A DNA stretch of 64,000 bases, from the NCBI GenBank assembly GCA_001029775.1, contig CP011215.1, positions 618,303 through 682,302 of the forward strand, read 5' to 3'. Numbering within the stretch: the first letter of the stretch is position 1; every line of letters begins with the position of its first letter. The position numbers were made by a program, and so were the translations under genes. This DNA is from Candidatus Campbellbacteria bacterium GW2011_OD1_34_28. Lineage in GTDB: Bacteria > Patescibacteriota > Minisyncoccia > Phycocordibacterales > UBA12079. Below are positions 1 to 64,000 of the stretch, one piece after another. Under the pieces are notes generated by a model, which saw only the letters and a list, made by a program, of their open reading frames with translations, was not told the origin of the DNA and searched no databases.

Positions 1-8
1 TAGTACAT
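1..8 (-). CDS. 5' end of a gene running off the left edge. The ATG is the reverse complement of positions 6-8, preceded on the minus strand by AAGGAGG (positions 14-20).
   Basis: Reverse complement of 1-25 reads cgaaagAAGGAGGttgctATGtac. This gives a strong SD with 5 nt spacing to the ATG. Only two codons lie inside the window. Confidence 0.3.
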
Positions 9-232
9 AGCAACCTCCTTCTTTCGTATGGTTTAAGCCGTCCTCCCAAGACGACCCTTTTCAAATTTTCTGTTGTAATTATAACAATAATTGTGGTAAA
101 TGTCAATACTAAATTAATAAATAAAAAAGCCTTTTTCATATAGTAACAAAGGGTTTTTGTTGCTTATTTTTAGAATATATGTAATTCTTCTGAAAGATAC
201 CCTTTTAATAAAAATCAGACGAGGAAAACCTA

Positions 233-472
233 ATGCGAGAAAAAAAAATAGTGATTAATCCATTTTTCTACCCCCAAGATGATGCAGAAACAAAACAAAT
301 ACTTGATGAAATAGAAAATATTATTAAAAAATTGGACGAAAGAAAAAGAGAGATCAAAGAAACATGTCCTCATACGAAGAAAATCGATGGACATCTGGGA
401 ATTTTGGGCGAACCGCCTAATCTTGAATTTGGTCCCATATGTGCAAAGTGTAGAAATATTCTTGTCGATTAA
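233..472 (+). CDS. Small hypothetical protein (79 aa) with a C-terminal CPH...CAKC zinc-ribbon-like motif.
   Basis: ATG-initiated ORF followed directly by a strong hairpin terminator at 481-517. No recognisable family. Confidence 0.45.
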   Translation: MREKKIVINPFFYPQDDAETKQILDEIENIIKKLDERKREIKETCPHTKKIDGHLGILGEPPNLEFGPICAKCRNILVD

Positions 473-480
473 CTAACACA

Positions 481-517
481 GCCCGTCGTAGCACAAAAGC
501 TACGACGGGCTGTTTTT
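481..517. terminator. Rho-independent terminator. Shared by the convergent ORF 233-472 and leuS, so bidirectional.
   Basis: Stem GCCCGTCGTAGC, loop ACAAAA, stem GCTACGACGGGC, then TGTTTTTT. A perfect 12-bp stem with an A-run before and a T-run after. Confidence 0.8.
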
Positions 518-547
518 TCTAAAAACTAACAACTAAAAACTATTAAC

Positions 548-3004
548 TTATATAACAATATTCACCAATTTGTTCTTTACATAAATAACCTTTTTTGGTT
601 CATTCCCCGCCATCCATTTTTTAGACGCTTCTTGTTCCATTGCTAGTTTTTTCACATCATCATCACTTGTCCCCTCTTCTACCTGTATCTCTGCTCTTAC
701 TTTTCCGTTTATTTGAATCACAACTGTATAAGAAGTATCTTTCATCAAATTTTCGTCAAACTTTGGCCAAGGTTCGTTGTGAATAGAATTTGTATTTCCT
801 AAAATCTGCCAAAGTTCTTCTGTAATATGTGGAGCAAATGGAGAAAGAATTTTCAAAAAACTTTCATAATCTTGTCGTGCAATCTCTTCTTCCTTTTCCA
901 TATCATTAATCAATATCATCATTGCACTGACAGCGGTATTATATTTTAGATTATCAATATCATTTGAAACTTTTTTAATCGTCTTGTGCAACAAATTTTG
1001 GATTTTGTTTTCTACTTTCAACTCTCCACCTTTCACTTTCGAACTAAGTCTCCACATTTTCTCCAAAAATCTATACACCCCGACAATGTTGTCTTCGTTC
1101 CACATCACTTCATCTTCTAGAGGTGCGGCAAAAAGCATGTAAGTTCTAACAGAATCAGCCCCGAATCTGTTTACCATATCATTTGGATTGATAACATTTC
1201 CTTTTGATTTAGACATCTTTTTCCCTTGCCCATCCAATACCATTCCCTGATGACGCAATCTTTGAAATGGTTCATCAAAATTTACCAAACCGATTTTATT
1301 CATTGCTTTTACAAAAAATCTTGCAAACAACAAGTGCATATATGTGTGTTCTGCCCCTCCAATATACAAATCTACCGGTAACCATTTTTTGCGAGTTTCT
1401 GAGCAAAACTCTTTTTCATTATGAGGGTCGGGGTATCTCAAAAAATACCAAGAAGAATCCACAAAAGTATCCATAGTATCGTATTCAGGCACCCAACCTT
1501 CACCAAAAATTTTTTCTGTCCTTTCTTTCAGTTCTTTTGATTTTGCGAGAGGAGAGATCCCTGTTGGAACAAAATCTACATCCGCAGGCAAAGTCCATGG
1601 CAGATTTTCTTCGGGAACCAAGTGAGCTTCCCCATCTGGAGAATAAACAACAGGAATCGGACAACCCCAATATCTTTGACGAGAAATAGACCAATCACGC
1701 AGACGGTAATTAGTTGTCATTTTTCCTCCAACAAATTTTGTAATCTCTTTCTTTGCTTCTATATTATACATATCGGTAAATTTGCCAGAATTTACCAAAT
1801 AACCAGATTCCGAAAAACATTTTTTACCACTTCTCACATCACCGATAAACTCTAAAACCCCTTTTTGTTCAGAATGTTTAATTAAAGGATCACGGTTTTC
1901 AACAATCATTGGGCTTACAACTGGTTCTATTTTTAAATTATATTTCTTCGCAAACTCCAAATCCCTTTCATCATGCGCCGGCACCGCCATAATTGCACCT
2001 GTTCCATATCCACCCAAAACATAATCCGCAATAAAAACAGGGATTTCTTCTTGTGTTGCAGGATTAATAGCAAAAATTCCTTCCAGTTTTACACCGGTTT
2101 TTTCTTTCGCCTCGATTCTGTCCATCTCCGTTTTATTTTTTGCTCTCTCTATATAATTTTTAACCTCACCTAAATTCTGAATTCTATTTTCTAAATTCTC
2201 AATTATTGGATGTTCCGGAGCAAGCACCATATAAGTCGCACCAAACAAAGTATCAGGCCTTGTCGTAAACACCTTAATTTTAAGTTCTGAATTCTGAATT
2301 CTAAATTCTATTTCTGCTCCTTCACTTTTTCCGATCCAGTTAACCTGATTCTTTTTCGTATGTTCAGGCCAGTCTATCTTTTCCAAACCTGTAATCAAAT
2401 CATCTGCAAAATCAGTAATTTTGAAAAACCACCCGGGGACTTCTTTCTGAATAATCTCTGCTCCACATCTCTCACACTTGCCATCCACTACTTGTTCATT
2501 GGCAATAACAGTTTGGCAAGAAGAACACCAATTTGTCTTTGATGTTTTTTTGTAAACCAAATCGTTTTTATAAAATTGACTGAATATCCATTGAGTCCAT
2601 TTGTAATATTTTGGATCACTCGTCACTGCTTTTTCATCAAAATCATAAGCAAGACCCAACATTTTCATTTGACCAATATAAGTATTGATATTTTTTTCTG
2701 TTGTTTCAGCAGGATGAACTTTTGTCTTGATGGCATAATTTTCCGCAGGCAAACCAAAGGCATCAAAACCTTGTGGGTGCAAAACATTAAATCCCTGCAT
2801 CTTTTTGAAACGATAATAAACATCGCTCGCGGTATAACTTTCGGTATGTCCCATATGCAAACCGTCTCCTGATGGATAAGGGAACATATCCAAAATATAA
2901 TATTTTGGTTTTGAAGTATCGTCTTTATCTATTTTAAAAGCCCCTGTTTCCAACCAGTGCTTTTGCCATTTAGATTCAATATCTTTGTGATTATATTTCT
3001 CCAT
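548..3004 (-). CDS. leuS: Leucyl-tRNA synthetase (818 aa).
   Basis: HMGH(TESY) class I HIGH-type motif near the N-terminus, a KMSKSKGN motif, the CP1 editing region, and the typical bacterial LeuRS length and layout. Confidence 0.95.
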   Translation of the reverse strand: MEKYNHKDIESKWQKHWLETGAFKIDKDDTSKPKYYILDMFPYPSGDGLHMGHTESYTASDVYYRFKKMQGFNVLHPQGFDAFGLPAENYAIKTKVHPAETTEKNINTYIGQMKMLGLAYDFDEKAVTSDPKYYKWTQWIFSQFYKNDLVYKKTSKTNWCSSCQTVIANEQVVDGKCERCGAEIIQKEVPGWFFKITDFADDLITGLEKIDWPEHTKKNQVNWIGKSEGAEIEFRIQNSELKIKVFTTRPDTLFGATYMVLAPEHPIIENLENRIQNLGEVKNYIERAKNKTEMDRIEAKEKTGVKLEGIFAINPATQEEIPVFIADYVLGGYGTGAIMAVPAHDERDLEFAKKYNLKIEPVVSPMIVENRDPLIKHSEQKGVLEFIGDVRSGKKCFSESGYLVNSGKFTDMYNIEAKKEITKFVGGKMTTNYRLRDWSISRQRYWGCPIPVVYSPDGEAHLVPEENLPWTLPADVDFVPTGISPLAKSKELKERTEKIFGEGWVPEYDTMDTFVDSSWYFLRYPDPHNEKEFCSETRKKWLPVDLYIGGAEHTYMHLLFARFFVKAMNKIGLVNFDEPFQRLRHQGMVLDGQGKKMSKSKGNVINPNDMVNRFGADSVRTYMLFAAPLEDEVMWNEDNIVGVYRFLEKMWRLSSKVKGGELKVENKIQNLLHKTIKKVSNDIDNLKYNTAVSAMMILINDMEKEEEIARQDYESFLKILSPFAPHITEELWQILGNTNSIHNEPWPKFDENLMKDTSYTVVIQINGKVRAEIQVEEGTSDDDVKKLAMEQEASKKWMAGNEPKKVIYVKNKLVNIVI

Positions 3005-3042
3005 AATGTTCCCATTTTATCATAAAAATTTATAAGACTCAC

Positions 3043-3083
3043 ACCTATCCCAAAATTTTAACGACCGTTAAAATTTTAGGATA
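3043..3083. repeat. Palindromic repeat, family member 1: CCTATCCCAAAATTTTAACG-AC-CGTTAAAATTTTAGGATAG.
   Basis: Near-perfect 19-bp arms. Lies in the 5' region of leuS and 3' of the PaaX-like gene. Further copies at 3751, 27817, 28733, 31379 and 44725. Confidence 0.85.
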
Positions 3084-3116
3084 GTTGCGATACTTTATAA
3101 TACTTTGTTATCTTTT

Positions 3117-3146
3117 GCGATTTCATGCGATTTCATGCGATTTCAT
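3117..3146. repeat. Tandem decamer repeat (GCGATTTCAT) x3.
   Basis: Three exact consecutive copies read directly from the sequence. Confidence 0.9.
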
Positions 3147-3166
3147 GTTTTATTTTATAACCAATT

Positions 3167-3727
3167 TCACTTCAAACCAAATACCTCTTTTAACCATTTT
3201 TCATTTTCAATTCGATTAACCTCCATATACAAAACATCGCTATCAATAAAAATTTTTGTCTTCAACAAAAAAATCAATTCTTCGCATTCATAAGGAAAAA
3301 CCCAAACGCTGTTCTGCAATTTAACAAAACCAAGTCTATTTAAATTGGATCTGAGCAAATCCCTAAGACCTCTCTTTTTTTCTTCAACATCAAAAATTAT
3401 CACCCTCCATTTTTTGTCCCATTTTTTTGGTTTTTCTATTTTTAAATCTCCCAATTCATATCTTCCAATCAATTCATCGCCTTTTTTGGTAAGTTTAATA
3501 AATTCAGAATCACCTTTTCTAACTTTTTCTAGCATACCCTTTCTCAACAAATTCTTGATTGACTCATTCATATTATATTTTTCCTTAACCCATCTTTTTT
3601 TATTTGGGGAAAATTGTTTAATGACTTGAAGAGCATTGGGAGCCACGATAGCAACACCAATTAATCCGGCTGTCGCTACGGTCGTTAAAATAATTTTTTG
3701 AATATTTATATTTTTTGAATCGTCCAT
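3167..3727 (-). CDS. PaaX-like transcriptional regulator: N-terminal TM helix, winged HTH (..LTKKGDELI..), and a WDKKW...FDV...LQNSVWVFPYEC core with the Cas2/VapD-type fold.
   Basis: Resembles E. coli PaaX (WDGKWLLLLSE...; yRLTekG wing). The core matches the Cas2 beta1-alpha1-beta2 signature (hhhFDV...R..L...G.rvQNSV[FW].c). The gene is flanked on both sides by 40-45 bp palindromes. Confidence 0.6.
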   Translation of the reverse strand: MDDSKNINIQKIILTTVATAGLIGVAIVAPNALQVIKQFSPNKKRWVKEKYNMNESIKNLLRKGMLEKVRKGDSEFIKLTKKGDELIGRYELGDLKIEKPKKWDKKWRVIIFDVEEKKRGLRDLLRSNLNRLGFVKLQNSVWVFPYECEELIFLLKTKIFIDSDVLYMEVNRIENEKWLKEVFGLK

Positions 3728-3750
3728 TCATATATTTATAGCATAAATCT

Positions 3751-3795
3751 CACCTATCCCGAAATTTTAACGGTCGTTAAAATTTTGGGATAGGT
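3751..3795. repeat. Palindromic repeat, family member 2: CACCTATCCCGAAATTTTAACG-GT-CGTTAAAATTTTGGGATAGGTG.
   Basis: 22-bp arms with one mismatch. Lies immediately upstream of the PaaX-like gene start. Confidence 0.85.
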
Positions 3796-3930
3796 GACGG
3801 TTTATATGTTTTTTATATTTCATATTTTATATTTTGTATTTTGTATTCTATATTTTTGTAATTCAAAGTTTTCTAATTCAATTCAAAAATTTAAAGCCTG
3901 AGTATCAATTAATTCATTCTTTAAAATTTA

Positions 3931-3964
3931 AAAAGCCCCGATTGAGGTCGGGGCTTTTGTTTTG
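3931..3964. terminator. Rho-independent terminator downstream of ORF 3970-4377 (-).
   Basis: AAAAGCCCCGA ttgagg TCGGGGCTTTTG. GC stem with flanking A- and T-runs. Confidence 0.75.
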
Positions 3965-3969
3965 ATAAC

Positions 3970-4377
3970 TTATGCCGTTGCTGGTGTCACAACAGGCTCA
4001 CTGTTAATTTTTGAAGGGTCATCTTCTTTTATGGCCGTAATAATTTTATTGACATATAAAATCATGACTTCCCTGTCTGGATTATATTTACAAGACTCGT
4101 AGTACAATTCCCAAAAAATAAATTTTGTTTTACCCACAACAAAATTATTGCAAATTCCTTTTTGAAAAAGCGGACATTCCTCACACCTAAAATTTGAGAT
4201 ATTTTTCACATCAAATTCAATACAATAACCACATTCACCTTTCAACCGAGGAGTAGTCCCGACCTGCAAAAAATCATCCATCATAGTTTGTTTAATCTCA
4301 AGCCATTTTTTTAATGAATTATTCCACCTTTCAGGCCATTCTTTTGAATAGACATGTTGCGGTAAATTTTTCGACAT
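3970..4377 (-). CDS. Cys-rich hypothetical protein (135 aa).
   Basis: ORF with its own terminator. CGYC...CEEC...C motifs suggest metal binding. No recognisable family. Confidence 0.5.
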   Translation of the reverse strand: MSKNLPQHVYSKEWPERWNNSLKKWLEIKQTMMDDFLQVGTTPRLKGECGYCIEFDVKNISNFRCEECPLFQKGICNNFVVGKTKFIFWELYYESCKYNPDREVMILYVNKIITAIKEDDPSKINSEPVVTPATA

Positions 4378-4456
4378 TTCTCTCTCCTTACAAAAAGATT
4401 GTCATTTAAAATTCGTCTCTATTTTGAATATTACAATATTTGAATAAAAAAGTAAA

Positions 4457-4490
4457 CAAAAATCGCCAAAGGCGATTTTTGTTTTTCTTT
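4457..4490. terminator. Hairpin terminator.
   Basis: AAAAATCGCC aaag GGCGATTTTTG followed by a T-run. Confidence 0.65.
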
Positions 4491-4506
4491 ACAAACTTTA
4501 AGAACT

Positions 4507-4522
4507 TGCCTGCCGGCAGGCA
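4507..4522. repeat. GC-rich perfect palindrome TGCCTGCCGGCAGGCA.
   Basis: 16-bp perfect palindrome in an AT-rich background. The same core occurs at 25049-25068, and a related hairpin at 7212-7232. Confidence 0.8.
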
Positions 4523-4549
4523 GGCTTTATAAACTTTATAAACTCTTTT

Positions 4550-5101
4550 CTATTTGAATTTTCTTATACCTAGATAAACGAGTACTGCCAACGCAAGACC
4601 CAATATTCCAACTTGCAAAAATTCACTTGCAAACTGCCAATATCTAATTGAAGCAACTATGAATGCAAGAACTCCACCTAGTGGGAATGCTACTGAAACG
4701 ATAGGCTGAGTTGCCATCACAAATCCAATTACAATAGAGATTACACCCAGACCAATCAGAGTCATAAAAACATTTCTTTCATAACCCTCTTTCGCTGTTT
4801 GATACTCTTGATTACATGTGAAGTATAAATCACAATATCCTGGATTTATAACCTCTCCATTTTCGTCAAAAACAGGAATTGGCTTTTCTGGAGAATCACG
4901 GTAAATATTTTCATTCCACTGACCTCCCTGCTCCAAACACATTTCTCTTGTGTCTATTTTTTCTACTACTTGTTTATCTTGGCAAAACTCTTCGTACTTA
5001 GGTTCGCTATAAACAACTTTCATAGCATAGGCAAAGAATAGATTAAGAACAACAATTATTCCTAAAATCAATGCCCATTTTAAAACTTTATTTTCAATCA
5101 T
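4550..5101 (-). CDS. Hypothetical membrane protein (183 aa): N-terminal TM helix, Cys-containing extracytoplasmic domain, two C-terminal TM helices.
   Basis: Hydrophobic segments read from the translation. No recognised family. Confidence 0.5.
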   Translation of the reverse strand: MIENKVLKWALILGIIVVLNLFFAYAMKVVYSEPKYEEFCQDKQVVEKIDTREMCLEQGGQWNENIYRDSPEKPIPVFDENGEVINPGYCDLYFTCNQEYQTAKEGYERNVFMTLIGLGVISIVIGFVMATQPIVSVAFPLGGVLAFIVASIRYWQFASEFLQVGILGLALAVLVYLGIRKFK

Positions 5102-5240
5102 ATATTAATAAATAAGTTAACAAGCTATCAGCCGACAACTGACAACTACTTCTAATAGTTAAATTATAGCAATTTATAAGGTTTGTAGCCAACAGAGTGG
5201 GGTGTCTCGAAAGAAAAGCAGTTTCTGCAAATAGGGGTTT

Positions 5241-5268
5241 TATTTTAAATAAAAAACCGGTAACTTGC
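5241..5268 (-). terminator. Hairpin terminator downstream of ORF 5325-5861.
   Basis: CCGGTAAC ttgc GTTACCGG with an A-run on the plus strand, which is a T-run on the minus strand. Confidence 0.65.
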
Positions 5269-5324
5269 GTTACCGGTGAAGGAATTGTCTTAAAATTTGT
5301 TAATCGAAGGTTTGTTGTCTTTGA

Positions 5325-5861
5325 TTATTGGCGATTTTGACCGAAACCACCCAAAGTAATAAAACGATGTTTTTCCGAGACCAAATTATCATCATATGGA
5401 TGAATTTGTTTAAATATCTCCCCTTTTGTGAAAAAATAAAGATTTCCATCTTCAATAAAAGCTGCCATTGGAAATTCAAATGAAAGAAATTTAAACCCCT
5501 CGCAAAATCTATCGAAGTCTTTTTTTGAAATACAAATACCCAAGGACCATATTGCCTGATCCCTCAACAAACATTTTGCTTCCCTGACGGTCATCTCTTC
5601 CCTGACTTTCTCCCCGTCAGCAGAATTCTTATACAACTGTGTTATCCAAAAATCACCAAGACGATGACAATCTGCATTAAATGATCGACTCAATTGTTCA
5701 AAAACAGAATTGATTCTTTCGATAAAAAATCTCTTGTTTCCAAGAATTCGATTTGCCATTTCGAATGTCAAATGTTTAGTCGGAATGGCGTTAACCATTG
5801 TTGAAATAAGATCTTTCAACTGCCCAAGTGTTGCCGGTCGGACTGTATCATGTTCTCCCAT
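5325..5861 (-). CDS. Hypothetical protein (178 aa).
   Basis: ATG-initiated ORF with a downstream terminator. No recognisable motifs. Confidence 0.5.
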   Translation of the reverse strand: MGEHDTVRPATLGQLKDLISTMVNAIPTKHLTFEMANRILGNKRFFIERINSVFEQLSRSFNADCHRLGDFWITQLYKNSADGEKVREEMTVREAKCLLRDQAIWSLGICISKKDFDRFCEGFKFLSFEFPMAAFIEDGNLYFFTKGEIFKQIHPYDDNLVSEKHRFITLGGFGQNRQ

Positions 5862-5964
5862 GATCTGTTCCTCTCCTTTTAACGATTAATAAAGGACTAC
5901 CAATTTATTAGAAATATAAACTAAAGATATGAATTTAACAACCCCTTCTAACCATTTCTGATTT

Positions 5965-6085
5965 AATCAAAAATTGGATGAAGTTCGAGGAAACAAAAGA
6001 AAAAGCCCCGAGGCGTATGTTTATTACGACGAGGGGCTTTTTCTTGCAGTTGACGAAGAAATTCGTCAATTTTGGATTAAATCTT
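5965..6085. repeat. Conserved ~120-bp two-hairpin element, copy A. Overlaps the ychF stop codon.
   Basis: About 80% identical to 33600-33725. Contains AAAAAGCCCC-N23-GGGGCTTTTT and GACGAAGAAATTCGTC hairpins. The ORF 5978-6184 predicted over it is probably spurious. Confidence 0.8.
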
Positions 6086-7171
6086 GAATTCAATAACATC
6101 TCCATCCTTCACAATATAAGTCTTCCCTTCTGTTCTTATCAAACCTTTTTCACGAGCACTTGCAATAGAACCAGACGCAATTAAATCTCTCCAATTAATT
6201 ACATCGGCTTTGATAAATTTATCTTTAAAATCTGTGTGAATAGCAGTCCCCGCCATTGGCGCTGTCCAGTTTCTTTTGATTGTCCAAGCACGACTTTCGT
6301 CTTCTCCGGTCGTAAAGTATGTAATCAGATCAAGCAATTCGTAACCTGCTCTAATCAATCCATCAATATCGTCTGCTGATCCCCCCAAGTGTTGTTTAAA
6401 TTCTTGTTTGTCATCAATAGAAAAATCTTTTAATTCGTGTTCTACTTCTGCATCCACAGTTACCCATTTTGAGTTTGTCTCTTCAAAAAATTTAATCAAT
6501 CTGTCATACCTATCGTCTTCCATTTCGTCCAAATTGTTTCCGCCAGATTTTTTATTCAAAACATAAAGAATTGGTTTCATTGTCAAAAGATGCACTTGCT
6601 TTGCTGTCTTCATTTCCTCTTCATCCAAATCAACAGAAGAAGCAAGTTTTCCATCGTTTAGCACTGTCTCTATTTTCTTTAGTACTTCTTTTTCTTTTAT
6701 CGCTACCTTATCTCCTCTTTTTACTTCCTTTTCTAAATTGCCCAATCTCTTTGTAACAGTTTGAGAGTCCGCCATTATCAATTCTAAATTTATCACCTCG
6801 ATATCGTCTAGCGGATCAATCTTTCCTTCAACGTGAATTATTTTATCATCTTCAAAAATTCGGACCATTTCGGCGATTGCATCTACCTCTCTGATATTTG
6901 CCAGAAACTTGTTGCCCAAACCTTCTCCTGCGTGAGCGCCTTTCACAAGGCCGGCAATATCTACGAATTCAATCGCAGCCGGAATTGTTTTTTGAGAATT
7001 TGAAAACGCGGTCAATTCTTCCAGTCTTTCATCAGGCACAGCAACAACACCCACAGAAGGGTCTATGGTACAAAATGGATAGTTCGCTGCTTCAACAGAT
7101 TTCTTTGTCAAAGCATTAAACAGTGTAGATTTTCCAACATTGGGCAAGCCAACGATTCCGATTGATAACAT
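6077..7171 (-). CDS. ychF: Ribosome-binding ATPase YchF (Obg-family GTPase with a C-terminal TGS domain), 364 aa.
   Basis: GLPNVGKST P-loop at residues 9-16, the YchF-specific architecture, length equivalent to E. coli YchF, and a C-terminal TGS-like ...YIVKDGDVIEFKI. Confidence 0.92.
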   Translation of the reverse strand: MLSIGIVGLPNVGKSTLFNALTKKSVEAANYPFCTIDPSVGVVAVPDERLEELTAFSNSQKTIPAAIEFVDIAGLVKGAHAGEGLGNKFLANIREVDAIAEMVRIFEDDKIIHVEGKIDPLDDIEVINLELIMADSQTVTKRLGNLEKEVKRGDKVAIKEKEVLKKIETVLNDGKLASSVDLDEEEMKTAKQVHLLTMKPILYVLNKKSGGNNLDEMEDDRYDRLIKFFEETNSKWVTVDAEVEHELKDFSIDDKQEFKQHLGGSADDIDGLIRAGYELLDLITYFTTGEDESRAWTIKRNWTAPMAGTAIHTDFKDKFIKADVINWRDLIASGSIASAREKGLIRTEGKTYIVKDGDVIEFKI

Positions 7172-7211
7172 AAGCTTAGTTTTTAGTCATTAGTTTTTAG
7201 TTTTTAGAAAA

Positions 7212-7232
7212 ACCTACCAGCACAGGCAGGTT
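7212..7232. repeat. GC-rich hairpin ACCTACC agcaca GGCAGGT, 45 nt upstream of the ychF start.
   Basis: Related to the CCTGCC...GGCAGG palindromes at 4507 and 25049. Confidence 0.55.
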
Positions 7233-7352
7233 TATGAATGATAACTTTTTTAGCAAAAGAATTCAATCATTATTTGCATTTGCAAATTTGTTTATGTATT
7301 ATCTGGCAAGAGATTTGATCTAAGTATAATAAACAAAGTTTAAGGAGGAGAA

Positions 7353-7670
7353 ATGAGTAGAAAACGAGATATAGATCTTAATGGCGGAAAACTTTTGAAA
7401 AAAGGTCCCTATATAGCTTCTGCAAAAATATTTGAAGACACAGACAATTTGGCACTCTGCATAAACATAATCAACGAGGAAACAAGAAAAGTTACAATAT
7501 CTAAATGGTTTAATATAGAAACTCTTAATCTTGATGATAAAAAAGAAGATTGGCTAGCGCTAATGATTGCCCTATCTATGTTAAGCTCAGCAAAAGCAGG
7601 ACGAGAAGAAAAAGCAGAAGAAGTCAGAAATAGCTGGAAAGAATTGATGTCCGTTCTTGAAATTTGCTGA
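7353..7670 (+). CDS. Hypothetical protein (105 aa).
   Basis: Strong SD (AGGAGG at 7343-7348) 5 nt before the ATG. Terminator at 7688-7722. Confidence 0.55.
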   Translation: MSRKRDIDLNGGKLLKKGPYIASAKIFEDTDNLALCINIINEETRKVTISKWFNIETLNLDDKKEDWLALMIALSMLSSAKAGREEKAEEVRNSWKELMSVLEIC

Positions 7671-7687
7671 GAGATCTAATTCTCCAA

Positions 7688-7722
7688 ACAAAATCCCGCG
7701 GGTAACCGCGGGATTTTATTAT
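7688..7722. terminator. Bidirectional rho-independent terminator.
   Basis: AAATCCCGCGG gtaa CCGCGGGATTT with flanking A- and T-runs, placed between convergent ORFs. Confidence 0.75.
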
Positions 7723-7946
7723 CCTAAAATATTTTTTAACTCTGATTGGTATTTTCCCATAACTTCCATTGTTGCGGACATTTGATCTTTTCCACCTTTC
7801 ATTTTTTCTTGCACCTCTGTGGCTATCTTTTGAAACAATTCTGGATTTTCTTCTATTATTTTAAATATTTTTTCTTGTTCAGCCTCGGGAACACCTTTCA
7901 TTTGAGACTTTAACATTTTTCGCATTAACATTCCTTTTAGTGACAT
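7719..7946 (-). CDS. Small hypothetical protein (75 aa), Lys/Glu/Met-rich.
   Basis: ORF only. Its stop codon overlaps the terminator hairpin. Confidence 0.4.
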   Translation of the reverse strand: MSLKGMLMRKMLKSQMKGVPEAEQEKIFKIIEENPELFQKIATEVQEKMKGGKDQMSATMEVMGKYQSELKNILG

Positions 7947-8058
7947 AATTTCTAGTTTATAGTTTTTAGTCCTTAGTTTTTAGAAACGAAGAAACAAACT
8001 ATTTTATTTAAATTAATTTAATAAGCTTCAACAATAATATCACAAGATGACAAAAATT

Positions 8059-8085
8059 AAAAAAGTCGCCGAAGCGACTTTTGTG
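8059..8085 (-). terminator. Terminator with a cUUCGg tetraloop on the minus strand. Nearly identical to the hairpin at 14307-14334.
   Basis: Minus strand reads GTCGC-TTCG-GCGAC followed by TTTTTT. It lies immediately 3' of ORF 8088-9254 and matches the 14307 copy at 23 of 24 positions. Confidence 0.75.
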
Positions 8086-8087
8086 CA

Positions 8088-9254
8088 TTAATCAGTATTC
8101 CAAACTTTAAAAAATAAATATACCAAAATAAAGATTATCAAAAGAATGACCAACCAAATCCACCAAGGACTGTCTGAAAAGAAACCACCTGCCATAGCAA
8201 CATTTTTTAAATTGTCAGAAGCAGAAAAAGAACTCGTTGAAACGGTAGTGGTAGTACTTGTGACTTGTCCATTATTATCTTTATCATTTAAAATAAGAGT
8301 CCCCCCATCGGTCAATTTCATAACTAAATCCAAATCGTTGTCTGATAAACCTTCGTGAAAACCAGAATATCCTGAAAAATATCTTTCTTCCTCTGCACCC
8401 AATTTTTGATTGATTTCTTCTTCGGTCAACATTTTAAAACTATGTTCTATTCCAACTGTTGCAGGTGAAGCATGAGAAACGGCTCTATAATAATAAGTTT
8501 TTCCAGCCTCCAGATCAGCCAACAAAACCGAGTGATTCAAAACTTTTACCAAATCCTCGCTCGTGCCATAAGGATATCCATAATTAGGAAGTGATAAATC
8601 TAGAGAATAATTTTGTCCCTCCTCTCTGTAAATTACTTGACTCGTAGAGAGATAACTTGTGTTCCATTGAATTACCACGGAATCAAGATTTAACAAAATA
8701 CTTGTTTCATTCTTTATGGTCAAACCGCGTGGTGCACTTCCTCCTCCCCCACCAGCGCCAGAATTTACAAACACTCCTCCCTGAAAACCAATCAATAGAT
8801 CAAAAGTTGAGGAAAGTGATTGATATTCGTTCTCTTTTTCAGGAAGGAATGTAACAATAAAATCGTATTCGGCACTAGATCCATTATTTAAATTACCCAA
8901 ATTAATTTCGTCGCCATTCAAAAAATCCTCCAAAGAACCATTGAACAATTCGTTGTCCTCTCTTTTAATAATTAAATTTATGGCCTCTGACAAACAAGGT
9001 GTTTTATCGCAAGAGTTTGAATTAATTGCGGAAACAACAACAGTTTGAGATTTGCCAAGAGTATTTGTAACTTTTATATATTTTGTAACAGACTCACCTG
9101 GAATAAAATTTATTTCAGAAAAGAGCGGTGTACTTTCAAACTCTACGTCTAAACCATTTTCGGCATAAACAATATTACTAGTACCAAAAAACAAAGCAAT
9201 GAAGAAAATTATTATATTCAATTTTATTTTTAAAACTTTCATATTATTCTTCAT
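8088..9254 (-). CDS. Secreted, C-terminally membrane-anchored protein (388 aa) with a Gly-rich linker. Last gene of the TasA/SipW-like operon.
   Basis: N-terminal signal peptide, a GAGGGGGS linker, a Ser/Thr-rich stalk, and a C-terminal TM helix (WWIWLVILLIIFILVYLFF). Confidence 0.6.
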   Translation of the reverse strand: MKNNMKVLKIKLNIIIFFIALFFGTSNIVYAENGLDVEFESTPLFSEINFIPGESVTKYIKVTNTLGKSQTVVVSAINSNSCDKTPCLSEAINLIIKREDNELFNGSLEDFLNGDEINLGNLNNGSSAEYDFIVTFLPEKENEYQSLSSTFDLLIGFQGGVFVNSGAGGGGGSAPRGLTIKNETSILLNLDSVVIQWNTSYLSTSQVIYREEGQNYSLDLSLPNYGYPYGTSEDLVKVLNHSVLLADLEAGKTYYYRAVSHASPATVGIEHSFKMLTEEEINQKLGAEEERYFSGYSGFHEGLSDNDLDLVMKLTDGGTLILNDKDNNGQVTSTTTTVSTSSFSASDNLKNVAMAGGFFSDSPWWIWLVILLIIFILVYLFFKVWNTD

Positions 9255-10617
9255 TATTATTTAAATCTTCTTCATCTTCAGAATTAACAGGAATAATATC
9301 CTCTTGTTTAATAAGTACAACATCGTCACCCAACAAAAGAACAGGGTCAGTTTCGGTTACTTCCTCTTTCTTTTCATTTATTTCTTTTTGTTTAGACTCA
9401 AGTTCGGGTTCGGGTTCTGGTTCAACCTCTACTACTATAGGTTCTTCAACAAAAACATCTTTCTTATTTTCTTCCGAAACATCTTCTTCAAGATTATTTG
9501 CGACAAATTGAATATTCTCAATGACAACATTGTGTGGATTTGTTCCCGGATTTGGACCAACTGGTGTTGACCCATCATAAGTATCCATCCAATCATCCGC
9601 CGTGTTAGTATCAATTCCTTTTTCTTTTCTTGAAATCGAATGTCCCAAAATCACGGCTGAGACAGACGGATTGAAAGCGGTAATATTGTCACCCCAACTA
9701 ACTGAATCAATCAAATTATTTTCATCATCATAAAGCATAAGGACATCACCATTATCATCCAGACCGTCGTCAAACATTTTTGTTCCACCCAAAGCAATCT
9801 TGAAAGCATTGTCTGGAATATCTGGCCAATATGCCCAAGTAGAAGCATTTGCGGCAATCACAACAAACTGGTGTGATTCTATTATGTAATTTTGATTTAT
9901 TAGTTCACTATTATCTTCATTGTTTAAATACCATTTCTTAATATTAACTTCGTGATCACAAACATTATAAAGCTCTATCCACTCATCGTTTGGATTGTTT
10001 TCAAAACCATTTGCACCTTCTCTAATTCCTGGGTAATAATAAACCTCGTTAATCTTTATACAAGATTCTGGTACAGGTTCAGGAGTTAATTCATCAATAA
10101 ATACCGTATTAGAAACATCTTCTTCATCACTAAAACCTCCCACGCCATACTCGGGAAAATCTTCTTGCCACCCCTGATAGACAAAATTGAAATCGCAATA
10201 ACCATAAGAATTTTCTCTTGCTTCTAATTGAAATTGCCAAATCCCCAAACTAGTTGTTGCATAAGAAAAATCATTTATATAACCATTGTAAACTTGGACA
10301 CCGTTTAAATTAGCCACCAAAATTAAATTTTCACACAGACGATTCCTGTCACCAAATTCTGGTAAAATCTTGTATTTAAAATCTAAACTACCTTCATTTT
10401 TTATTTCTATACTGGTGCTGGCAGAACTTAACATATTAGAGTTTTCAAAACCATTTCCAATTAAAACAAAATCCAGAGATGCGACAGAAAAATTGATTTT
10501 GGAAGACTCTACATCACTGTGATAAGCATAAACTTTAACCGCAACAAAAGAAAAGGAAATCTGAATAATCAAAGACAAAACTGTGTAACTTATTATTTTT
10601 TTAGTTAAAGTTTTCAT
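9244..10617 (-). CDS. Secreted lamin-tail-domain (LTD) protein with an acidic low-complexity C-terminus (457 aa).
   Basis: INEVYYYP...NDEWIELYN...VNIKKWYL matches the LTD signature. Signal peptide present. The C-terminus is EPEPEPE/EEK-rich. Confidence 0.6.
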   Translation of the reverse strand: MKTLTKKIISYTVLSLIIQISFSFVAVKVYAYHSDVESSKINFSVASLDFVLIGNGFENSNMLSSASTSIEIKNEGSLDFKYKILPEFGDRNRLCENLILVANLNGVQVYNGYINDFSYATTSLGIWQFQLEARENSYGYCDFNFVYQGWQEDFPEYGVGGFSDEEDVSNTVFIDELTPEPVPESCIKINEVYYYPGIREGANGFENNPNDEWIELYNVCDHEVNIKKWYLNNEDNSELINQNYIIESHQFVVIAANASTWAYWPDIPDNAFKIALGGTKMFDDGLDDNGDVLMLYDDENNLIDSVSWGDNITAFNPSVSAVILGHSISRKEKGIDTNTADDWMDTYDGSTPVGPNPGTNPHNVVIENIQFVANNLEEDVSEENKKDVFVEEPIVVEVEPEPEPELESKQKEINEKKEEVTETDPVLLLGDDVVLIKQEDIIPVNSEDEEDLNNNEE

Positions 10618-10626
10618 AAATATTTT

Positions 10627-11142
10627 TTATGTATTACTCTTTTTTGTTTTTTTTATCTCTTTCCATATTTTTTTGGATTCATCATAAACAATTATTACGC
10701 CTGGGATTATAATCAAAATTGCGAAACCAAAAGGTTTTCTTGCTTCTTGAACAACATAACCAGCATAAGGTAAACTAAACAAAACTTTTCCAATTACATC
10801 TTCTTTCGGGACATCTTTTGGGTCTTTGTCATCGTTGGCGTCTCCTTTTGTTATGTAATAATAATCCCCTTCTATCACTTTTATATCTACAATCCTGTGG
10901 GTGATAGGGGTCTCACTTTTATAAACATCACCAAAAGTTATAACATCACCTACCTGATAATCATCACTCGGTTTTATTACAGCTACACTTCCCGTCTTTA
11001 TTGCCGGCTCCATTGATCCAGACTGTACAACTCTTAATTCATAGTTACCTGTTATGGGGAAAATTGATGCAATCATGAGAACAGCCATTAAAAATATCGC
11101 GAAGACAACTATGTAATAAATGATTTTAATTAACTTATTCAT
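10627..11142 (-). CDS. sipW: Type I signal peptidase of the SipW/Sec11 (S26B) type (171 aa).
   Basis: N-terminal TM helix, the SGSMEP catalytic Ser motif, and ITHRIV (His). It sits directly downstream of two SipW-cognate-signal proteins. Confidence 0.8.
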   Translation of the reverse strand: MNKLIKIIYYIVVFAIFLMAVLMIASIFPITGNYELRVVQSGSMEPAIKTGSVAVIKPSDDYQVGDVITFGDVYKSETPITHRIVDIKVIEGDYYYITKGDANDDKDPKDVPKEDVIGKVLFSLPYAGYVVQEARKPFGFAILIIIPGVIIVYDESKKIWKEIKKTKKSNT

Positions 11143-11266
11143 ATCTTTGTAACGGACTTTGTTAAAGCCTTTATTGACCGCCCGAACTTACCTCACAGTT
11201 CAAGCGGTCTAAAAAGTTTCAAACTTTTTAAAAGAGAATCGAAATTAGAAATTAGTGTTTCTAGTA

Positions 11267-12568
11267 CTAATCTAGTTCCTCTTCGTCTAGGTTGATATTT
11301 TCACAAGAGAAGTTCTCATTGTTTCTTACTTGTTCCGCGTAAGCAGTCAGACTTGCTTCAAGCGAATCTGATTGCGCGTCATCAAGCATTCCACTTCCAT
11401 CACAATTAATTTCTCCTGTTGTGTGATTTACTTGGATATCTCCGGCACACCAAGCAAAGCCTACATATCCTGTTGGGCCACCTCCCGCAAGTGACATCTG
11501 AATAACTTCTGTTTGGATATTTCCCTCATACAGACTATCCTCTGTATTAGGTTCATAAACGCCATCGCCGTCATCTTCCCAAGCAAAAATATTGATGTAA
11601 TCGGAAAGCTCCCCTAAACCTGCAGGATTTCCGCTGGTAAGGGTATCTCCTACACTTTCTTCTGTTTCAAGAAGCTCATTTTCTTCATCATTCATGTCAT
11701 GTATTATCAAACATGCGTAAGCATCATTTGAATTGACATGTAAAGAAATTAGGTTTGTTCCCCAATCAGATGGTTTTACATCCCCAAAATTGAAGAATTT
11801 TTGTGATCCGTCAAGATCAGTTTCTCTCCAAAGTTGACAAGCTTTTTTGAATTCACTATTTGCGTCACAGTCTTCTGCATCGCGAGTAACAGTGAGGTAG
11901 TAAAGCAAGCCTCCTGGATTATTAAGTGGGGTGTTGTATGCAGGATTAGTTTGGGTTAAATTAGTTACAACAAATGTAAGTGTGTTTTCACCCGGTACAA
12001 CCTGCGCCAAGAATGACGCTTCTGATACAGGGTCAAGTGTTGTATATTGAGCACTTCCCGAACCAGCTGAAATGGATACTCCGTTTAGGAATAATTCATA
12101 TTGGTTATCAGCTGCAACATCCATCACTAAATCAACACTAACAGCATCACCCCACCAATCGAATTCATGTTCAAAGGTGTAAGTAACATTGCCATCTGTA
12201 CCATCATCACCAACTAAAGTAGCTGGAGAAGCCCAAATCCATTGTGCTGTTGGATGGGTTGTCCAATACTGGAGAGTAATGGGTGTATCAATTACGATAG
12301 GAGCTTGAAATGGAAATACTGTAATTTCTGTATTAACACCAGAAACAACATCTGCTCCACCATCGCCACTGAAAAGTACCAGTGAGCATGATTCACAGTC
12401 ATCGCCATTATAAGTTTGTGCCAAATGATCTACTTTGAGGTCAATAGATCCGGCAGTGAATATGTTTCCTGCCGAGGTTTCTGTGTCATTGAAGAAAGCA
12501 TAAGTTCCTCCAATAATCACCGCCCCGGCCAAAACAATCGTGCCTAGGCTAAAAATTATTTTTTTCAT
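11267..12568 (-). CDS. TasA/camelysin-like secreted protein with a SipW-cognate class signal peptide, paralog 2 (433 aa).
   Basis: N-terminal ...GGTYAFFNDTETSAGNIFTAGSIDL is the classic SipW-cognate motif (AFFxDTETS..N.FtaG.lDL). Shares the KFFNFxDxKPxDxGxNxISLHV and C-terminal Y.EQ.RNN.F.C blocks with ORF 12596-13753. Confidence 0.75.
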   Translation of the reverse strand: MKKIIFSLGTIVLAGAVIIGGTYAFFNDTETSAGNIFTAGSIDLKVDHLAQTYNGDDCESCSLVLFSGDGGADVVSGVNTEITVFPFQAPIVIDTPITLQYWTTHPTAQWIWASPATLVGDDGTDGNVTYTFEHEFDWWGDAVSVDLVMDVAADNQYELFLNGVSISAGSGSAQYTTLDPVSEASFLAQVVPGENTLTFVVTNLTQTNPAYNTPLNNPGGLLYYLTVTRDAEDCDANSEFKKACQLWRETDLDGSQKFFNFGDVKPSDWGTNLISLHVNSNDAYACLIIHDMNDEENELLETEESVGDTLTSGNPAGLGELSDYINIFAWEDDGDGVYEPNTEDSLYEGNIQTEVIQMSLAGGGPTGYVGFAWCAGDIQVNHTTGEINCDGSGMLDDAQSDSLEASLTAYAEQVRNNENFSCENINLDEEELD

Positions 12569-12595
12569 GTTTTTAAGTTAGCTTTAGTCTGATAA

Positions 12596-13753
12596 TTACA
12601 GATCTGAATCTGTGTATGTTATGAGATTTAACTCAAACAAAGATTCTATTCCCACTGGCCATGTGGTTACGCTATTAGTTCCTGAGTTATATTCTGATGA
12701 TTTTATTACCCAGATTTTTGCACCTCCTGGATAATTAGCATCGGCTGAATCAGGAAGATTCATTCCCAAATTTACATCTCCTGAAACACTGGCATCACCA
12801 CTGCCGTCAGTTGTCAGTGTTCCGATTAATGCGCCTGGATTATTTCCTGGCCATCCATCAGCATAATAGATGATACTGTATTGAGTTGAAGCAACTAAAC
12901 CAGATACATCTAATGTGTAGTTAAATGTTGGGTGAGACGAAATGAAAGTTAATTCTCCTTCAACCCCATCATCTAGATAAGGATCCCATGTACCATCAAT
13001 ATCTTTGTTTTCTAATTTAAGAACAGTTCTCACTGGTTCTTGATTGTTTATACTTCCACAGACAAATTCATCATTGTTTCTTGCTTGTTCAACATAGAAA
13101 CTAATGTCACCTGTCATACTATCTGTTTGGATTTCGTTTCCAACTGATGCTGGAACACTCCATGAAACACCAATGTATGTAGTAGATGCTCCTGTCAATG
13201 GACCTGTTGCTGTTGTTGAGTCATAGATAGACAAAACACCATTGGCAGGATTACCTGATGTCAATGTTTGTTCACTTCCGTTTTGAATATTGTCGCCTGC
13301 AACCCCACCGCCTGCGCCATTATCTCTCCAGACGTTCCAAACCATAACACTTGATAGTTCACCATCGTTTACGCCAGTAGTTAAATCTACTGAAGCTTCT
13401 GGTTCTGTTTGACCGTTTTCAAGATCAGTCAAATTGGAAACTTCTGCACAAACCCAAGCGTCATTATTGATAACATGCAAACTGATGGTATTCTCTCCAG
13501 AATCCCCTGGTTTTATGTCATCAAAATTAAAGAACTTATCCGATGTTGGGATTAGATCTTTTTCTGCCCAAGTTGCGGCTTCAACATCCTCTCCATTATA
13601 GGTAGCAGTGCTATCTATTCTTAGATCGATTGCCCCAGCCGTAAAGGTGTTTCCTGTAGACGTTTCAGTGTCACTAAAGAAAGCGCCTGTAGCTCCAATA
13701 ATTATCGCTGCTGCTGCGACAATTGTCGAAGCACTAATGATTATTTTTTTCAT
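12596..13753 (-). CDS. TasA/camelysin-like secreted protein with a SipW-cognate class signal peptide, paralog 1 (385 aa).
   Basis: N-terminal ...GATGAFFSDTETSTGNTFTAGAIDL. Paralog of ORF 11267-12568. Confidence 0.75.
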   Translation of the reverse strand: MKKIIISASTIVAAAAIIIGATGAFFSDTETSTGNTFTAGAIDLRIDSTATYNGEDVEAATWAEKDLIPTSDKFFNFDDIKPGDSGENTISLHVINNDAWVCAEVSNLTDLENGQTEPEASVDLTTGVNDGELSSVMVWNVWRDNGAGGGVAGDNIQNGSEQTLTSGNPANGVLSIYDSTTATGPLTGASTTYIGVSWSVPASVGNEIQTDSMTGDISFYVEQARNNDEFVCGSINNQEPVRTVLKLENKDIDGTWDPYLDDGVEGELTFISSHPTFNYTLDVSGLVASTQYSIIYYADGWPGNNPGALIGTLTTDGSGDASVSGDVNLGMNLPDSADANYPGGAKIWVIKSSEYNSGTNSVTTWPVGIESLFELNLITYTDSDL

Positions 13754-13989
13754 AATTTTAATAAATTAAATTAGTTTATAAGTTTATATTTATTTGCCAT
13801 TTATATTAAATATAAAAAATGTCTTATTTTACTTTTTGTCTTTAGTTGTTTTTTATTTATTTTTTTATTTACATAGTTTTTTAAAAAAAATTAAGATTGA
13901 TAATTCTCGACCTTTCTTATTACAGACAATAAATATGTAAGTTTTTATTGAATGCAAAAAAGACTCTTTTAAAGAGCTTCTAGAATTAC

Positions 13990-14085
13990 TGAGGTAGATT
14001 GCCGAGGTAGAATTACCAAAAGCGTGCCAGCGTGGAATGAGGTAGAGAGTGAGAGGTAGAGTGCTTGAGGTAGAGTGACTGAGTA
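13990..14085. repeat. Five direct copies of GAGGTAGA (iteron-like) within about 90 bp.
   Basis: ctGAGGTAGAttgccGAGGTAGAatt...atGAGGTAGAgagtgaGAGGTAGAgtgcttGAGGTAGAgtgactGAGTAGAta. Confidence 0.8.
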
Positions 14086-14212
14086 GATATTTTTTTAATT
14101 AACCTAATATCAATTATATAGATATATACCTGTATATGTCAACTTTAAAAATGTATATTTTTTGTAATCAAAAAAACCTTATTTAAAAGCTTTTTTAGGC
14201 TTATACAAAAAG

Positions 14213-14524
14213 TTATCCACAGTTTTTAAACTTGAGTTATCCACAGTTTAAAAACTGTGGATAACTTAAAAAACGTCGTTGAATTTAAATTATTTTTAGA
14301 AAAATGAAAAAAGCCGCCGAAGCGACTTTTTTCAATGTAGATATTAATCCGAAAATTAATATCTACATTGTATCCACAGATCCGAAAATCTACGGATACA
14401 ATGTAGATATAAAACCGAAATTTTATATCTACAGCGTACTTACTAGTCCGAAGATTAGTAAGTACATTTCTATCTTAACCAATTGAGATAATTTGTCAAT
14501 ACTTTTTCGATTAACTGTGGATAA
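14213..14524. promoter_or_regulatory. Cluster of DnaA boxes (TTATCCACA). Perfect 9-mers at 14213-14221 (+), 14237-14245 (+), 14256-14264 (-) and 14516-14524 (-). One 8/9 box (gTATCCACA) at 14370-14378.
   Basis: Boxes 2 and 3 form a perfect palindrome AGTTATCCACAGTTTaaAAACTGTGGATAACT. Four perfect copies of a single 9-mer within 312 bp is far above chance in 64 kb. Confidence 0.7.
14307..14466. repeat. Array of five tandem hairpins with a conserved CCGAA(A/G) loop (UUCG-type loop on the minus strand) and variable stems.
   Basis: H0 GCCGC-cgaa-GCGAC; H1 ATGTAGATATTAAT-ccgaaa-ATTAATATCTACAT; H2 TATCCACAGAT-ccgaaa-ATCTACGGATA; H3 TGTAGATATAAAA-ccgaaa-TTTTATATCTACA; H4 TACTTACTAG-tccgaag-ATTAGTAAGTA. 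Confidence 0.8.
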
Positions 14525-14556
14525 CTTGGAAACAATTAATTTAAAAGGTTGGCTTA

Positions 14557-14910
14557 TTATTCTTCCTCTTTAAGTTTAGCTGCAGCTTCTGGCGTTGATA
14601 CCGTTTTACTGATCAGAAATAAACGGACAATTGCATAAGCGATTATCCAATACACCAGCATTGCCAAAAGAGTTGTCCACTCAAAGACGCTACCCTCTAG
14701 AGTTGTCTGTGGGAATACTGCAAGAAAAGGAGCAGTAAATGGCCGTGTAATACCGTAGATAAAACTTGTGAATCCAGCTACAGGATTTGCCCCCATAAAT
14801 TTGAGTGCAAAACGGAACGCAAGCAATATTTCAAGAAGAGAAAGAACATACCACACAATTTGTGTGCCTTTAAATAAAGGTTTCGTAGTGGGAGAATTAT
14901 ATGAGTCCAT
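14557..14910 (-). CDS. Small integral membrane protein, possibly YggT/Ycf19 family (117 aa).
   Basis: Three or four predicted TM segments. Weak similarity to YggT. Low confidence on family. Confidence 0.4.
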   Translation of the reverse strand: MDSYNSPTTKPLFKGTQIVWYVLSLLEILLAFRFALKFMGANPVAGFTSFIYGITRPFTAPFLAVFPQTTLEGSVFEWTTLLAMLVYWIIAYAIVRLFLISKTVSTPEAAAKLKEEE

Positions 14911-15194
14911 AATTTTGAATGTTAAATGTTAATAAAATATATTTTTAATTAAATTATTAATTATTGTTAGTCTTCAAATATCGACCTTTTTAAAAATTGA
15001 TAGTTAAAAAATTTTTTCCCAAAATTAAGTGCTGTTCGAGCCGATATTCTTATCCGTTTCTTTGGTGTTTTTTAATTTAAGGATTTTAGTTTTAAATTTT
15101 TGACAAATTTCTTGTTATCGAAAATGGAGAGGTGTATTAGAGCTACTTTAAGAATACCACCGCAAAATCTAAAAGTCACGGAGTTTAAAAACTG

Positions 15195-15610
15195 AGAGAG
15201 GAATCGGTCACGAGTCACTAAATATATTTAGTGCTCGCGATATTGTTCTGTGGATTATAAGAGAGGAATCGTCCCGCGGTTACTAAGTAAATTTTTCGCA
15301 AGCTCAAATTTACTAAGTACCGCTGGACGCGACTCAAAATTATGCTCCCAGCATAATTTTTCCGTCGTTCGATTCCTCTTTGGTCCTACAAAATCAAAAG
15401 CCCCGATGTTTTCACATCGGGACTTAAGATTTTGTGGAGAGGAATCGGCTCCCAGTTCTAAACAAAAATATGGACCAGAGAGGAATCGGTCACGAGTCAC
15501 TAAGTCTTTTGTTCATTCTTCGCTTCGCTACGAACTCCAAAAGCCTAAGTGCTCGCGACCCCGGCTCGTCTGTTTTGCTTCGCAAAACATGACTCCGCCT
15601 TTCGATTCCT
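15195..15610. repeat. Multiple partial copies of the tRNA-Ala 3' end (T-arm plus acceptor, core GAGAGGAATCG), in both orientations.
   Basis: Copies at about 15195, 15259, 15436 and 15471 share up to 19 nt with the tRNA 3' end. Inverted copies (TTCGATTCCTC) lie at about 15368 and 15597. Associated motifs GTCACGAGTCAC and TAGTGCTCGCGA each occur twice. Confidence 0.8.
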
Positions 15611-15654
15611 CACGAAAGCAAAGCAGTTTGCTTTCTTCTGGCACAGCAACACAA

Positions 15655-15688
15655 AATAAAACACCATCTAAAAAAGATGGTGTTTTAT
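15655..15688 (-). terminator. Terminator immediately 3' of tRNA-Ala.
   Basis: AAAACACCATC taaaaaa GATGGTGTTTT. Confidence 0.7.
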
Positions 15689-15698
15689 TTTGGTTGTG

Positions 15699-15772
15699 TG
15701 GACCAGAGAGGAATCGAACCCCCGGCCTCCTCAGTGCAAGTGAGGCGCTCTAGCCAACTGAGCTACTGGCCC
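15699..15772 (-). tRNA. tRNA-Ala (anticodon UGC), 74 nt, CCA not encoded.
   Basis: Cloverleaf deduced manually. Acceptor GGGCCAG/CUGGUCC with the G3:U70 Ala identity pair. D-arm GCTC-AGTTGGCTA-GAGC. Anticodon arm CCTCA-CTTGCAC-TGAGG. T-arm GGGGG-TTCGATT-CCTCT. Confidence 0.85.
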
Positions 15773-15868
15773 ATACTATTTAAGAATTTTCTTCATTGAA
15801 TAAACTCAATACACAGTATTTTATAACAAAGATGTCTATAAATCAATATCAAATTTATTTATAATTTT

Positions 15869-16963
15869 TTATATAATTTTTGTTACCAATTCAACACTAT
15901 CAACCTTCTTTATTTCAAACTTTATCTTTCCCAATACCTGTCCTTTGTTATTTTTTACATAAACTCTCCATTTACCATCTATAGCATTATTCATAAGAGA
16001 ATACCCCCGATATCCTTTATCTCGCCCGCCTTTTATGGCATAACTAACTTCATTCAAAGTGACCCATTCCCCTATTTTCTCGTCGTATCTTTGCCAGATA
16101 TGGGTGATCTCTGTATTTAAGTCAGTTGGAGCAAACACAGAGGCATAAACATACACAGGGCTGTTGTTATTCATCTTATTGAATTCATTTTTCCAGTCAC
16201 GGTATGCGTCTTTCAAAAAATTAAATTTTTCTTCTCGCACCAAATAATTTCCGTCTGATGTTTTTTCAACATAATGATAGACTTCTAATTGTTTCAAAGA
16301 TAAAGGAACAGGAGGAATAATATTTGTAAAATACATTAAATTAAAGCCCAAAAAAATCAAAAAAATATCCCTCGTCAATTTTTTTTCTCTTTTCAAACCC
16401 AGATGCGAAATATATTTGAAAAAGAAAAACATCAAAGCATAAATAACAACCAAACTAATAACACCGCTCAATAAAAATATTCCGCTACCAATCTTTTTTA
16501 AAACAACAGGAACAAAGAAAATCAAATATGAAAAAATTGCGACAAAAAGAACCTTTATCTGAAAATTGAAGTCATTATAATATTTTCTAAATCTTTCGTT
16601 TCCTATAAAAAAACCATATATAACAAGCAAAAAAATCCAACTGGAAGCAAGAGAAGCACTCTTGGTATAAAATATCACATACCCACTAAACAAACCTCCA
16701 AAAGCAAACTGAGTTAAAAGAAGCAAAAAACTTTTCCATTTGTTTTCAATATTTCTTGCTTGAAATAGATTTATCAAAATAATGCTCGCCGTTGCAATAA
16801 ACAAATAACCGAGCAATATAACATTGTCAAAAACTCTATCAATTCTGGTCAATGTCAGATTGTCAAAAATCAGACCGCCAATGAAAAAAGCCGGTACCAA
16901 ATACCTCTCATTCTTTTCTGCCCAACTTCTAACAGTTAAAATTTTTGCTTTTATAGCTTTCAT
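15869..16963 (-). CDS. Polytopic membrane protein with a C-terminal soluble beta-rich domain, possibly DUF2914-like (364 aa).
   Basis: About six TM helices. The C-terminal ...ITHIWQRY...GGRDKGYRGYS...GKWRVYV... pattern is recalled from DUF2914. Family assignment is tentative. Confidence 0.5.
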   Translation of the reverse strand: MKAIKAKILTVRSWAEKNERYLVPAFFIGGLIFDNLTLTRIDRVFDNVILLGYLFIATASIILINLFQARNIENKWKSFLLLLTQFAFGGLFSGYVIFYTKSASLASSWIFLLVIYGFFIGNERFRKYYNDFNFQIKVLFVAIFSYLIFFVPVVLKKIGSGIFLLSGVISLVVIYALMFFFFKYISHLGLKREKKLTRDIFLIFLGFNLMYFTNIIPPVPLSLKQLEVYHYVEKTSDGNYLVREEKFNFLKDAYRDWKNEFNKMNNNSPVYVYASVFAPTDLNTEITHIWQRYDEKIGEWVTLNEVSYAIKGGRDKGYRGYSLMNNAIDGKWRVYVKNNKGQVLGKIKFEIKKVDSVELVTKII

Positions 16964-17076
16964 AATTATTTATAATATTAACATAAAGGGCTTTCTTTGA
17001 CACCGAGTTACAATATATGTATATTTACATCAGAATAATTCATCTAAAAAGAGCAATTCAACAGAGAGGATTACAA

Positions 17077-17664
17077 ATGGATAACGAAGAAAACACCTTA
17101 ACAACAAAAGTATTTATTTCCATCGGGACGATAATGGAAGAAACCAAAAAGGTTATTAAAGCAACAGAGAAAAAAGTTCTTGCAAAACAAAAAATAATAG
17201 AAAAAATCATCGCAGACTATAATAAAATTAGAATCGAAAAAATGGCTGAAATGTTGTCGAAAAGCATAGATGACAAATGCGACAAATGCGGACAAACTCT
17301 TGACCCCAATAAAATATTTCTCTTTCAATCCGGATATGACTATAACGAACACTCTTGGAGACCAACACAAATATTGAGGGTGTGTAGAGATTGTTCTATT
17401 TTTTTGGAAGCACGCAACGGGACATGGACCAAATGCGATTGCGGCCCGGAAGGGAGACAGACAATTTTTATTGCCAAATTAATAACCAGCACAGACCTTT
17501 TAAAAGAAGGTACCGTAAATGATCAAAGAGAGGAAATGGTCATGACATACCTTGCAGGAAAAAATATTCCCCCAGAATTTATTATAGAAAAAGAAAATGA
17601 ATATATTACCGGAATCTTTTTTGTAAGTCCCGATGGAAAAATTAACAAAATTGAAGCGCTCTAA
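17077..17664 (+). CDS. Hypothetical protein with zinc-ribbon-like CDKCGQ...CRDC...CDC motifs. The track ORF starts at 17017.
   Basis: Internal ATG at 17077 is preceded by AGAGAGG. Terminator at 17669-17716. Confidence 0.5.
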   Translation: MDNEENTLTTKVFISIGTIMEETKKVIKATEKKVLAKQKIIEKIIADYNKIRIEKMAEMLSKSIDDKCDKCGQTLDPNKIFLFQSGYDYNEHSWRPTQILRVCRDCSIFLEARNGTWTKCDCGPEGRQTIFIAKLITSTDLLKEGTVNDQREEMVMTYLAGKNIPPEFIIEKENEYITGIFFVSPDGKINKIEAL

Positions 17665-17668
17665 ATTC

Positions 17669-17716
17669 CAGCTCGTTTGAATCACTTACACAGGTGGTCC
17701 AAACGAGCTGTTTTTA
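17669..17716 (+). terminator. Rho-independent terminator.
   Basis: CAGCTCGTTTG...CAAACGAGCTG, an 11-bp stem, followed by TTTTT. Confidence 0.75.
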
Positions 17717-17743
17717 TTTTATAAATAATGTAAGATAAGTCTC

Positions 17744-18457
17744 ATGGAAGAAATACAATATCCAATCAGAATAAACCGCTATCTTTTTTTAAAAGGTTTT
17801 TGCAGTCGTCGAGAAGCGGACCGTTTGATTGAAAAAGGTCAAATAAAAATAAACGGAAAAACTGCTTTAATTGGCCAAAAAATAGATGAAAAAGATAAGG
17901 TGGAAATAAGCAAAAAAGTAGAACAAATCGCTGAGAATCGTGTTTATTTAGCATTTAACAAACCCCGTGGTATCGTAACTCACGACCCACAAGAAGGCCA
18001 AGAAAGTATCGAGGATGTCTTGAAATATCCGAAAAAGGTTTTTCCATTAGGAAGGTTGGATAAAGAATCTGATGGGCTAATCCTCCTAACCAATGATGGT
18101 AGAATAACCAACGCTCTTTTAAATCCAGAAGAAAACCACGAGAAAGAATATCTTGTTGAGGTAAATCACAGATTGTCCATTGATGCGATAAAAAAAATAG
18201 AAGGAGGAGTAATTATTGATAAATACAGGACCAAACCTGCAAAAATAAAAAAAGTTTCTCCCCGAGAATTTCATATCATATTAACCGAAGGCAAGAAACA
18301 CCAGATCAGGAGAATGTGTTCTGCATTAAATCTTGATGTCGTAAGCTTGAAAAGAATACGAGTAATGAGCATAAAACTTGGAAATCTAAAACCTGGTCAA
18401 TACAGAGAGCTAAAAGGAGTAGAGCTGAAAAAGTTTTTGTCAGATTTGAAATTTTAA
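17744..18457 (+). CDS. rluB: rRNA pseudouridine synthase, RsuA/RluB family (237 aa).
   Basis: N-terminal S4 domain (RINRYLFLKGFCSRREADRLI). NKPRGIVTH and LGRLDKESDGLILLTNDG catalytic-Asp motifs. Confidence 0.85.
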   Translation: MEEIQYPIRINRYLFLKGFCSRREADRLIEKGQIKINGKTALIGQKIDEKDKVEISKKVEQIAENRVYLAFNKPRGIVTHDPQEGQESIEDVLKYPKKVFPLGRLDKESDGLILLTNDGRITNALLNPEENHEKEYLVEVNHRLSIDAIKKIEGGVIIDKYRTKPAKIKKVSPREFHIILTEGKKHQIRRMCSALNLDVVSLKRIRVMSIKLGNLKPGQYRELKGVELKKFLSDLKF

Positions 18458-18468
18458 AGATTTAATTA

Positions 18469-18499
18469 TAAAAATACAGGGACCGAGTCCCTGTATTTT
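18469..18499. terminator. Bidirectional terminator between rluB (+) and parB (-).
   Basis: AAAATACAGGGAC cga GTCCCTGTATTTT. Confidence 0.75.
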
Positions 18500-18503
18500 A
18501 GTT

Positions 18504-19607
18504 TTAAATCGTAAAATCTTTTATTGAGTATAAATCGGATTCATCTTCTTTTGGCTGTTGATCTGGAACACTCTCCGCCATAACATCGTCTTTGTCCCAA
18601 TCTGTCTCCTCTATCATTGTCTTTTCTTCTTGTGTCGGAATCATTGCTTCTTCTTCTGTGGCAATATTTTCTGCAACAACATTTTCCGCAACAACATCCA
18701 AATCATTACCTTCGGGAACTGTCTCAACAATTCCATTTGTCTTTATATAATTGTCCAACATTTCATAAGGATTTTTCTTTTCATTTGAGTGAACAAGTTC
18801 TAGAATCTTTCTCAAATCTTCATTAGAAAAGAAATCTATTGTCAATTTGCCTCCGACTTCCCTTCTCTCAATTTGTACTCTTGTGCCCAAAGATTCTGAC
18901 AATTGTCCCTCCAATTCTACCATCTCTGGATCAGGGGGAAGATATCTTTTTCTGATTTTGTCATGAGCAATTTTTCTTGCGATTGCTTCTGCATCACGAA
19001 CTGTCAATTTTTTAAAGACAATTTCTTTAAACAAAGTATCTTGTTCTTCCGGTCTATCTTTCAACATCAGAATTGGTCTAGCGTGTCCTTCGGTAATCTG
19101 TCCTGCAGAAATTGCTTTTTGCATTTCATCTGGAAGTGTCAAAAGTCTTAAACTGTTTGAAACATATTCCCTACTTTTTCCTACTTTTTTTGCAACTTCA
19201 TTGTGCTTAAAACCAAATTCTTCTGTTAGTCTATGGAAAGCCAACGCTCTGTCGATCGGGTTAAGATCTTCTCTCTGCAAGTTTTCAATAATTGCCAATT
19301 CAAGTTTTGCTCCTTCGTCTTGATCTCCTTCTCTAATGATTACTGGCACTTGTGACAAACCCGCCAATTTTGATGCTCGCAATCTTCTTTCTCCTGCGAT
19401 CAATTCGTATTCTGCCATCAAACCGCCGTCTGGTTTTTGTATTTCATACCGTGTTACAACGAGAGGTTGAAGCACCCCATACTGACGGATTGAATCCGCC
19501 AAAAGTTTAAGCTTATCCTCGCTAAATTCTTTTCTTGGCTGATATGGATTTGGTTTTATTTTTTCTACTTCAATCCAAAAGATTGAATCATTTTGAAATT
19601 TTGACAT
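18504..19607 (-). CDS. parB: Chromosome partitioning protein ParB/Spo0J with an acidic C-terminal extension (367 aa).
   Basis: ParB box GERRLRASKLAGL, an HTH, and an N-terminal ...KIKPNPYQPR.... No parA lies adjacent. Confidence 0.9.
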   Translation of the reverse strand: MSKFQNDSIFWIEVEKIKPNPYQPRKEFSEDKLKLLADSIRQYGVLQPLVVTRYEIQKPDGGLMAEYELIAGERRLRASKLAGLSQVPVIIREGDQDEGAKLELAIIENLQREDLNPIDRALAFHRLTEEFGFKHNEVAKKVGKSREYVSNSLRLLTLPDEMQKAISAGQITEGHARPILMLKDRPEEQDTLFKEIVFKKLTVRDAEAIARKIAHDKIRKRYLPPDPEMVELEGQLSESLGTRVQIERREVGGKLTIDFFSNEDLRKILELVHSNEKKNPYEMLDNYIKTNGIVETVPEGNDLDVVAENVVAENIATEEEAMIPTQEEKTMIEETDWDKDDVMAESVPDQQPKEDESDLYSIKDFTI

Positions 19608-19758
19608 GAGATTATTTTAACATAAAAATTTTTCATTACCCAAAATTTTTGGTAAATAATTGTGGAGATATGGTGGAAAACCAAAGAATTGATTTTTTGG
19701 AAGAATTTAGTTATTATATCCTTACTTAAATTTTAAATTGTACTTTTAATTTTTTAAT

Positions 19759-19843
19759 GCCGAGGTGGTGGAATTGGTATACACGCACGACTCAAAATCG
19801 TGTCTCGCAAGGGATGGGAGTTCGACTCTCCCCCTCGGCACCA
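19759..19843 (+). tRNA. tRNA-Leu (anticodon CAA), type II with a long variable arm. CCA encoded.
   Basis: Acceptor GCCGAGG/CCTCGGC. Anticodon arm CACGA-CTCAAAA-TCGTG. Variable stem-loop TCTC-gcaa-GGGA. T-arm GGGAG-TTCGACT-CTCCC, ending ACCA. Confidence 0.85.
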
Positions 19844-19892
19844 CAATCAATCATAATTTAGCGTGAGCACGACTCGCTGCTAGTCAAATTTG

Positions 19893-19937
19893 CGTGTCTC
19901 GCAAGGGATGGGAGTTCGACTCTCCCCCTCGGCACCA
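19893..19937 (+). pseudogene. Tandem duplicate of the 3' 45 nt of tRNA-Leu (variable arm, T-arm, acceptor and CCA). It lacks a matching 5' half.
   Basis: CGTGTCTCGCAAGGGATGGGAGTTCGACTCTCCCCCTCGGCACCA is identical to the 3' portion of the upstream tRNA. No GCCGAGG acceptor 5' strand precedes it. Confidence 0.8.
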
Positions 19938-19946
19938 AAAATAAAA

Positions 19947-19987
19947 AACTGCAATATTCGTGAGTATGAATATTGCGGTTTTTTGTT
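19947..19987 (+). terminator. Terminator after the tRNA-Leu locus.
   Basis: CTGCAATATTC gtgagtatg GAATATTGCGG followed by TTTTTTG. Confidence 0.7.
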
Positions 19988-20108
19988 TTTGGTGCACATT
20001 TTTGTTTTGTATAATCGCTTCAAATTTTTAGTAAAGACAATGACTTCGCAACAAAAACCACCGGATCCTCACGCGGTGATTTTTGATTATCTTTCACTAG
20101 CCAATTAT

Positions 20109-20888
20109 TTATTGTGCTGTACGGAAAGAAGCAGGAGTGGTTATGCTCACATTTTTTGATGAGTCAAACACCACAATCAAATAGTAATATGTTGTATTTG
20201 ATGTGAGGTTATTGATGTTTACCGTGTGAGTAACACGGGCAAGACCATCATATTGAGCCAATGTTCCAGTTACTATAGGTTCTCCTGAGAAAACTCCAGT
20301 TGCATCAAATATATTACTTATTCTAATAGGTGATGTACTGTAATATACTTTTCCCATAGAAGCTTCACTTGCTGTCCAAGTAACGGATGCTCCATCATTA
20401 TCAGTAGTTACATTTATACTTTTTATTGTAGGAGCATAAACATCCCCACCAACATTTCCACCACCTCCAAGTCTTGCATTAATAGCAGCTTGTGTTAGTG
20501 GACCAACACGACCATAACCAGTTGTCGCTGGTGTTCCTTGGGAAACGATTCCCACCGATGTTTGAAATCTTTCTACTGCTGCTTTGGTAAGTTGACCAAA
20601 GTATCCAGTAACCAAACCTTCAGGATAGATACTCACATCTGTAGCGAGATATGTCTGAAGTTCAGTGACTTCCGAACCACGGTCACCAAGGTCCAACTGA
20701 CTAGTGATGACAGCATAGGCACTTTGAACGCCAAAGACCAACAAAGCAAGCATGGTCATCATTGTCACACCAAAGAGAAAACCTATGCGTGGTATATTCT
20801 TTTGTAAATTTATTATTTTGTTCATGTTATTTTTGTTTAGATTAATAATAGAGATTGTTAAGTTAAAATGTTTTACATGATCGACCAT
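20109..20888 (-). CDS. Secreted protein with a peptidoglycan-binding domain (PG_binding_1) and a C-terminal Ig/FN3-like beta domain. An internal ATG at 20825 is possible.
   Basis: Signal/anchor helix. DLGDRGSEVTELQTYL...DGYFGQLTKAAVERFQ matches the PGBD consensus. Confidence 0.65.
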   Translation of the reverse strand: MVDHVKHFNLTISIINLNKNNMNKIINLQKNIPRIGFLFGVTMMTMLALLVFGVQSAYAVITSQLDLGDRGSEVTELQTYLATDVSIYPEGLVTGYFGQLTKAAVERFQTSVGIVSQGTPATTGYGRVGPLTQAAINARLGGGGNVGGDVYAPTIKSINVTTDNDGASVTWTASEASMGKVYYSTSPIRISNIFDATGVFSGEPIVTGTLAQYDGLARVTHTVNINNLTSNTTYYYLIVVFDSSKNVSITTPASFRTAQ

Positions 20889-20998
20889 TCATGTTTGTAA
20901 TCTCTCTACCTATAGTGCCGTTTCAAATGCACTTTCATTACAAACTTCATTACAGTTTTCATTACAAACATCTTTTGGGCCAAATTTTAAACAGTTTT

Positions 20999-21670
20999 TT
21001 AACGACTTATTTCCGGTTCGTCTACCTTTCTCTTTAAATTTTCTATATAAATTTCCAGCCTTTCTATTCTTTCCTCTGTTTCATCTTCAAATTGTTTTGT
21101 GTGAAGGGCAAGCATCTCAGCAACACTCATCATTTCTGTAACATCTTCTATGGCAAGAAGTATGATTGGAGGAAAAGAAGGATCCTCCTTCACATGAATT
21201 TGGCGAGCATTTAAAATCATGGACTTATGCCCAATAGAAGGAAAATCATGAGAAACTTCAAATCCCTTGAAAAAAGTATTTTTAGGCAAAATATCTTCAA
21301 GCAGTTTTCGTAAAGCTGGAATATTCCATTGGCCATTTCCCAACTCATATACAATTTTTTGTTCAGTGTCCCCGGCCTCTACTTGAAATACTCGGTAAAA
21401 AGATTCATTGGCTGCCATCACACGAAAATTTTTATCTAAAATTAAAACAGGTTCGTGTACAACATCGACTACAGTTTTAATATATGTCCAACTTTTTTCC
21501 CAAAAATGATCTACGAAATCAGCTCCGATAGTAGCAAATATTTGTCCTGCATTATTATTTTTTTTATTTTTCTCCATATACAATAACAGCCGAAAAAAAA
21601 AGAATATCATTACAAAAACTCGCTCTAAAATATATGGCATGTTATACTTAGGTATCAAATATTCACTCAT
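20999..21670 (-). CDS. PAS-domain protein with a C-terminal coiled coil. The true start is probably the internal ATG near 21577.
   Basis: The PAS core ...VVDVVHEPVLILDKNFRVMAANESFYRVF...WNIPALRKLLEDIL... is clear. The N-terminal 31 residues of the track ORF look non-coding. Confidence 0.6.
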   Translation of the reverse strand: MSEYLIPKYNMPYILERVFVMIFFFFRLLLYMEKNKKNNNAGQIFATIGADFVDHFWEKSWTYIKTVVDVVHEPVLILDKNFRVMAANESFYRVFQVEAGDTEQKIVYELGNGQWNIPALRKLLEDILPKNTFFKGFEVSHDFPSIGHKSMILNARQIHVKEDPSFPPIILLAIEDVTEMMSVAEMLALHTKQFEDETEERIERLEIYIENLKRKVDEPEISR

Positions 21671-21819
21671 TTGTAAGACACTGTTGTAATACTTTAGTAA
21701 TAAAGTATGAGATATTCAATCTCAAATTCCCTTTCAAAATATAAACTTTAAAAAAAATTCCAGTACCCTTTGTAATACTTGTGTAATAAAATAACCCCGG
21801 GTTCGGCTTATATAATATT

Positions 21820-22350
21820 ATGATTATGACACCGAAACAAAAGAATAAGCGGGATATAATATTGACCATGGCACACCGCAACTATGAAAAAGGTATGAGT
21901 TCGTACGCTTTCTTCAAAGTGCAGAATAGTGCGATGAGCAAGGATTTGGTTCAGGACACTTTCATAAAAACTTGGAAATATCTCGTTAGAAACGGAAAGA
22001 TTGATTTGATGAAACCATTTTTATACCACATTCTAAACCAATTGATCATTGATGAATATCGTAAAAAATATCGTAAGAATAAAACAACTTCCCTTGATGC
22101 TCTTATGGAAAAAGGATTTGAGCCAGGCTTTGATAATTCGGAACGCATGATAAATACTTTTGATGGCAAAGCTATCTTACTTTTAATTCAATATCTCCCA
22201 ACAAAATACGAAAAGGTCGTACGTATGCGATATGTTCAGAATCTCTCACTTAAAGAGATCTCCCTCATAACGGGGCAATCTAGAAATGCCGTCGCTGTGC
22301 AAGCATATCGGGGACTTGCGAAACTGAAAAAATTATATAATCACAAATAA
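21820..22350 (+). CDS. ECF-type RNA polymerase sigma-70 factor (176 aa).
   Basis: Sigma region 2 (DLVQDTFIKTWKYL) and region 4 HTH (LSLKEISLITGQSRNAVAVQAYRGLAKLK). Confidence 0.8.
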   Translation: MIMTPKQKNKRDIILTMAHRNYEKGMSSYAFFKVQNSAMSKDLVQDTFIKTWKYLVRNGKIDLMKPFLYHILNQLIIDEYRKKYRKNKTTSLDALMEKGFEPGFDNSERMINTFDGKAILLLIQYLPTKYEKVVRMRYVQNLSLKEISLITGQSRNAVAVQAYRGLAKLKKLYNHK

Positions 22351-22354
22351 AAAT

Positions 22355-22486
22355 ATGCTTTGGACAATAATAATCGTTTTGTTTATTCTATGGCTTCTCG
22401 GATTTAGTTTTAATGTAGGAGGTAATCTTATTCACACTTTACTTGTTATTGCGCTCATCGTCCTTATTGTTAACCTCTTATCTTAA
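22355..22486 (+). CDS. Small hydrophobic protein of the lmo0937 family (43 aa), MLWTIIIVLFILWLLGFSFNVGGNLIHTLLVIALIVLIVNLLS. Absent from the ORF track because it is under 60 aa.
   Basis: Read directly from the sequence. Near-textbook match to the lmo0937/DUF5670 family (MLWTII..LL..WLLGF...GG.LIH.LLVIA). Followed by a strong terminator. Confidence 0.6.
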   Translation: MLWTIIIVLFILWLLGFSFNVGGNLIHTLLVIALIVLIVNLLS

Positions 22487-22518
22487 ACATAACAAATCTA
22501 AAGAATGAACCAGAAACA

Positions 22519-22560
22519 AAAATGCCGAAATTTATGCGACCGCATAAATTTCGGCATTTT
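22519..22560. terminator. Bidirectional terminator with a long hairpin.
   Basis: AAATGCCGAAATTTATGCG acc GCATAAATTTCGGCATTT, an 18-bp stem. Confidence 0.8.
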
Positions 22561-22601
22561 TGCTTACTTATTACTTTAATCTTGCTACTTAATGCTAGCA
22601 G

Positions 22602-23303
22602 TTATGTAATAACTGATATGTGTTCCAATAACATTTTTACTGAAGGAGACCTATCGTTCAAAAAACTGCGACAATTCATAATCTCATTAAAAATAATTTG
22701 ATCTTTTTCTTTTACATTTTTAAAATCAATGTCTTCCCTCAACTGTTTTTCTAATTCATTTAAAAACCTGATTGCACCGCTTTTATCAGCTGGCTCTTTT
22801 TTCTTGCTATCACCAAAATAAATTTTTACCATTTCCAATCTCTCTGCCAGAGAAGACTTTATAAATTTCTTTGCAAACTTTTCTATCTCTATCTCGGAAT
22901 CACTTTCTGAATATGGTCGCACAAGCATCAGCCTTGATTTTAATGTTGGTAAAAGTATCTCGGACGAATTCATAATTATAAAAAAATGAGTATGAGGAGT
23001 AGGTTCTTCAAACATTTTCAAAAGAGAATTTTGTGCCTCTCTGGTAATAAAATTCATTTTAATCACAAAAAACTGTTTTCCCCCGTTAAAAGATTTTTTG
23101 GATTGTAATTCATTTATTTTTCTTCCGTCATCAATTCCAAAAGTCTCAAATTCTCCAAACCAAAAATCAGGATTATTTTTTGTAGAAAATTTTAAAACAT
23201 CTTCAAAAAGATTTATTATTTGAGCAACAATCTCCAAAGAATCGCTTTCTATCAAATAAGCGTGATGAAGGCTGTCTTTATGTTTAATTATTTCGCGTAA
23301 CAT
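22602..23303 (-). CDS. holB: DNA polymerase III delta-prime (HolB)-like clamp-loader subunit (233 aa).
   Basis: HHAYLI...; ...T.EAQNSLLKMFEEPTPHTHFFIIMNSSEILLPTLKSRLMLVR matches the delta-prime sensor/box motifs (LLKtLEEPp...fiL.t....lLpTIrSRC). Walker A is degenerate, as is usual for delta-prime. Confidence 0.6.
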   Translation of the reverse strand: MLREIIKHKDSLHHAYLIESDSLEIVAQIINLFEDVLKFSTKNNPDFWFGEFETFGIDDGRKINELQSKKSFNGGKQFFVIKMNFITREAQNSLLKMFEEPTPHTHFFIIMNSSEILLPTLKSRLMLVRPYSESDSEIEIEKFAKKFIKSSLAERLEMVKIYFGDSKKKEPADKSGAIRFLNELEKQLREDIDFKNVKEKDQIIFNEIMNCRSFLNDRSPSVKMLLEHISVIT

Positions 23304-23405
23304 TGATTAAAGTATAAGCGGATATGTTAAAAGTATAAAGCGTTGACAAACAATATTGGTTATAGTTAAATCATTTAAGAATAAAGAATTCTTTACACAA
23401 AAACA

Positions 23406-23732
23406 ATGCTGGAGGAGAAGATGAAAGAATACACATTTTATGCTTATGACAAAACAAAATATGTCATCCAATTAATTGATGGCAAAGCAATTATTGATCC
23501 ACCTTGTGGGGCTATGTTTGCTCTGGAAACAAATGTCACAGAAATAATTGCGGCTCCATCTGTTCAAGATCATAATGCCAACATATCTCCAAAAGACTTT
23601 GGGAACTATCTGGAATTTCTTGAACATGGAGATGGATCTTCTATAAATGTGAATATTAAAATTTATGAAGGAACTTTTTCTCTAACAATATTTCCAAATG
23701 GATTATTCTTTCCAAGCAGAAGAGAACTTTAA
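23406..23732 (+). CDS. Hypothetical protein (108 aa).
   Basis: SD GGAGGAG precedes the ATG. Terminator at 23765-23797. Confidence 0.5.
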   Translation: MLEEKMKEYTFYAYDKTKYVIQLIDGKAIIDPPCGAMFALETNVTEIIAAPSVQDHNANISPKDFGNYLEFLEHGDGSSINVNIKIYEGTFSLTIFPNGLFFPSRREL

Positions 23733-23764
23733 TATCTATTTTGTTTTCAAAAAAGATATACAAA

Positions 23765-23797
23765 AAGCACAGACTAAAAATCTGTGCTTTTTTTAAT
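23765..23797 (+). terminator. Rho-independent terminator.
   Basis: AAAAGCACAG actaaaaat CTGTGCTTTTTTT. Confidence 0.7.
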
Positions 23798-23969
23798 TAT
23801 AACTTTGAATTATGAAATTGGATTTTCTGGATCGCTTCGTTTCATTCGCGAAGACGAACAAGTCAGTTTCATTCGTGCTGTCAGCTGTAAGTTGTTGGCT
23901 ATTGGCTTCGTTATTCCACATCTTCCTGTTTCTCACAAAGGCTACAAAATATGCCAAATTTAGAATTAT

Positions 23970-24989
23970 TTATCTTTTTGAGATGACGGATTTCTTGTAG
24001 GTGTCTAAGTGTTCCAAAGCGATACCTGTTCCTTTAGCAACACAATAAAGAGGATCTTTTGCTAAAACTGCTTTAACACCTGTTTTTTGTTTTACCAATT
24101 CTGTTAGGTTTCTTAATTGAGAAGATCCTCCTGTCATAGTGATTCCTTGATCAATAATATCCGCAGACAATTCTGGTGGTGTATCGTGCAAAACATCTTT
24201 AATTGCTTTTATTATTTCATTTAATTCTTTTTGCAACCCCTTAACAATCTCGTTTGTTCCGATCTCAACAGACCTTGGAAGACCTGAAACAAAGTCTCTC
24301 CCTTTTACTTCAAATTTCAATTCTTCTTTTTCTTTTACCATAACCGCTGAACCAATTTTCATTTTTATATCCTCGGCTGTTTTGTCTCCAATTGAAAGAT
24401 TGTGAGTTTTTTTAACATAATCAACAATAGCATGATCCATTTTGTCTCCTGCACATTTTACAGAAGTAGAGGCAACTATACCTCCCAAAGAAATAACAGC
24501 GACATCGGTTGTTCCTCCTCCAATATCTACTACCATATTGCCGTTAGCTTCTTCAATCAAAATTCCTGCTCCAATTGCAGCCAGAATAGGCTCTTTTACA
24601 ACATAAGCCTTCCTCGCTCCTGCTTTCATCGCTGCTTCAATTACCGCTCTTCTTTCTGTAGAAGTAACACCAGCAGGTACAGATACCAAAACATCTGGCT
24701 TGAAAAAATTCCATTTTCCAAGAGCTTTTTCAATATAATAACGAAGCATTGCTTCTGTCACTCTATAATCGGCGATTACTCCGTTTCTCATAGGTCGATA
24801 TGCAATAATGTTGTCAGGAGTTTTTCCAATCATTCTTTTTGCCTCAAGCCCTACTGCCAAAATTTGATTATCCATTTCTGAAACAGCAACAACAGAAGGT
24901 TCATTCAAGATAACCCCTTTCCCTGGAACATAGACCAAAGTATTGGCTGTTCCTAAATCTATTCCTAATTTTTTTGTAAACATTCCCAT
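23970..24989 (-). CDS. mreB: Rod-shape determining actin homolog MreB (339 aa).
   Basis: GIDLGTANTLVYV phosphate-1 motif, a DIGGGTTDVAV phosphate-2-like motif, and MreB-specific length. Confidence 0.93.
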   Translation of the reverse strand: MGMFTKKLGIDLGTANTLVYVPGKGVILNEPSVVAVSEMDNQILAVGLEAKRMIGKTPDNIIAYRPMRNGVIADYRVTEAMLRYYIEKALGKWNFFKPDVLVSVPAGVTSTERRAVIEAAMKAGARKAYVVKEPILAAIGAGILIEEANGNMVVDIGGGTTDVAVISLGGIVASTSVKCAGDKMDHAIVDYVKKTHNLSIGDKTAEDIKMKIGSAVMVKEKEELKFEVKGRDFVSGLPRSVEIGTNEIVKGLQKELNEIIKAIKDVLHDTPPELSADIIDQGITMTGGSSQLRNLTELVKQKTGVKAVLAKDPLYCVAKGTGIALEHLDTYKKSVISKR

Positions 24990-25048
24990 AATAAAATTTT
25001 TATTCTAAAAATTTCAAATCCTAAATTCTAATACCTAAATCCTAAACA

Positions 25049-25068
25049 CCTGCCTGCCGGCAGGCAGG
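25049..25068. repeat. 20-bp perfect GC-rich palindrome CCTGCCTGCCGGCAGGCAGG, 60 nt upstream of the mreB start.
   Basis: Perfect palindrome. Shares a 16-nt core with the copy at 4507-4522. Confidence 0.85.
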
Positions 25069-25170
25069 AATTCAAATTTTTTAATTTTCCAATTTTCAAA
25101 ACTTTTTGTATTTTGAATTTTGGATTTTTTGAGTTTGTTTAGAATTTAGAGTTTAGTGCTTAGAATTTTT

Positions 25171-26469
25171 TTAACTTATTCTCTCTATTTTTACTCCTAT
25201 CTTTTGCAATCTTTCTTCTATCCTCTCATACCCTCTATCTATCAAGTACACATTATCTATGATTGACTCCCCTTTTGCAAGAATTCCAGCGATTATAAAT
25301 GCCAGCCCTGCTCTCAAATCTGGACTCTCTACCTCTCTCCCTCTGAAAGAAGTCGGGCCTTTTACAAGAGCTCTATGTGGATCAAGTAAAATAATATTTG
25401 CACCCATTCTATTTATATCTTCAACAAAGTTTAATCTCCCCTCAAAAATAGTTTCAAAAACCAAAGATTCACCTGTTGCTTGTGTTAAGAAAATCACCAT
25501 TGGAGCTTGTAAATCTGTTGGAAATCCGGGAAATTCTTTTGTCTTAAATCCAATACTTTTGAAATCTTTATTTTTTAATTTTGCATTTCCTTTTATTTTT
25601 ATACTGGTCTTTCCAATCTCCAAAGGTACACCAGCATCTTTCAATATTTCAATCAATATTTCAATATCGTTTGGATTACAATCTGTTATTTCCAAATTGT
25701 CCGCACACAAAGCCCCCATTATCAAAAAACTTCCTGCTTCTATTCGGTCAGGCATTGCTTTATAAATTTTCCCTTTTGATTTGAGAAGTCCTCCACCTAT
25801 TATCTCAATAGTGGATGTCCCCGCTCCTTTTATTTTTGCGCCACAAGAAATCAAAAAATCTGCCAAATTCTTTATTTCAGGCTCTATGGCACAATTTTTT
25901 AAAACCGTTTTACCTTTTGCCAAAACACCAGCCATTACAAATGTCTCTGTTGCTGTGACGCTTGGTGCTCTAAAAAATATTTCTGCTCCTTTCAATTTTT
26001 TTCCTGTTTTTACTTTTATATAGTATCTATCATTTTTGAATTCCATTTCTGCTCCCATTTTTTCAAATCCTTCTACAAAAAAATCTATTGGCCTTGCTCC
26101 AATAACACAACCTCCTGGAACAGGAAAAGAAACTTCGCCAAATCTAGACAAAATAGGTCCCGTCAAAACAATAGAAGCCCTTATTCTCTCAGAAATTTCT
26201 CTATCCAATTCACAATATTTTATTTTTTTAGCATCAATAGAATAGATACCTTTATTTTTTTTAGAAACAACCACACCCATTTTCCCAAGTAATTCAGAGA
26301 GTCTTTTTACATCTTCAATATCAGGAATATTTTTCATTTCAATTCCGTCTTCAAACAAAACACTACTTGCCATCACTTTTAAAATCGCATTTTTAGCACC
26401 ATTTACTTTTATCTTTCCAGATAAAGTTTTTCTGCCACTTAATCCTTGAATTACAAATTTATCTTTCAT
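25171..26469 (-). CDS. murA: UDP-N-acetylglucosamine 1-carboxyvinyltransferase MurA (432 aa).
   Basis: KVNGAKNAILKVMAS. Active-site PVPGGCVIGARPID (Cys). Two-domain EPT fold, typical length. Confidence 0.93.
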   Translation of the reverse strand: MKDKFVIQGLSGRKTLSGKIKVNGAKNAILKVMASSVLFEDGIEMKNIPDIEDVKRLSELLGKMGVVVSKKNKGIYSIDAKKIKYCELDREISERIRASIVLTGPILSRFGEVSFPVPGGCVIGARPIDFFVEGFEKMGAEMEFKNDRYYIKVKTGKKLKGAEIFFRAPSVTATETFVMAGVLAKGKTVLKNCAIEPEIKNLADFLISCGAKIKGAGTSTIEIIGGGLLKSKGKIYKAMPDRIEAGSFLIMGALCADNLEITDCNPNDIEILIEILKDAGVPLEIGKTSIKIKGNAKLKNKDFKSIGFKTKEFPGFPTDLQAPMVIFLTQATGESLVFETIFEGRLNFVEDINRMGANIILLDPHRALVKGPTSFRGREVESPDLRAGLAFIIAGILAKGESIIDNVYLIDRGYERIEERLQKIGVKIERIS

Positions 26470-26536
26470 TCACATAATATTAAGCATTTTTTTGATTTTT
26501 TACAAATTTTGTCTTATCAACAGTACAAACAAAAAA

Positions 26537-26562
26537 ATGAACCCCGAAGGGTTCATTAATAT
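26537..26562. terminator. Hairpin terminator.
   Basis: AAAAAAATGAACCC cgaa GGGTTCATTAAT. Confidence 0.65.
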
Positions 26563-26566
26563 AAAT

Positions 26567-26920
26567 TTAAACAGCCATCCCAGGCCACCAACACATGTAT
26601 ATATCACCTCTGACAAACATGACTGAGGGCCTCTTGTGTAAAACATCACCAATTTTTTTTCTAATCTCCGGTCCTTTAACAGGATTCGAACACAAAGACA
26701 TGGTTCCGTGGGAGCCAAGACCCTTATGAAACTGAATGAAAAAATCACTCTTTTCTCCTTCACGGCAAAAGTGGTAATCGTGTCTATCACCGACTTTTAC
26801 TAAAGAACCTGTCTCACCATCATGAAGAAACGCGCGGTTAATTGTATTGAGCAATAAAGCTTGCTTGACACTCACATCTCCTGGGCCATTCCCAAAAGCA
26901 ACTGTTTTTAATTGTGACAT
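26567..26920 (-). CDS. Hypothetical protein (117 aa).
   Basis: ORF with a downstream terminator. No confident family. The overlapping ORF 26500-26790 in another frame is probably spurious. Confidence 0.45.
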   Translation of the reverse strand: MSQLKTVAFGNGPGDVSVKQALLLNTINRAFLHDGETGSLVKVGDRHDYHFCREGEKSDFFIQFHKGLGSHGTMSLCSNPVKGPEIRKKIGDVLHKRPSVMFVRGDIYMCWWPGMAV

Positions 26921-27051
26921 CTTTTATTTCTCCCGTAAAAAAATTAACATTAAAAAACATTTCCAAAAAAACATTACCACAAAACAAACCGTATACGCAA
27001 GTCTTAGGGACTTTATAGACTTTACAGACTTTCTGCCTTAAACTTGTTTAT

Positions 27052-27789
27052 ATGTATTTGATCACAGCTATTTCAATATATAGAAATAAATTTCAAACAC
27101 CCTCTCTATTTTTTTCTTCTCAAAATTTTGATATTGGCTCTGTTGTTTTTGTATCAATAGACAAAAAAAATAAACCAGCCTTGGTGATAGAAACAGACGA
27201 TTTAAACAAAAACAAATCTCTTATTCGCAGAAGTAAAATAAAAATAGGAAAAATTAATCAAAAAGAAGAGTGTCGTTTGATAAATAAAGATTTGATTGAA
27301 TTCACAAAACTTGGTTCTCAAAAAACAAACCTTAAAATTGAAGAGGTTTTTCAAAAAATAACGCCAACAAAAATCGTCAAAAATTTGAACAATTTTGATT
27401 TTAAAAAAGAAAACAAAGAGACAATAAAATTCTTTGAAAAATTAACACGCGAGGATATAAAGAAAAAAATTGTAAAAAAGAAAATTGTAACAGAAAAAAG
27501 AGGTAACGATGGCGAAATAAAAACAATCGGTTCTTTCTTGTCAGAAACAAAACAAGTTAAAAAAAGCCTTCATTCTGAAAAACATTACCTTGTTAATGAA
27601 ATCAGAAATTATTTTGGAGAAACTGCTAAAAATGGCAAAGGATCTTTCAGTTTTTATTTAGGCTTTTTTAAAAGAATTCCTGAGAAAAAAATATACGAAT
27701 TTTGGTCAGAGGTAAAACAAAGTAGAAAATCTATCAAAGATCAACAAAAATTGTTTTGGTGGAAAATAGGACAATATTTAAAACAATAA
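27052..27789 (+). CDS. Lys-rich hypothetical protein (245 aa).
   Basis: ORF only. Highly basic (KK/KI repeats). Confidence 0.45.
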   Translation: MYLITAISIYRNKFQTPSLFFSSQNFDIGSVVFVSIDKKNKPALVIETDDLNKNKSLIRRSKIKIGKINQKEECRLINKDLIEFTKLGSQKTNLKIEEVFQKITPTKIVKNLNNFDFKKENKETIKFFEKLTREDIKKKIVKKKIVTEKRGNDGEIKTIGSFLSETKQVKKSLHSEKHYLVNEIRNYFGETAKNGKGSFSFYLGFFKRIPEKKIYEFWSEVKQSRKSIKDQQKLFWWKIGQYLKQ

Positions 27790-27816
27790 TAGTTTTATAT
27801 ATATAAAAACAATCTT

Positions 27817-27859
27817 AAAATTCTGACGACCGTTAAAATTTTGAGATAGTTTTTCTATT
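27817..27859. repeat. Palindromic repeat, family member 3 (degenerate): ...CTTAAAATTCTGACG-AC-CGTTAAAATTTTGAGATAG....
   Basis: Shares the ACGACCGTTAAAATTTTG(A/G)GATAG arm with members 1 and 2. The flanks match the reverse complement of member 4. Confidence 0.75.
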
Positions 27860-27898
27860 TACGCACGGCCCGACCGTATATGAATATTGATTTTAAAA

Positions 27899-27926
27899 AA
27901 GCCCGCGTAGGCGGGCTTTTTGGTTC
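27899..27926. terminator. Bidirectional terminator.
   Basis: AAAAAAGCCCGC gta GGCGGGCTTTTTGG. Confidence 0.75.
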
Positions 27927-27932
27927 AGAAAT

Positions 27933-28721
27933 CTAGGCGGTTTTTATATTTTCCTCCGCCGTATCTTCGGAATTGAGTCTTTTTATTTCTTCAAAAATTG
28001 CTTTTGCATTTTGTTCAATAAAATGACGACGATTTTGAATCAAAGTGTTAAAAAGATCAACACGATTTTCTTTTAAATAAAAACGCTCATCAGTGTCTCC
28101 TAAATTCTCAAAAGACAAAGCCGGGAAACAATGAAAACAAATAAAAGTATGGTCCCACAACATTTTTGAGTAAAGACCGAGCAGGTCATAATATTTATTG
28201 ATTTGGTAATTATTGTTTAATACGAGATTTAACCCATTCAAATCCTTCTTTAACTCATCAATGTCAATATTTAAACGCGATCCGCAAAAATTGCTGATAT
28301 CAATTATCAGTTGAGGTCTATATTTGGGGGTAATCACTTCCGGCAAATCTTCGGCCAAATACAAAACTATATTATTTCTTACTCGTTCCAAACTGGACTT
28401 ATGAAAGTGGTTTGCCTTTTCCACCATTTTAATTAAATGATCCTCGAAAAGCCTTCTCTGACAAAACTCTTCAAAGATCAATGCGAAAATAAAACTTGGG
28501 ATGAGAGACATCACAAGAAATAAATGTACGCTATCAGAATTAAGGTTCTCCTCCCCTGTTAAATGGTGAAGAATGAGTAAAGTAATTAGTCCAAAAATAC
28601 AAGAAAGTAAAAACCAATTCCAACAAAATCTTTTAATATTCACAAGACCTCCATTTATAAGTTTAAAAGACCAAAACCAATTTCCTTTTGTAATACTGCA
28701 AAAAATGAGGTTAAAAGTCAA
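27933..28721 (-). CDS. Two-TM membrane protein with a cytoplasmic domain (262 aa). Paralog of ORF 28832-29539. TTG start in the track.
   Basis: N-terminal TM hairpin. The C-terminus (...YLKENRVDLFNTLIQNRRHFIEQ...EEIKRL) aligns with YLFKENILPFKLNFFFQQLREIRNYFEE...EIQRL of the neighbouring gene. Flanked by palindrome members 3 and 4. Confidence 0.5.
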   Translation of the reverse strand: MTFNLIFCSITKGNWFWSFKLINGGLVNIKRFCWNWFLLSCIFGLITLLILHHLTGEENLNSDSVHLFLVMSLIPSFIFALIFEEFCQRRLFEDHLIKMVEKANHFHKSSLERVRNNIVLYLAEDLPEVITPKYRPQLIIDISNFCGSRLNIDIDELKKDLNGLNLVLNNNYQINKYYDLLGLYSKMLWDHTFICFHCFPALSFENLGDTDERFYLKENRVDLFNTLIQNRRHFIEQNAKAIFEEIKRLNSEDTAEENIKTA

Positions 28722-28732
28722 GAAAAATAAAA

Positions 28733-28775
28733 CTATCCTAAAATTTTAACGACCGTCAGAAGTTTAAGATTGTTT
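28733..28775. repeat. Palindromic repeat, family member 4: CTATCCTAAAATTTTAACG-AC-CGTCAGAAGTTTAAGATTG.
   Basis: The left arm is identical in type to members 1 and 2. Lies in the promoter region of ORF 27933-28721. Confidence 0.75.
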
Positions 28776-28791
28776 CTATATTTAAAACAAT

Positions 28792-28834
28792 AACAGCCGA
28801 AGATTTCGCACACGAAACCTTCGGCTGTTTTTTA
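28792..28834 (-). terminator. Terminator downstream of ORF 28832-29539.
   Basis: ACAGCCGAAG atttcgcacacgaaac CTTCGGCTGT followed by TTTTTT. Confidence 0.7.
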
Positions 28835-29539
28835 TTCTTGATCCTCAAGTTCAAGCTTCTCAAGACGCTGAATTTCTTTTTTCAACTCGTCTTGTTTTTC
28901 TTCAAAATAATTTCTTATTTCTCTCAGTTGCTGAAAGAAAAAATTAAGTTTGAAAGGAAGAATATTTTCTTTAAATAAATAAGCGCTAGATAGCCCTCCT
29001 TCCACCAATTTAAACTCTGGAAAATATCCACATTTAGCGGGGTAATTTAAAGACTGAGTTATATCCAAAAAAATACCCAAAAGTTTGTCATATCCTCCGT
29101 CATGTTCACCAAACCGTAAAGAAGAACGAAGTTGAATAACACATCCAGAAAGAAATTGTGCCGTGCAATCTTCACTTAGTAAAGACGAGTCAATTTTTTC
29201 TTTTTTTGAACCAATCACCAACACCCAAGCGGGGTGTCGTAAAATATTTTTTGATCTGGAGAGATACTCAAAAACAAGACTCATTGCAGTTACGACGTTG
29301 TTTTTGTATAACTCGTTAATTTCCTTTATCTCTGTGATTATATATTTTTCGTATGCCCTCTTTTCGGAAAAAACCTGCCAAACGAGTGACAAAAGTAGCC
29401 CAAAAAAAGAAGACAAAGAAAGTATAAACAAAGATCCCTTACCACTCAAAGCTGAATCTTGTGTAACAAAAGTTTTTAAAAGACACAAAAAAGCTAATAA
29501 CAAAATAAAAAAGAAAACGGAACGGACAAAAATCATCAT
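28832..29539 (-). CDS. Two-TM membrane protein with a cytoplasmic domain (235 aa). Paralog of ORF 27933-28721.
   Basis: See the paralog alignment under ORF 27933-28721. N-terminal TM hairpin. Confidence 0.5.
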   Translation of the reverse strand: MMIFVRSVFFFILLLAFLCLLKTFVTQDSALSGKGSLFILSLSSFFGLLLSLVWQVFSEKRAYEKYIITEIKEINELYKNNVVTAMSLVFEYLSRSKNILRHPAWVLVIGSKKEKIDSSLLSEDCTAQFLSGCVIQLRSSLRFGEHDGGYDKLLGIFLDITQSLNYPAKCGYFPEFKLVEGGLSSAYLFKENILPFKLNFFFQQLREIRNYFEEKQDELKKEIQRLEKLELEDQE

Positions 29540-29633
29540 AATGTTACTCCTTTGTTAAATTTATGTTTGTGTAGAACAAATATCTGAAGCTAATATCCCA
29601 CAAAGACACCTAAAAAGTCAAGGAAAATATAAA

Positions 29634-29672
29634 ACAACCCAATTGAGACATCCGACGTCTCAATTGGGTTGT
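29634..29672. terminator. Strong hairpin terminator.
   Basis: AACCCAATTGAGAC atccgac GTCTCAATTGGGTT, a 14-bp stem, followed by GTTTTTATTTT. Confidence 0.8.
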
Positions 29673-29679
29673 TTTTATT

Positions 29680-29979
29680 TTAAAGATTCAAAAGATCCAA
29701 GGGGTCAATTTCATCCCAGTTTTCCAATATAATAATTCCATCAGAGCCGACAGAACGAACAAGAGCTTTTATGCCGTCCCCCAAATTAATTTCTTCTCCT
29801 TTTTTAATCTTCTTATCAAAAATAATATCAAACCTTTTTGATCTTTTTTCTTTATCAATCTGTTCTTTGGCAATATTTTCAACATTGGCATAATGCCATT
29901 CTCGGGCAAAATTGGCCCTTTGCGCCTTTACTGCAGCGTGTGAACCACCCTGTCTTTTCATATTTGCTCCCTTTGACAA
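29680..29979 (-). CDS. Hypothetical protein (99 aa).
   Basis: ORF only. Basic N-terminus. Confidence 0.45.
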   Translation of the reverse strand: MSKGANMKRQGGSHAAVKAQRANFAREWHYANVENIAKEQIDKEKRSKRFDIIFDKKIKKGEEINLGDGIKALVRSVGSDGIIILENWDEIDPLDLLNL

Positions 29980-30054
29980 AGTTAAACAAAAAAAGAATCT
30001 AAAAGAAAGATTAACACATAGAATAAATTAAGAAAAGCCATCAATCTTTCTGGG

Positions 30055-30110
30055 TTGCTTCTTACACCCTACACCTTACACCTTTCTCCTTATACCTTAT
30101 TCCTTCTTAT
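30055..30110. repeat. Low-complexity (TAAGG/GTGTAAG)n-type element overlapping the tgt stop codon. Inverted copy of 33481-33530.
   Basis: Reverse complement reads ATAAGAAGGAATAAGGTATAAGGAGAAAGGTGTAAGGTGTAGGGTGTAAG. It shares TAAGGTATAAGGA and AAGGTGTAAGG with the fmt 3' element. TAA occurs in all three frames. Confidence 0.8.
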
Positions 30111-31305
30111 ATCTTTTCAAAAAATCTTTTTTAAGCTCGTCAAAATTTTCGTCCATTATAGATTGACGAATGTCTTGAACCAGTTTGTTTATAAAGTACA
30201 AATTATGAATTGTTGCTAGAGTACTACCCAACATCTCTTTTGCTCTAAACAAGTGAGACAAATAACTTTTTGTATAATTTTTGCAGGTATAACATCCACA
30301 GTCTTTTTCAATAGGCGAAAAATCGTCCTTGAATTTTGCATTCAAAATATTTATTTTTCCGTCCTTGGTATGCAAAGAACCGTTTCGAGCCATTCGTGTT
30401 GGAGCAACACAATCAAACAAATCTATTCCATTTTCTACCCCACCAAACAAATCTTCTGGCTCACCTATTCCCAACAAATGTCGGGGCTTCCCTTCTGGCA
30501 ATATTTTATTTACCCAACCAACAGCAGTATTCATATCTTCTTTGTTAAAAGATCCACCAATCCCAAATCCATCAAAATCCATTTTCGATATCACCTCGGC
30601 ACTTTCTTTTCTTAAATCCTCAAATCGTCCTCCTTGTACAATTCCAAAAAGAGAAATTTTATCTTCTATATTAAGTTTTTTATGTTCATCCAAACTTCTT
30701 TCCGCCCAACGATGTGTCCTGTCCATTGCTTCTCTTTGATAATCATAATCTGCATTTGGCGAAGTGCATTCATCAAATGCAAAAATCATATCTGCTCCGA
30801 TATTGTGTTGAATCTGAATTGATTTTTCAGGAGTAAATTTATGAAGACTACCATCTATATGTGATTTAAAAGTAACACCGTCCTCGTCTATCTTTGCCAA
30901 TGAACAACCCTCGCCATCACTCATCTCTCCACATCTATTCACAATATCTTTTTTGTCTGCTGATGCAATTTTGCTAACTCCGCTACCAAACGCCACACCA
31001 AGCGAAAAAGCCTGAAAACCACCCGAGTCTGTCATCGTCGGTCCAAACCAATTCATCATTTTGTGCAAACCGCCAGCATTTTTAACAATTTCATCCCCTG
31101 GTTGCAAATACAAATGATAGGTATTAGCAAGCACCACCTGTGCGCCCAAATCTTTTACCTGCTCCATCGTCAAAGCCTTCACAGTTGCTTTTGTTCCCAC
31201 CGTAACAAACGACGGCGTCAAAATTTTCCCATGAGGAGTTTCTAAAACACCGGCTCGTGCCAATGTTCCTTCCATCTTCTTTTCGATGTTAAATTTTATA
31301 GACAT
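30097..31305 (-). CDS. tgt: Queuine tRNA-ribosyltransferase (tRNA-guanine transglycosylase), 402 aa. The track ORF starts at 31425.
   Basis: MSIKFNIEKKMEGTLARAGVLETPHGKILTPSFVTVGT start typical of Tgt. Zn site CGCYTC...H. Catalytic Asp region. The upstream 40 codons of the track ORF overlap the promoter palindrome. Confidence 0.9.
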   Translation of the reverse strand: MSIKFNIEKKMEGTLARAGVLETPHGKILTPSFVTVGTKATVKALTMEQVKDLGAQVVLANTYHLYLQPGDEIVKNAGGLHKMMNWFGPTMTDSGGFQAFSLGVAFGSGVSKIASADKKDIVNRCGEMSDGEGCSLAKIDEDGVTFKSHIDGSLHKFTPEKSIQIQHNIGADMIFAFDECTSPNADYDYQREAMDRTHRWAERSLDEHKKLNIEDKISLFGIVQGGRFEDLRKESAEVISKMDFDGFGIGGSFNKEDMNTAVGWVNKILPEGKPRHLLGIGEPEDLFGGVENGIDLFDCVAPTRMARNGSLHTKDGKINILNAKFKDDFSPIEKDCGCYTCKNYTKSYLSHLFRAKEMLGSTLATIHNLYFINKLVQDIRQSIMDENFDELKKDFLKRYKKE

Positions 31306-31378
31306 AATGAAACAGTATAAAGTCTGGAAAGTCGAAAGTCCATAAAAATTGTTTACCAAAAAACTCACGAGGTCTGAA

Positions 31379-31416
31379 ATGTGCAAAGTTTTGACGACCG
31401 TCAAAACTTTGCACAT
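31379..31416. repeat. Palindrome, family member 5: ATGTGCAAAGTTTTGACG-AC-CGTCAAAACTTTGCACAT (perfect 18-bp arms), in the tgt/def divergent intergenic region.
   Basis: Perfect palindrome sharing the (G/A)ACGACCGT(C/T) centre with members 1-4. Confidence 0.85.
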
Positions 31417-31499
31417 TTTAAACACCTCTTAATACCTAGTGTATTCAAATATTAAATACCCGCTTGCACAGGCAAGCTTGCTACTTTATACTAAATTCA

Positions 31500-32003
31500 A
31501 TGTTAGAGATATTGCAAAAAGGCAATCCTATACTAAATAAGAAGGCGTCGGAGATAAAACCCGATGATATTTCGTCTACCCAAATTCAAGATTTGATAAA
31601 AGAAATGAAAGAGATATTGAGCAAAAAAAATGATGGGGCCGCTTTGGCAGCACCTCAAATCGGAAAATCTGTTCGTCTTTTTATAATCGCTGAAAATGTT
31701 TTCACCGAGGAAGAATCCAACATGGTTTTTATTAATCCAAAAATAATTGAACAATCGGAAGAAAAAGAATGGATGGAAGAAGGATGTCTCAGTGTGAAAG
31801 GAATATACGGAAAAGTAAACCGTTCAACATCTTGTACAATCAGAGCTTATGATTTGCAGGGAGAAATTTTTACTCAAAAAGGACACGGCTTAATCTCTCA
31901 GATTTTTCAACACGAAGTGGATCACCTAAACGGAATATTGTTTACAGAAAAAGCGAAAGACTTGTTCCAAGTAGATGACGAAAACCAAAACAAAAAACTG
32001 TAA
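31500..32003 (+). CDS. def: Peptide deformylase (168 aa). The track ORF starts at 31464 with TTG.
   Basis: All three PDF motifs are present: GAALAAPQIG, EGCLSV and HEVDHLNG. Confidence 0.9.
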   Translation: MLEILQKGNPILNKKASEIKPDDISSTQIQDLIKEMKEILSKKNDGAALAAPQIGKSVRLFIIAENVFTEEESNMVFINPKIIEQSEEKEWMEEGCLSVKGIYGKVNRSTSCTIRAYDLQGEIFTQKGHGLISQIFQHEVDHLNGILFTEKAKDLFQVDDENQNKKL

Positions 32004-32086
32004 AATTTAGAAATTTTACAGTTTTTTGTTTTGGTAATTTAAATTATCAAACTATTCAAGTATTCAATTGAATATGAGAAATATAA

Positions 32087-32112
32087 AAGCCGTCTTCATC
32101 AGACGGCTTTTT
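32087..32112. terminator. Terminator downstream of def.
   Basis: AAAAGCCGTCT tcatc AGACGGCTTTTTC. Overlaps the 3' end of the doubtful ORF 32099-32386. Confidence 0.75.
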
Positions 32113-32330
32113 CTTCACAAATTGTGGGTGCTTCCAAAATTCTGCGTATTTCAACAAGAAAATGAGAGGCTAATAAAATAAAAAATATAGAAAGACCTCT
32201 AGAACAGACTACATCTGCCAAAAATAAAAATAAGATAAACAGACAAAGTAAAACAAAAAAATCACTCGTGTTATCTTCAACGATAACGACTTTCCCATCT
32301 CTGATGTATATTTTTTCTCTCATTTTTTCC

Positions 32331-32555
32331 TCACAGTCCTGGATCAAGCTTGGTATGGATCTCGGCGCAAACATCTGCAAAATCAACGGTCATTTCGCCA
32401 GCAACTCTCAAACGTTCGTCATAAATTTCTCTCAGATGTGTAGTGGATTTTTCAAAAGATTCTTCACTGGCAAAGGTTGTTTCCAAATAGGCCTTTTTCA
32501 TAATTTCTAAAAATTCACTGAAAGAAATTTTTCTCTCTTTGGCTAAACTGTGCAT
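32331..32555 (-). CDS. Small hypothetical protein (74 aa).
   Basis: ORF only, immediately upstream of fmt on the opposite strand. It overlaps the doubtful ORF 32099-32386 in another frame. One of the two may be real. Confidence 0.3.
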   Translation of the reverse strand: MHSLAKERKISFSEFLEIMKKAYLETTFASEESFEKSTTHLREIYDERLRVAGEMTVDFADVCAEIHTKLDPGL

Positions 32556-32628
32556 CTTCCCCCCTTTCTTGTTGTTAATAAAACAATGATCTATAATGAA
32601 TATAATCTTAAATAAAAATTAAATCAAT

Positions 32629-33489
32629 ATGGTGAATTTAAAGATAGCGTTTTTTGGGACACCAGAATTTTCTGCAAGAATTTTGGATAAAATGAAAGAG
32701 GGAGAATTTTCTCCATCTTTAATAATTGCAACACCCGACAAACCAAAAGGAAGGAATCTTGTTATGACACCGCCCTCAACAAAAATATGGGCAGAACAAA
32801 ATAATATTGATGTCCTACAGCCAACAAAACTAAAAGCTCCTGAATTTTTAGACGAATTAAAAAAGACCGACTGGGATTTATTTGTCGTTGCTTCGTACGG
32901 TAAAATAATTCCTCAAGATGTTTTGGATATTCCCAAATACGGAACAATAAATATCCACCCTTCTTTGTTGCCTCGTCTTCGAGGGGCTTCTCCAATGCAG
33001 TCCGCGATTTTAAAAGAGAACGAAACAGGAATGACAATAATGCTAATGGATGCTGATATGGATCACGGTCCTATACTGAAACAAGAAAAATTGGATATCA
33101 AAAAATGGCCTCCAAAAATTAATGAACTGGAGGACATGATGGTAGAAGTCGGAGGAAGACTTTTAAACGAAGTTATACCACTATGGATAAGTGGAAAAAT
33201 AAAACCAAAAGAACAAGATCATAACAAAGCAACATATATTGATAAGATAAACAAAGAAGAAGCTCTAATAAATTTTGATGATGATCCTTTTTGGAATTAT
33301 AGAAAAATACAAGCCTTGCAAAATTATAAACCTTATTTTTTTACAGAAAGAAATGACAAAAAAATAAGAATAATAATCAAAGAAGCAAAATTTGAAGATG
33401 GAGAGTTGATAATTATGAAAGTATTGCCGGAAGGAAAAAAAGAAATGGATTATCAAGATTTTTTGAGAGGAAGTAACAATAAGGTGTAA
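32629..33489 (+). CDS. fmt: Methionyl-tRNA formyltransferase (286 aa).
   Basis: IAFFGTPEFSARIL N-terminus. HPSLLPRLRGASPMQSAIL (the SLLP formyltransferase motif). A C-terminal OB-like domain is present but short. Confidence 0.9.
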   Translation: MVNLKIAFFGTPEFSARILDKMKEGEFSPSLIIATPDKPKGRNLVMTPPSTKIWAEQNNIDVLQPTKLKAPEFLDELKKTDWDLFVVASYGKIIPQDVLDIPKYGTINIHPSLLPRLRGASPMQSAILKENETGMTIMLMDADMDHGPILKQEKLDIKKWPPKINELEDMMVEVGGRLLNEVIPLWISGKIKPKEQDHNKATYIDKINKEEALINFDDDPFWNYRKIQALQNYKPYFFTERNDKKIRIIIKEAKFEDGELIIMKVLPEGKKEMDYQDFLRGSNNKV

Positions 33490-33530
33490 GGAGTAAGGTA
33501 TAAGGAATAAGGGGTAAGTAATAAGAAAAG
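33481..33530. repeat. Low-complexity (TAAGG)n-type element overlapping the fmt stop codon.
   Basis: AAGGTGTAAGGAGTAAGGTATAAGGAATAAGGGGTAAGTAATAAG. Inverted counterpart at 30055-30110. Confidence 0.8.
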
Positions 33531-33599
33531 AAACGAGAAAAGAGGGAAATTTGCGAAGCAAATTTCCCTCTTTTTCAGCCACTTACTTCGATTCAAAAA

Positions 33600-33725
33600 T
33601 AAACCCAAATTTGAATGAAGTTTGAGGAAGTAAAAGAAAAAGCCCTGAGGCGTATATACCATACGATGAAGGGCTTTTTCTTGAAACTGACGAAAAAATT
33701 CGTCAAATTTGGATTATTTAAGAGT
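33600..33725. repeat. Conserved ~120-bp two-hairpin element, copy B. Overlaps the cyclophilin gene stop codon.
   Basis: About 80% identical to 5965-6085 (ATGAAGTTYGAGGAA...AAAAAGCCC-N-GGGCTTTTTCTTG...GACGAAAAAATTCGTCAAATTTGGATTA). ORF 33615-33935 over it is probably spurious. Confidence 0.8.
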
Positions 33726-34349
33726 GATTTTGTTTATAACGATATCCACCAAAGGCTGATTATTTATCGGATTGGTTGGAGATTCACTAATCATTTTTGC
33801 AACGTCCATCCCCTTTTTTACTTTTCCAAAAACGGTATGTGCATTATCCAAATGTCTATTGTCCACGACATTTATAAAAAATTGGCTTCCGTTTGTATTT
33901 GGTCCTGCATTTGCCATTGCGATTGTTCCTGCTAAATGAAAATTGTTTGCATGTATTTCATCTTCAAAAGTATATCCGGGTCCACCTGTTCCCCACTGAT
34001 TTTTCTTCGTATCGTCTTTTGACAATGGATCCCCTCCCTGAATCATAAATTGCGGAATAACTCGATGAAATTTTGTTCCATTATAAAAACCATTTTCAGC
34101 CAATTTTATAAAATTGTTTACAGTCAAAGGAGCATCTTCTTGAAAAAACTCTATTTCAATAACTCCCAAATTTGTATCTATTATTACCCCAGAAACAGAA
34201 TTGTTAACCGCAGAAACTGCTCTAGCTGTAAAATCCCCCTCTTTTTTTATAGACTCACTCATAACATTAAAAAGAAAAACTACTATTAATGAAACACCGA
34301 CGATAGCTGAATATGCTACCCACGAATTTATTTTCTCGTTTGCAATCAT
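33714..34349 (-). CDS. ppiB: Cyclophilin-type peptidyl-prolyl cis-trans isomerase with an N-terminal membrane anchor (211 aa).
   Basis: FHRVIPQFMIQGGDP and GTIAMANAGPNTNGSQFFI cyclophilin signatures. Confidence 0.88.
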   Translation of the reverse strand: MIANEKINSWVAYSAIVGVSLIVVFLFNVMSESIKKEGDFTARAVSAVNNSVSGVIIDTNLGVIEIEFFQEDAPLTVNNFIKLAENGFYNGTKFHRVIPQFMIQGGDPLSKDDTKKNQWGTGGPGYTFEDEIHANNFHLAGTIAMANAGPNTNGSQFFINVVDNRHLDNAHTVFGKVKKGMDVAKMISESPTNPINNQPLVDIVINKITLK

Positions 34350-34364
34350 AATTATTTATTAAAA

Positions 34365-34730
34365 TTAAAACTTCTTGAAACCTCTAAGCAAATCTTTCGC
34401 TTTTGACGCTCCTCTTTTAAAAATGCTTCTTTTTTTATCTTTGTAAGAAATTATTTTTCTTTCTACCGCTTCTTTCACATCATCAATCGCAACATACATA
34501 TCGGCATTTTCTGCAACAGCACCAAAATTTTTTCCAGCTGTATGCAAACTTACTTCCGCTTTAAACATATCTCCTGCCCTACCTGTTTCTTTGCTCACTC
34601 TGGCATTACATTCAACGCTCTCGTCACTTTGATCAATATATTTATCCAACACGTTCAATTTTTCTCTAAAATGTTGATCAATGGCTGGAGTCACCTCCAT
34701 ATTGATACCTTGTATTTTTAAATTTCTCAT
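34365..34730 (-). CDS. hpf: Ribosome hibernation promoting factor / RaiA family (121 aa).
   Basis: MNLKIQGINMEVTPAI...AENADMYVAIDDVKEAVERKI matches the HPF/YfiA consensus (..eDmYaAID...dkleRQl). Confidence 0.85.
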   Translation of the reverse strand: MRNLKIQGINMEVTPAIDQHFREKLNVLDKYIDQSDESVECNARVSKETGRAGDMFKAEVSLHTAGKNFGAVAENADMYVAIDDVKEAVERKIISYKDKKRSIFKRGASKAKDLLRGFKKF

Positions 34731-34757
34731 GAGTCTATTATATTAATTAATAATTTT

Positions 34758-34982
34758 TTAATCAATGTTAATACTCAGCAGTTTTGAAGGTGATTGGTGT
34801 CCATTAATGATTTTTACTTTTCCCTCAACAACTCCAAAATGACGAGCCACAAGTTCTATTATTTTTTTGTTTGCCATATTCATTTCCGCTTTCTCTTTTA
34901 CTTTTATTTCAAAACGGTTTTCAGAAGTTTGGACAACCTCTTCTCTTTTTGATTTAGGATATGCTTTTACTTTTATATACAT
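34758..34982 (-). CDS. DUF167/YggU-family protein (74 aa).
   Basis: IKVKAYPKSKREEV...NMANKKIIELVARHFGV...VKIINGHQSPSKLLSI resembles the UPF0235 YggU pattern. Confidence 0.6.
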   Translation of the reverse strand: MYIKVKAYPKSKREEVVQTSENRFEIKVKEKAEMNMANKKIIELVARHFGVVEGKVKIINGHQSPSKLLSINID

Positions 34983-34994
34983 ATATAAATAAAA

Positions 34995-35339
34995 CTATAT
35001 TTGAGTTGCGTATTTTCTTTTGTCTGTTTTTTCTGCCCATTCATAAAAAGCACTAAAAATGGCAATATAAACAGCAACGACAAGAAAAGAAAACAAAACA
35101 GTAAAAAAACCATTTCCGTTTCCAAAAGATGATTCAAGCTCTGCTACAAATTGCATTACATTTGCAGATATGTCTGGAAAAAATATAGCAACAGGCATAA
35201 ACAAGAAAACAGCAACACTAATAAAAGGTTCGGCATAGCTATAATCAATAGGAACAATGAGCATTGCCGAAACACCGTAAATGAGGAGGAACATTAAAAT
35301 GATTATGGCGACTTTAAAGATATATAGTATTTCACTCAT
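34995..35339 (-). CDS. Small membrane protein (114 aa), three TM segments.
   Basis: Hydrophobic ORF. No family assigned. Confidence 0.45.
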   Translation of the reverse strand: MSEILYIFKVAIIILMFLLIYGVSAMLIVPIDYSYAEPFISVAVFLFMPVAIFFPDISANVMQFVAELESSFGNGNGFFTVLFSFLVVAVYIAIFSAFYEWAEKTDKRKYATQI

Positions 35340-35440
35340 ACAAATATTATACCACCAAAAAACCCGAATTAAACATTTTACTTTTTCAAAATTTTTGTTA
35401 ATATTGTATCTGTTAAGTTAATACAGGACTTAATAACATT

Positions 35441-35460
35441 CCGCGGTAGCTCAGTTGGCT
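35441..35460 (+). repeat. Duplicate of the first 19-20 nt of tRNA-Asn (TCCGCGGTAGCTCAGTTGG), followed by a non-tRNA sequence.
   Basis: Identical to 35625-35643. No cloverleaf can be formed downstream. Confidence 0.75.
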
Positions 35461-35624
35461 AAAAAGCGTTTAAGCTTTTTAGGTGGTTTCGAGCGAAGCG
35501 AGAAAATTGTCCAAGTCGAGTTTACGAGACAGGACAATAAATGGAAGAGCGATCCTTTGAATACAGTCGTTCGCGATTTGTGCTAAAGATCATGTCTTCT
35601 AATTGTAGTTTTGAAAATAAATAT

Positions 35625-35697
<73 letters not shown>

Positions 35698-35744
35698 CAA
35701 AAACGATTAAGTCCCAATATGCAATATTGGGGCTTTTTCGTTTT

Positions 35745-35930
35745 CTTTCGCGGCAGGACTCGAACCGAGCGAAGTATGAAGGAGCGACTGAAAGGAGCGA
35801 CGAACACGAGCGAGCGGGGGTCGAGAGTTCTTAGTGAAATTGAGTCCCGAAGGGCAAAAATTTCACTTAGAACTGGCGACCAAGTCCTGCCCGCTCTGAA
35901 CTAAAAACCGGCGACCGAGTCCTACCCACA
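35745..35930. repeat. Degenerate partial copies of the tRNA-Asn 3' half. An inverted copy CGCGGCAGGACTCGAACC lies at about 35745-35770. Direct fragments GTCCTGCCCGC and GAGTCCTACCC lie at about 35878-35925.
   Basis: Matches the tRNA T-arm/acceptor sequence on both strands. ORFs 35541-35834, 35583-35807 and 35719-35904 over this region are judged spurious. Confidence 0.7.
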
Positions 35931-35990
35931 AAACAAAATACAAACAAAAAATCCCCAACATCATTGGGGATTTTTAAATAAAATTTAGAT

Positions 35991-36317
35991 TTAGAAATGT
36001 TTTGCCAAATGCTTCCACCCAGCTTTTACTTCTTTACTCAAATCCTTAACTTCTTCTTCTGTCATCTTCTTTGCTTTCCCATATTTTACAACGGACTCCT
36101 CCATAAATTTTTTAAAATCTTCCTCGGTCATTTTCTTAACTTTCTTAATTTTAGGAGATACTGATTTATAAAAATCTGCGATATGCTTTTTAACATCTTT
36201 TTGTACCTCTTTCCCCTTTTTTGAAGTAATGAATAATCCAGCAGCAACACCTAGAACGGCCCCTGCTAAAGCTCCTTCCATTACTTTTTTTGTTCCGCTA
36301 ACTTTTTTATTTGACAT
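35991..36317 (-). CDS. YtxH-like small protein (108 aa).
   Basis: N-terminal ...GALAGAVLGVAAGLFITSKKGKE... resembles the YtxH/DUF948-associated family. Lys/Glu-rich. Confidence 0.45.
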   Translation of the reverse strand: MSNKKVSGTKKVMEGALAGAVLGVAAGLFITSKKGKEVQKDVKKHIADFYKSVSPKIKKVKKMTEEDFKKFMEESVVKYGKAKKMTEEEVKDLSKEVKAGWKHLAKHF

Positions 36318-36346
36318 ATTTTTATTTTTTTTAATTTATTAAATAA

Positions 36347-36625
36347 TTATTTTTTAGACTTTTTCTTGTTTTTTACAGATTCTTCTTTTTTCTTGAAAAA
36401 AAATGAAAGGATCGGCAATGTAGCTAAAGTCTTTAAAACATACTCTAAATTATCAGACAAATCTTCTGACATCTCTTCTATATTTTCAGATATCTTATCT
36501 AAAGATCTGGCAACTTTAATTAAGTGGTAAAAAATAATAATTGTCAGAACGCCTAATATAATTACTGCAAAAGACACAGAAAGATAAAATAATATTTGTG
36601 AAAAAATTAAAATGTTTATTACCAT
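36347..36625 (-). CDS. DUF948-like small membrane protein (92 aa).
   Basis: N-terminal TM helix followed by a charged helix. Adjacent to a YtxH-like gene, which is a common pairing. Confidence 0.45.
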   Translation of the reverse strand: MVINILIFSQILFYLSVSFAVIILGVLTIIIFYHLIKVARSLDKISENIEEMSEDLSDNLEYVLKTLATLPILSFFFKKKEESVKNKKKSKK

Positions 36626-36748
36626 AGAATAATTTTAGCACGAAATATTATGAAAAAATATAGCCCCTTTACAGCACAAATATAAAAATGTATATTTCGG
36701 GCAGAAACGGTAGTTAAAATCAACAAAAAATATGGGAGGAACAAATAA

Positions 36749-37099
36749 ATGAAGGCAAAACTTGACGGAACACCCGTTAAATTTGATCAACCATTTCTCT
36801 GTTTAAGAACGACAACGAAAAATGTTGGCTGTGTTGGTGATATGTACATTGATGTTGGAGGAAAAGTAAAACTCTACATCGATAATAAAAATAAACCCAC
36901 ATCCAAACTTATAGAGCTTTGCAAGCTTCTTGCTTCCAGAGGTCACAAAGTAACACATTTTGGAACATATGAGGGATCAGCTGGTCCTAACTACATTTTA
37001 AAATGTGGGGCATTGTTTACCCGCTGGGGAAAATTTGAAACAGGCGAAGGAAAAGAAATTAAAAAATTTAAAACTCCAGAGTATTTAAGACATTGGTAA
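36749..37099 (+). CDS. Hypothetical protein (116 aa).
   Basis: SD GGGAGG 8 nt before the ATG. Confidence 0.5.
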   Translation: MKAKLDGTPVKFDQPFLCLRTTTKNVGCVGDMYIDVGGKVKLYIDNKNKPTSKLIELCKLLASRGHKVTHFGTYEGSAGPNYILKCGALFTRWGKFETGEGKEIKKFKTPEYLRHW

Positions 37100-37380
37100 T
37101 AATACCGAAACAAGGAGGCCAAACAGTGTCAGATCAATCGTTGCAATATTGGAGAAAAAAACAAGCAGCTAACGACAACAACCCCAACAAAATACTCCTC
37201 TTGTTTGATATGAGAACAGCACACGCTCTTTTTGAACACAGCCTCAATGCCGAGACAGCTTCAAAAATGACAGACAAAGAGTTGCTGTCTCTAAAAAATA
37301 TTGGACCCACGGCTGTAAAATCTATCAGGAAAGCAATGAGAACCGCGCAAAAAGACAAAGGCGAAAAATTCTCTGTTTAA
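37093..37380 (+). CDS. Small protein with a C-terminal helix-hairpin-helix resembling the RpoA-CTD fold (95 aa).
   Basis: ...ELLSLKNIGPTAVKSIRKAM.... Confidence 0.4.
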   Translation: MVIIPKQGGQTVSDQSLQYWRKKQAANDNNPNKILLLFDMRTAHALFEHSLNAETASKMTDKELLSLKNIGPTAVKSIRKAMRTAQKDKGEKFSV

Positions 37381-37452
37381 ATTATTTATCTAAATACCCC
37401 AAATAATAGTTCGAAAAACCGAGATCAGATAATAAGAAAAACAGCTGATTTT

Positions 37453-37480
37453 CAAAACCACCCCTACGGGTGGTTTTTTG
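37453..37480 (+). terminator. Rho-independent terminator.
   Basis: AAAACCACCC ctac GGGTGGTTTTTTG. Confidence 0.75.
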
Positions 37481-37559
37481 TTTCCTACTTGGTAACTTAT
37501 TGTTACAATATTTATATTAAAGACTTAAAAAGTTTAAGATAAGTATTTTTTTATAAAAT

Positions 37560-37802
37560 ATGAAAAAACCAACAATCACAGGACAAATAAACATAAAAAT
37601 ATTTGAATTGCTTGAACAACATTCAGATGGTTTACGTTGGTCAGAACTTATATTAAAAATTAAAAAATCAAATCCCAATCTTCACCCAAAGACAATCAAT
37701 GGATGTATTTGGAAACTTGTTCAAAAATTTCCTGACAAAGTCTACAAACCATCTAAAGGAGTTTTTCGTTTATTAAAATATAAAAACACCAAAACAAATT
37801 AA
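37560..37802 (+). CDS. Small winged-helix protein (80 aa).
   Basis: Pattern ...IFELLEQHSDGLRWSELI...INGCIWKLV... suggests a wHTH. No family assigned. Confidence 0.4.
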   Translation: MKKPTITGQINIKIFELLEQHSDGLRWSELILKIKKSNPNLHPKTINGCIWKLVQKFPDKVYKPSKGVFRLLKYKNTKTN

Positions 37803-37895
37803 TTTTTTGATACCCCTTTACACACCCCTTTAAATATATTATTCTTCAAAAAGAAATTTGATCAAAAAAGACAAAAATAACGAGGAGACTCTCAA

Positions 37896-38216
37896 ATGCC
37901 AAAACATGATCTATTTTTGTTGGTTGATTACGATGTAATAAAAAGCAAGGCTTGTTTTTCAACGAATATACAACAAGAAAAAGTCGCTGATGTTATCGTA
38001 AATTTTCTTCGAACACAAATCGGAGCAGGAAAAGACACCTCAGAAGCGAATATTCTTGATTTGTACGAGGTCGATCTTTTGTTAGACCTATCTACCGATA
38101 CATTTTCAGTATCATCAAATTGCGGAAATCTTGGTTTAAGAGACGGTATATTACATCACCTCTTCACAAAACTGAGAATTACAGAAATAAATCATGGTCA
38201 GCAACCCTCTTTCTGA
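37896..38216 (+). CDS. Hypothetical protein (106 aa).
   Basis: SD GAGGAG before the ATG. Terminator at 38198-38230 overlaps the stop region. Confidence 0.5.
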   Translation: MPKHDLFLLVDYDVIKSKACFSTNIQQEKVADVIVNFLRTQIGAGKDTSEANILDLYEVDLLLDLSTDTFSVSSNCGNLGLRDGILHHLFTKLRITEINHGQQPSF

Positions 38217-38230
38217 GGGTTGCTTTTTTC
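38198..38230 (+). terminator. Rho-independent terminator.
   Basis: AGCAACCCTC tttctg AGGGTTGCTTTTTTC. Confidence 0.7.
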
Positions 38231-38322
38231 TCTATCAAACGCTTTACAATAATTTCTAATTTATATATAGTCTTTACTAGATAAAATGTCCTTAATATAA
38301 ACGTACAAAAAAGGTAAAACTA

Positions 38323-38904
38323 ATGTCCGATGACAAAAAAGAATTTTGTGAAAAACACCCCTATTTTAATCCTTTTGAATCAGATTGGAACAATGCAAGC
38401 AAAGAATGTAGTAAATGTTGTGGCTTGCATTATGGTGCAAAAAAAATTGGCTATTATTCTGGAGAATGCTCGCTGAAACAATATGATGTCAATAATGCGA
38501 GATTAAAAATTGGACCAATGAGCCTTGAACAATTTGGACATATACGTTTTTCATTGGGATTTGACTATCATATGAGTGATGGACCCTCATGGAACGCTGA
38601 TAGCGAAACAAGAACAATTTACTTTAAAGAAGAACTCCATGAATCTCAAATTAAAGAATTCCAAAAGAAGTGGGGTTGCAAAATAAGTAAAATTGATTGG
38701 TCTCTTCCCAAGGTTTCTTTCGTTGATGCAGAAAAAAAAGAAGGAGAAGTAACAGTCTTTGTCACAATTGGAGAAAACAATATTACCTCGTCTTGCACGT
38801 TAAAAAATGGAATGACGGCAATTGAAATATTTCGCGAATTGGATAAATTAAAATTTTTAGATATCCCGAATGACTCAATCCAAGAAAACGAAATCAAACA
38901 ATAG
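38323..38904 (+). CDS. Hypothetical protein with an N-terminal Cys-cluster (193 aa).
   Basis: CEKH...CSKCCGLHYG...C motifs. Terminator at 38909-38938. Confidence 0.5.
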   Translation: MSDDKKEFCEKHPYFNPFESDWNNASKECSKCCGLHYGAKKIGYYSGECSLKQYDVNNARLKIGPMSLEQFGHIRFSLGFDYHMSDGPSWNADSETRTIYFKEELHESQIKEFQKKWGCKISKIDWSLPKVSFVDAEKKEGEVTVFVTIGENNITSSCTLKNGMTAIEIFRELDKLKFLDIPNDSIQENEIKQ

Positions 38905-38908
38905 ATTC

Positions 38909-38938
38909 AAAGCCACCCGTTCGGGTGGTTTTTTGTTT
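38909..38938 (+). terminator. Rho-independent terminator.
   Basis: AAGCCACCC gttc GGGTGGTTTTTTG. Confidence 0.75.
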
Positions 38939-38989
38939 TCGCATTTCACTTTCCTTTTAAAACCTTGTTATAAAGAGTATATTATAGAT

Positions 38990-39943
38990 ATGACAGTAGA
39001 AAGAAAATATCACAACAGAATAGTTGTTAGCTTGTCTGGAGTGCTTATATTACTCCTCGCGTTTATTGGCTTTGTCCTTTTCAAGCCAGGTATTTTCGGC
39101 GATTGGGGTATTTCTCTTATGGAAAGTCGTATAGCCAATTTAGCTTCAACATATTTGGGCTTAACAGAAAATCAATTTCTTAGTGAAGAACAATCAATCA
39201 CAATAATCAGGTCTAGAAGTGGAGGCGAAAAAGAAGAAATAATTCTTCCAATTAAAAAACCTCTCTTTGAATATATAGAAGTAGTTGATGGTTGCGATAT
39301 CCATTTTGAAGGAGAATGTCTAAATATGCGTTCCGGACCAAGCGAAGAATATCCAGTAGTCAGTAAACTTCGCAATGGCATCGTATTAAAAATAAATGGA
39401 AAAGTAGAATACGAAGGAGGGGTTTGGTACAAAGTAGTCTTTGACGAATGGCTTCGTTATTCCGACAGATTGAATGGAGACTTGTATGTAAATGCCGATT
39501 ATGTAAAAGTTCTTCTTGATGAAGGAATAAAAACTGTAGAAGACAACGAACATTCCACCACAACGACAAAAAAAATTATTGTTAATAGGACGACTCAAAC
39601 ACTTTCTGCTTATGAAGGAGAAAAATTGTTTATGGAAGAATTAATATCTACTGGTTTAGAGTTAAGTCCGACTCCTCGTGGAGAATTTCTAATTTTCAGA
39701 AAAACACCAAGCAGGTATATGCAAGGACCAATTGCTGGGTTAGCAGGCAGTGATTATTATGATTTGCCCGGAGTTCCTTGGAATCTTTATTTTACACACG
39801 GAGGAGCTGTAATTCATGGAGCATATTGGCATGATAGTTTTGGTTCGGAATACTCACATGGTTGTGTAAATATGCCACCAGATAAAGCAAGAGAGCTCTA
39901 TAATTGGGCGGAAATAGGCACACATGTGGTTGTAACTGATTAA
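38990..39943 (+). CDS. L,D-transpeptidase (YkuD domain) with an N-terminal anchor and a bacterial SH3 domain. The track ORF starts at 38870.
   Basis: C-terminal ...HGGAVIHGAYWHDSFGSEYSHGCVNM... (YkuD catalytic His and SHGC motifs). Mid-region SH3b-like (MRSGPSEEYPVVSKLRNGIVLKINGKVEYEGGVWYKV). Confidence 0.8.
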   Translation: MTVERKYHNRIVVSLSGVLILLLAFIGFVLFKPGIFGDWGISLMESRIANLASTYLGLTENQFLSEEQSITIIRSRSGGEKEEIILPIKKPLFEYIEVVDGCDIHFEGECLNMRSGPSEEYPVVSKLRNGIVLKINGKVEYEGGVWYKVVFDEWLRYSDRLNGDLYVNADYVKVLLDEGIKTVEDNEHSTTTTKKIIVNRTTQTLSAYEGEKLFMEELISTGLELSPTPRGEFLIFRKTPSRYMQGPIAGLAGSDYYDLPGVPWNLYFTHGGAVIHGAYWHDSFGSEYSHGCVNMPPDKARELYNWAEIGTHVVVTD

Positions 39944-40104
39944 TAAAGGAACAAATACAAAACATCCGCACTGGGATTGTTGCAATCGCAACAATTGTGG
40001 TATGGGTGTTTTTTCATTAAAAACTTGTAATAAAACCTCTCATTTATCACACAACAAATCTAACAAAAAGTACATTGTTTTGCCCTTCAACATAGTATAC
40101 AATT

Positions 40105-40938
40105 TTGAGTAATTTGAAACACAGAAACACAATTTTCATAACGACGTGTGTGACAATTTTTCTAGCAGTACTGATCAACTCTGTGCCTATTATTTTTTCT
40201 CCAAAAAAATCTATTGAGAAATCTTACTCTTCCCTACCACAATTTCAATCACAAATAAAACAAAATTTTTCAACTTTTGAAAATGATTTAACTCTCTTTA
40301 CAACAATCCCCCCTAATAAGAATGTGGACATTCCTAAAAAAGATAAGATAACTACAACGGTCACCACTCGTGAAAATGAAAACACCTCTAAAGAAGTTAA
40401 AGTAATTGAAACAATCACTCCCGATAAAGAAGAAACAGAAAATTCTTTTTTTGATGTTCCTTTTTTCTCACAATTTAAAGATATTAGTTCTTCAAACTGG
40501 CAAAAGGTAGGGTGTGGAATCGCGAGTCTGGGGATGATTATTAATTATTATGAACCAAAAGAAATTTCTGTTAATGCACTTCTCAATGAAGGTATAAATT
40601 CTGGAGCATACATAAATGACGCTGGATGGTCACATCAAGGTTTAGCAAATCTTGCAGATAAACACGGTCTTGTAGGATCAACTTATGACTTTTCGGCATC
40701 AAGTATGGAAGTAGCTTTTGCCAAATTTGAAAACTCCCTAAAAGAAGGACCTGTTATTGCTTCGGTTCACTATACATTTGATCCTTCAAACCCAATTCCC
40801 CATCTGGCAGTAATCAATGGAATAGAAGGAGATACTTTGCACTATAGTGATCCCGCAGAAGGACAAGGAACAATATCTGTAGAAAAATTTAAACGAGCAT
40901 GGAAGAAAAGATATATTAAAATAAGACCGAGTGTCTAA
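40105..40938 (+). CDS. Membrane-anchored peptidase C39-like (YvpB-like) cysteine peptidase-domain protein (277 aa).
   Basis: DVPFFSQF...WQKVGCGIASLGMIINYY matches the C39_2 catalytic-Cys region. A downstream His-containing ...IPHLAVINGIEGD... is present. Confidence 0.65.
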   Translation: MSNLKHRNTIFITTCVTIFLAVLINSVPIIFSPKKSIEKSYSSLPQFQSQIKQNFSTFENDLTLFTTIPPNKNVDIPKKDKITTTVTTRENENTSKEVKVIETITPDKEETENSFFDVPFFSQFKDISSSNWQKVGCGIASLGMIINYYEPKEISVNALLNEGINSGAYINDAGWSHQGLANLADKHGLVGSTYDFSASSMEVAFAKFENSLKEGPVIASVHYTFDPSNPIPHLAVINGIEGDTLHYSDPAEGQGTISVEKFKRAWKKRYIKIRPSV

Positions 40939-40947
40939 ATAACAAAA

Positions 40948-40980
40948 GAAAAATCGTCTTTGAAAGACGATTTTTCTTTT
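40948..40980 (+). terminator. Rho-independent terminator.
   Basis: GAAAAATCGTCTT tgaa AGACGATTTTTC followed by TTTTG. Confidence 0.75.
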
Positions 40981-41034
40981 GTCTTTACGACTTATGCTAT
41001 AATTTTATTATAGTAATTAATCTTAAAAAAATTT

Positions 41035-41949
41035 ATGAAAAACCTTATAATAATATTAGTCGTCATAATTTTACTAGGGGTTGGAGCATATTTTATGTTT
41101 CCAAATTTATTTTCAACAGTTATTTCTATAGATAATAAAAACGAAAATAACGATAATATAGCAACTTCAACAGACGATGACACATCAACACTCACAGATC
41201 AAAATGAAGTGGAATCAATTTTAGGAAAATCATATGGCGGAAGAGATATTCCTGTATATCAATTTGGTAATGGAGATACAAAAATATTATTTGTTGGAGG
41301 AGTCCATGGAGGCTATGCATGGAACACATCTCTTCTTGCACAAGAAATGATTTCTTATTTAAAAGAGAGTCCAGAAATAATTCCGAAAAATGTGACAGTG
41401 ACGATTGTGCCCATATTAAATCCGGATGGTTTAGATAAAATAATAAAACAACCTTCTTTATCCAGTCTTTCAAACAACCCTCCTCAATTGGCTAACACAA
41501 TAGAAGGAAGATTTAATGGAAACAATGTAGACCTAAATAGAAATTTTGATTGCGATTGGAAAGCAAATGCTACTTGGCAAAACAGAACAGTCAGCGGAGG
41601 AGACGAAGTATTTTCTGAACCAGAAAGTCAGGCAATCAAAAATTATATAGAAAGAGAAAACCCCACAGCAGTGGTTGTTTGGTATAGTGCAGCAGGAGGA
41701 GTATTTTCTTCAAGTTGTCATAATGGGATTTTAGAAGAAACAAGAAAACTAACAAATACGTATGGTAAAGCATCTGGCTATCCTACATACGATGAATTTG
41801 TTTCTTATGAGGTAACAGGAGATATGGTAAATTGGCTAGCAAAAGAAGGTATTCCAGCAATTAGCGTCCTTCTTACTAACCACAACGATATTGAATGGAC
41901 AAAAAACAAAGCTGGAATAGAAGCAATACTTAATTACTACGCTGAATAA
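41035..41949 (+). CDS. M14-family zinc carboxypeptidase-like protein, secreted (304 aa).
   Basis: ...FVGGVHGGYAWNTS...ILNPDG...NNVDLNRNF... (the VDLNRNF hallmark of M14). Confidence 0.7.
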   Translation: MKNLIIILVVIILLGVGAYFMFPNLFSTVISIDNKNENNDNIATSTDDDTSTLTDQNEVESILGKSYGGRDIPVYQFGNGDTKILFVGGVHGGYAWNTSLLAQEMISYLKESPEIIPKNVTVTIVPILNPDGLDKIIKQPSLSSLSNNPPQLANTIEGRFNGNNVDLNRNFDCDWKANATWQNRTVSGGDEVFSEPESQAIKNYIERENPTAVVVWYSAAGGVFSSSCHNGILEETRKLTNTYGKASGYPTYDEFVSYEVTGDMVNWLAKEGIPAISVLLTNHNDIEWTKNKAGIEAILNYYAE

Positions 41950-42806
41950 TGAAAAAATTTTTTATAGGTAGAGCCATTGGTTTTATTGTAGTTATTGTCG
42001 TATTCATTATCGGATATTTTATTTTAGATTTTTTTAAAAATGATGAAATAGTAGAAAAAATAATTTCTTCTACAAAGACTATAATCGGGCAATCGGTTGA
42101 AAAAAGAAATATTGAGGCTTATACATTTGGTGACGGAGAAAAACATCTTTTGTTTGTTGGAGGAATTCACGGAGGATATGAGTGGAATAGTGTACTTTTG
42201 GCATACCAACTAATTGACTATCTAGAAATAAATAAGGAAATAATCCCCAAAGATATAACTGTCACAGTGATTGCATCAGCCAATCCAGACGGAATATTTG
42301 AGGTGACAAATAAAAACGGACGCTTTTATCTTTCCGATCTTTCGTCGGGTGATAAGTCTCTTGCCAGATTTAATGCAAACGATGTTGATCTGAACAGAAA
42401 TTTTGATTGCAAATGGCAATCAGAAAGCACGTGGAGGGGCAATCCTGTTAGTGCTGGCACGAGTGTTTTTTCAGAACCAGAAGCACAGACGATTAGAGAT
42501 TTTGTTTTAGAAAATAAACCAGTAGCAGTTGTATTTTTTCACAGCCAATCTAACGCTGTTTACGCATCAGAATGTGAAGACGGAATCCTTTCAGAAACTC
42601 TTGATATTATGAATATTTATTCAGATGCCTCGGGTTATCCAGCGATTGATACTTTTGACGCTTATGAGATAACGGGTGATGCAGAAGGGTGGCTAGCTTC
42701 TATCAAGATTCCAGCAATTACAGTCGAGCTGTCTACTCACGAAACAATTGAATGGGACAAAAACCTCGCAGGAGTTAAAGCCTTGTTTGAATATTATAGT
42801 AATTAA
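41949..42806 (+). CDS. M14-family zinc carboxypeptidase-like protein, tandem paralog (285 aa).
   Basis: ...FVGGIHGGYEWNSV...ANPDG...NDVDLNRNFDCKW.... Aligns along its whole length with ORF 41035-41949. Confidence 0.7.
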   Translation: MKKFFIGRAIGFIVVIVVFIIGYFILDFFKNDEIVEKIISSTKTIIGQSVEKRNIEAYTFGDGEKHLLFVGGIHGGYEWNSVLLAYQLIDYLEINKEIIPKDITVTVIASANPDGIFEVTNKNGRFYLSDLSSGDKSLARFNANDVDLNRNFDCKWQSESTWRGNPVSAGTSVFSEPEAQTIRDFVLENKPVAVVFFHSQSNAVYASECEDGILSETLDIMNIYSDASGYPAIDTFDAYEITGDAEGWLASIKIPAITVELSTHETIEWDKNLAGVKALFEYYSN

Positions 42807-42820
42807 ACAACACACCACAA

Positions 42821-42851
42821 AAAACCGCCCACTAGATGTGGGCGGTTTTTG
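42821..42851. terminator. Bidirectional terminator.
   Basis: AAAACCGCCCAC tagat GTGGGCGGTTTTTG. Confidence 0.8.
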
Positions 42852-42872
42852 TGTAAAACACTATTTAATATT

Positions 42873-43562
42873 TTACTTCTTTTTCTTTTTTGTTACTGTC
42901 TTTTTTGTTGCAACCTTTTTTGCAATTACTTTTTTAGCTACAACTGGTTTTTTAGGAGCGGTCTTTTTTGCCTTGGTTGTTTTCTCTGTTTTAACTGTTG
43001 GTTTATCCATTGTTTTTACCAACACTTTTTTAAGAGCAGTGATATCAATTTCTTTTTTAGGAGCTCTTTCAAATTTTTTGTATTTAGGAGCGTCTGTTGA
43101 AAATTCTGATTCCTCTGTCTTTCCAGCATTTTGATCAAGATTTAAAACCTTCAAAATTTTATCCAATTTTGTATTCAACATTTCAAACTGAGATTTGTAA
43201 TTTTGAGTATCTTTAGATGAATCATTTTGAAAAGGTTTTCTGTCCTCAAAACGAGGTCTTGAATCTCTTCTACCAAAGTCTCTATTTCCACCGTCTCTGG
43301 AACCTTGAAAAGAATCACCTTTTTTTGATTTGAAACAATCGCTACAAAGGACAGGTTTTCCCGCTGTTGGACGAAAAGGAACTTCACAATTCTTTTTACA
43401 TTCGTCACAAATTGCTTTGTGCATTTCTACATTTCCTCTATCTCCTCTATCTCTTCCGCCTCCAAAGCTTCTTCCTCCTCTGTCTCCACCAAAACTTCTT
43501 CCGCTTCCGCCAAATTTCTTGCCACCTCCACCAAATTTTTTTCCTTTATCAAAATTATTCAT
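42873..43562 (-). CDS. Nucleic-acid-binding-like protein: N-terminal Gly/Arg-rich (RGG/FGG repeats), a central CxxC...CxxC zinc ribbon (CDECKKNCEVPFRPTAGKPVLCSDCF), and a C-terminal Lys/Ala-rich histone-H1-like tail (229 aa).
   Basis: Composition and motifs read from the translation. The C..C.....VPF.P....PV.C..CF ribbon is a recognisable small zinc-ribbon type. Confidence 0.6.
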   Translation of the reverse strand: MNNFDKGKKFGGGGKKFGGSGRSFGGDRGGRSFGGGRDRGDRGNVEMHKAICDECKKNCEVPFRPTAGKPVLCSDCFKSKKGDSFQGSRDGGNRDFGRRDSRPRFEDRKPFQNDSSKDTQNYKSQFEMLNTKLDKILKVLNLDQNAGKTEESEFSTDAPKYKKFERAPKKEIDITALKKVLVKTMDKPTVKTEKTTKAKKTAPKKPVVAKKVIAKKVATKKTVTKKKKK

Positions 43563-43673
43563 ATGATTTATGTTAATATTATCAGGTAAGTCTATGCTTT
43601 TTATTCATTAAAAGCAATGATATTGAACAGCTATTACAAACAAATCAATTTATTGTTAAAATTAACCCTATGA

Positions 43674-43776
43674 ATCCCGTTAGAAATTTTTATTCACGCG
43701 GGAACATAAATAAAATAAAAGTGCTAAAATTATTTTAAAGTTAAACTATTATCAATATTAAAATTTCTAACGGGAT
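43674..43776. promoter_or_regulatory. Perfect 17-bp inverted repeat (ATCCCGTTAGAAATTTT ... AAAATTTCTAACGGGAT) bracketing 69 bp immediately upstream of, and overlapping, the vanY-like start codon.
   Basis: Arms at 43674-43690 and 43760-43776. The ATG of ORF 43775 lies within the right arm. Confidence 0.7.
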
Positions 43777-44710
43777 GAAAGAAAAAATTGTAAATTTCCT
43801 TAATCAAAAGATCTCACACATAGTCGTCGTCAGCTTGTTATTTTTTGTAACAATCCCCGCAGTTGCTTTTGGTTTTTGGTATGGATATAAAAGCGTTACA
43901 GAATTATCTGAACAAATAAATTCTCTCTCAAAAAATATAGAACAAATAAAAACAGAACTTTCCTCTACAACTGTCGCTTTTGAAGATAACATCAGCAGAA
44001 CACAAGAATCATTAAGCAAAGAAATTTCAAGAGAAAAAGAAAATCTTGAATCAAAATTATCAAATGTTCAAGCAGAAGTTGGCTCTGTTTCTGGTACTGT
44101 GAATACTTTGGAAAAATTGAGTAAAACAGATCCTGAACTTTTGCAAAAGTATTCAAAAGTATTTTTCCTAAGCGAACATTATGCTCCATCTCGTTTAGCC
44201 GAAATACCCAATGAATACAAATATTCTGAAAATAAAACTCATTTATTTTATGAGAGTGCCTACCCTTATTTAAAAAATATGCTAAAGACAGCAAAAACAG
44301 CCGGTGTAGAAATATATGTGTATTCCGCCTATCGTTCTTTTGACACACAGGAGGCTCTCAAAGGACAATACACGATTACATACGGATCTGGAACAGCCAA
44401 TCAATTTTCCGCAGATCAAGGATACTCGGAACATCAAATAGGAACCACGGTTGATTTGATAACAACAGGACTGGGGGGTTCATTATCAGGATTTGATAAC
44501 ACAAAAGCTTACACTTGGCTTTTGCAAAATGCATACAAATTTGGATTTGTTCTTTCTTATCCAAAAGGAAACAGCTATTACATCTATGAACCTTGGCACT
44601 GGAGATTTGTCGGAGTTGAATTGGCAACTTATTTAAAAAATAATAATAAATATTTTTACGATTTAAGCCAAAGAGAGATTGACGAATATTTGGTTTCTAT
44701 TTTTGATTAA
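43775..44710 (+). CDS. D-alanyl-D-alanine carboxypeptidase, VanY/M15B family, with an N-terminal anchor and coiled-coil (311 aa).
   Basis: ...YSAYRSFDTQ...SEHQIGTTVDL...EPWHWRFVG... matches the VanY zinc-ligand motifs (SxHxxGxAxD, EPWHxRYVG). Confidence 0.8.
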   Translation: MKEKIVNFLNQKISHIVVVSLLFFVTIPAVAFGFWYGYKSVTELSEQINSLSKNIEQIKTELSSTTVAFEDNISRTQESLSKEISREKENLESKLSNVQAEVGSVSGTVNTLEKLSKTDPELLQKYSKVFFLSEHYAPSRLAEIPNEYKYSENKTHLFYESAYPYLKNMLKTAKTAGVEIYVYSAYRSFDTQEALKGQYTITYGSGTANQFSADQGYSEHQIGTTVDLITTGLGGSLSGFDNTKAYTWLLQNAYKFGFVLSYPKGNSYYIYEPWHWRFVGVELATYLKNNNKYFYDLSQREIDEYLVSIFD

Positions 44711-44724
44711 CTTTACAAAAACTT

Positions 44725-44764
44725 AATGTGTATAAAAAGAACGACCGTACTTTTTATACACATT
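44725..44764. terminator. Palindrome AATGTGTATAAAAAGAACG-AC-CGTACTTTTTATACACATT between convergent vanY-like and uvrC genes. Family member 6 by its ACGACCGT centre.
   Basis: 19-bp arms with one A.A mismatch. Contains the same AACGACCGT core as the palindrome family. Confidence 0.7.
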
Positions 44765-44780
44765 TTATTTTATATAAAAT

Positions 44781-45998
44781 TTATATAAATTCTTTTCTTC
44801 GTTTTTGTTTGTGAAATTTGATAGCAAAACGATGTGCTTCACTATTTGCAAGCAAAATATCTCTTTCATTTTTACTTATTATTTCAGAGTTACCTAAAAA
44901 GCCTCTTGCTCTGTGGTGTTCGTCTTTTGTCACCGCAACAACCGATATTTTATATCCAAAATCTGACAAAACTTTTTCAGCAATATTTTTTTGTGCCTTT
45001 CCACCGTCAACAATTATTATTTTTGGCATTCTCCATTCATCGTGTGCAAATCTTCTTTCCAATATTTCTTTTAATGCTCCCGTATCTCCACCCCCAACAC
45101 TACGAATATTAAATTTTTTGTATTCAGATGTTTTTATCATTCCCCCTTCAATGACTGTCATCACCCCTACCCTGTTTTTTTCCGACATATGAGCAATATC
45201 GTACGCTTCTATCCTGTTTCCTTCAGAGATATTCTGTTCTTTTAATAAAGCGATATCTTGAATATGTGACAAAGCAAAAATCTGTCTCTTTGTCTTGTCT
45301 GCTTTTTCAAATTCTTGTTTTTTAACAAAATCTTTCATATCTTTTTCCAATTTTTTCAAAAGAGATTCTTTTTTGCCCTCAAAAAACATTTTTATACTTC
45401 TGACAGTCTTGTTATAATCGCTTTTCAAAACGACAGAAAAATCAGGAGATAATCCCAATTCTACATTTAAACCAGACTTTATCTTTTTTTTATTTAGGTC
45501 TCGGGGACCTAAGTCTTTTTCACCACGAAATGGAAAAATCTTTCTGACTATTTTCAATGCCTCTTTTAGTTGTAGTGCATAAGGAAAAGGTCCAAACTGA
45601 TATTTGATATCAAAGCCCAAATTTTCTTTGTGTTGTAAATCGTGTTCACGAACCAAAATTATACGAGGATATTCTTCGTTCGTTATTACGACATGATTGT
45701 AGCTCTTGTTATCTTTACCAATTGTATTAGCAGAAGGATTGTGTTTTTTAATCAAATTGGCTTCCAAAATCAACGCTTCTAAAACGGAATCGGTTTCTTT
45801 CCAATCTATATCATCTACCAACTCCATCATTTTTGTTATCTTTGGCCCCCTTCTCAAAACAAGATCATCACCAAAATAACTCTTTATTCTATCGTGCAAA
45901 GAAGTTGCTTTTCCGATATACAAGACGGACTTGTTTTTTTTGAATAGGTAAACACCTGGAGAATCAGGCATTTTTTTAAGCTTTTGAGATAAATTCAT
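44781..45998 (-). CDS. uvrC: Excinuclease ABC subunit C-like (short form, 405 aa).
   Basis: N-terminal GIY-YIG (PGVYLFKKNKSVLYIGKATSLHDRIKSYF). Central UvrC region. C-terminal RNase H-like endonuclease region. Appears to lack the long HhH tail of canonical UvrC, which is about 600 aa. Confidence 0.75.
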   Translation of the reverse strand: MNLSQKLKKMPDSPGVYLFKKNKSVLYIGKATSLHDRIKSYFGDDLVLRRGPKITKMMELVDDIDWKETDSVLEALILEANLIKKHNPSANTIGKDNKSYNHVVITNEEYPRIILVREHDLQHKENLGFDIKYQFGPFPYALQLKEALKIVRKIFPFRGEKDLGPRDLNKKKIKSGLNVELGLSPDFSVVLKSDYNKTVRSIKMFFEGKKESLLKKLEKDMKDFVKKQEFEKADKTKRQIFALSHIQDIALLKEQNISEGNRIEAYDIAHMSEKNRVGVMTVIEGGMIKTSEYKKFNIRSVGGGDTGALKEILERRFAHDEWRMPKIIIVDGGKAQKNIAEKVLSDFGYKISVVAVTKDEHHRARGFLGNSEIISKNERDILLANSEAHRFAIKFHKQKRRKEFI

Positions 45999-46135
45999 AT
46001 TTTAAATTCCAAATTACAAGCACCAAACCACAAACAATATTCAAATTCTAATAACCAAAATTCAAAACTATTTAGTATTTGATGTTTATTATTTAATTTT
46101 TGTTTGTAATTTGTTATTTGTAATTTGTGATTTTG

Positions 46136-48757
46136 CTACTTCAGATATCTTTTCAGATAATCACCAGTATAAGACCCTTCGGTCTCTGCCACTTCTTCCG
46201 GTGTTCCTTTTGCAACCATTTTTCCTCCGCCAATACCACCATCTGGTCCGATATCTATAATATAATCCGAAGATTTTATTAAATCCATATTGTGCTCAAT
46301 CACAACAACAGTGTTGCCTCGGTCCACCAATTTTTGCAATATTTCTATCAGTTTTTTTACATCATCATAATGCAGACCGATTGTTGGTTCGTCCAAAAGA
46401 TAAATAGTTTTTTGAGTGATTGGGCGATACAATTCGGAAGAGATTTTTACTCTCTGAGACTCTCCTCCCGATAATGTAGATGCAGGTTGTCCCAATTCTA
46501 AATATCCAAGTCCTACATCCATCAATGTTTTCAACCTATCATAAATTGCTGGAATATCCTCAAAAAATTGTAACGCTTCTTCTACTGTCATAGACAAAAC
46601 ATCGTGTATATTTTTACCTTTGTATTTTATTTCCAAAGTTTCTTTGGTAAATCTTTTTCCATTACATACATCACAATTTACATGAACCGTCGGTAAAAAG
46701 TGCATCTCTACAGCGATTTCTCCCTTTCCTTCACACGCTTCACAACGACCACCTTTCACATTGAAAGAAAATCTGTTAGCCTTCCAACCTCTTGCTCGCG
46801 CCTCGCTAGTATAAGCAAAAAGATCTCGGATATGCGTAAAAGTACCCGTGTATGTTGCAGGATTTGAACGACTGGTTCTGCCGATTGAAGACTGATCAAT
46901 CAAGATCACACGACTCAAATATTCTGTACCAGTAAATTTTGCACAATTAAAAACAGAAGCAGAACGATACTTTCTATCAAATCTTGCCTGCAAATTTTTA
47001 TGTAATATTTCATACATAAAACTGGATTTTCCAGAACCAGAAACACCTGTGATTGTCACAAATTTTCCCAAAGGCACTTCTGCCTTCATATTTTTTATAT
47101 TAAATACTTTTCCTCCTTCTATTTTTAGAGAACCCTTGTCACTCGTCCTTCTTTTTTCTGGCAATTCTATTTTCTTTTCTTCTCGCAAATATGCCAAAGT
47201 ATTTGAACCAGAATCGTTATATTTTGCCTTTAACAAATCATCTAAGTATCCAGAAACTATTACTTCTCCTCCGTGCACACCCGCCCCTGGACCGATATCA
47301 ACAAGATAGTCGGCAGAAAAAATAGTATCCTCGTCGTGTTCTACAACAATAATAGTATTGCCCAAATCTTTCAATCTCAACAATGTCTTTATCAATCTGT
47401 CGTTGTCTTTAGAATGAAGTCCTATTGTCGGTTCGTCCAAAACATACAAAGCACCAACAAGCCCAGAACCAAGCTGACTTGCTAGACGAATTCTTTGAGC
47501 TTCTCCACCAGACAAAGTATTGGCGCGTCTATCCAATGTTAAATATTCAATACCAACATTTATCATAAAACTTAATCTCTCCAAAATCTCTCGCACCACT
47601 ACTTCTGAGATTTCTTTTTCTTTTTCGCTCATTTTTACATTTTCAAAAAAATCTTTTGCGTCTGAAACAGAAAGAGCTGTCAATTCTACTATATTTTTTT
47701 TACCCCATTTTTCGCTAGTCAAAAAAATATTCAAAGCCTCTGGTCGCAAACGAGCACCATTACACACAGGGCAAGATTCTTTCACCCAAAAATCTGCAGT
47801 TCCTAAACCGTTACATTCTGGACATGCTCCATAAGGCGAATTGAAAGAAAAAAGTCTTGGCTCTATTTCAGGATATGAATATCCGTCAAAAGGACAAGAA
47901 AATTTTGTAGAAAGTAACAATTCTTCTTTGTCTGAGAAAACATTTTTTACAAGACCGTTTGATTCTATTACTGCTTTTTCAATAGCGTCACGCAATCTCT
48001 CCAATGTCGCTTTTTTAAGTGATTCTTTGATCCCAATCAAATCTTCTTTTTTATCATATTCAAAATCAGATAAATCAATACTATCAATCACAATACTGAT
48101 ATCGTGTTTTTTTGTTTTAGTTAATTCTATTTTTTCTCGCAAACTATATTTTTTGCCATCTATTACAACACTTGTATATCCTTTACCTAAATAATCATAC
48201 AGCAACTGGTAATACTCGCCTTTTCTACCTCGGACAACTGGTGCTAAAATATCCAATTTTTTTGTTCCCTCTTTAGATTTTTCTTTTATTTTTTTCAAAA
48301 TAAATTTTTGAATTTCTTCGTTAGAAAGTTTTTCTATTTTTCTTCCGCATTCCAGACAATATGGGTGACCAACACGCGCATACAAAATACGCAAATAATC
48401 ATAAATTTCTGTGATGGTCGCTACGGTTGAACGAGGGTTGTTGGAACGAGATTTTTGATCAATAGAAATTGCAGGAGAAAGTCCGATAATTTCGTCTACA
48501 TCCGGTTTTTGCATTTGAGAAATAAATTGTCTGGCATAAGCGGAAAGCGATTCAATATATTTTCTCTGACCCTCGGCAAAAATAGTATCAAAAACGAGAG
48601 AAGATTTTCCGGAACCAGAAAGACCCGTAACCGCGACCATTTTGTTTCTAGGCATTTTTACGGTGATGTTTTTGAGGTTATGTGTCCTTGCTCCTCGCAC
48701 CTCAATCCAATCGTGTGGGTTAACCCCGCTATTCTTTTTTTCTTTTTCTTTTGACAT
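46136..48757 (-). CDS. uvrA: Excinuclease ABC subunit A (873 aa).
   Basis: Two ABC ATPase modules ([10 protein letters not shown]; GVSGSGKSS). Zn-finger CxxC clusters. LSGGE signature motifs. Confidence 0.95.
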
Positions 48758-48991
48758 AGTTTTTTAAAAAGCTAACAGCTAATAGCCGATAGCTTATAGC
48801 AACAACGAACGAATTTTTGCGAAGCAAAAATTCGTCTCCACCTAAACGCTACACGCTAAACCCTATACCCTTATCATTTCCTCAGAAATGATAAAACTCC
48901 CCCTGAAGAGGATTACTTCTATATAGTAATTGAATAGAAAACCAAAAGCAACGATTTGGGGTTTATTTAATTTTTATTTCTTACTGGGGTT

Positions 48992-51031
48992 TTATTTTCT
49001 CTTTAACGGTTTTAGTTTTTTATTTTCTTGTGTTTTATTAGACATTTTTTCCAATTCTCTAATCTCATCTCTCAAAATAGCTGCTGTTTCAAAATCCAAA
49101 ATTTTTACAGCCGAATCCATTTGTCTTTTCTTTTCTATAACAAATCTCTTTGGATTTTTTTTCATCAATTCCAAATCCACTGCCAAAAGATTTCCAACGA
49201 TCTTTTCATGTTCACTACGCATCTGATCGGCGATGCTAGTGATTTTTTTACTAATTGTTTTTGGAGTAATGCCGTGTTTTTCATTGTACGCTATTTGGAT
49301 TTTTCTACGACGATCTGTTTCTTCAATCGCTTTTTGCATTGATTTAGTAACGTGGTCCGCATACAAAATCACTCGCCCATCCACATTTCTGGCAGCTCGT
49401 CCGATTGTTTGAATAAGAGAAGTTGCAGAGCGCAAAAAACCTTCCTTGTCTGCATCCAATATTCCAATCATAACAACCTCTGGCATATCAAGACCTTCTC
49501 GGAGCAAATTGACCCCAACCAAAATATCATATTTTCCTTTTCTAAAATCAGTAATTATATCTATTCTTTCAACTGTTCCAATATCGCTGTGTATATAAAC
49601 AGATTTAATTCCTCTCTCGTCCAAATATTCTGATAAGTCTTCTGCCATCTTTTTGGTCAATGTAGTTGCCAAAACACGCCCACCTTTTGCAATGGTTTTT
49701 TCCGCTTCGGCAATAAAATCTTGTACCTGCCCACCATGATCTTTTACCTGCTGAATTGGTTTTACAACAATCTGTGGGTCAACAAGACCTGTCGGACGAA
49801 TAATTTGTTCTGCAATATTTGTTGAATGTTCCATTTCATAAATCCCCGGAGTAGCGGATGTATAAACCACCTGTCCAATTTTCTTTTCAAATTCTTCAAA
49901 TGTTAGAGGTCTATTGTCCTTTGCACTTGGCAATCTAAAACCATATTCCACCAAAGTATTTTTTCGTGATCTGTCCCCTGCATACATGCCACCGATTTGT
50001 GGCACCGCTACGTGAGATTCGTCTATCACAGTCAAAAAATCTTCTGGAAAATAATCTAACAATGTGTAAGGTGGTTCACCTTCTTTTCTTTCGTCAAAAT
50101 ATCTGGAATAATTTTCTATTCCACTCACATAACCAATCTCTTTCATCAAAGCGATGTCGTATTTTGTACGCCTTTTTATTCTGTCCGCTTCCAACAATTT
50201 TCCCTCTTTCTCAAATTTTTTTAATTGTTTTTCCAAATCTTTTTCTATTTGTTTCAAGGCCTTTTCTTTTTTCTCTGGATTGGTAATAAAGTGTTTTGCA
50301 GGAAACAAAAAGTATAAATCTTTTTCTTCTAAAATAATTTGTGAAACGGGATCTATTTTTTGAATAGAATCTATCACGCCCCCTTCTATTTGAATACGAT
50401 AATTTTGCTTTTCATTAACGGGCATTATTTCTATTGCATTTCCGATCACACGAAACTTACCTGGTTCCAAATCGGCATTGGTTCTTTCAAAGAAAAGCGC
50501 TATCAAATCTCTGATAAATTTTCCTTGATTTATTTTTTCTCCCTTTTTTATTTTTAAATGAATTTTTTCATACTCTGTTGGGTTTCCCAGACCATAAATA
50601 CAAGAAACGGTTGCCACAACAATAACATCTTTTCTTGTCAGCAAAGATTGGGTCGTCGCATGTCGCAACCTCTCTACTTCGGCATTTATACTCGCCTCTT
50701 TTTCTATATATGTATCCGAAACAGCAACATAAGCTTCGGGCTGATAATAGTCGTAATAAGAAACAAAATAATGTACAGCATTTTCCGGAAAAAATTCTTT
50801 ATATTCTTGCGCCAATTGAGCAGCGAGGGTTTTGTTGTGGGTGATAACCAAAGTCGGTTTGTTTATTTTTGAAATCATATTGGCAACTGTAAAAGTCTTT
50901 CCTGATCCCGTGACACCCAAAAGAGTCTGGTGTCTCTCACCTTTTTTAAGACCTTTCATCAGAGATTCTATCGCCTGCTCTTGATCGCCTGCTGGTTTAT
51001 ATTCTGAATGTAATTTAAAATCAACTTTCAT
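48992..51031 (-). CDS. uvrB: Excinuclease ABC subunit B (about 679 aa). The track ORF starts at 51079.
   Basis: Helicase motifs (GVTGSGKT, DESH). Beta-hairpin region. C-terminal UVR domain (ILRDEIRELEK). Confidence 0.95.
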   Translation of the reverse strand: MKVDFKLHSEYKPAGDQEQAIESLMKGLKKGERHQTLLGVTGSGKTFTVANMISKINKPTLVITHNKTLAAQLAQEYKEFFPENAVHYFVSYYDYYQPEAYVAVSDTYIEKEASINAEVERLRHATTQSLLTRKDVIVVATVSCIYGLGNPTEYEKIHLKIKKGEKINQGKFIRDLIALFFERTNADLEPGKFRVIGNAIEIMPVNEKQNYRIQIEGGVIDSIQKIDPVSQIILEEKDLYFLFPAKHFITNPEKKEKALKQIEKDLEKQLKKFEKEGKLLEADRIKRRTKYDIALMKEIGYVSGIENYSRYFDERKEGEPPYTLLDYFPEDFLTVIDESHVAVPQIGGMYAGDRSRKNTLVEYGFRLPSAKDNRPLTFEEFEKKIGQVVYTSATPGIYEMEHSTNIAEQIIRPTGLVDPQIVVKPIQQVKDHGGQVQDFIAEAEKTIAKGGRVLATTLTKKMAEDLSEYLDERGIKSVYIHSDIGTVERIDIITDFRKGKYDILVGVNLLREGLDMPEVVMIGILDADKEGFLRSATSLIQTIGRAARNVDGRVILYADHVTKSMQKAIEETDRRRKIQIAYNEKHGITPKTISKKITSIADQMRSEHEKIVGNLLAVDLELMKKNPKRFVIEKKRQMDSAVKILDFETAAILRDEIRELEKMSNKTQENKKLKPLKRK

Positions 51032-51119
51032 AACAACACTATATAACAAGAGACAAAATGATGCTATATATTTAAACATTGGACAAAAACAAAAAAATAC
51101 TCTAGTCTAAATATAGAGC

Positions 51120-51407
51120 ATGGCTGTGATAGCCCCAAATTTCTTGGAGGGAGCAATAACCAACGATCAGAGGAACTGGAGGTCCCTCAATCAAACAGAG
51201 ACAAAAACAAACTCTCTCAAAAAAATTCAAGAGGACACGAAAATGCCCAGCAAAGACGACGACATCACCTACAGTGACAATCTTGCACCCCCCTTCTCCA
51301 CCCTCGTCGGTGTTGAGAGTGGAAGAAGAGCCGAGGACGAAGACGGTAACCGTGGTTACGGCAAAACCGACGAAGAAGCCCGGGAAGACCTCGAGCGCCG
51401 CAAGTAA
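51120..51407 (+). CDS. Small acidic protein. The 54-aa form MPSKDDD...GYGKTDEEAREDLERRK starts at ATG 51243 after SD AGAGGA. The 95-aa track ORF has no SD. Markedly GC-rich compared with its surroundings.
   Basis: The coding segment 51243-51407 is about 55% GC by eye against roughly 33% for the window. Strong SD and terminator. No family recognised. Confidence 0.4.
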   Translation: MAVIAPNFLEGAITNDQRNWRSLNQTETKTNSLKKIQEDTKMPSKDDDITYSDNLAPPFSTLVGVESGRRAEDEDGNRGYGKTDEEAREDLERRK

Positions 51408-51443
51408 TCTGAAATCCTACATGCGCTGATTAGCGCGAACCAA

Positions 51444-51476
51444 AAAAACCGGAGCATCACGCTCCGGTTTTATTAT
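51444..51476. terminator. Bidirectional terminator.
   Basis: AAAAACCGGAGC atca CGCTCCGGTTTTATT. Confidence 0.8.
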
Positions 51477-51491
51477 TTTCCTATTTTTTAT

Positions 51492-52031
51492 TTAATCATC
51501 CTCAAACTCGTCTTCACCTCCATTATTTATCGGTTGAGAAGTTGGCAATACGTTTGTATCTATCGTATTTGTTGTGCCTGTATTTTGACCAGAAACAGAT
51601 TTTATTTGAAAATCTCCTACATAATAATTTTTCAATATATCATAAGCAGTACCCGAATGTTTATGTCCACCAAGAATACCTGCAAAAAGATCTGTTGCTT
51701 CTTTTCCGCAACTGCTGACCAAGGTTTGTGTTCCACCCGGGTGAGCTGTCATATACGAAGTAATATTGTAAACCTTTCCGTCGACGACCATCCAACAATC
51801 ACTTTGCTTATTGTGTTGCGCAACAACAGAAGCACCCAACAATTTATTATTAACACCAGCGCTATTATTGATGTTACCCTCTGCAATATTAGAACCATTA
51901 TTATCAACAATTTCTAATCCCTGATTCACACTGTTTGGTTTACTAAATTCATAAGCAGTAAGACCAGCCGATAATATCGCCGTAACTACAATTCCAAAAA
52001 TAAACAAAGTTACAATAAATGTATTTTTCAT
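51492..52031 (-). CDS. Membrane-anchored cytochrome b5-like heme-binding domain protein. The track ORF starts at 52082.
   Basis: ...HNKQSDCWMVVDGKVYNITSYMTAHPGG... (the cyt-b5 HPGG motif). N-terminal TM. A start at 52031 removes the overlap with the upstream FRE gene. Confidence 0.65.
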   Translation of the reverse strand: MKNTFIVTLFIFGIVVTAILSAGLTAYEFSKPNSVNQGLEIVDNNGSNIAEGNINNSAGVNNKLLGASVVAQHNKQSDCWMVVDGKVYNITSYMTAHPGGTQTLVSSCGKEATDLFAGILGGHKHSGTAYDILKNYYVGDFQIKSVSGQNTGTTNTIDTNVLPTSQPINNGGEDEFEDD

Positions 52032-52035
52032 GTTT

Positions 52036-53352
52036 TTATAATAGCTTAAATTCTTCCGTATGGATAGAATTTTTCTTAACACCTAATAAAACAAACTGTT
52101 TTTTGAGATTATTCATCATATTAAAAGGTCCACACATAAAAATATCTGTCTCTTCCAAATTTCCAACAGCATTGTTGATCACACCCGCATTTAAATGACC
52201 ACTTTCATCCGATGTATACAAATTTATTTTAATATTTTTAAGTTCTTTTTCTATGGCTAAAATCTCATCCACAAAAACTTTTTCATCGGCACTTTTGGTT
52301 GTGTAATAAAAATCTATTTTTAGACCATCGTGTTTATTCACTTTTAAATCTCTTAACATACTCAAAAACGGAGTTACACCAATACCGCCCGCAATCCAAA
52401 TCTGTTTTTTGTATTTACTTTTTAAATATGAAAATTCTCCAAAAGGACCTTCTATTTTTGCAATAATTCCTGTCTTTAAATTTTTTAATTCAGATGTCCA
52501 ATCACCAAGCGCTTTTATTGTAAGACGCAATTTATCATCATGTGGAGCCGAACTGATTGTAAATGGATGATATTCGTTGGAAACGTTTGCTCCTTCAAAT
52601 TTGATAAAAATAAACTGTCCAGCAGTAAATTGTATTTTTTTGTCCCTCGGGTTCATTATTATTTCTACAACATCTTTACCAAAAATATTCAAAGACTCAA
52701 CAATGTAAGTGATTTTTTTTGTCATAAAATTTCCAAGAATTGAACGCTGAAGATAAACTAGAATAGCAATGGCAGAAAATCCCAATATATAAACTCTCAG
52801 AAAAATATCTTGCGAAACATCACTCGGTGTCAAAAAAGTATGTAATGCTCCCAAGAAAAAAGCCGTTCCCAAAAATTTGTGAGCAAATTTTAAATTTGGA
52901 TATTTCCATTTTGCAAAAAAAGTTACAATCAAAATTGTTATCATTAGCAAAAGTGAAAAAATACCGAAATTAATTGTCCAATTTGAACTTGGTATTAAAA
53001 ACTTTGCCGAGGTAATAACAGAAATAGGAATAAGTTTTATGGCCAAAAGCAACGGATGTATTGCAAGAAAAACAAAAGATATCACACCCAATTTGTGGTG
53101 AATATTATAAACCTTGTCCAAACCTCCAAAATAATTTTCCAGAAAATGCAAACGGGCGCTTAGAATCAATGTAATAGCAAAAAGAATAATGCCTAAAAGG
53201 CCTGTTATTTGTCCAAAGCTAGTGAATATAGAGAAAAAATCTACAAATCTAGAATCAAGTGGTTTCATTATAATCCACAAAATCAACGGAATAATCGCGA
53301 TAAAAAATATAAAAACAATCCCCAGCCTATTTTTTAACCTGTGTGCTGACAT
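52036..53352 (-). CDS. Ferric-reductase/NADPH-oxidase (FRE/NOX) family oxidoreductase: ferric_reduct 6-TM heme domain plus FAD- and NAD-binding domains (438 aa).
   Basis: The TM domain has paired His (HKLGVISFVFLAIH...). HPFTISS (FAD). GGIGVTPF (NAD(P)H). C-terminal ...CGPFNMM.... Confidence 0.8.
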   Translation of the reverse strand: MSAHRLKNRLGIVFIFFIAIIPLILWIIMKPLDSRFVDFFSIFTSFGQITGLLGIILFAITLILSARLHFLENYFGGLDKVYNIHHKLGVISFVFLAIHPLLLAIKLIPISVITSAKFLIPSSNWTINFGIFSLLLMITILIVTFFAKWKYPNLKFAHKFLGTAFFLGALHTFLTPSDVSQDIFLRVYILGFSAIAILVYLQRSILGNFMTKKITYIVESLNIFGKDVVEIIMNPRDKKIQFTAGQFIFIKFEGANVSNEYHPFTISSAPHDDKLRLTIKALGDWTSELKNLKTGIIAKIEGPFGEFSYLKSKYKKQIWIAGGIGVTPFLSMLRDLKVNKHDGLKIDFYYTTKSADEKVFVDEILAIEKELKNIKINLYTSDESGHLNAGVINNAVGNLEETDIFMCGPFNMMNNLKKQFVLLGVKKNSIHTEEFKLL

Positions 53353-53424
53353 GACATAATTATAGCAAAAGAAAAAAACAGCGCTATTAACAAGACAAAT
53401 ATTTTATGTGTTAAAATAAAAGGC

Positions 53425-54402
53425 ATGGAAAATATTTTTATATTTATATTTGCGATGTTTATGGTTATCAAAGGAGCAACGATGGCAACCAAGTATTCTG
53501 CTCAATTGGCAAACAATTTTCATCTTTCAAAATATACTATCGGTTTTATCATAATTTCTTGTATCTCGATTTTACCAGAAACATTTATCGCTATAAATTC
53601 TGCTCTTACAGGTATTCCCTCTTTTGGCTTAGGGACTTTATTTGGAGGAAACATCGCCGACTTAACAATAGTCTTTGCTGTTGTTATTTTGCTTGCTGGA
53701 AGAGAGGTAAAGGTTGAAAGCAAAATAATTAAAAATCACAAAGTTTATCCTTTCTTTCTTATGTTGCCACTTGTATTGGGATTTGATGGTTTTCTCTCTC
53801 GTTTAGAAGGTATTGCACTTATTATCGCTGGTGGAGTTTTTTATTATCTTGCTTTTAAAGATGGAAATGAAATAAATCAAAATCTAAAAAACGGGAAAGA
53901 TAAATATAAAAATTTTTTGATGTTGTTATTTAGTATGGCCGTATTATTGATTGGATCACATTTTACTGTGACATCTGCTGTCACATTAGCAAATTCGTTT
54001 GGAATAAACCCGATACTAATAGGGATGTTTATTGTCGGACTTGGAACAACATTGCCAGAATTATTTTTTGCACTTAAATCTATTAAAAAAGATGATGACT
54101 CTTTGGCGATCGGGGATATTTTAGGGACTGTTATGGCCGACGCAACAATCGTGGTGGGTATTCTTGCTTTGATAAATCCATTTTCTTTTCCGCGAGAAAT
54201 TATTTTTATTACCGGATTATTTATGGTAATGGCATCTTTTATATTATTTGGCTTTATGAATTCGGGACAAAAAATTTCAAAAAGAGAAAGCTTTTTATTA
54301 TTCTTATTCTGGATTTTTTTTGTCCTCGTCGAATTTTTTGCAAGTCAAAGCACAGAAATATTAAATAATACTCGAGAATTAGCATTGAATATATTTAATT
54401 AA
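53425..54402 (+). CDS. Ca2+/Na+ antiporter (CaCA/YrbG-like) membrane protein (325 aa).
   Basis: Two alpha-repeat-like segments (...SILPETFIAINSALTG..., ...GLGTTLPELFFALKS...). About 10 TM helices. Confidence 0.65.
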   Translation: MENIFIFIFAMFMVIKGATMATKYSAQLANNFHLSKYTIGFIIISCISILPETFIAINSALTGIPSFGLGTLFGGNIADLTIVFAVVILLAGREVKVESKIIKNHKVYPFFLMLPLVLGFDGFLSRLEGIALIIAGGVFYYLAFKDGNEINQNLKNGKDKYKNFLMLLFSMAVLLIGSHFTVTSAVTLANSFGINPILIGMFIVGLGTTLPELFFALKSIKKDDDSLAIGDILGTVMADATIVVGILALINPFSFPREIIFITGLFMVMASFILFGFMNSGQKISKRESFLLFLFWIFFVLVEFFASQSTEILNNTRELALNIFN

Positions 54403-54470
54403 GTATAATTTTTGTACAAAAAAATCGATATACTATTTATAGATAATCAAAACCTCCGACAGTGTCCATT

Positions 54471-55922
54471 TTATTTTCCTAAATCCAAAGTCTCGTCAAT
54501 GCGGATTTGTTTTACAAATTCTGGAACGTGACTTACCAAAACCATTGCTCCTTCATATTTGTCTAGTGCCTCAGCAATCACAGGAAGATGCCTAAAGTTG
54601 ATATGATTTGTTGGCTCATCAAGAATTAACAAAGTTGGTTTTAACAAAACCAATTGAGCAAATGCAACCAAACCTTTTTGACCTTCTGACAAATTTCCTA
54701 TTTTCGTATAAATAATATCTTTGTTAATTAAGAACCCCGAAGCCGTAGAGCGGAGATCTTCTTCAATATGTTTTTCCATCACCGAAGCCAAAGAATCATA
54801 AACAGTATCTTCAAAATTTAGTGTTGAAAAATCTTGTCTATAATAACCAACTCTCACTCCTTCGGTAATCACAGCTCCGTTAGCATCGTTGTTTGCCAAC
54901 GACTCTAACAAGGTGCTCTTTCCAATTCCATTGGGGCCTGAAAGAAGTAGGTGTTGTTTTTTCTTTAACGAAATTTCTGCTTTTTTCGTTACTTTTTTAT
55001 GGTTTTTAAAAATATCAAAAGAAGAAATATTTAAGATTTCACCAGTAACATTTGTTTGAACAGGAATAGTAAACGGACGAATAGTTTTATCTTCTCGCCT
55101 TACATCTATCTTTTCCTCCTCCATTTCTTCTACTTCGTCTCTCATCTTCTTTGCCAGCAATCTCATTCTACCTCCTTTCATTGCAAAGAAATTGGCTTTA
55201 TCTTTATTTTCCTGAATTTTTTTAGCCAACTGTGCATTCTTTCTGTTTTCTTTTTCAATTTGAACAGTAATCTGTTTTACCACATCAAAATAGTTTCCTA
55301 CATATTGTTCAATTTTTAATGTATAAAGGTTCAAATACAAAACACCGTCTGTAAAAGAATTTAAAAAATCGGCATCGTGCGAAATAACAATACATGTTTT
55401 TTGATAATCCAAAATAAACTTTGTTAAATGTTCTACCCCGCTTTTATCCAAATTGTTTGTTGGTTCATCCAAAAGCAAAATATCTGGATCTTGAATAAGT
55501 GCAGACGCCAAAAGCAATCGTGCTTGTTGACCGCCAGAAAAAGATTTGATTATTCTATCGTGTGGAGCTTGCAGATTTACCACTTCTAAAACATTATCTA
55601 TTTTTGGATCAATATCATAAACTTTTTCTTTGAAACATTTTTGAAAAAATTCTCGCACGGTTAAATCCATTTGATCTCTGGGAATAACTTGTTTTGAAAC
55701 AGCAATAGTCGCTCGTGGGTCAACATTAACGGCTCCACTTTCTGATTTAAATTCTCCTGTAATCAATTTCAAAATAGTGCTCTTCCCCGCACCGTTTTGT
55801 CCCATCAAAGTAATTTTGGAACCTCGTCGCACAGAAAAATCTACCTCATTTAAAATAGGTTTGTTATAGCCATAATTAAATGACACTTTATTAAATCTGA
55901 TTACCGCTCCGTTGTTTAACAT
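54471..55922 (-). CDS. ABC-F type ATPase with two ABC domains and no TM domain (483 aa).
   Basis: Two Walker A sites (GQNGAGKST; GPNGIGKST). Two signature motifs (LSGGQQ, LSEGQK). A charged linker lies between the domains. Confidence 0.8.
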   Translation of the reverse strand: MLNNGAVIRFNKVSFNYGYNKPILNEVDFSVRRGSKITLMGQNGAGKSTILKLITGEFKSESGAVNVDPRATIAVSKQVIPRDQMDLTVREFFQKCFKEKVYDIDPKIDNVLEVVNLQAPHDRIIKSFSGGQQARLLLASALIQDPDILLLDEPTNNLDKSGVEHLTKFILDYQKTCIVISHDADFLNSFTDGVLYLNLYTLKIEQYVGNYFDVVKQITVQIEKENRKNAQLAKKIQENKDKANFFAMKGGRMRLLAKKMRDEVEEMEEEKIDVRREDKTIRPFTIPVQTNVTGEILNISSFDIFKNHKKVTKKAEISLKKKQHLLLSGPNGIGKSTLLESLANNDANGAVITEGVRVGYYRQDFSTLNFEDTVYDSLASVMEKHIEEDLRSTASGFLINKDIIYTKIGNLSEGQKGLVAFAQLVLLKPTLLILDEPTNHINFRHLPVIAEALDKYEGAMVLVSHVPEFVKQIRIDETLDLGK

Positions 55923-56108
55923 AATGTTCTCTATACTAACAAAAATATGAATAAAAGCTATAATCTAATTATCCATTGAATATAAAAAAAATTAATGTAA
56001 AATATGGGTTAATCAGACTAAAAGATTTTTCAAAGACATTTTGATGAAATAGTGGTTTTGATAAAAAAAACTTAATTAAAAATTAATAAAATAAATATAA
56101 ACAAAATT

Positions 56109-56231
56109 ATGGCAAAAAGAGAAACAGGTGTAGGAAAAGGAAGAGTATCTCGCTCAAAAAAGACAGCAAAAAGATTGACTATAAAAAGAGAGATGCTGGC
56201 TGCAAAAAAGACAAAGAAAAAGAGTAAATAA
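56109..56231 (+). CDS. Possible very basic 40-aa peptide, MAKRETGVGKGRVSRSKKTAKRLTIKREMLAAKKTKKKSK.
   Basis: ATG ORF read from the sequence, followed directly by a strong terminator. No SD and no family match. Could be non-coding. Confidence 0.3.
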   Translation: MAKRETGVGKGRVSRSKKTAKRLTIKREMLAAKKTKKKSK

Positions 56232-56244
56232 ATTTTTCAAAACA

Positions 56245-56272
56245 AAAATCACCCATTGGGGTGATTTTTGTT
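56245..56272. terminator. Bidirectional terminator.
   Basis: AAAAATCACCC attg GGGTGATTTTTG. Confidence 0.8.
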
Positions 56273-56339
56273 TTGAAACGGAAAATATGCAAAGCAAATT
56301 TTCCGTCTAAATTCTAAATTCTCTTTTCTAAATTCTCAT

Positions 56340-58118
56340 TTATTTTCTCTTATTCTTTGATCTCTCTGTTTCGGTCAAATGTTTCTTTCTCAAACGAACG
56401 CTCTTGGGAGTAATTTCTAGATATTCATCGTTCGCCATTACTTCAAGACCCGATTCAATAGAAATCTTTTTAGGTGGTATCAAAACAATGTTTTCATCAG
56501 ATCCAGCTGCTCTCATATTAGTCAATTGTTTTCCTTTTGTTGGATTTACCACCATCTCTTCGCCCTTTGAAGTATTCCCAACAACCATACCTTCATAAAT
56601 TTCTGTGTTTGCTTCTATATACAATTCCCCTCTCTCCTGTAGATTGTACAAAGAAAAACCAAGAGCCTTTCCTGTCGCCATCGATATCATTGAGCCAGTT
56701 GCCCTCTTTGCAATCTCTCCTGCGTATTCCTTGAAGCCAATCACACGACTAGAAATGATCCCCTCACCTTTTGTATCCACGATAAATTGTCCACGATAAC
56801 CCAAAAGACCTCTAGTTGGAATCTCAAAAATCAAACGAGTTGTATTTTCATGCTGTCTCATTGAAATAAGAATTCCTCTTCTCTTTCCCAGTTTTTCTAT
56901 TACAACTCCCTGGGCTTCATTTGGGACATCAACGGTCACTTCTTCGTAAGGTTCCAATTTCACTCCATCTTTTTCTTTTATAATAATGTGTGGTTGGGAT
57001 ACTTGAAGCTCGTAACCTTCTCTTCTCATATTTTCAAGCAAAACAGCAATGTGCAATTCTCCACGACCTGCTACTTTGTAATTTCCTTCTGAAAAATCTA
57101 CTTCCAAACCTACGTTTATTTCCAATTCTCTTTCCAATCTCTCTCGGATCTGTCGGCCTGTAACAAATTTTCCTTCTCTTCCTGCAAACGGAGAATTGTT
57201 TACCAAAAAATCCAAAGTGATTGTTGGTTCATCTACTTTGATAGCAGGCATTGGTTCTATATTCTCATCTGTTGTTATTGTCTCTCCAATAAAAACATCA
57301 GGAAGCCCAGCAAGCATAACAATATCGCCCGCAGTTACTTCTTTTGCTTCTTCACGAGACATTCCTTTAAATGTAAAGATTTTTGTTATCTTTCCTTTTC
57401 TTGTCTCTCCTGTGTGTTTTTTTACAAAAATATTTTCTCCGTCTTTTAAAACTCCGTCATAAATTCTGCAAATAGCCAATCGCCCAAGAAAATTGTCATA
57501 TCCCAAATTAAATACCTGTGCCTTTAAAGGAGCATTTGTATTTGAAGGTGCAGGAGAAACTTCTTCCAAAATAGTCTCTAACAAAGGAGTTAGATCTTTT
57601 GATTCATCTTCCAAATTTTTCTTTGCAATACCATCACGGCCAATTGCATAAACAGTTGTAAAATTTAGTTGTTCGTCGTTTGCTCCCAATTCCATAAACA
57701 ACTCAAAAACATCTTCACCTGCTTGTTGAGGATTCGCTGCTGGTTTGTCTATTTTATTTAAAACAACAATTGGTTTTAGACCCAATTCCAAAGATTTTTT
57801 CAAAACGAAACGAGTTTGTGGCATCGGGCCTTCTTGAGCATCCACAATCAAAAGAACCGAGTCAATGGAACGAAGCACGCGTTCTACTTCTGATCCAAAA
57901 TCGGCGTGTCCAGGAGTATCCACAATATTTATCTTTGTTCCTTTATAAATAAGAGACGTGTTTTTAGCATAAATAGTAATACCTCTTTCCTGTTCTATCT
58001 TGTCGGTATCCATACTCATTCCGTCAGCAAACATACCCGTCTGACGCATAATGGCATCCGTTATAGCTGTTTTTCCATGGTCCACATGGGCAATGATTGC
58101 GATGTTTCTAATTTCCAT
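56340..58118 (-). CDS. typA: Translational GTPase TypA/BipA (592 aa).
   Basis: [20 protein letters not shown]1 motif. EF-G-like domains. The C-terminal ...[20 protein letters not shown] matches the TypA tail and is unlike LepA. Confidence 0.88.
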
Positions 58119-58456
58119 ATCTTTTATAGGCTTTGATCCTTAAATTATTCAAATAAAAAAAGACGCCAAGCGACTTTGATGCAAAGATAATACATTAAAA
58201 TCTGAAAAGAATCAATAGAAAAGACAAGGCCATTTCTTAAAGAGGTTGACAAAATGCCTAAACTATAATACTCTTGCACGATAAGTTATATCTCATCGTA
58301 TCCATATATTTTTCTTGTTGGAACCAAAGAGATCCTAGTCGACTTATTTGGTTAGCAAGAAACATCTCAAGATACTTAATTTTTGTGATAAATGCGAAAA
58401 CAAAAATAGGGCATCGAACCCTATATCTTTTAATTTAAAGACTAGCAGGAAAAAAT

Positions 58457-59686
58457 ATGTTTAGAAAAAGAAATGTCCAGAGAAAAAGCTCTGGCAATAG
58501 TTCAAGTGCAAATAAAAATTTTAGAGGACAAGGAAAACGATTTAGTAAACCAAGTCGTTCTAGAAAATCTCGTTCAGGACAAAGCCAATTTAGTGATGTA
58601 TCAAAATTCATCAACAAGGCCGTTCCAGAAAAAAATGTAAAACCTTACACACCAAAAAACTCTTTTGCTGATTTTTTGATTGACGAAAATTTGAAAAGAA
58701 ATATTTTGAAAACAGGTTACAAACACCCAACACCAATTCAAGACCAAGCTATCCCCCACGTTTTAAATGGTTCTGATATTGTAGGAATAGCAAACACAGG
58801 AACTGGAAAAACCGCAGCTTTTATTATTCCTCTTTTGGACAAAGTAATCCGAAATAGAAAACAAAATATAATAATAATTGCTCCAACAAGAGAATTAGCA
58901 ATCCAAATCAATCAAGAATTGGTAAAATTTGCTTTTGGATTAAAAATATTTTCTGTATGTGCGGTAGGAGGAATGCCTATTTTCAGACAAATAAGTGATT
59001 TGCGTAGAAATTATAATTTTATAATCGGAACTCCAGGTAGAGTAAAGGATCTAGTTGATAGAGGTCATATACCATTGGAACAATTCCAAACAATTGTGCT
59101 AGACGAATCAGATCGTATGCTTGATATGGGATTTATCAATGATATGCGTTTTTTGATGTCAGCAATGCCTGAAAATCACCAGACTCTTTTCTTCTCTGCA
59201 ACATTGTCTGATGATATCAAAAATATCATTAACAATTTCTTGACAGACCCTATAAGTATTTCTGTTCGAGTAAATGATACCGCCAGCAGTATAGACCAAG
59301 ATGTTGTCTATGTAAAAAATGAGGTTAAATTGGATCTCTTGCACGATTTGTTGATCCAACCAGAATTTAACAAAGTTTTGATTTTTGGAAAAACAAAACT
59401 TGGAGTAGAAAAATTGTCCGAGCGTCTTTCTGGTCGTGGATTAAAAGTAAAATCAATTCACGGAAACAAAAATCACACACAACGCCAACATGCGTTAAAA
59501 TTGTTTAAAGAAAATACGGTAAACATTTTGGTGGCGACAGATGTAGCTGCTCGTGGACTGGATATCCCAAATATCAGTCACGTTATCAACTACGAACTCC
59601 CTTCTACTTATGAGGACTATATCCACCGTATCGGCCGTACTGGTCGTGGTGGAAAAGCAGGAAAAGCTTTGACTTTTATTGGGTAA
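58457..59686 (+). CDS. DEAD-box ATP-dependent RNA helicase with a basic N-terminal extension. Motif II is DESD (409 aa).
   Basis: Q-motif region. AxTGTGKT Walker A (ANTGTGKT). PTRELA. VLDESD. SAT. HRIGRTGRGG. Confidence 0.88.
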   Translation: MFRKRNVQRKSSGNSSSANKNFRGQGKRFSKPSRSRKSRSGQSQFSDVSKFINKAVPEKNVKPYTPKNSFADFLIDENLKRNILKTGYKHPTPIQDQAIPHVLNGSDIVGIANTGTGKTAAFIIPLLDKVIRNRKQNIIIIAPTRELAIQINQELVKFAFGLKIFSVCAVGGMPIFRQISDLRRNYNFIIGTPGRVKDLVDRGHIPLEQFQTIVLDESDRMLDMGFINDMRFLMSAMPENHQTLFFSATLSDDIKNIINNFLTDPISISVRVNDTASSIDQDVVYVKNEVKLDLLHDLLIQPEFNKVLIFGKTKLGVEKLSERLSGRGLKVKSIHGNKNHTQRQHALKLFKENTVNILVATDVAARGLDIPNISHVINYELPSTYEDYIHRIGRTGRGGKAGKALTFIG

Positions 59687-59834
59687 ATCTTTGATCAAAA
59701 TTCTCCTATACATAATACATTTGATGTGATATGATTACATCAATCAAATCGTAGCTGTAGGAGAATTATGTCGGGTTTTATCAAACAGTCTTTTGTATTT
59801 GACCAGTTTATTAAAATTAATTTCTCTTATAGAA

Positions 59835-60032
59835 ATGAATACAGGAAAAATCGTTCGTTTAAACAATGGTTTTGGATTCATAACTCGTGAGGGTGAAGAA
59901 AAAGATCTTTTCTTCCACGCAAACGAATTAAAGAATGTACAATTCAACGAACTTAGAGAAGGAGATGAACTTTCTTTCGATTTAGCTGAAGGTCCAAAAG
60001 GACTTAACGCTGTAAACGTAAACAGAGTTTAA
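59835..60032 (+). CDS. cspA: Cold-shock protein, CspA family (65 aa). The track ORF starts at 59793.
   Basis: MNTGKIVRLNNGFGFIT (RNP1-like). LFFHANEL (RNP2-like). Confidence 0.85.
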   Translation: MNTGKIVRLNNGFGFITREGEEKDLFFHANELKNVQFNELREGDELSFDLAEGPKGLNAVNVNRV

Positions 60033-60042
60033 ATCTTTTAGA

Positions 60043-60076
60043 AAAATGCAGAGGCTTCCGCCTCTGCATTTTTTGT
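60043..60076 (+). terminator. Rho-independent terminator.
   Basis: AAAATGCAGAGGC ttcc GCCTCTGCATTTTTTG. Confidence 0.8.
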
Positions 60077-60112
60077 TTCCACTTTTGAGACAATTTCTGT
60101 TAGAATATTGTT

Positions 60113-61087
60113 ATGAATACGCACAAACTCGTTCAAATAATAATATTGGTTATTGTTATTGGAATAAATTTCTCTTCTGTTTTAATTTATCTAAAAAGTA
60201 CACAGGTCTCACAAAAAAAAGATTCTCCAGATATTTCTGCAACAGCAACAACAACAGACAACAAAATACAAAACACGGATTCCGAAGATCTGCCTAGCCA
60301 ACAGACAGCAACAAAAACACAGGATAGTAAAACCGATACAACGATACCTCAAAAGAAAGATGTGACGCCTATTTTGGAACCAAAAGAAATTATTCTTCCA
60401 CCAATTAAGGGACCGGCGACAGGAACCAAATCCCCTCTCACAGAAAATGGAATCATCGAAGAAACAAACCTCCGAAGACAACAAAATGGACTTCCTCCAC
60501 TTTCTATCAGTCTAAAGTTGAGCAATTCTGCCGAAAACAAAGTGAACGATATGTTCGTCAAGCAATATTTTGAACATCAATCTCCCACAGGCGAAGGTCC
60601 GAGTGATTTAGCAAATGCAGTGGGCTATGACTATTTATTGGTCGGCGAAAATCTGGCTCTCGGAAATTATGAGAGTGACAAAATATTGGTTGATGCGTGG
60701 ATGAATTCTCCTGGACACAGAGAAAATATTTTAAATCCAAAATACAAAGAAATTGGAGTTGCAATAAGATTTGGCACATACGATGGTTCACAAGTTTGGA
60801 TGGCTGTTCAAGAATTTGGAAGACCTGCATCAGACTGTCCTATTCCTGACGAAATACTAGAAACTAAAATAAATGACGATAAAGATATTGCCACTGAATT
60901 AAAAAATCAAATAACTGTTCTTTACGAAGAAATCAATGCGATGTCACCTAAAAGCGGAGAAACTTACAACGAAAAAGTGAGTGTTTATAATACATTGATA
61001 ATACAATATAATGCTCTCGTCGAAGCTCTCAAAACAATGATTATAAATTATAATGCTCAAGTAGAAGCTTATAGAAGCTGTATATAG
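60113..61087 (+). CDS. Secreted CAP/SCP (YkwD-like) domain protein with an N-terminal anchor and a Thr/Gln-rich linker (324 aa).
   Basis: ...GENLALGNYESDKILVDAWMNSPGHRENILNPKYKEIGVAI... matches the CAP domain core. Confidence 0.7.
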   Translation: MNTHKLVQIIILVIVIGINFSSVLIYLKSTQVSQKKDSPDISATATTTDNKIQNTDSEDLPSQQTATKTQDSKTDTTIPQKKDVTPILEPKEIILPPIKGPATGTKSPLTENGIIEETNLRRQQNGLPPLSISLKLSNSAENKVNDMFVKQYFEHQSPTGEGPSDLANAVGYDYLLVGENLALGNYESDKILVDAWMNSPGHRENILNPKYKEIGVAIRFGTYDGSQVWMAVQEFGRPASDCPIPDEILETKINDDKDIATELKNQITVLYEEINAMSPKSGETYNEKVSVYNTLIIQYNALVEALKTMIINYNAQVEAYRSCI

Positions 61088-61099
61088 TATAATAAATAT

Positions 61100-61741
61100 A
61101 TGTCTAATAAATTAACAACAATAATAATTTTAGGAATTGCTATTTTATCTTTCGGGATAGGAGTGTTTTTTTACCCATCTCTGCCACAAACAGTAGCATC
61201 GCATTGGAACTCGCAAGGAATGGTAGACGGTTATATGTCAAAATTTTGGGGAACTTTTCTAACACCAATAATCTTACTATTTATGTACGGAATATATTTT
61301 ATTATCCCTAAAATAGACCCTCTCAAAAACAACATTGCTGGTTTTAGAAAACAATATAATATTTTGATTGCACTAATTTCTGTTTTTCTTTTTTATATTT
61401 TTATCCTTACACTGGCATGGAATCTCGGAAAAGAATTTAATATGAACAATTTTATATTGCCAGCTATGGGTGTGTTTATTTTTTACATGGGACATATATT
61501 AAAATATGCTAAAAGAAACTGGTTTGTCGGAATAAGAACACCATGGACACTATCTAGTGATTATGTCTGGAACAGAACTCATAAAATAGGTGGTTTACTA
61601 TTTAAAATAATTGGTATAATAACCCTATTGGGGATGTTAGTTCCTAACTATGGATTTTATCTAACGATATTTTCTATAATAGGTTCTGTCATCTTCCTGT
61701 TTGTATTTTCGTACATTCTTTATCAAAAACAAAATAATTAA
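61100..61741 (+). CDS. SdpI/YhfL-family (DUF1648 + SdpI) membrane protein (213 aa).
   Basis: ...NWFVGIRTPWTLSSDYVWNRTHKIGG... is the SdpI signature. Six TM helices. Confidence 0.65.
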   Translation: MSNKLTTIIILGIAILSFGIGVFFYPSLPQTVASHWNSQGMVDGYMSKFWGTFLTPIILLFMYGIYFIIPKIDPLKNNIAGFRKQYNILIALISVFLFYIFILTLAWNLGKEFNMNNFILPAMGVFIFYMGHILKYAKRNWFVGIRTPWTLSSDYVWNRTHKIGGLLFKIIGIITLLGMLVPNYGFYLTIFSIIGSVIFLFVFSYILYQKQNN

Positions 61742-61751
61742 AATTTAAAAT

Positions 61752-62162
61752 ATGGAAATAAAATTTATGTGGGCACCCAATATGTCCGTAAACGACGAAA
61801 TTATTGATGCTCAACACAAAGAGCTTTTAAATCAAATAAATACTCTCCTTGATGTCGTCTTTAATGAAAAAGATATTTCTATCATAAAAGAAACTGTTGA
61901 TTTTCTAGAAAAATATATTCACGGACATTTGGAATACGAAGAAGAATATATGGAGAGACATCTCTACCCCGAGTTATCACACCACAAAGAGATCCACGAT
62001 AAATTTAACCAAAGATACACCGAATTTAAAAAAAGCTTGGAAATATCGGGTCCAACTAAAGAGATGTTTTCTGAAGTAGAAACTTTCTTAGGAAATTGGT
62101 GGATTCACCATATTGGTCACGAAGACAGAAAATATGCTGAATTTATAAAAGAAAATGAATAA
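61752..62162 (+). CDS. Hemerythrin-like (HHE cation-binding) protein (136 aa).
   Basis: The His/Glu ligand pattern H...H..E...H...H....H...D is spread over four helices (DAQHKEL; HLEYEE; HHKEIHDKF; WWIHHIGHEDRKY). Confidence 0.75.
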   Translation: MEIKFMWAPNMSVNDEIIDAQHKELLNQINTLLDVVFNEKDISIIKETVDFLEKYIHGHLEYEEEYMERHLYPELSHHKEIHDKFNQRYTEFKKSLEISGPTKEMFSEVETFLGNWWIHHIGHEDRKYAEFIKENE

Positions 62163-62164
62163 AA

Positions 62165-62195
62165 AATTGTCCGTCATCATGACGGACTTTTTTTA
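62165..62195 (+). terminator. Rho-independent terminator.
   Basis: GTCCGTC atcat GACGGAC followed by TTTTTTT. Confidence 0.7.
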
Positions 62196-62298
62196 AAAAC
62201 GCCAACTATTTATAAAATATTACAATTAAATCCACGGACTTAACCCTTAATTTAAAAACCTTTGAATTTAAAATGGTTTTTATGATATTATTGTTTTT

Positions 62299-64000
62299 AT
62301 GACTACAAATGAAAAATTTTTAAAACCTTACGAGCCAAAAGAAGTGGAAGAAAAAATTTATAAAACCTGGGAAGAAAGTGGGTTTTTTAATCCTGACAAT
62401 TTGCCAGGCGAAAGAACAGAACAATTTTCTATTGTTCTTCCCCCTCCCAATGTGACAGGAAAATTGCACATTGGACACGCCAATATGCTTGCTATCGAAG
62501 ATACAATTGTACGCTTTCAGAGAATGTTAGGTAAAAAAACATTGTGGCTTCCAGGAACGGATCACGCTGCTATTGCTACTCAGACAAAGGTAGAAAAACT
62601 TTTGGCAAAAGACGGGATAAAAAAGCACGACTTGGGTCGTGACGAATTTTTAAAGAAAGTAAACGAATTTGCTCTTGATTCGCAAAACACAATTATCTCA
62701 CAAACAAAAAGAATGGGGTCGTCTTTGGACTGGTCTCGTTTGGCTTTTACACTGGACGAGCAAAGAAATTTGGCTGTAAAGACTGCTTTCAAAAAAATGT
62801 ATGATGATGGTTTAATTTATAGAGGAGAAAAAGTGGTCAACTGGGATCCAAAAGGTCAGACAGTTATCTCTGATGATGAAATTGTCTACGAAGAAAGAAC
62901 TGCTGTTTTTTATACCTTTAAATATTCTGCCGATTTCCCTATCGCGATTTCTACAACTAGACCTGAAACAAAAGTCGGCGATACTGCTGTTGCAGTTAAT
63001 CCAGACGATGAAAGATACAAAAAATATATTGGACAAACTTTTGAAATTGCAGATTTTTGTGGAACACCTCTTTCTATAAAAATAATTGCTGACTATTCTG
63101 TAGACAAAGAATTTGGAACAGGTGCGTTGGGAGTTACTCCTGCCCACTCAAAAATAGATGAAATGATGGCTATCAAAAACAATCTACCAATGAAAAAAGT
63201 CATCAACGAATACGCTAAAATTGAAAATGCGGGTGATATTTTGAATGGCAAAAAAGTTGGTGAGGCAAAAGAAATTATCGTTAATTGGCTTAAAGAAAAC
63301 AATTTGATGATAGAAGAAGAAGAAACACAACAAAATGTTTCAACTGCTGAGAGAACAGGCGCAGTCATAGAACCATTACCAAAACTACAGTGGTTTATTG
63401 ATGTGAATAAAAAATTTAAACTTCCCCACTCTAATCTAAAAGGTATCAAAGCGGGCGATGAAGTTAGTTTGAAAGATTTGATGAAATATGCAGTTGAGTC
63501 TAGCGAAATACAAATACTTCCAGACAGATTTAACAAAATTTATTATCACTGGATTGAAAACCTTCGTGATTGGTGTATATCAAGACAAATTTGGTATGGA
63601 CATCGCATACCAGTATGGTATGCGAGTGACAAGTTACAAGTAACAAGTAACAAGAAAGACGAGATTTATGTTGGAGTTGATGCCCCAGAAGGAGACGATT
63701 GGATCCAGGATTCAGACACGCTAGACACTTGGTTTTCTTCAGGTCTTTGGACATTTTCTACTTTGGGTTGGCCAAATGAAACGAATGATTTAAAACTTTA
63801 TCACCCAACCGACTTGTTGGAAACAGGACACGATATTTTATTTTTCTGGGTAGCTAGAATGATTTTGATGACGACATATCTGACAGGAGAAATACCTTTT
63901 AAAACTGTTTATCTGCACGGGCTTGTTCGTGATGAAAAAAATAGAAAGTTTTCAAAGTCTCTTGGCAACGCGATAGACCCCTTGGATATAATAGAAAAAT
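62299..64000 (+). CDS. valS: Valyl-tRNA synthetase, N-terminal roughly 567 codons. It continues beyond the window.
   Basis: PPPNVTGKLHIGHA (HIGH). Editing-domain region. KFSKSLGN (a KMSKS variant) near the window end. Reverse-strand ORFs 62580-63754 are spurious. Confidence 0.92.
   Translation, partial: MTTNEKFLKPYEPKEVEEKIYKTWEESGFFNPDNLPGERTEQFSIVLPPPNVTGKLHIGHANMLAIEDTIVRFQRMLGKKTLWLPGTDHAAIATQTKVEKLLAKDGIKKHDLGRDEFLKKVNEFALDSQNTIISQTKRMGSSLDWSRLAFTLDEQRNLAVKTAFKKMYDDGLIYRGEKVVNWDPKGQTVISDDEIVYEERTAVFYTFKYSADFPIAISTTRPETKVGDTAVAVNPDDERYKKYIGQTFEIADFCGTPLSIKIIADYSVDKEFGTGALGVTPAHSKIDEMMAIKNNLPMKKVINEYAKIENAGDILNGKKVGEAKEIIVNWLKENNLMIEEEETQQNVSTAERTGAVIEPLPKLQWFIDVNKKFKLPHSNLKGIKAGDEVSLKDLMKYAVESSEIQILPDRFNKIYYHWIENLRDWCISRQIWYGHRIPVWYASDKLQVTSNKKDEIYVGVDAPEGDDWIQDSDTLDTWFSSGLWTFSTLGWPNETNDLKLYHPTDLLETGHDILFFWVARMILMTTYLTGEIPFKTVYLHGLVRDEKNRKFSKSLGNAIDPLDIIEK

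Follow-up and report, generated by a model that had tools for sequence, protein, structure and literature searches.

A family of long palindromes is found in the 64-kb stretch of a Candidatus Campbellbacteria chromosome analysed here (the window), and related palindromes lie throughout the Patescibacteria beside the genes of a small PaaX/Cas2-like protein. We propose, with a probability of roughly 0.6, that these palindromes are the DNA-binding sites of this Patescibacteria-specific protein family, a prediction made from sequence. Protein and palindromes together most likely form a variant of the PaaX type of regulator/operator system, and the family appears to be large and undescribed. To our knowledge, almost nothing is known of gene regulation in the Patescibacteria (candidate phyla radiation), whose genomes are tiny and encode few recognisable transcription factors, and for which there is no genetic system. 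Literature searches for PaaX combined with Cas2-like proteins or with the candidate phyla radiation returned nothing, and searches for palindromic intergenic repeats in Patescibacteria returned nothing relevant.

Six palindromes had been listed in a first-pass annotation of the window. All of them are present, displaced by a few bases at most, and the count proved too low: the window holds seven long palindromes centred on CG-AC/GT-CG, which fall into four or five half-site classes and are given here without strand. Twelve CGACCG/CGGTCG hexamers occur in the 64 kb, and 7 of them are centres of long palindromes; the arm CTATCCCAAAATTTTAACG is found six times in the window at up to 3 mismatches (0.05 expected), and RACGRYCGTY five times (0.31 expected). 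Sites 1 and 2 bracket a PaaX-like gene on the minus strand (3167-3727). Site 1 (3045-3084; CTATCCCAAAATTTTAACG-AC-CGTTAAAATTTTAGGATAG, 19-nt arms with 1 mismatch) is the downstream bracket, its centre being 102 bp past the stop codon of this gene and 60 bp upstream of the ATG of leuS, while site 2 (3750-3797; TCACCTATCCCGAAATTTTAACG-GT-CGTTAAAATTTTGGGATAGGTGA, 23-nt arms with 1 mismatch) is the upstream bracket and putative operator, centred 46 bp upstream of the ATG. The palindrome that was not in the annotation, site 7 (22517-22562; CAAAAATGCCGAAATTTATGCG-AC-CGCATAAATTTCGGCATTTTTG, perfect 22-nt arms around GCG-AC-CGC), lies between two convergent genes, a small DUF5670 ORF that comes after a sigma factor gene and a holB-like gene, and its arm shares 18 of 21 positions with the palindromes flanking the second paralogue of the genome (P0002). 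Sites 3 (27810-27849) and 4 (28733-28772) flank a membrane-protein gene. Site 5 (31377-31418; AAATGTGCAAAGTTTTGACG-AC-CGTCAAAACTTTGCACATTT, perfect 20-nt arms) sits in the tgt/def divergent promoter region, midway between the two genes and 92 and 102 bp from their starts, with a half-site (TGTGCAAAG) unlike the others. Site 6 (44725-44764; AATGTGTATAAAAAGAACG-AC-CGTACTTTTTATACACATT, 19-nt arms with 1 mismatch) lies between the convergent VanY-like and uvrC genes, and its half-site, TGTGTATAA, is identical to that next to a paralogue at another locus (L067). The measured site-to-gene distances bear out the gene contexts that had been assigned (leuS, the PaaX-like gene, the membrane-protein gene, tgt/def and convergent gene ends). 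At three of the seven sites (3, 6 and 7) the neighbouring genes converge, leaving no promoter for a regulator to act on. In strains of the same species (L092-L096) the arrangement is identical to that of the window. A scan with TATCYYRAAATTTTAACGRYCGT gave 0 matches in a collection of genome contigs in which the species of the window is not a representative genome, and a scan of viral contigs for the site pattern found none.

The protein encoded by 3167-3727 (186 aa), here called mini-PaaX, consists of a hydrophobic 19-residue segment (residues 12-30), a partial winged helix (53-95) and a Cas2-like PaaX_M domain (101-172). PaaX_M (PF20803; 72.9 bits against a cut-off of 24, residues 101-172) is its sole Pfam match, and precomputed annotation assigns PF20803 to all but one of 120 listed homologues. 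With the PaaX equivalog model TIGR02277 the protein reaches 38.6 bits, where the cut-off is 264.55, and the match is confined to profile positions 40-133. In the Pfam search the protein matched neither PF07848, the N-terminal winged helix (wHTH) of PaaX, nor PF08223, the PaaX_C effector domain for phenylacetyl-CoA; mini-PaaX ends 14 residues past the Cas2-like domain. Cas2 itself (TIGR01573 / PF09827) scores just below its cut-off (23.2 against 24.5 bits). AF2 models residues 53-186 with confidence and the N-terminal 52 residues with low confidence; of the winged helix, the recognition helix, the wing and a single additional helix are all that is confidently modelled. In fold comparisons E. 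coli PaaX (8a39) ranks first and Cas2 structures come next, and the wing region aligns with the wHTH proteins AspA and PaaX. The N-terminal segment (hydropathy 2.15) is hydrophobic throughout the family and may serve as a membrane anchor. The family motifs FD(I/V)xE and LQNSVW resemble those of Cas2, and the alignment shows that the β1 Asp of Cas2 (in FD-x-E) is kept in the family; E. coli PaaX, as far as we know, does not have it. Family members are uniformly about 180-200 aa long, form 679 clusters at 50% identity (E <= 1e-30) and are present in two to seven or more paralogues per small genome. Paralogues within one genome are 57-78% identical, and thus old, and near-identical copies were not seen. 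Public records often label family members 'Cas2' or 'hypothetical', and some 'CRISPR-associated endonuclease Cas2'. A search for relatives of the protein in 2.9 million viral contigs found none.

In the first-pass annotation the palindromes were seen as possible operators of a dimeric wHTH regulator, the flanked PaaX-like gene being the candidate, and a check was proposed of whether homologous palindromes accompany such genes in related genomes. They do. In 80 homologous loci from other genomes, palindromic sites centred on CGNNCG reach a density of 1.49 per kb in the 350 bp around the gene on either side, compared with 0.017 per kb elsewhere, an enrichment beside PaaX_M genes of about 90-fold relative to the rest of the same loci. 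Among the 76 loci from other Patescibacteria with both flanks available, a CGRYCG centre is present within 160 bp upstream in 63, downstream in 60 and on both sides in 55, against a chance expectation of 0.11 per 160-bp stretch, and in every one of these 55 pairs the two copies share their arms. Median distances of the centres are 41-48 bp to the ATG on the upstream side and 43-47 bp to the stop codon on the downstream side, and the downstream copy is kept in 71% of loci even where the next gene is convergent. Where the two copies are asymmetric, they form direct repeats in 8 of 9 cases; the orientation of the centre between the two copies is random (9 direct, 11 inverted). Gene order is conserved across species, down to 48% protein identity, beside leuS, rpsL-rpsG, adk-map and rpiB/fba, and one syntenic locus (L013) has the same gene order and spacing as the window, with a site about 56 bp before leuS.

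Aligned on their dyad, the sites show an invariant RCG-RY-CGY centre, then a loose spacer and, further out at positions 10-18, a 9-bp half-site that is specific to the locus. Within the centre, positions 2-3 are GC by construction of the search pattern, and position 4 is R and symmetric in 94% of cases. Symmetry falls to 59-76% at positions 5-9 and rises again to 80-93% at positions 10-18, where the upstream and downstream copies are 76-93% identical and family-wide sequence information is near zero; beyond position 20 the signal is at background. The half-sites are private to each locus: the two copies at one locus differ by 1.13 mismatches of 9, different loci by 5.87 and paralogues within a genome by 3.5-6.4. 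Positional orthologues keep them, as shown by ATCCCAAAA in the window and ATACCAAAA in L013, both adjoining leuS. Column entropy swamped the mutual information of protein columns with half-site bases, which was uninformative. Across loci the centre can be AC, GT, AT or GC; AC or GT is found in about 89% of sites, where an independent purine choice in each half would give about 50%. This anatomy supports a protein-binding site, unlike a hairpin, and, together with co-occurrence, half-site privacy and span, it favours the operator idea. Co-localisation and co-variation of protein and site could also come from shared descent of a gene-plus-repeat unit.

The arrangement at the gene itself suggests how such a system might work. 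A putative extended -10 element (TGcTATAAA) lies at 3735-3743 on the minus strand, 7 nt upstream of the ATG, a position that would imply a leaderless or near-leaderless mRNA, and the -35 position of this promoter falls within the proximal half-site of site 2. The half-sites form an inverted repeat of long span (36-40 bp) over the predicted promoter of the gene, with the -10 just downstream. In 74% of homologous loci the interval from the upstream site to the ATG contains a -10-like hexamer, usually 5-10 nt short of the start codon; control stretches have one in about 40% of cases. An antisense promoter within the downstream site was also considered and rejected, -10-like elements being at background frequency there. 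We envisage that the Cas2-like domain most likely forms a dimer, as in PaaX and Cas2, which would extend along about 36-40 bp of DNA. Its two winged helices would read the paralogue-private 9-bp half-sites at positions 10-18 either side of the dyad, and the Cas2-like dimer, with conserved Arg, Asp and Glu, would face the universal RCG-RY-CGY centre. The gene of each paralogue has a copy of its site on either side. Since the upstream copy directly adjoins a -10 whose position suits a leaderless mRNA and overlies the -35 position of what appears to be a -10-only promoter, autoregulation is the most likely outcome, and repression the simplest reading of it. The other copy, some 45 bp downstream of the stop codon, belongs to the unit whatever gene comes next; a roadblock, an insulator or a loop with the upstream copy are guesses at its role.

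In the window, the protein of 3167-3727 would read the ATCYYAAAA-type half-sites of sites 1-4, which would give it a small regulon made up of its own gene, leuS and the variable membrane-protein genes. Sites 5, 6 and 7 carry other half-sites, and the proteins that read them are therefore most likely other paralogues, whose genes would lie elsewhere in the genome. The candidacy of this ORF as the regulator, which the first-pass annotation had extended to all six of its palindromes, would hold for members 1-4 but probably not for members 5 and 6, nor for site 7. The arms said to be shared by members 1-4 do belong to one half-site class, ATCYYAAAA. Members 3 and 4 are poor palindromes in themselves, each being composed of one 'A' arm (CTATCYYAAAATTTTAACG) and one 'B' arm (CAATCTTAAAMTTCTGACG).

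These two sites deserve closer description. Site 3, the left bracket of the membrane-protein gene, reads B arm-AC-A' arm (CAATCTTAAAATTCTGACG-AC-CGTTAAAATTTTGAGATAG) and site 4 reads A arm-AC-B' arm (CTATCCTAAAATTTTAACG-AC-CGTCAGAAGTTTAAGATTG), so that they are mirror images of each other around the gene (27933-28643, minus strand). The gene is an accessory orphan of 236 aa, with a GTG start at 28643 preceded by GGAGG, and belongs to a variable tandem family that includes 28832-29539. Site 4 lies 10 nt upstream of its TTGACT -35 element (28724-28729, minus strand), and the promoter of the paralogue (29621-29592) has the same TTGACT-N18-TGn organization. Gene callers place the protein at 192 or 236 aa; an exact look-up of a 262-aa ORF version found no record, because its TTG start lies too far upstream. 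The differences between A and B arms fall mainly at the tolerated Y positions of ATCYYAAAA, and at one other locus (L008) B-type sites accompany the gene and an A-type site stands alone. Full B-B' palindromes are present in related contigs. Separate, canonical GC-rich terminators adjoin both sites. In a strain variant (L010), one more paralogous cassette of about 950 bp is present at site 4, exactly between two sites; its gene is 47.6% identical, its promoter and terminator modules are conserved, and one of its junction arms is chimeric within the arm. Two further loci (L003 and L012) contain bracketed homologous orphans of 196 and 207 aa with raised G+C. A Pfam search of the bracketed orphan genes found no families.

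Observations of this kind raise the alternative that the palindromes are site-specific recombination sites delimiting gene cassettes, in which a circle of one gene and one site integrates to leave two direct copies. We consider this unlikely, and give no better odds to its corollary that the Cas2-like/wHTH protein is the site-recognition or DNA-cleaving component, with strand exchange at CG-RY-CG. Several features would be expected of cassettes: brackets at near-equal distances on both sides of the gene, asymmetric copies that are direct repeats (the 8 of 9 above), brackets around unrelated orphan genes (27933-28643 and those of L003 and L012), and a strongly conserved asymmetric centre resembling a crossover region. 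The mirror hybrids at sites 3 and 4 (B-A' ... A-B') recall attL/attR, full B-B' sites being found in related contigs, the additional cassette of about 950 bp in L010 falls exactly between two sites, and the family has retained the β1 Asp of Cas2. Nevertheless, the units are syntenic across species, beside the same four sets of genes and down to 48% identity, and the paralogues are old (57-78% identity), with half-sites of their own and no near-identical copies. Integrase, transposase and cas genes were not found among the scanned window ORFs (nearly all of those of at least 100 aa), and no relatives turned up in the 2.9 million viral contigs. Conserved gene order, the lack of a recombinase nearby and the lack of phage relatives together argue against a mobile element. 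Empty sites were searched for and none was found, including in the metagenome contigs with B-B' palindromes, whose neighbouring genes are unrelated to those of the window. For the L010 cassette, its paralogy (47.6%), conserved modules and chimeric arm are consistent with a tandem array that underwent unequal homologous recombination. The A and B arms fall in a single half-site class, with the B-type sites at the gene and the A-type solo site of L008, and the orientation of the centre between copies is random. The recombination-site option of the first-pass annotation is thus disfavoured, and so is its more specific form for sites 3 and 4, attL/attR of a serine recombinase with the AC centre kept in one orientation, given the variable centres, their random orientation (9/11) and arms of one class (ATCYYAAAA).

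A second alternative, which we find still harder to credit, is that the palindromes are driven by structure and are not tied specifically to the PaaX-like protein. They would then be selfish hairpins of the REP/BIME kind, or else long RNA hairpins or cruciforms that terminate transcription in both directions or stabilise mRNA. Most window copies are indeed near-perfect, with predicted hairpins of -16 to -32 kcal/mol, and three lie at convergent gene ends, where bidirectional terminators are expected. Where the two copies of a locus have diverged, 37 positions show the change in both arms and 81 changes affect one arm alone; the mirrored ones would result from selection on a stem or from templated quasi-palindrome correction. 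The distribution of symmetry, however, is the opposite of that of a loop-closing stem, the loop-proximal positions 5-9 being the least symmetric and the outer positions 10-18 the most. Sites 3 and 4 form weak hairpins (-11.6 and -2.5 kcal/mol) and many sites of distant homologues are also poor hairpins, yet centre and outer half-sites are kept in all these cases. The 8 nt that come after the sites contain 2.6-2.9 T and so do not form a T-tract; the combination of GC-rich stem and T-tract at 3' ends that marks an intrinsic terminator is missing; four of the window sites lie in 5' regions, and ordinary GC-rich terminators are already provided beside sites 3 and 4. Mismatches on the sense strand show no G-U bias, and an Rfam search gave no match. 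By its Pfam match the flanked gene does not encode a Y1/RAYT transposase, the copy number is low (7 in 64 kb, over four or five half-site classes), and the roughly 90-fold enrichment at PaaX_M genes is inexplicable without the protein. The REP/BIME-like proposal of the first-pass annotation is likewise disfavoured.

A plain autoregulator leaves some observations unaccounted for, namely the downstream copy, the direct-repeat bias (8/9) and the bracketed unrelated orphan genes, and the AC/GT centre in about 89% of sites is not predicted by a symmetric dimer. The downstream copy and the bracketed orphans leave room for a function beyond transcription control. In one such scenario, for which we see little probability, the Cas2-like/wHTH proteins would nick, cleave or synapse DNA at CG-RY-CG, delimiting and occasionally exchanging single-gene cassettes, their own or orphan. 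If this were true, it would amount to a Cas2-based cassette system without Cas1 and might connect Cas2 and PaaX with repeat-bounded DNA units in evolution. Under the preferred reading, that of paralogue-specific operators, the predicted DNA target of a large protein family can be read directly from the sequence beside the gene, regulons can be predicted by genome scanning, and the paralogues provide a predicted natural set of orthogonal protein-operator pairs. The mode of DNA binding of the PaaX/Cas2-like fold becomes open to direct testing with heterologously expressed proteins, and the label 'CRISPR-associated endonuclease Cas2' carried by family members in some records would be corrected.

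Compared with known systems, the unit shares individual features with several of them. It resembles Cas2 in its ferredoxin-like fold and in the FD(I/V)xE and LQNSVW motifs, but the Cas2-like domain of mini-PaaX is fused to a winged helix and the repeats bracket a gene, not spacers; no cas1 or other cas genes were found among the scanned window ORFs, and a tandem-repeat scan of the window found no CRISPR-like array. With integron attC and Acinetobacter pdif sites it has in common small single genes bounded by imperfect palindromes, hybrid-looking sites around an accessory gene and a cassette difference between strains. Unlike in those systems, no IntI or Xer gene is adjacent, nor a serine recombinase (scanned window ORFs), the cassettes carry promoters and terminators of their own, and the units are syntenic across species; moreover, the arms differ between loci of one genome, so a single host recombinase could not read them all. 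As in REP/RAYT units, extragenic palindromes of a class particular to the gene stand on either side of it, different gene copies in a genome go with different classes, solo copies exist between genes, and the gene passes vertically at a fixed place. Mini-PaaX differs from RAYT in not being a Y1 HUH transposase (PaaX_M is its sole Pfam match, and the fold is that of PaaX/Cas2), there is no GTAG-type 5' tetranucleotide, the copy number is far lower, and what is conserved is the centre and the outer half-sites, not the hairpin stem.

The closest parallel is with PaaX itself, which autoregulates via promoter occlusion. Its operator in E. coli is TGATTC-N27-GAATCA (PMC9493321), a long-span inverted repeat to which the CTATCC-N28-GGATAG found here compares well. 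Both proteins have a winged helix followed by a Cas2-like central domain (PF20803). Mini-PaaX, however, has about 186 aa against about 316 for PaaX, is without the PaaX_C ligand domain, and has a strongly hydrophobic, conserved N-terminus and a Cas2-type FD-x-E. Its gene has no paa genes nearby, and the family is expanded within each genome, with a half-site private to each paralogue. Finally, the mini-PaaX sites add an invariant RCG-RY-CGY centre to the PaaX-like inverted repeat, and bracket the gene on both sides.

The first-pass annotation listed six palindromes in the window, and an independent scan recovers all six within a few bases of the positions it gave: 3045-3084, 3750-3797, 27810-27849, 28733-28772, 31377-31418 and 44725-44764 (sites 1 to 6). 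The finding is real and non-random. One arm type, A (CTATCCCAAAATTTTAACG), occurs six times in the window at three or fewer mismatches against 0.05 expected, and RACGRYCGTY occurs five times against 0.31. Sites 3 and 4 do not stand as self-palindromes: in each, one arm is of A type and the other of B type (CAATCTTAAAMTTCTGACG), and the two sites are mirror images around a membrane-protein gene (27933-28643). A seventh member, overlooked earlier, lies at 22517-22562 (site 7), with perfect 22-nt arms around GCG-AC-CGC. The centres of these long palindromes make up 7 of the 12 CGACCG/CGGTCG hexamers in 64 kb of ~34% G+C, whose genes are housekeeping ones (leuS, tgt, def, uvrABC, mreB, murA, parB).

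Sites 2 and 1 bracket ORF 3167-3727 (minus strand), which encodes a protein of 186 amino acids, here called mini-PaaX. Its sole Pfam match is PF20803, the Cas2-like central domain of PaaX (72.9 bits); against the PaaX equivalog profile the protein scores far under the cut-off, and against Cas2 slightly under it. In an AlphaFold2 model based on 85 homologues, residues 53-186 are placed with confidence, comprising a recognition helix, a β-wing, a further helix and a ferredoxin-like domain, whereas confidence is low for residues 1-52. Its best structural match is E. coli PaaX (8a39), followed by M. tuberculosis Rv0674 and then many Cas2 proteins; the wing region aligns also with the winged-helix proteins AspA and PaaX. 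Residues 12-30 are charge-free (mean hydropathy 2.15), precede a Lys/Arg-rich stretch and are kept family-wide, with an invariant Pro30 in a near-invariant Ala-Pro-Asn motif, so that a membrane anchor is plausible. The family counts 679 representative clusters at E ≤ 1e-30, and every organism named by its sources is a Patescibacterium. Genomes can carry several copies: the window's species has a second paralogue, P0002 (82% identical), and one Paceibacterota MAG has at least seven. Full-text literature searches found no description of the family or its palindromes. About 6 kb from P0002, at 3551-4252 of locus L097 in a genome of the window's species (GCA_000990765.1), a 233-aa gene has a weak Y1_Tnp (IS200/RAYT-type) Pfam match; no CGRYCG palindromes flank it.

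The palindromes had been proposed as operators of a dimeric winged-helix regulator, with the flanked PaaX-like gene as the candidate, and the comparative evidence supports this. In a metagenome search, ten contigs carried the site pattern, and in three of them (L002, L006, L008) a homologue is bracketed by CGACCG-centred palindromes with arms unlike those of the window. We then compared 80 homologue-encoding loci from species-representative genomes, with a scan that made no use of the arms seen in the window. Within 350 bp of the gene, palindromic sites centred on CGNNCG (score ≥ 10) reach 1.49 per kb; elsewhere in these loci their density is 0.017 per kb. By a looser criterion, a CGRYCG hexamer lies within 160 bp upstream in 63 of 76 loci, within 160 bp downstream in 60 and on both sides in 55, for a background expectation of 0.11 per stretch, a strongly positive outcome of the co-occurrence check. 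All 55 upstream/downstream pairs share arms, and median distances from the centre are 41-48 bp to the ATG on the upstream side and 43-47 bp to the stop on the downstream side. In four distant homologues' loci (L063, L068, L079, L082), several from Zambryskibacteria-type genomes, a flanking palindrome has a 4-nt centre (CAC-AGGG-GTG, CAC-TGTG-GTG, CGC-GATA-GCG) in place of CG-RY-CG, and the centre thus has clade-specific variants. L006 carries three copies of its own site within 320 bp upstream of the homologue (2690-3060); those at 2715 and 2964 are near-identical, flanks included, indicating a 249-bp tandem duplication that carried the site.

Alignment of 54 upstream/downstream pairs on the dyad resolves the anatomy of the site. 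Position 1 is a purine (A 0.55, G 0.45) with low left-right symmetry (9-19% identical); positions 2-3 are G and C, with content and symmetry set by the search pattern; position 4 is R (A 0.70), 94% symmetric. Positions 5-9 are variable (59-76% symmetry), and positions 10-18 carry almost no family-wide information, being locus-specific, yet are 80-93% symmetric and 76-93% identical between upstream and downstream copies; beyond position 20 symmetry falls to background, about 30%. From either end, the site thus runs through a private 9-bp half-site and a spacer to a universal RCG-RY-CGY centre, the two sides being mirror images. This pattern is the opposite of that of a hairpin under stem selection, where constraint should peak beside the loop; the centre and outer half-sites persist even in sites 3 and 4, and in many belonging to distant homologues, that make poor hairpins. 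Half-sites differ at 1.13 of 9 positions between copies of one locus, at 5.87 between loci and at 3.5-6.4 between paralogues of the same genome, and positional orthologues retain theirs: beside leuS, the window has ATCCCAAAA and L013 has ATACCAAAA. The E. coli PaaX operator, TGATTC-N27-GAATCA, has an unusually long span (PMC9493321), as has CTATCC-N28-GGATAG of the window. From the anatomy, the private half-sites and this span we infer a PaaX-like dimer on each site: the private half-sites would be recognised by the winged helices, and the centre, which is invariant, would lie against the likewise invariant Cas2-like dimer. Candidate centre contacts are W103, D104, K106, W107, R108, D113, E116, R122 and R126, six of which are invariant in the 85-sequence family alignment, with K106, R108 and E116 nearly so. 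We put the probability that the palindromes are binding sites of mini-PaaX proteins at roughly 0.6.

The promoter context fits such a role. Between upstream site and ATG, a TATAAT-like hexamer (5 or 6 matching positions), sometimes preceded by TGn and typically ending 5-10 nt before the ATG, occurs in 74% of loci against ~40% of control stretches, with no Shine-Dalgarno sequence. In the window the putative promoter reads TGcTATAAA-N7-ATG (3743-3725, minus strand). Such a -10-only, leaderless promoter would have its -35 position covered by the proximal half-site, as is classic for an autoregulator. The leuS start follows site 1 by about 58-60 bp, and since the syntenic L013 repeats this arrangement, co-regulation of leuS is possible. 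A TTGACT-N18-TGn promoter, of a type common to the paralogous membrane-protein genes, begins 10 nt downstream of site 4, whose centre thus falls near -60. At the equivalent position before the TTGACT promoter of a 235-aa membrane-protein gene stands a long palindrome lacking the CGRYCG centre (29631-29675, AAAACAACCCAATTGAGAC-ATCCGAC-GTCTCAATTGGGTTGTTTT), which may be another regulator's site or a terminator.

Judged by their half-sites, sites 1-4, whose A and B arms form one class (ATCYYAAAA), would go with the adjacent mini-PaaX. Sites 5-7 resemble other paralogue classes and are most likely targets of paralogues whose genes lie beyond the window: the arm of site 7 (half-site ATGCCGAAA) is identical at 18 of 21 positions to palindromes flanking P0002 in genomes of the window's species; the site 6 half-site, TGTGTATAA, is identical to one beside a paralogue in L067, with a similar solo site in L012; and that of site 5, TGTGCAAAG, is related to site 6. 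The site 6 half-site (other strand TTATACACA; window 44725-44764, L067 3109, L012 4045) also fits the DnaA-box consensus, TTATNCACA, so that the palindrome contains a pair of DnaA-box-like sequences in inverted orientation, perhaps by coincidence, perhaps as cross-talk.

Several further elements were seen in the window. Around the mini-PaaX gene, a perfect 10-bp repeat (TGCGATTTCA x 3.2, 3116-3147) lies between its stop and site 1, and TTTTATA x 6.6 (3811-3856) directly outside site 2. A 13-nt copy of inner arm and centre, TTTTAACGACCGT, lies within the coding sequence (3672-3700, minus strand; codons 10-17, encoding part of ILTTV); the L006 and L008 homologues have no CGRYCG hexamer there, so chance or a local patch of gene conversion may account for it. 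Long palindromes at 31984-32035, 19932-19995 and 56235-56278, whose arms start A-rich and end T-rich (e.g. ACCAAAACAAAAAACTGTAAAATTT / AAATTTTACAGTTTTTTGTTTTGGT, perfect 25-nt arms), lack the CGRYCG centre and do not belong to the family; the make-up of their arms hints at bidirectional terminators. Intergenic tandem heptamers (30061-30105, 33478-33525, also 2170-2316, 7176-7207 and 56306-56341; e.g. CTTACAC x 5.6, AATAAGG x 6.9) repeat, where examined, a Shine-Dalgarno-like AAGG(A/T)G motif on the adjacent gene's strand. At 13990-14530 lies the probable replication origin of the chromosome, or failing that a DnaA-regulated region, with four perfect DnaA boxes, TTATCCACA, at 14213, 14237, 14256 and 14516 and one near-perfect, two of them forming a palindrome (14235-14266), beside several GAGGTAGA repeats (~13993-14087) and nested palindromes (ATATCTACATTG..., 14333-14438).

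A simple operator model leaves several facts unexplained. The downstream copy is present in 82% of loci when the next gene is co-directional and in 71% when it is convergent, and no promoter or T-tract is associated with it; where arms are asymmetric, the two copies are direct repeats in 8 of 9 cases. Site pairs also bracket unrelated orphan genes: in the window the membrane-protein gene, in L003 and L012 homologous orphans (196 and 207 aa) of raised G+C. In the strain variant L010 an additional paralogous cassette sits precisely between two sites, and in sites 3 and 4 the two B arms, placed as mirror images, have five differences from the A arm in common. AC or GT forms the central dinucleotide in ~89% of sites, against ~50% if halves were chosen independently; one possible reason is avoidance of the fully palindromic, restriction-type CGATCG and CGGCCG. 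A change that separates the upstream from the downstream copy often appears in both arms, mirrored (37 compensated positions versus 81 single-arm changes). Templated correction of quasi-palindromes is an established mechanism, and could produce this with no selection. The ~200-aa orphan family (L003 917-1507, L012 3295-3918, possibly L008 1306-1941) has no Pfam match, lies 2-7 G+C points above its loci and is repeatedly palindrome-bracketed or beside a mini-PaaX unit.

The bracketing architecture and the bracketed orphans keep alive a role in DNA processing or cassette handling, which we consider unlikely. A mobile or recombination element is opposed by orthologous units that keep their gene order across species (leuS with a 183-aa gene, rpsL-rpsG, adk-map, rpiB/fba/L25) down to 48% protein identity, by old within-genome paralogues, each with its own half-site and no near-identical copies seen, by the lack of any integrase, transposase or cas gene among the window ORFs scanned (nearly all ≥100 aa) and of a CRISPR array in the window, and by the absence of relatives from a viral contig collection. 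Unequal crossing-over explains the L010 cassette equally well, since the tandem units have their promoter, operator and terminator modules in common, and one of the junction arms is itself a chimera. Nor do the two arm types of sites 3 and 4 call for recombination, being one half-site class; the L008 organism has both, B-type sites beside the gene and, at a distance of 2.9 kb, a solo site of A type.

With integron and pdif cassettes the sole likeness is the bracketing of single genes. REP/RAYT systems have a like layout, in which a gene is flanked by its own palindrome class, with several orthogonal pairs per genome and vertical inheritance, but in the mini-PaaX system there is no Y1 transposase, copy number is not high and conservation is not centred on a stem. 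The protein falls outside Cas2 and also outside the PaaX equivalog family, having no ligand domain, a truncated winged helix and a low score. What emerges is a Patescibacteria-wide expansion of putative DNA-binding mini-PaaX/Cas2-like proteins, each with a private palindromic site around a universal centre and its gene bracketed by two copies, which would work much as a PaaX-type repressor/operator pair does.

Follow-up and report, generated by a model that had tools for sequence, protein, structure and literature searches.

The gene at positions 3167 to 3727 of the minus strand of the window (the whole 64-kb stretch of DNA analysed here) encodes a PaaX-like protein with a Cas2-fold core, hereafter mini-PaaX, and is located between two copies of a long palindrome, at 3039–3090 and 3750–3797, as the initial annotation had pointed out. 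A layout with paralog-specific palindromes is a property of the whole protein family and recurs in hundreds of relatives, which goes beyond what had been noticed in this single locus. As judged from the sequences, mini-PaaX proteins probably constitute a minimal, paralog-rich family of PaaX-type autorepressors with private operators.

Domain identity of mini-PaaX

The reading frame was found exactly as first described, with an ATG start and 186 amino acids, and the motifs KLTKKG, WDKKWRVIIFDV and LQNSVWVFPYEC that had been singled out are all present in its product. A 100% identical database protein is P0001 (hypothetical protein DCZ46_03165), from a Candidatus Campbellbacteria genome, and on contig DNLU01000003.1 the gene keeps the same neighbours, which comprise leuS, a ychF-like gene and hypothetical genes, with no paa genes among them. 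A tblastn search of the 64-kb window detected no second mini-PaaX gene.

Profile searches placed the protein clearly nearer to the PaaX_M domain (PF20803, residues 101–172, E 2.3e-20, 72.9 bits for a cut-off of 24) than to Cas2 (PF09827, E 0.011, 16.4 bits, under its 23.8 cut-off), and the TIGR01573 cas2 model also remained below its threshold (23.2 versus 24.5 bits). The Pfam comparison suggested in the initial annotation had a divided outcome, as PaaX_M scored above its cut-off while the PaaX N-terminal domain PF07848, present in all canonical PaaX proteins, gave no match in mini-PaaX even at E ≤ 10, PaaX_C (PF08223) gave no match and Cas2 was sub-threshold. The PaaX equivalog TIGR02277 reached 38.6 bits against a curated value of 264.55 over residues 56–152 only, short of the full-length criterion of this model. 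When the mini-PaaX family was aligned to canonical PaaX with hhalign, a probability of 96.4% (E 1e-9) was obtained for residues 50–172 on PaaX residues 54–173, and the mini-PaaX end at residue 186 aligns to about PaaX residue 173. This alignment begins at the recognition helix, with no mini-PaaX counterpart matched to PaaX helices 1–2; the winged helix-turn-helix originally proposed can be maintained for its recognition helix and wing, but helices 1–2 went undetected with both Pfam and hhalign. A structural comparison of the AlphaFold model, a type of check also advised at the outset, was carried out with Foldseek and listed E. coli PaaX (8a39) at the top, Rv0674 next and then many Cas2 and VapD proteins. 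Together with the PaaX_M match and the hhalign result, this identifies mini-PaaX as PaaX-like, with a core of Cas2 fold. That the central domain of PaaX resembles Cas2 was already known, since it is written into Pfam PF20803. A PadR-like factor, the initially contemplated alternative, was rejected, with no PadR match in Pfam and an E value of 0.81 for PadR in the PDB.

A closer view of the protein distinguishes three parts. The hydrophobic segment KIILTTVATAGLIGVAIVAP (codons 11–30, 3638..3697, minus strand) is a candidate membrane anchor. Codons 53–92 (3452..3571, minus strand), modelled by AF2 with a pLDDT of ~78–94 and aligned by hhalign to the recognition helix and wing of PaaX, comprise the recognition helix (55–62), a beta wing (66–79, with KLTKKG) and the next helix, and may represent the variable, specificity-bearing part of the protein. 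The PaaX_M/Cas2-like ferredoxin-fold domain follows (codons 101–186, 3170..3427, minus strand; PF20803, Foldseek). Column entropies calculated over 107 homologues amounted to 1.84–2.2 in the winged-helix part, 1.13 in the hydrophobic segment and 1.03 in the Cas2-like domain, the most conserved part of the protein, and W103, W107, D113, R122, Q138, S140, W142, P145, C148, K156 and E174 are invariant in 113 sequences. In this line, the paralogue P0002, 82% identical to P0001, differs from it mostly before residue 100. D113 falls on the Asp of the 'YDV' motif of Cas2 SSO8090 and Q138/S140 on its 'QRSAF' motif, in a weak alignment (E 0.32).

Proteins of the mini-PaaX type are often called 'CRISPR-associated endonuclease Cas2' in public annotation. 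The initial annotation had ruled out an adaptation module, and this view holds: there are no Cas1 domains in the genes around P0001 and P0002, and the 64-kb window has no CRISPR array or CRISPR-like spaced repeat array. Short heptamer tandem repeats are a genome-wide intergenic feature, not particular to the mini-PaaX locus. Defence-system models (PADLOC) gave weak Cas2 matches only, with nothing for the bracketed membrane proteins, and Pfam and NCBIfam gave PaaX_M and Cas2-like matches only, with no HUH/Y1 transposase-like match.

The N-terminal hydrophobic stretch that had been taken as a transmembrane helix is indeed found at residues 11–30, with a 19-residue Kyte-Doolittle maximum of 2.15 (mean 2.09 and minimum 1.63 across 107 homologues), and it may tether mini-PaaX to the membrane. 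Its conservation as protein in more than 100 homologues supports the start codon upstream of it, contrary to the earlier reservation that the true start could lie downstream. The idea of a one-component sensor, on the other hand, is not supported: with no PaaX_C effector domain and at most 10 residues ahead of the hydrophobic segment, the protein has nothing to sense with. It is also possible, although somewhat doubtful, that mini-PaaX is an ordinary soluble regulator whose N-terminus, instead of being an anchor, supplies the winged helix with its buried helices 1–2, an oligomerisation core or both, a proposal that touches only the membrane-anchored part of the description and is compatible with an operator model. 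The segment sits where PaaX has helices 1–2, and without it only one helix and the wing would be left in the winged helix; it is about as conserved as the Cas2-like domain, unusual for a passive anchor, with near-invariant K11, L14, A18, G21, A29, P30 and N31; and AF2 splits it at the conserved Pro30 into helices 9–24 and 30–39. Moreover, positive charge is found on either side of the segment (+3.0 and +4.3, with the higher value at the C flank in 67/107), which leaves the topology ambiguous under the positive-inside rule. Against a buried helix pair stand some 25 successive uncharged residues, the Kyte-Doolittle value of at least 1.63 in 107/107 homologues, and a Lys/Arg-rich stretch directly after the segment, as is seen where membrane anchors meet the cytoplasm. 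In addition, the PaaX N-terminal domain shows no profile similarity to the segment, and AF2 never packed it: the first 52 residues were unmodelled, with a segment pLDDT below 50 in both models, and a second AlphaFold run with 113 sequences still did not resolve them.

Palindromes in the window and across the family

The upstream copy, palindrome A2 (3750..3797), reads TCACCTATCCCGAAATTTTAACG-GT-CGTTAAAATTTTGGGATAGGTGA, with 23-nt arms, one mismatch and a 2-nt centre. It ends 22 nt before the mini-PaaX ATG, and must therefore overlap or abut the promoter. It is proposed to be an autoregulatory operator, with putative half-sites TATCCC and GGGATA 26 bp apart. A -10-like hexamer, TATAAA (3735..3740, minus strand), could be part of this promoter, located 9 nt downstream of A2 and 7 nt upstream of the ATG; a sigma-70 consensus scan gave no full match at this hexamer and no convincing promoter. 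The possibility of a leaderless mRNA (a -10-like hexamer 4–10 nt before the ATG and no SD) did not stand out from control genes (46% versus 44%), and is kept as a weak inference because the -10-like test is not discriminating in this AT-rich genome. The downstream copy, A1 (3039..3090), has 25-nt arms with three mismatches and a 2-nt centre; it is separated by 76 nt from the preceding mini-PaaX stop codon and by 34 nt from the leuS ATG that follows (3004), and on the minus strand a TATAAA (3029–3034) comes after it.

Two further copies are degenerate. A3 (27812..27847), with a good half-site TATCTC and a diverged one, AATCTT, lies between convergent genes. A4 (28728..28772) is a hybrid hemi-site, its left arm matching that of one palindrome and its centre and right arm matching those of another palindrome in strain L086, and is placed 13 nt upstream of the -35-like hexamer TTGACT of a gene for a 262-aa membrane protein (27933–28721, with a likely GTG start near 28643 after GGAGG). 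The palindromes, initially given as 40 bp, actually extend over 46–52 bp, and the statement that they recur at other promoters holds for A1, before the leuS promoter region, and for A4, but not for A3. Such recurrence exceeds expectation, as a 20-nt arm pattern matches 6 times in the window versus 0.01 expected and a 24-nt core 4 times versus 0 expected in 100 shuffles. In the 64 kb, family A has four copies and four other families have one each; among the latter, orphan palindromes between convergent genes are found at 22514–22565 and 44725–44764, unexplained by a simple operator model. Canonical GC-rich terminators adjoin A2, A3 and A4. The folding z-scores were -8.7 for A1, -7.0 for A2, -3.2 (weak) for A3 and 0.33 (no fold) for A4, and an Rfam search of positions 2900–4100 gave no family at threshold, with spurious miRNA-precursor hairpin matches far below it.

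The association was followed in 61 related loci of Patescibacteria with full flanks. A palindrome occurs near the gene start in 32/61, near the stop in 35/61 and at both ends in 21/61, and long palindromes reach 3.19 per kb at gene ends versus 0.26 per kb elsewhere in the same 61 loci, a density about 12-fold higher. The upstream ones mostly end 11–38 nt before the ATG. Of 34 loci, 19 have a convergent gene, not a promoter, beyond the downstream copy, which counts against an operator model. The palindrome centre is nearly always CG-AC/GT-CG, with CGACCG/CGGTCG in 41 of 74 gene-flanking palindromes versus 4 of 47 elsewhere, and its AC/GT orientation is random relative to the gene. Identity between the upstream and downstream copies of a gene is 91% (n=14), compared with 47% between loci. 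The arms are private to each gene copy: P0002 has another palindrome, a perfect one, at its flanks; three paralogues of one genome have three different ones; and the orthologous locus L002, which keeps the order mini-PaaX, palindrome, leuS, has arms that differ from those of the window in both copies. Arm similarity followed winged-helix identity slightly (rho 0.12, p 0.02) and Cas2-like identity not at all (rho -0.03), a correlation that is not strong evidence because it is weak and the pairs are non-independent. Comparison by eye of the centre types (CGRYCG, CTATAG or CGATCG) with the protein sequences revealed no clear diagnostic residue. As for its extension, the family comprises 1,861 clusters at 50% identity (E ≤ 1e-10) and more than 500 loci in species-representative genomes, with 8 or more paralogues in one genome, and a metagenome scan with the palindrome recovered 5 loci. 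Full-text searches of a literature library yielded no description of the association, an absence that is not proof of novelty.

A symmetry profile of 43 palindromes, with positions counted from the centre, showed positions 1–3 to be invariant, positions 4–8 to carry 12–19% arm mismatches and positions 9–16 only 0–7%, the strictest symmetry, which decays from position 19. Positions 9–12 are A-rich in all palindrome families and 13–17 are family-specific. The strictest symmetry being located 9–16 nt from the centre, family-specific 6-bp half-sites ~26 bp apart are deduced. The biochemically characterised E. coli PaaX site, TGATTC(N27)GAATCA (PMC9493321), and the mini-PaaX palindromes are both long and two-fold, with 6-bp half-sites ~26–27 bp apart.

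A proposed operator model and its alternatives

The recognition helix and wing are joined to the Cas2-like domain, the dimerisation module in PaaX. In the model proposed, a mini-PaaX dimer would bind a ~38-bp two-fold symmetric operator. Its two variable winged-helix units would read family-specific 5–6-bp half-sites (TATCCC...GGGATA) ~26 bp apart, beside an A-tract, and the conserved Cas2-like dimer would lie over, and possibly contact, the conserved centre RCG-AC/GT-CGY. Its own transcription would most likely be repressed by occlusion of RNA polymerase, as with E. coli PaaX at Px, where autorepression occurs through steric hindrance of the polymerase (PMC9493321). Given A1 before leuS and the two half-degenerate copies bracketing the membrane-protein gene, leuS and the membrane-protein gene would be co-regulated by mini-PaaX. 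Within Patescibacteria the family has grown to many paralogues per genome, and every paralogue has a private palindrome.

Several features do not fit this operator model easily. It is not obvious why a symmetric dimer should go with a conserved AC/GT centre that is asymmetric, the winged helix is without detectable helices 1–2, and the Cas2-like domain shows more conservation than dimerisation alone would require, retaining Asp113, Gln138 and Ser140, which are replaced in enterobacterial PaaX. These residues, invariant in the family, aligned with Cas2 motifs and lost in canonical PaaX, in a domain that no part of the protein surpasses in conservation, belong to the reasons to consider mini-PaaX as a Cas2-like nuclease or nickase directed at palindromes, with the gene and its palindromes forming a (perhaps domesticated) selfish unit comparable to the REPtrons. 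The winged helix would then be the address and the Cas2-like domain would act on the CG-AC/GT-CG centre, the palindromes would spread through intergenic regions, and the gain and loss of gene cassettes would be promoted. Such a unit, which we consider unlikely, would agree with a cognate palindrome on both sides of the gene, with several families per genome, each with its own gene, and with orphan copies in convergent intergenic regions (in L085, two different ones side by side), as well as with non-regulator genes that are likewise enclosed by copies, namely the 262-aa gene of the window and, in L003, a small ORF. An indel between strains, which involves the cassette of a 251-aa gene and has its junction exactly at the palindrome centre, points in the same direction, but this single event may also have arisen through breakage and repair at long palindromes or through unequal crossing-over between tandem paralogues. 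The constraint, relaxed near the centre and strict at 9–16 nt, is that of PaaX operator geometry and not that of a fully paired hairpin, and the AC/GT centre has no fixed orientation relative to the gene. Moreover, the genomic context is constant on all 24 contigs with P0001 and all 23 with P0002, and thus gives no sign of gene mobility, no relatives were found in 2.9 million viral contigs, and we know of no case in which Cas2 alone acts as a recombinase. As for the proteins themselves, we see a slim chance that they are sequence-addressed Cas2-like nucleases or nickases, instead of or besides being regulators, docking on the private arms through the variable winged helix and acting on the centre through the Cas2-like dimer with its retained Asp. 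If so, the gene and its two palindromes would form a REPtron-like unit on a Cas2 fold, explaining the orphan copies, the bracketed genes and the centre-junction cassette indel, and the protein would represent a free-standing, DNA-sequence-specific Cas2 relative of relevance to the origin of Cas2.

Other roles for the palindromes can be considered as well. A membrane-anchored protein that clamps them at the edges of transcription units, providing roadblocks, insulators or chromosome-membrane ties instead of classical gene-specific repression, would be comparable to Noc with its NBS sites. Whole genes bracketed by copies, copies at promoters and at convergent gene ends, the hydrophobic N-terminus conserved throughout the family and the missing effector domain would all agree with such a role, which we find quite improbable: many paralogues with private specificity and few sites each would be an odd structural design, and the membrane anchor itself is a candidate only. 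We give even less credit to an RNA-level element, a very improbable scenario in which the palindromes would be transcribed into hairpins with a terminator or stability function, to be bound or cut by the RRM-like Cas2 fold. The strong single-strand folding of the palindromes (z -5.7 to -9.8) is in line with it, as are the T-runs after some downstream copies, the fact that copies B and D, with their A- and T-rich shoulders, have no other hairpin beside them between their convergent genes, and the ribonuclease nature of some Cas2 and VapD proteins (PDB titles). However, G.T is not significantly more frequent than A.C among the arm mismatches on the gene strand (18 versus 11), 42 of 71 mismatches are non-wobble, and pairing is least conserved beside the loop, at positions 4–8. 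In the same sense, most downstream copies lack a T-run, GC-rich terminators already adjoin three of the four family A copies, Rfam families are all below threshold, and A4 retains sequence similarity with its fold lost.

Significance and comparison with known systems

Patescibacteria (CPR) have tiny genomes with few recognisable regulators, and to our knowledge the way in which they control their genes is hardly understood at all. Under the operator model, a gene bracketed by its own palindrome would provide the first readable regulator-to-site code for this group, and dozens of natural protein/operator pairs could lead to a recognition code and to the prediction of regulons in uncultivated organisms. 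The usual annotation of the family is 'hypothetical', or wrongly Cas2, and 'Cas2' matches of the mini-PaaX type in CRISPR surveys are not adaptation genes. The surviving Cas2 motif residues and the asymmetric centre are compatible with a role in catalysis or recombination, which, if true, would be of interest for Cas2 evolution.

Among known systems, the closest is PaaX (E. coli; PDB 8a39; TIGR02277; PF07848 + PF20803 + PF08223), with which mini-PaaX has in common a recognition helix and wing followed by a Cas2-like domain, as well as a site at its own promoter, inferred in the case of mini-PaaX. PaaX is a phenylacetyl-CoA-responsive repressor of paa operons of about 310 residues, whereas the 186-residue mini-PaaX has no paa genes nearby, lacks the PaaX_C effector domain and a detectable PF07848, and shows a hydrophobic N-terminus instead. 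It also differs in its many paralogues per genome, its conserved operator centre and a second palindrome copy downstream of the gene, and it keeps the Asp of FDV and the QNSVW motif where E. coli PaaX has LLLLSEG and LAPSLM. With Cas2 and VapD, a CRISPR adaptation subunit and endoribonuclease toxins, mini-PaaX shares a ferredoxin-like beta-alpha-beta-beta-alpha-beta fold, an Asp where strand 1 ends and a Q-x-S-V-aromatic motif. Unlike Cas2, it remains under every curated Cas2 threshold, is fused to a DNA-reading winged helix and has neither cas1 alongside in the annotated loci nor a CRISPR array in the window.

A second resemblance concerns the layout. REPtrons are RAYT (TnpA-REP) genes flanked by cognate REP palindromes, and in both systems a copy of the gene's own palindrome stands on either side of it, the different palindrome families within one genome are each paired with their own gene copy, and further copies are dispersed in intergenic regions, convergent ones included. 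Mini-PaaX, in contrast, does not belong to the HUH/Y1 transposases, each family has few copies in the 64-kb window, and the constraint pattern fits recognition of double-stranded DNA by a protein, not a hairpin. Finally, membrane-tethered factors of the ToxR/CadC type possibly have in common with mini-PaaX a single hydrophobic segment and a cytoplasmic DNA-binding domain, but in mini-PaaX this segment is N-terminal, a candidate anchor only, with at most 10 residues outside and without a periplasmic sensor.

A gene set between two copies of a palindrome

The gene for mini-PaaX (P0001), a confirmed ORF at 3167..3727 (-) with an ATG start and a product of 186 aa, is flanked on both sides by long palindromes, as the initial annotation had advanced. 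The upstream copy A2 (3750-3797; 23-nt arms, 1 mismatch) ends 22 nt before the ATG, with a TATAAA in between, 7 nt from the ATG, and the downstream copy A1 (3039-3090; 25-nt arms, 3 mismatches) lies 76 nt past the stop codon and 34 nt ahead of the leuS start codon, being also followed on the minus strand by a TATAAA. Both have a 2-nt centre set in CG-NN-CG. The 20-nt arm pattern is matched 6 times in the window (0.01 expected) and the 24-nt palindrome core 4 times, compared with none in 100 shuffles. Two other copies, A3 (27812-27847, between convergent genes) and A4 (28728-28772), each made of one good and one diverged half-site, bracket the gene of a 262-aa membrane protein.

This arrangement, a gene between its own palindromes, is a property of the whole family and the main result of the present analysis. 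Among species-representative genomes, 523 candidate stretches encode a relative, all from Patescibacteria-type MAGs; 80 loci were fetched, and counts refer to the 61 with complete flanks and to palindromes with arms of at least 12 nt. Such palindromes were found no more than 150 nt from the start in 32 of the 61 loci and no more than 200 nt from the stop in 35, with 21 loci having them at both gene ends; their density is 3.19 per kb at gene ends versus 0.26 per kb in the remainder of the same loci. Moreover, a CGACCG/CGGTCG centre occurs in 41/74 gene-flanking palindromes and in 4/47 elsewhere, with CTATAG (7) and CGATCG (4) as minor types. The arms are 91% identical between the two copies around one gene (n=14) versus 47% between loci, and same-genome paralogues have unrelated arms (L002/L005/L008 in one genome, L003/L006 in another), some loci (L003, L008) carrying three copies inside 1.5 kb. 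An 82%-identical paralogue, P0002 at locus L001, has, on either side, a perfect palindrome of 46-48 bp with different arms (AAAATTACGAAATTTACGCG-AC-). At the orthologous locus L002, mini-PaaX (69% identical) is again followed by leuS (80% identical) and the arms of both copies differ from those in the window (TACCAAAATATTTGCG), indicating that sites and protein diverged together with gene order unchanged.

At 50% identity the family comprises 3,416 clusters (E <= 0.001) or 1,861 (E <= 1e-10); almost all of the best 150 are ~160-260 aa long, the majority with the N-terminal segment, and one MAG holds at least 8 paralogues. No relatives were found in IMG/VR viral contigs, and no account of the pairing between gene and palindromes came up in the literature searched.

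Intergenic regions of this genome often contain tandem repeats with units of 7-10 bp in 3-7 copies (e.g. 2170-2204, 7176-7207, 25016-25168, 30061-30105, 33478-33525, 46069-46133). A perfect TGCGATTTCA repeat (x3.2, 3116-3147) occupies part of the interval from the mini-PaaX stop codon to A1, and TTTTATA (x6.6, 3811-3856) lies immediately outside A2; similar repeats adjoin the palindromes in L001, L005 and L064. The gene just upstream of mini-PaaX (3970-4377, -) encodes a 135-aa protein with no Pfam match, and two paralogues (37-38% identity) are found outside the window, a few kb from its start (L087 14887-15273 and 17130-17489). A tandem family of 235-262-aa membrane proteins, without a Pfam or PADLOC match, occupies 27933-29539 (compared with 1-1592 of L086, a related strain). 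Elsewhere, a possible replication origin is an 800-bp non-coding stretch (13754-14556) with five DnaA-box-like motifs in both orientations (TTATCCACA / TGTGGATAA) and a GAGGTAGAGTG tandem repeat (14038-14087); it has neither dnaA nor dnaN beside it and no sign change of GC skew.

A reduced PaaX-like protein with a hydrophobic N-terminus

The description of the protein as PaaX-like with a Cas2-fold core was correct, as profile matches, predicted fold, Foldseek ranking and alignment to PaaX all indicate. Its sole significant Pfam match is PaaX_M (PF20803, 'PaaX protein central Cas2-like domain'; residues 101-172, E 2.3e-20, 72.9 bits), and the Cas2-like nature of the PaaX core is thus already recorded in Pfam and not new. 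Pfam Cas2 (PF09827) scored 16.4 bits, below its cut-off of 23.8, and the NCBIfam models PaaX and cas2 gave 38.6 and 23.2 bits versus cut-offs of 264.55 and 24.5. Two AlphaFold runs, with 39 and then 113 homologues, agreed on residues 53-186 (pLDDT ~78-96): a helix (55-62), a two-stranded wing (66-79), a second helix (81-91) and a beta-alpha-beta-beta-alpha-beta ferredoxin-like domain; residues 1-52 stayed below 50 in both. The Foldseek list for the PDB was headed by E. coli PaaX (8a39), ahead of Rv0674 and then many Cas2 and VapD structures, and profile-profile comparison (hhalign) with 14 canonical PaaX proteins aligned residues 50-172 to PaaX 54-173 (96.4% probability, E 1e-9). Compared with canonical PaaX (PF07848 + PF20803 + PF08223), only the middle domain, recognition helix and wing are kept; mini-PaaX is a distinct mini-architecture, outside both the PaaX equivalog and Cas2. 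The gene product is identical to DCZ46_03165 of a Candidatus Campbellbacteria genome, encoded on contig DNLU01000003.1 among the same neighbours. Family variability peaks between residues 37 and 100, where entropy is 1.7-2.2, as against 1.03 in the strongly conserved Cas2-like domain, and most differences between P0001 and P0002 lie ahead of residue 100.

The hydrophobic N-terminal segment may be a membrane anchor, as originally proposed. Residues 11-36 are uncharged, the 19-residue Kyte-Doolittle maximum is 2.15 (mean 2.09, minimum 1.63 for the equivalent segment of 107 homologues), a Lys/Arg-rich stretch follows directly on the C-terminal side, AlphaFold never packed the segment, and neither hhalign nor Pfam found similarity to PaaX helices 1-2. 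A plain anchor is nevertheless at odds with a segment as conserved as the catalytic-looking Cas2-like domain, with K11, L14, A18, G21, A29, P30 and N31 near-invariant, with positive charge on both flanks (+3.0 and +4.3, the C flank more positive in 67/107) and with a winged helix that would be incomplete without it. The charges of the window protein (+1 vs +4, counted from sequence) favour an N-out/C-in topology, in which the DNA-binding part would stay cytoplasmic. Anchored or not, the further idea of a one-component sensor found no support, since no more than 10 residues lie ahead of the segment and the protein lacks the PaaX effector domain.

Internal constraint of the palindromes

Superposition of 43 CGRYCG-centred palindromes on their centres revealed a graded pattern. 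Positions 1-3 are invariant (G, C, then A or G; 0% arm mismatches), positions 4-8 variable (12-19%), positions 9-12 A-rich in all families (0-5%) and positions 13-17 family-differing and strictly symmetric (0-12%), with symmetry decaying from position 19 onward (37% and above). This profile points to a functional unit of ~38 bp with specific half-sites of 5-6 bp, ~26 bp apart, the candidates in the window being TATCCC and GGGATA. In a hairpin selected for pairing only, the strongest constraint is expected beside the loop; the opposite is seen here. Moreover, the excess of G.T over A.C among arm mismatches on the gene strand was not significant (18 vs 11), the majority being non-wobble, and no Rfam family matched. 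Altogether, these features lead us to read the palindromes as candidate double-stranded protein-binding sites of the PaaX type.

Probable autorepression and a rival reading

Several observations do not fit a simple autorepressor and have a place in a REPtron-like or nuclease system, a reading that we consider improbable. In 19/34 loci the gene next to the downstream copy is convergent, so that this copy cannot serve there as the operator of that gene. Palindromes of other families, with unrelated arms around the same CG-AC/GT-CG centre, stand with no mini-PaaX gene nearby: B (22514-22565, between convergent sigma factor and holB-like genes), C (31372-31423, between divergent tgt and def), D (44725-44764, between convergent VanY and uvrC genes) and, just outside the window, a fifth, E (L087 19247-19282). 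The sole hairpins between the convergent genes are B and D, and of the 12 CGACCG/CGGTCG hexamers that the window contains, 7 form the centre of a long palindrome. On a metagenome contig (L085), two palindromes of different arm families (1469-1507 and 1526-1568) lie 19 nt apart between convergent genes, again without a mini-PaaX gene nearby, in a manner reminiscent of clustered REP/BIME elements. The AC/GT centre is asymmetric and randomly oriented relative to the gene, for which a symmetric dimer does not account. In addition, Asp113, Gln138 and Ser140, which align (weakly, E 0.32) to the Cas2 'YDV' and 'QRSAF' motifs, are kept in mini-PaaX where enterobacterial PaaX has LLLLSEG and LAPSLM. 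Finally, the L086 strain (97-98% identical) has one more membrane-protein gene (product 251 aa) with an A-type palindrome on each side; A4 combines the left arm of one of these palindromes with the right arm and centre of the second, placing the indel junction within 3-4 nt at the palindrome centre; the hybrid no longer folds. This single indel is, however, explicable by breakage of a long palindrome or unequal crossing-over between tandem paralogues, the genomic context of P0001 and P0002 is stable on all contigs examined, and the constraint profile resembles that of a binding site. Just upstream of palindrome B, an unannotated-looking small ORF (22356-22487, +) would encode a tiny hydrophobic protein of ~43 aa (MLWTIIIVLFILWLLGFSFNVGGNLIHTLLVIALIVLIVNLLS).

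The likeliest explanation, which we favour with moderate confidence, is a family of minimal PaaX-type autorepressors with private predicted 38-bp operators. Variable winged-helix units would read the variable distal half-sites, with the conserved Cas2-like dimer placed over the conserved centre; in the window, putative sites also fall in the promoter region of leuS and flank the membrane-protein gene. E. coli PaaX represses its own promoter Px via RNA polymerase exclusion and recognizes TGATTC(N27)GAATCA (PMC9493321), a site whose half-site geometry is that of the mini-PaaX palindromes.

Follow-up and report, generated by a model that had tools for sequence, protein, structure and literature searches.

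A predicted TasA-related surface-fibre operon with its own SipW-type signal peptidase and a putative acceptor-only anchor protein in Patescibacteria

The matrix/pilin operon sipW-bsaA-bsaB-bsaC of Clostridium perfringens combines one sipW with several paralogous SipW-dependent subunits. In the TasA fibre of Bacillus, the donor strand comprises residues 28-38, the first of the mature protein, and TapA has been proposed as the source of the first strand (PMC9674648). The host attachment of the ultra-small, host-dependent Patescibacteria is largely open, and the literature searched discusses mainly type IV pili. Homologs of PF12389 (Peptidase_M73/TasA) in Patescibacteria occupy one sentence of a survey (PMC9245690). 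In PMX.50, a cultured archaeon-parasitic relative, lepB (PMX.50_00208) and sipW (PMX.50_00004) are separate genes, and PMX.50_00003, published as a secreted protein of unknown function with a galactose-binding-like fold, ranks in the top five signal-peptide genes by expression (PMC10936435). Because of the gene order in the related locus L037, we assign PMX.50_00003 as the ortholog of subunit S2 described below; one component was already on record for PMX.50 as one of its secreted proteins with the highest expression, yet was not recognised as TasA-like. The cassette recurs across Patescibacteria yet has barely been noticed in the literature searched. The preliminary description of the present locus had called it a system not yet described, which is fair for that literature, but the survey sentence exists and NCBI already names these proteins 'TasA family' or 'SipW-dependent-type signal peptide-containing protein'.

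The window, the whole 64,000-nt stretch of DNA that was analysed, comes from Candidatus Campbellbacteria, an ultra-small bacterium of the Patescibacteria (CPR). Five co-directional genes occupy its minus strand from 13753 to 8088, exactly as had been claimed: those for the subunits S1 (13753-12596, 385 aa) and S2 (12568-11267, 433 aa), a SipW-type peptidase (11142-10627, 171 aa), an L-type protein with a lamin-tail domain (LTD; 10617-9244, 457 aa), and the last, P-type protein (9254-8088, 388 aa). The motifs reported for them were all found, namely GAFFSDTETSTGNTFTAGAIDL in S1, YAFFNDTETSAGNIFTAGSIDL in S2, SGSMEP in the peptidase and, in the last protein, GAGGGGGS, a stretch TSTTTTVSTSS and a hydrophobic helix at the C-terminus. 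The genes are predicted to form one transcription unit of ~6 kb, running from a promoter at 14142-14113 to a terminator at 8082-8061. We consider it most likely, with a probability of roughly 60%, that the operon builds a sugar-binding, TasA-related surface fibre of the donor-strand type, anchored in the membrane by an acceptor-only P-type protein; the polymerisation and the anchoring are what we infer.

S1 carries a SipW-cognate signal, a donor-strand motif, a TasA-like jellyroll and a C-terminal Cu/Zn-SOD-like beta-sandwich. Since this sandwich has a single His, which is too few, the SOD-like domain should be without a metal site. S2 has the same signal, donor strand and TasA-like core, and a lectin-like module of ~150 aa is placed between its donor strand and its core. 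As had been anticipated, the HMM searches gave scores above the cut-offs for both subunits, with 23.6 bits (S1) and 34.9 bits (S2) against TIGR04088 (SipW-cognate signal peptide proteins, NCBIfam; curated cut-off 19 bits), and 26.8 bits (S1, aligned residues 2-57 only) and 31.3 bits (S2, residues 2-48 only) against PF12389 (Pfam gathering score 22.5 bits). The similarity to Pfam M73 was limited to the N-terminal 48-57 residues. Against the TasA equivalog NF046066 (cut-off 450 bits), S2 scored 15.4 bits and S1 had no match; both are far below the cut-off and are therefore not TasA orthologs. A PDB search by sequence with the family profile did not find a TasA chain. The structure model of S1 (pLDDT 85.6), in which the donor-strand segment 23-39 was disordered, showed a TasA-like jellyroll fold of the mature domain and matched the TasA fibre structure 8aur with a Foldseek probability of 0.99, and the S2 core matched S1 with an hhalign probability of 100%. 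S1 and S2 are secreted TasA-fold proteins, and the conserved N-terminal segment that is the donor strand in Bacillus TasA lies directly after the predicted SipW cleavage site. The S2 family profile also matched the PDB 'Lectin' entries 6t1d, 6t0q and 6kbj (E ~2e-8) and rhamnosidase 3w5m residues 132-243 (E 5.5e-7). S2 displays a lectin-like module, presumably CBM67-like or galactose-binding-like, for which sugar binding is predicted.

The Pfam name Peptidase_M73 and the PF12389 matches might instead suggest that the subunits are camelysin-type secreted metalloproteases. Nevertheless, those matches span the signal region only, no protease family apart from PF12389 was matched, the S1 sequence is without an HExxH motif, and the structural neighbours are fibre subunits rather than proteases. 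A protease function is therefore highly improbable.

The peptidase (10627..11142) is of the SipW type (archaeal/ER-type) of signal peptidase I, with the motifs SGSMEP, THR and GDAN and hydrophobic segments at its termini. It scored 123.1 bits against TIGR02228 (cut-off 51.85), in agreement with the earlier assignment, and its catalytic Ser and His motifs are present; across the loci, S-G-S-M-x-P was found in 68 and HR in all of 71 peptidases. Against the Bacillus SipW equivalog NF046067 (cut-off 190), the window peptidase reached 126.5 bits, below the cut-off, and on this comparison it is SipW-like but not an ortholog of the Bacillus enzyme. Among 21 long-SipW proteins, seven are fused to L-type domains or LTD, and six carry a donor-strand motif shortly after an internal hydrophobic helix.

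The L-type protein combines a degenerate SipW-cognate/donor-strand motif (AYHSDVESSKINFSVASLDF), a divergent TasA-like domain, a lamin-tail domain and an acidic tail. The claimed lamin-tail domain was confirmed by PF00932 (53.1 bits over residues 186-309; gathering score 34.3 bits), and an LTD was present in all seven L-type proteins scanned, plus one SipW fusion. The window L-type protein had no TIGR04088 match at E <= 0.1; its orthologs carry a clear AYYNDTETS..N.F.AG.LDF motif, and hhalign gave 97.5% against S1 over the N-terminal 48 residues. These comparisons make the LTD protein the third TasA-like protein with a donor strand, and probably a SipW-cognate one, which the preliminary description had overlooked. 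Lectin-like, LTD, Ig-like and ConA-like domains, as borne by S2 and the L-type proteins, are typical of adhesins, and the similarity in sequence to TasA lies mostly in the signal region. Both points would also suit non-polymeric surface proteins, in which S1, S2 and the L-type protein are monomeric lectins or adhesins, or coat proteins, and the N-terminal motif is merely a signal for cleavage and recognition; we regard this explanation as quite unlikely.

The P-type protein starts with an ordinary signal peptide, which is followed by a TasA-like core without a donor strand, a Gly linker, FN3, a disordered Ser/Thr stalk and a C-terminal transmembrane helix. This core, which had also escaped the preliminary description, starts exactly where the donor strand would end. 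The domain after the linker was recognised as FN3-like (PF16656, gathering score 30 bits; FN3 fold), and FN3 matches swamped the fold search with the P-type core model. hhalign gave 97.4% (E 1e-11) against the L-type protein and 66.6% against S1, and the P-domain HMM matched 9 L-type and 8 TasA-like ORFs. Pfam M73 was matched weakly by 7 of 25 P-type N-domains (best E 2.3e-4), and the window P-type protein had no match to PF12389. These profile comparisons, of modest strength, suggest a TasA-like but divergent core. At 50% identity, the P-domain family comprises 1048 representatives; among the best 150 hits, 126 are full-length-like, and these include 107 with a C-terminal helix and none with a donor motif.

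The synteny check in related genomes showed that the genes are co-conserved. Two to four subunits, SipW, LTD protein and anchor protein follow each other in this order in 25 of the 79 related loci, with 4 more cut by contig ends, and another 10 of the 79 have SipW, or a SipW fusion, with the P-type gene. An adjacent SipW gene was found in 68 of the 70 informative loci. The donor-strand motif is carried by 157/195 subunits, by 19/31 L-type proteins and by 0/35 P-type proteins, and the C-terminal transmembrane helix by 24/36 P-type proteins, 0/30 L-type proteins and 0/199 subunits. Relatives are encoded in 403 stretches of the species-representative genome collection, and the subunits form >2200 clusters. 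The predicted TasA-superfamily surface-fibre system is widespread in Patescibacteria.

Subunits and SipW occur without a P-type gene in 23 loci; anchoring by the P-type protein is therefore not universal. Such loci would suit a released biofilm-matrix scaffold as in Bacillus, where TasA itself is a matrix fibre. The subunits would then polymerise at a distance from the cell, and the P-type protein would be a co-transcribed membrane protein with a different task, for example as a membrane-bound chaperone or a platform for assembly to which donor strands bind only transiently. A strand-accepting domain could equally belong to a chaperone, and the results fit both roles. However, the P-type gene overlaps its L-type neighbour or lies within 10 nt of it in 22/25 loci, and the P-type N-domain shares homology with the cores of the L-type and TasA-like proteins. 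The helix that follows a long stalk in 107 of the 126 full-length-like representatives suits a permanent anchor. We therefore consider a released scaffold unlikely, and prefer the anchored fibre.

The intergenic region 13754-14556 (803 nt, 25.9% GC) agrees with the ~0.8 kb AT-rich control region described previously. The probable operon promoter at 14113..14142 (minus strand; TTGACA, 18 nt, TATAAT, 12/12 matches) has no rival of comparable quality between it and the S1 start, and TTGACA is found at the equivalent place in L002, a related locus. With the transcription start inferred, the leader from the promoter to S1 would be ~350 nt long. It includes a C-rich, G-poor segment (38% C, 11% G) with five copies of UCUACCUC at 13990..14075 on the minus strand, predicted to be unstructured (leader fold z = +0.33). 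L002 has three copies of UCUACCUC, and more distant loci have none ahead of the cluster. Three perfect DnaA-box sequences (TTATCCACA) lie at 14213..14264, 70-150 nt upstream of the promoter, and a fourth at 14516-14524, so that all four perfect boxes of the 64-kb window fall in the control region (0.64 expected). Two tandem boxes are kept upstream of the promoter in L002 despite a different upstream gene. An oriC combines a cluster of DnaA boxes with a switch in strand bias or skew, and usually lies near dnaA. As regards the box cluster as oriC, a switch of skew or gene orientation was not found at 14 kb, and seven scanned ORFs, from the surroundings of the 58-kb skew switch and from 17-21 kb, did not include dnaA.

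The operon is predicted to end with an intrinsic terminator at 8061..8082 on the minus strand, AAAAGUCGC-UUCG-GCGACUUUU followed by a U run; this terminator begins 6 nt beyond the stop codon of the P-type gene. Outside the operon, a five-hairpin element of consecutive perfect UUCG-loop hairpins follows yggT at 14305..14465 on the minus strand (MFE -75.8 kcal/mol, z = -14), with a promoter-like site beside it at 14499-14472. The element is unique in the window and was found elsewhere only in same-species loci. In a TIGR array, edge and loop repeats alternate and the two spacers are non-complementary, or the units are stems with large loops; a Nop-domain Tas gene is expected next to it (PMC12045711). 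Such an array was considered for the five-hairpin element and rejected, as its units are fully self-complementary hairpins with 4-nt loops; no Nop-domain gene was called within 10 kb.

The two 24-nt hairpins that had been said to bracket the region are real, differing at one of 24 positions (2 matches against 0.00 expected in shuffles), but they lie 2 nt from the positions first given, at 8059-8082 and 14307-14330. A mobile or recently inserted cassette could be imagined between these copies, which are 23/24 identical, in direct orientation and at both ends. Nevertheless, both have the form of intrinsic terminators on the minus strand, which is the transcribed one, and the upstream hairpin, the terminator-like last hairpin of the five-hairpin element (14305-14334), stands in that separate array beyond the operon promoter, so the bracketing amounts to two ordinary terminators. 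The pair occurs in same-species loci only and in 0/79 other loci, including L002, which has the operon without it. The proposed comparison of base composition was carried out: GC3 of the operon is 0.24-0.28 against 0.262 +/- 0.029 for the backbone, and codon usage is likewise backbone-like, so the operon is not an island. Furthermore, no integrase or transposase was found within 10 kb on either side. The hairpins do not mark the borders of a unit, and a mobile cassette is highly improbable.

Between S2 and sipW, the hairpin that had been proposed is present, ~3 nt from the reported place. The spacer (11176..11230, minus strand; fold z = -4.1) forms two predicted hairpins, one with an A/U stem (11210-11230), the other with a 13-bp G+C stem (11176-11209) that closes a GAGGUA-containing loop, and no U-tract follows them. 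The structure is kept in L002, where one pair is compensatory (T-A to C-G) and several further changes are of the wobble type. Structured subunit-sipW spacers are general across loci, and they are more structured than subunit-subunit spacers (z = -5.6 against -4.0, p = 3e-4). Since the structured spacer is conserved in L002 and general across loci, the predicted role of the hairpin as an attenuator is plausible. The sipW/L junction overlaps or spans <=10 nt in 27/31 loci. Together, the structured spacer 5' of sipW and the overlapping sipW, L and P genes may yield many subunits and few accessory proteins.

For the anchored fibre, we propose that SipW cleavage would free the donor strands, and that S1 and S2 would polymerise head-to-tail via donor-strand exchange, as TasA does. 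The L-type protein may supply the first or distal strand in a TapA-like manner, with the adhesin domains carried along. The P-type protein would accept a strand but could not donate one, and should therefore be the subunit nearest the cell, linking the fibre to the membrane. The outcome would be a pilus-like, glycan-binding attachment fibre, and the operon may represent a second, widespread surface-fibre system with a clear, testable architecture. More tentatively, a polar, cell-anchored pilus of the TasA type is possibly, next to type IV pili, a principal organelle by which Paceibacteria-type Patescibacteria attach to their hosts. It would have three specialised roles not known for TasA systems: an initiator/tip protein linked to its own signal peptidase by genetic and in some cases physical fusion, shaft subunits that bear lectins, and a new class of acceptor-only terminator subunit with a C-terminal membrane anchor.

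Compared with tapA-sipW-tasA of Bacillus subtilis, the Patescibacteria system likewise encodes a SipW-type peptidase with TIGR04088-signal substrates, a subunit with a jellyroll like that of 8aur, and an accessory protein with a donor-strand motif (TapA there, L-type here). However, the proteins are not orthologs (NF046066, 15 against 450; NF046067, 126 against 190), the gene order differs, the large subunits number two to four and have extra domains (SOD-like sandwich, inserted lectin-like module), and the accessory protein bears LTD and adhesin-like domains. The extra acceptor-only, membrane-anchored TasA-like protein has, to our knowledge, no counterpart in the Bacillus operon; if it works as proposed, it would offer a route from a matrix-type donor-strand fibre to a cell-anchored pilus. 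The bsa operon of Clostridium perfringens is also a single operon with one sipW and paralogous subunits, but S2 scored 13.8 bits against the BsaA family (TIGR04090, cut-off 60), and we know of no LTD protein or C-terminally anchored acceptor-only protein described for it. The archaeal operon for the AbpA/AbpB bundling pili of Pyrobaculum calidifontis differs in having no dedicated signal peptidase nearby and no lectin-bearing subunit, and a membrane-anchored acceptor-only subunit is not described there. Chaperone-usher and sortase pili are unrelated in their proteins and assembly machinery, and no usher, chaperone or sortase is present here. Nevertheless, the domain logic suggests that the proposed division of labour, with a tip adhesin, repeating shaft subunits and a terminal subunit that stops the chain and fixes it to the envelope, may be alike.

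The five co-directional minus-strand ORFs between 13753 and 8088 were found at exactly the positions of the preliminary description, and all the motifs quoted there were located in them. The closest homologs of the first subunit, S1, were those of Candidatus Campbellbacteria, which places the window in a Patescibacteria (CPR) genome with a GC content of approximately 34%. S1 and S2 exceeded the curated cut-off of 19 bits of the SipW-cognate signal model TIGR04088 (23.6 and 34.9 bits, respectively), and both passed the cut-off of Pfam Peptidase_M73, the Pfam alignment being limited to their first 48-57 residues. With a profile built from 54 S1 homologs, a sequence search of the PDB matched no TasA chain. 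The AlphaFold2 model of S1 had a mean pLDDT of 85.6, with disorder confined to residues 23-39, which form the motif FFSDTETSTGNTFTAG; this model gave positive evidence for the predicted fold. Profile alignment left no ambiguity as to the homology of the S2 core and S1 (hhalign 100%). Between the donor strand and the core, S2 carries an insert of approximately 150 residues. The family profile of this insert matched the 'Lectin' chains 6t1d, 6t0q, and 6kbj (E ~2e-8), and also residues 132-243 of the rhamnosidase 3w5m; we take all these segments to be CBM67-like sugar-binding modules. The profile matches thus show a lectin-like insert in S2.

Relatives of these subunits also occur in locus L037 of the cultured Ca. 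Microsyncoccus archaeolyticus PMX.50, in which the gene annotated as sipW (PMX.50_00004) is distinct from lepB (PMX.50_00208) (Kuroda et al., mBio 2024, PMC10936435). In the same paper, in which TasA is unmentioned, PMX.50_00003 was assigned a galactose-binding-like fold and superposed on 3w5m. The ORFs of this locus are ordered as 20-1288, 1992-3353 (subunit), 3374-4627 (subunit with an S2-type insert), and 4719-5222 (SipW). Therefore, PMX.50_00003 is the S2 ortholog by gene order, an assignment based on the numbering and not on a comparison of sequences.

The products of the fourth and fifth genes, here called L-type (457 aa) and P-type (388 aa), had been described as a lamin-tail-domain (LTD) protein and a secreted protein. 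The LTD was present in all seven L-type proteins scanned, with Ig-like or ConA-like lectin domains added in the longer ones; what had been overlooked was that, on profile evidence, both proteins belong to the same superfamily as S1 and S2. The L-type orthologs have a clear SipW-cognate/donor-strand motif (e.g., AYYNDTETSSGNSFVAGLVDF), which is degenerate in the window's own L-type protein (AYHSDVESSKINFSVASLDF), and hhalign connected the L-type family with S1 over the motif segment (97.5%). Alignment by hhalign related the N-domain of the P-type protein to the L-type core (97.4%, E 1e-11) and, less strongly, to S1 (66.6%, E 5e-5). The P-domain HMM matched nine L-type and eight TasA-like ORFs of the fetched loci, and Pfam M73 was matched by 7 of 25 P-type family members, far above any other family. 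A PDB profile search with the P-type N-domains gave nothing significant (E ~0.3).

In the P-type protein, an ordinary signal peptide leads straight into ...L.V.FE..PLF.E.NFLPGD.VTR.V.VTN. The mature N-terminus of this protein aligns with the 'LD(L/F)' end of the SipW-cognate motif, and residues 28-38 of Bacillus TasA form the donor strand (PMC9674648); the P-type protein thus lacks exactly this donor-strand segment. The donor-strand motif was found in 157 of 195 subunits, 19 of 31 L-type proteins, and none of 35 P-type proteins. A C-terminal hydrophobic helix was found in 24 of 36 P-type proteins, 0 of 199 subunits, and 0 of 30 L-type proteins. An exhaustive search recovered 1048 representatives of the P-type domain (50% identity clusters), and among the best hits the domain match almost always started at residues 25-40. 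In the 126 full-length-like representatives drawn from the best 150 of the 1048, the donor motif was absent throughout, and 107 had a membrane helix at the C-terminus. Together, these sequence features show the P-type protein as a predicted acceptor-only, anchored relative of the TasA-fold subunits. Elsewhere in the window, a 259-aa protein (20112-20888, minus strand) has a peptidoglycan-binding domain and an FN3-like PF16656 domain as in the P-type protein; it resembles peptidoglycan-binding secreted proteins for which high expression was reported in archaeon-parasitic relatives (PMC10936435).

The third gene product was correctly recognized as a SipW-type peptidase: it scored 123 bits on the archaeal/ER-type model TIGR02228 (cut-off 51.85), and it fell short of the equivalog threshold of Bacillus SipW. 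In 21 loci, the encoded SipW was long (at least 290 aa). The extension matched the L-type domain or an LTD in 7 of the 21, and in 6 the donor-strand motif (SYFND.E.S..N.L.A..LDF) followed shortly past an internal hydrophobic helix. In loci L011, L049, L062, L068, L070, and L075 (SipW fusions) and L014, L018, and L072 (SipW-LTD), SipW shares a single polypeptide with an internal hydrophobic helix, the donor-strand motif, and L-type or LTD domains. By the Rosetta-stone link that these fusions provide, the L-type proteins are predicted SipW substrates. The fused architecture implies either putative self-processing or a 1:1 coupling of the peptidase to the L-type accessory protein.

A relative of S1 was encoded in 403 stretches of a species-representative genome collection, and 79 fetched loci were sorted by gene order. 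The window's order, two to four subunits followed by SipW, L-type, and P-type genes, was found in 25 loci and, broken by a contig end, in 4 more; 10 had subunits, SipW (or a SipW fusion), and a P-type gene, and 23 had subunits and SipW only. The expected co-conservation of the genes was borne out, SipW being adjacent in 68 of the 70 loci that had downstream sequence. The sipW/L junction was overlapping or at most 10 nt in 27 of 31 loci, and the L/P junction in 22 of 25. Among the carriers were Campbell-, Nomura-, Zambryski-, Morani-, Buchanan-, and Taylorbacteria, besides PMX.50. These data show that SipW-cognate TasA-fold proteins form a conserved cassette. A contig of a Candidatus Aenigmatarchaeota MAG (DPANN; JAGGTL010000066.1, 2407-7867 of locus L030) encodes a full-length S1-type protein with 39% identity, including the C-terminal domain, together with two further TasA-like genes and SipW, which suggests either that genes moved across domains from one episymbiotic group to another or that the contig was misbinned.

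By analogy with TasA/TapA, we infer that SipW cleavage would expose the donor strands and that S1 and S2 would polymerise via strand exchange, the first or distal strand coming from the L-type protein, which also bears adhesin domains. The P-type protein would receive a strand and have none to give, so that the chain would be closed at the cell-proximal end, and its stalk and helix would hold the chain in the membrane. Alternatively, the P-type protein may be a chaperone or platform, or the fibre may be a released matrix; in favor of this, the P-type gene was absent from 23 loci.

The operon showed no sign of being an island. The operon GC3 (0.24-0.28) and codon usage lay inside the backbone distribution; amino-acid composition accounted for the elevated total GC of S1 and S2. 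The two 24-nt UUCG-loop hairpins said to bracket the operon do exist, with one mismatch and no chance match expected, at 8059-8082 and 14307-14330, 2 nt away from the positions first reported. However, they do not mark the ends of a unit. On the transcribed strand, each resembles a terminator. The upstream one forms the final member of a five-hairpin array that lies upstream of the operon's own promoter, and the pair was found in same-species loci only (L001, L081-L084), being absent from the relative L002 and 78 other loci. A mobile cassette between the hairpins was ruled out by their terminator nature, the same-species restriction, and the backbone-like composition.

The array consists of five consecutive perfect UUCG-tetraloop hairpins with a period of approximately 33 nt (14305-14465, minus strand; MFE -75.8 kcal/mol, z = -14). 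It sits after yggT and a promoter-like site (14499-14472), and its last hairpin is a terminator. Hairpins 2 and 4 have a competitor in an alternative 24-bp hairpin at 14359-14410. The array may represent a small RNA or a multi-hairpin 3' end. No copies of its units were found elsewhere in the window, so it is not a dispersed repeat. A TIGR guide-RNA array was ruled out by the self-complementarity of the units, which have 4-nt loops, and by the lack of a Nop-domain gene in the vicinity. A 60-aa plus-strand ORF spanning the array in the public annotation (14304-14486) is probably spurious.

Hairpins 2-4 contain degenerate DnaA boxes. All four perfect DnaA boxes of the window (TTATCCACA) lie nearby, three at 14213-14264, 70-150 nt upstream of the operon promoter, and one at 14516-14524; in L002, two tandem boxes are retained upstream of the promoter despite a different upstream gene. 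An oriC at this cluster is unlikely, because neither the skew nor the gene orientation switches there. The cumulative GC skew minimum lay at approximately 58100-58450, where gene orientation changes from minus to plus; the seven ORFs scanned around this turn and at 17-21 kb included no dnaA. The turn is flanked by a DEAD-box helicase gene and typA/bipA rather than by dnaA/dnaN, and it has no perfect DnaA box. Downstream of tRNA-Ala(tgc) (15698-15772, minus strand), the core CGATTCCTCTC of its T-arm/3' end recurs at 15196-15716 in four more direct and two inverted one-mismatch copies (8 matches vs 0.53 expected), which may be integration-site remnants or a repeat RNA.

The operon has a predicted perfect promoter, TTGACA-18-TATAAT (14142-14113, minus strand), and a canonical terminator that begins 6 nt past the last stop codon. 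A 13-bp hairpin without a U-tract occupies the S2-sipW spacer (11176-11209, minus strand). It is kept with one compensatory pair in L002, a relative with 79% protein identity in S1; the control regions of the closely related strains L081-L084 were 99% identical and showed no covariation. Across the loci, subunit-sipW spacers were more structured than subunit-subunit ones (mean z -5.6 vs -4.0, Mann-Whitney p = 3e-4), and only 6 of 41 looked like canonical terminators. The conservation in L002 and the more structured spacers make the proposed attenuator or stoichiometry control plausible; a function of the hairpin in mRNA stability or processing is just as possible. Neither the hairpin, the leader, nor the array matched an Rfam family at gathering scores, and sub-threshold matches were at chance level (e.g., rsmX, 28.6 vs 56 bits).

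The leader contains five copies of UCUACCUC (13990-14075, minus strand; three in L002). Within the approximately 6-kb operon transcript, the complement GAGGUA has a single occurrence, which falls in the loop of the conserved S2-sipW hairpin (11189-11194, minus strand); the corresponding loop in L002 is AGGAGGUAGG. The repeats and the loop could be candidates for long-range pairing or for a common binding factor. No Shine-Dalgarno sequence was found in the eight genes inspected (starts 13753, 12568, 11142, 10617, 9254, 14910, 7946, and 7171), all of which had A/U-rich leaders. An anti-Shine-Dalgarno role of the CUACCUC leader repeats was ruled out, since all five operon genes are without one. 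The repeat segment is also C-rich, G-poor, and unstructured, like Rho-utilisation sites.

In the literature on TasA, SipW, or camelysin with CPR, no paper describing the cassette was found beyond one survey sentence on PF12389 in Patescibacteria (PMC9245690). Some members already bear the NCBI name 'TasA family protein'. Because both equivalog cut-offs were missed, the cassette proteins are not orthologous to TasA and Bacillus SipW. Nevertheless, the cassette is proposed to work like tapA-sipW-tasA, and it resembles the archaeal AbpA/AbpB pili. To our knowledge, neither of these systems has large subunits with extra domains, an LTD-bearing strand donor, or an anchored acceptor-only subunit, which are the conserved additions of the cassette.
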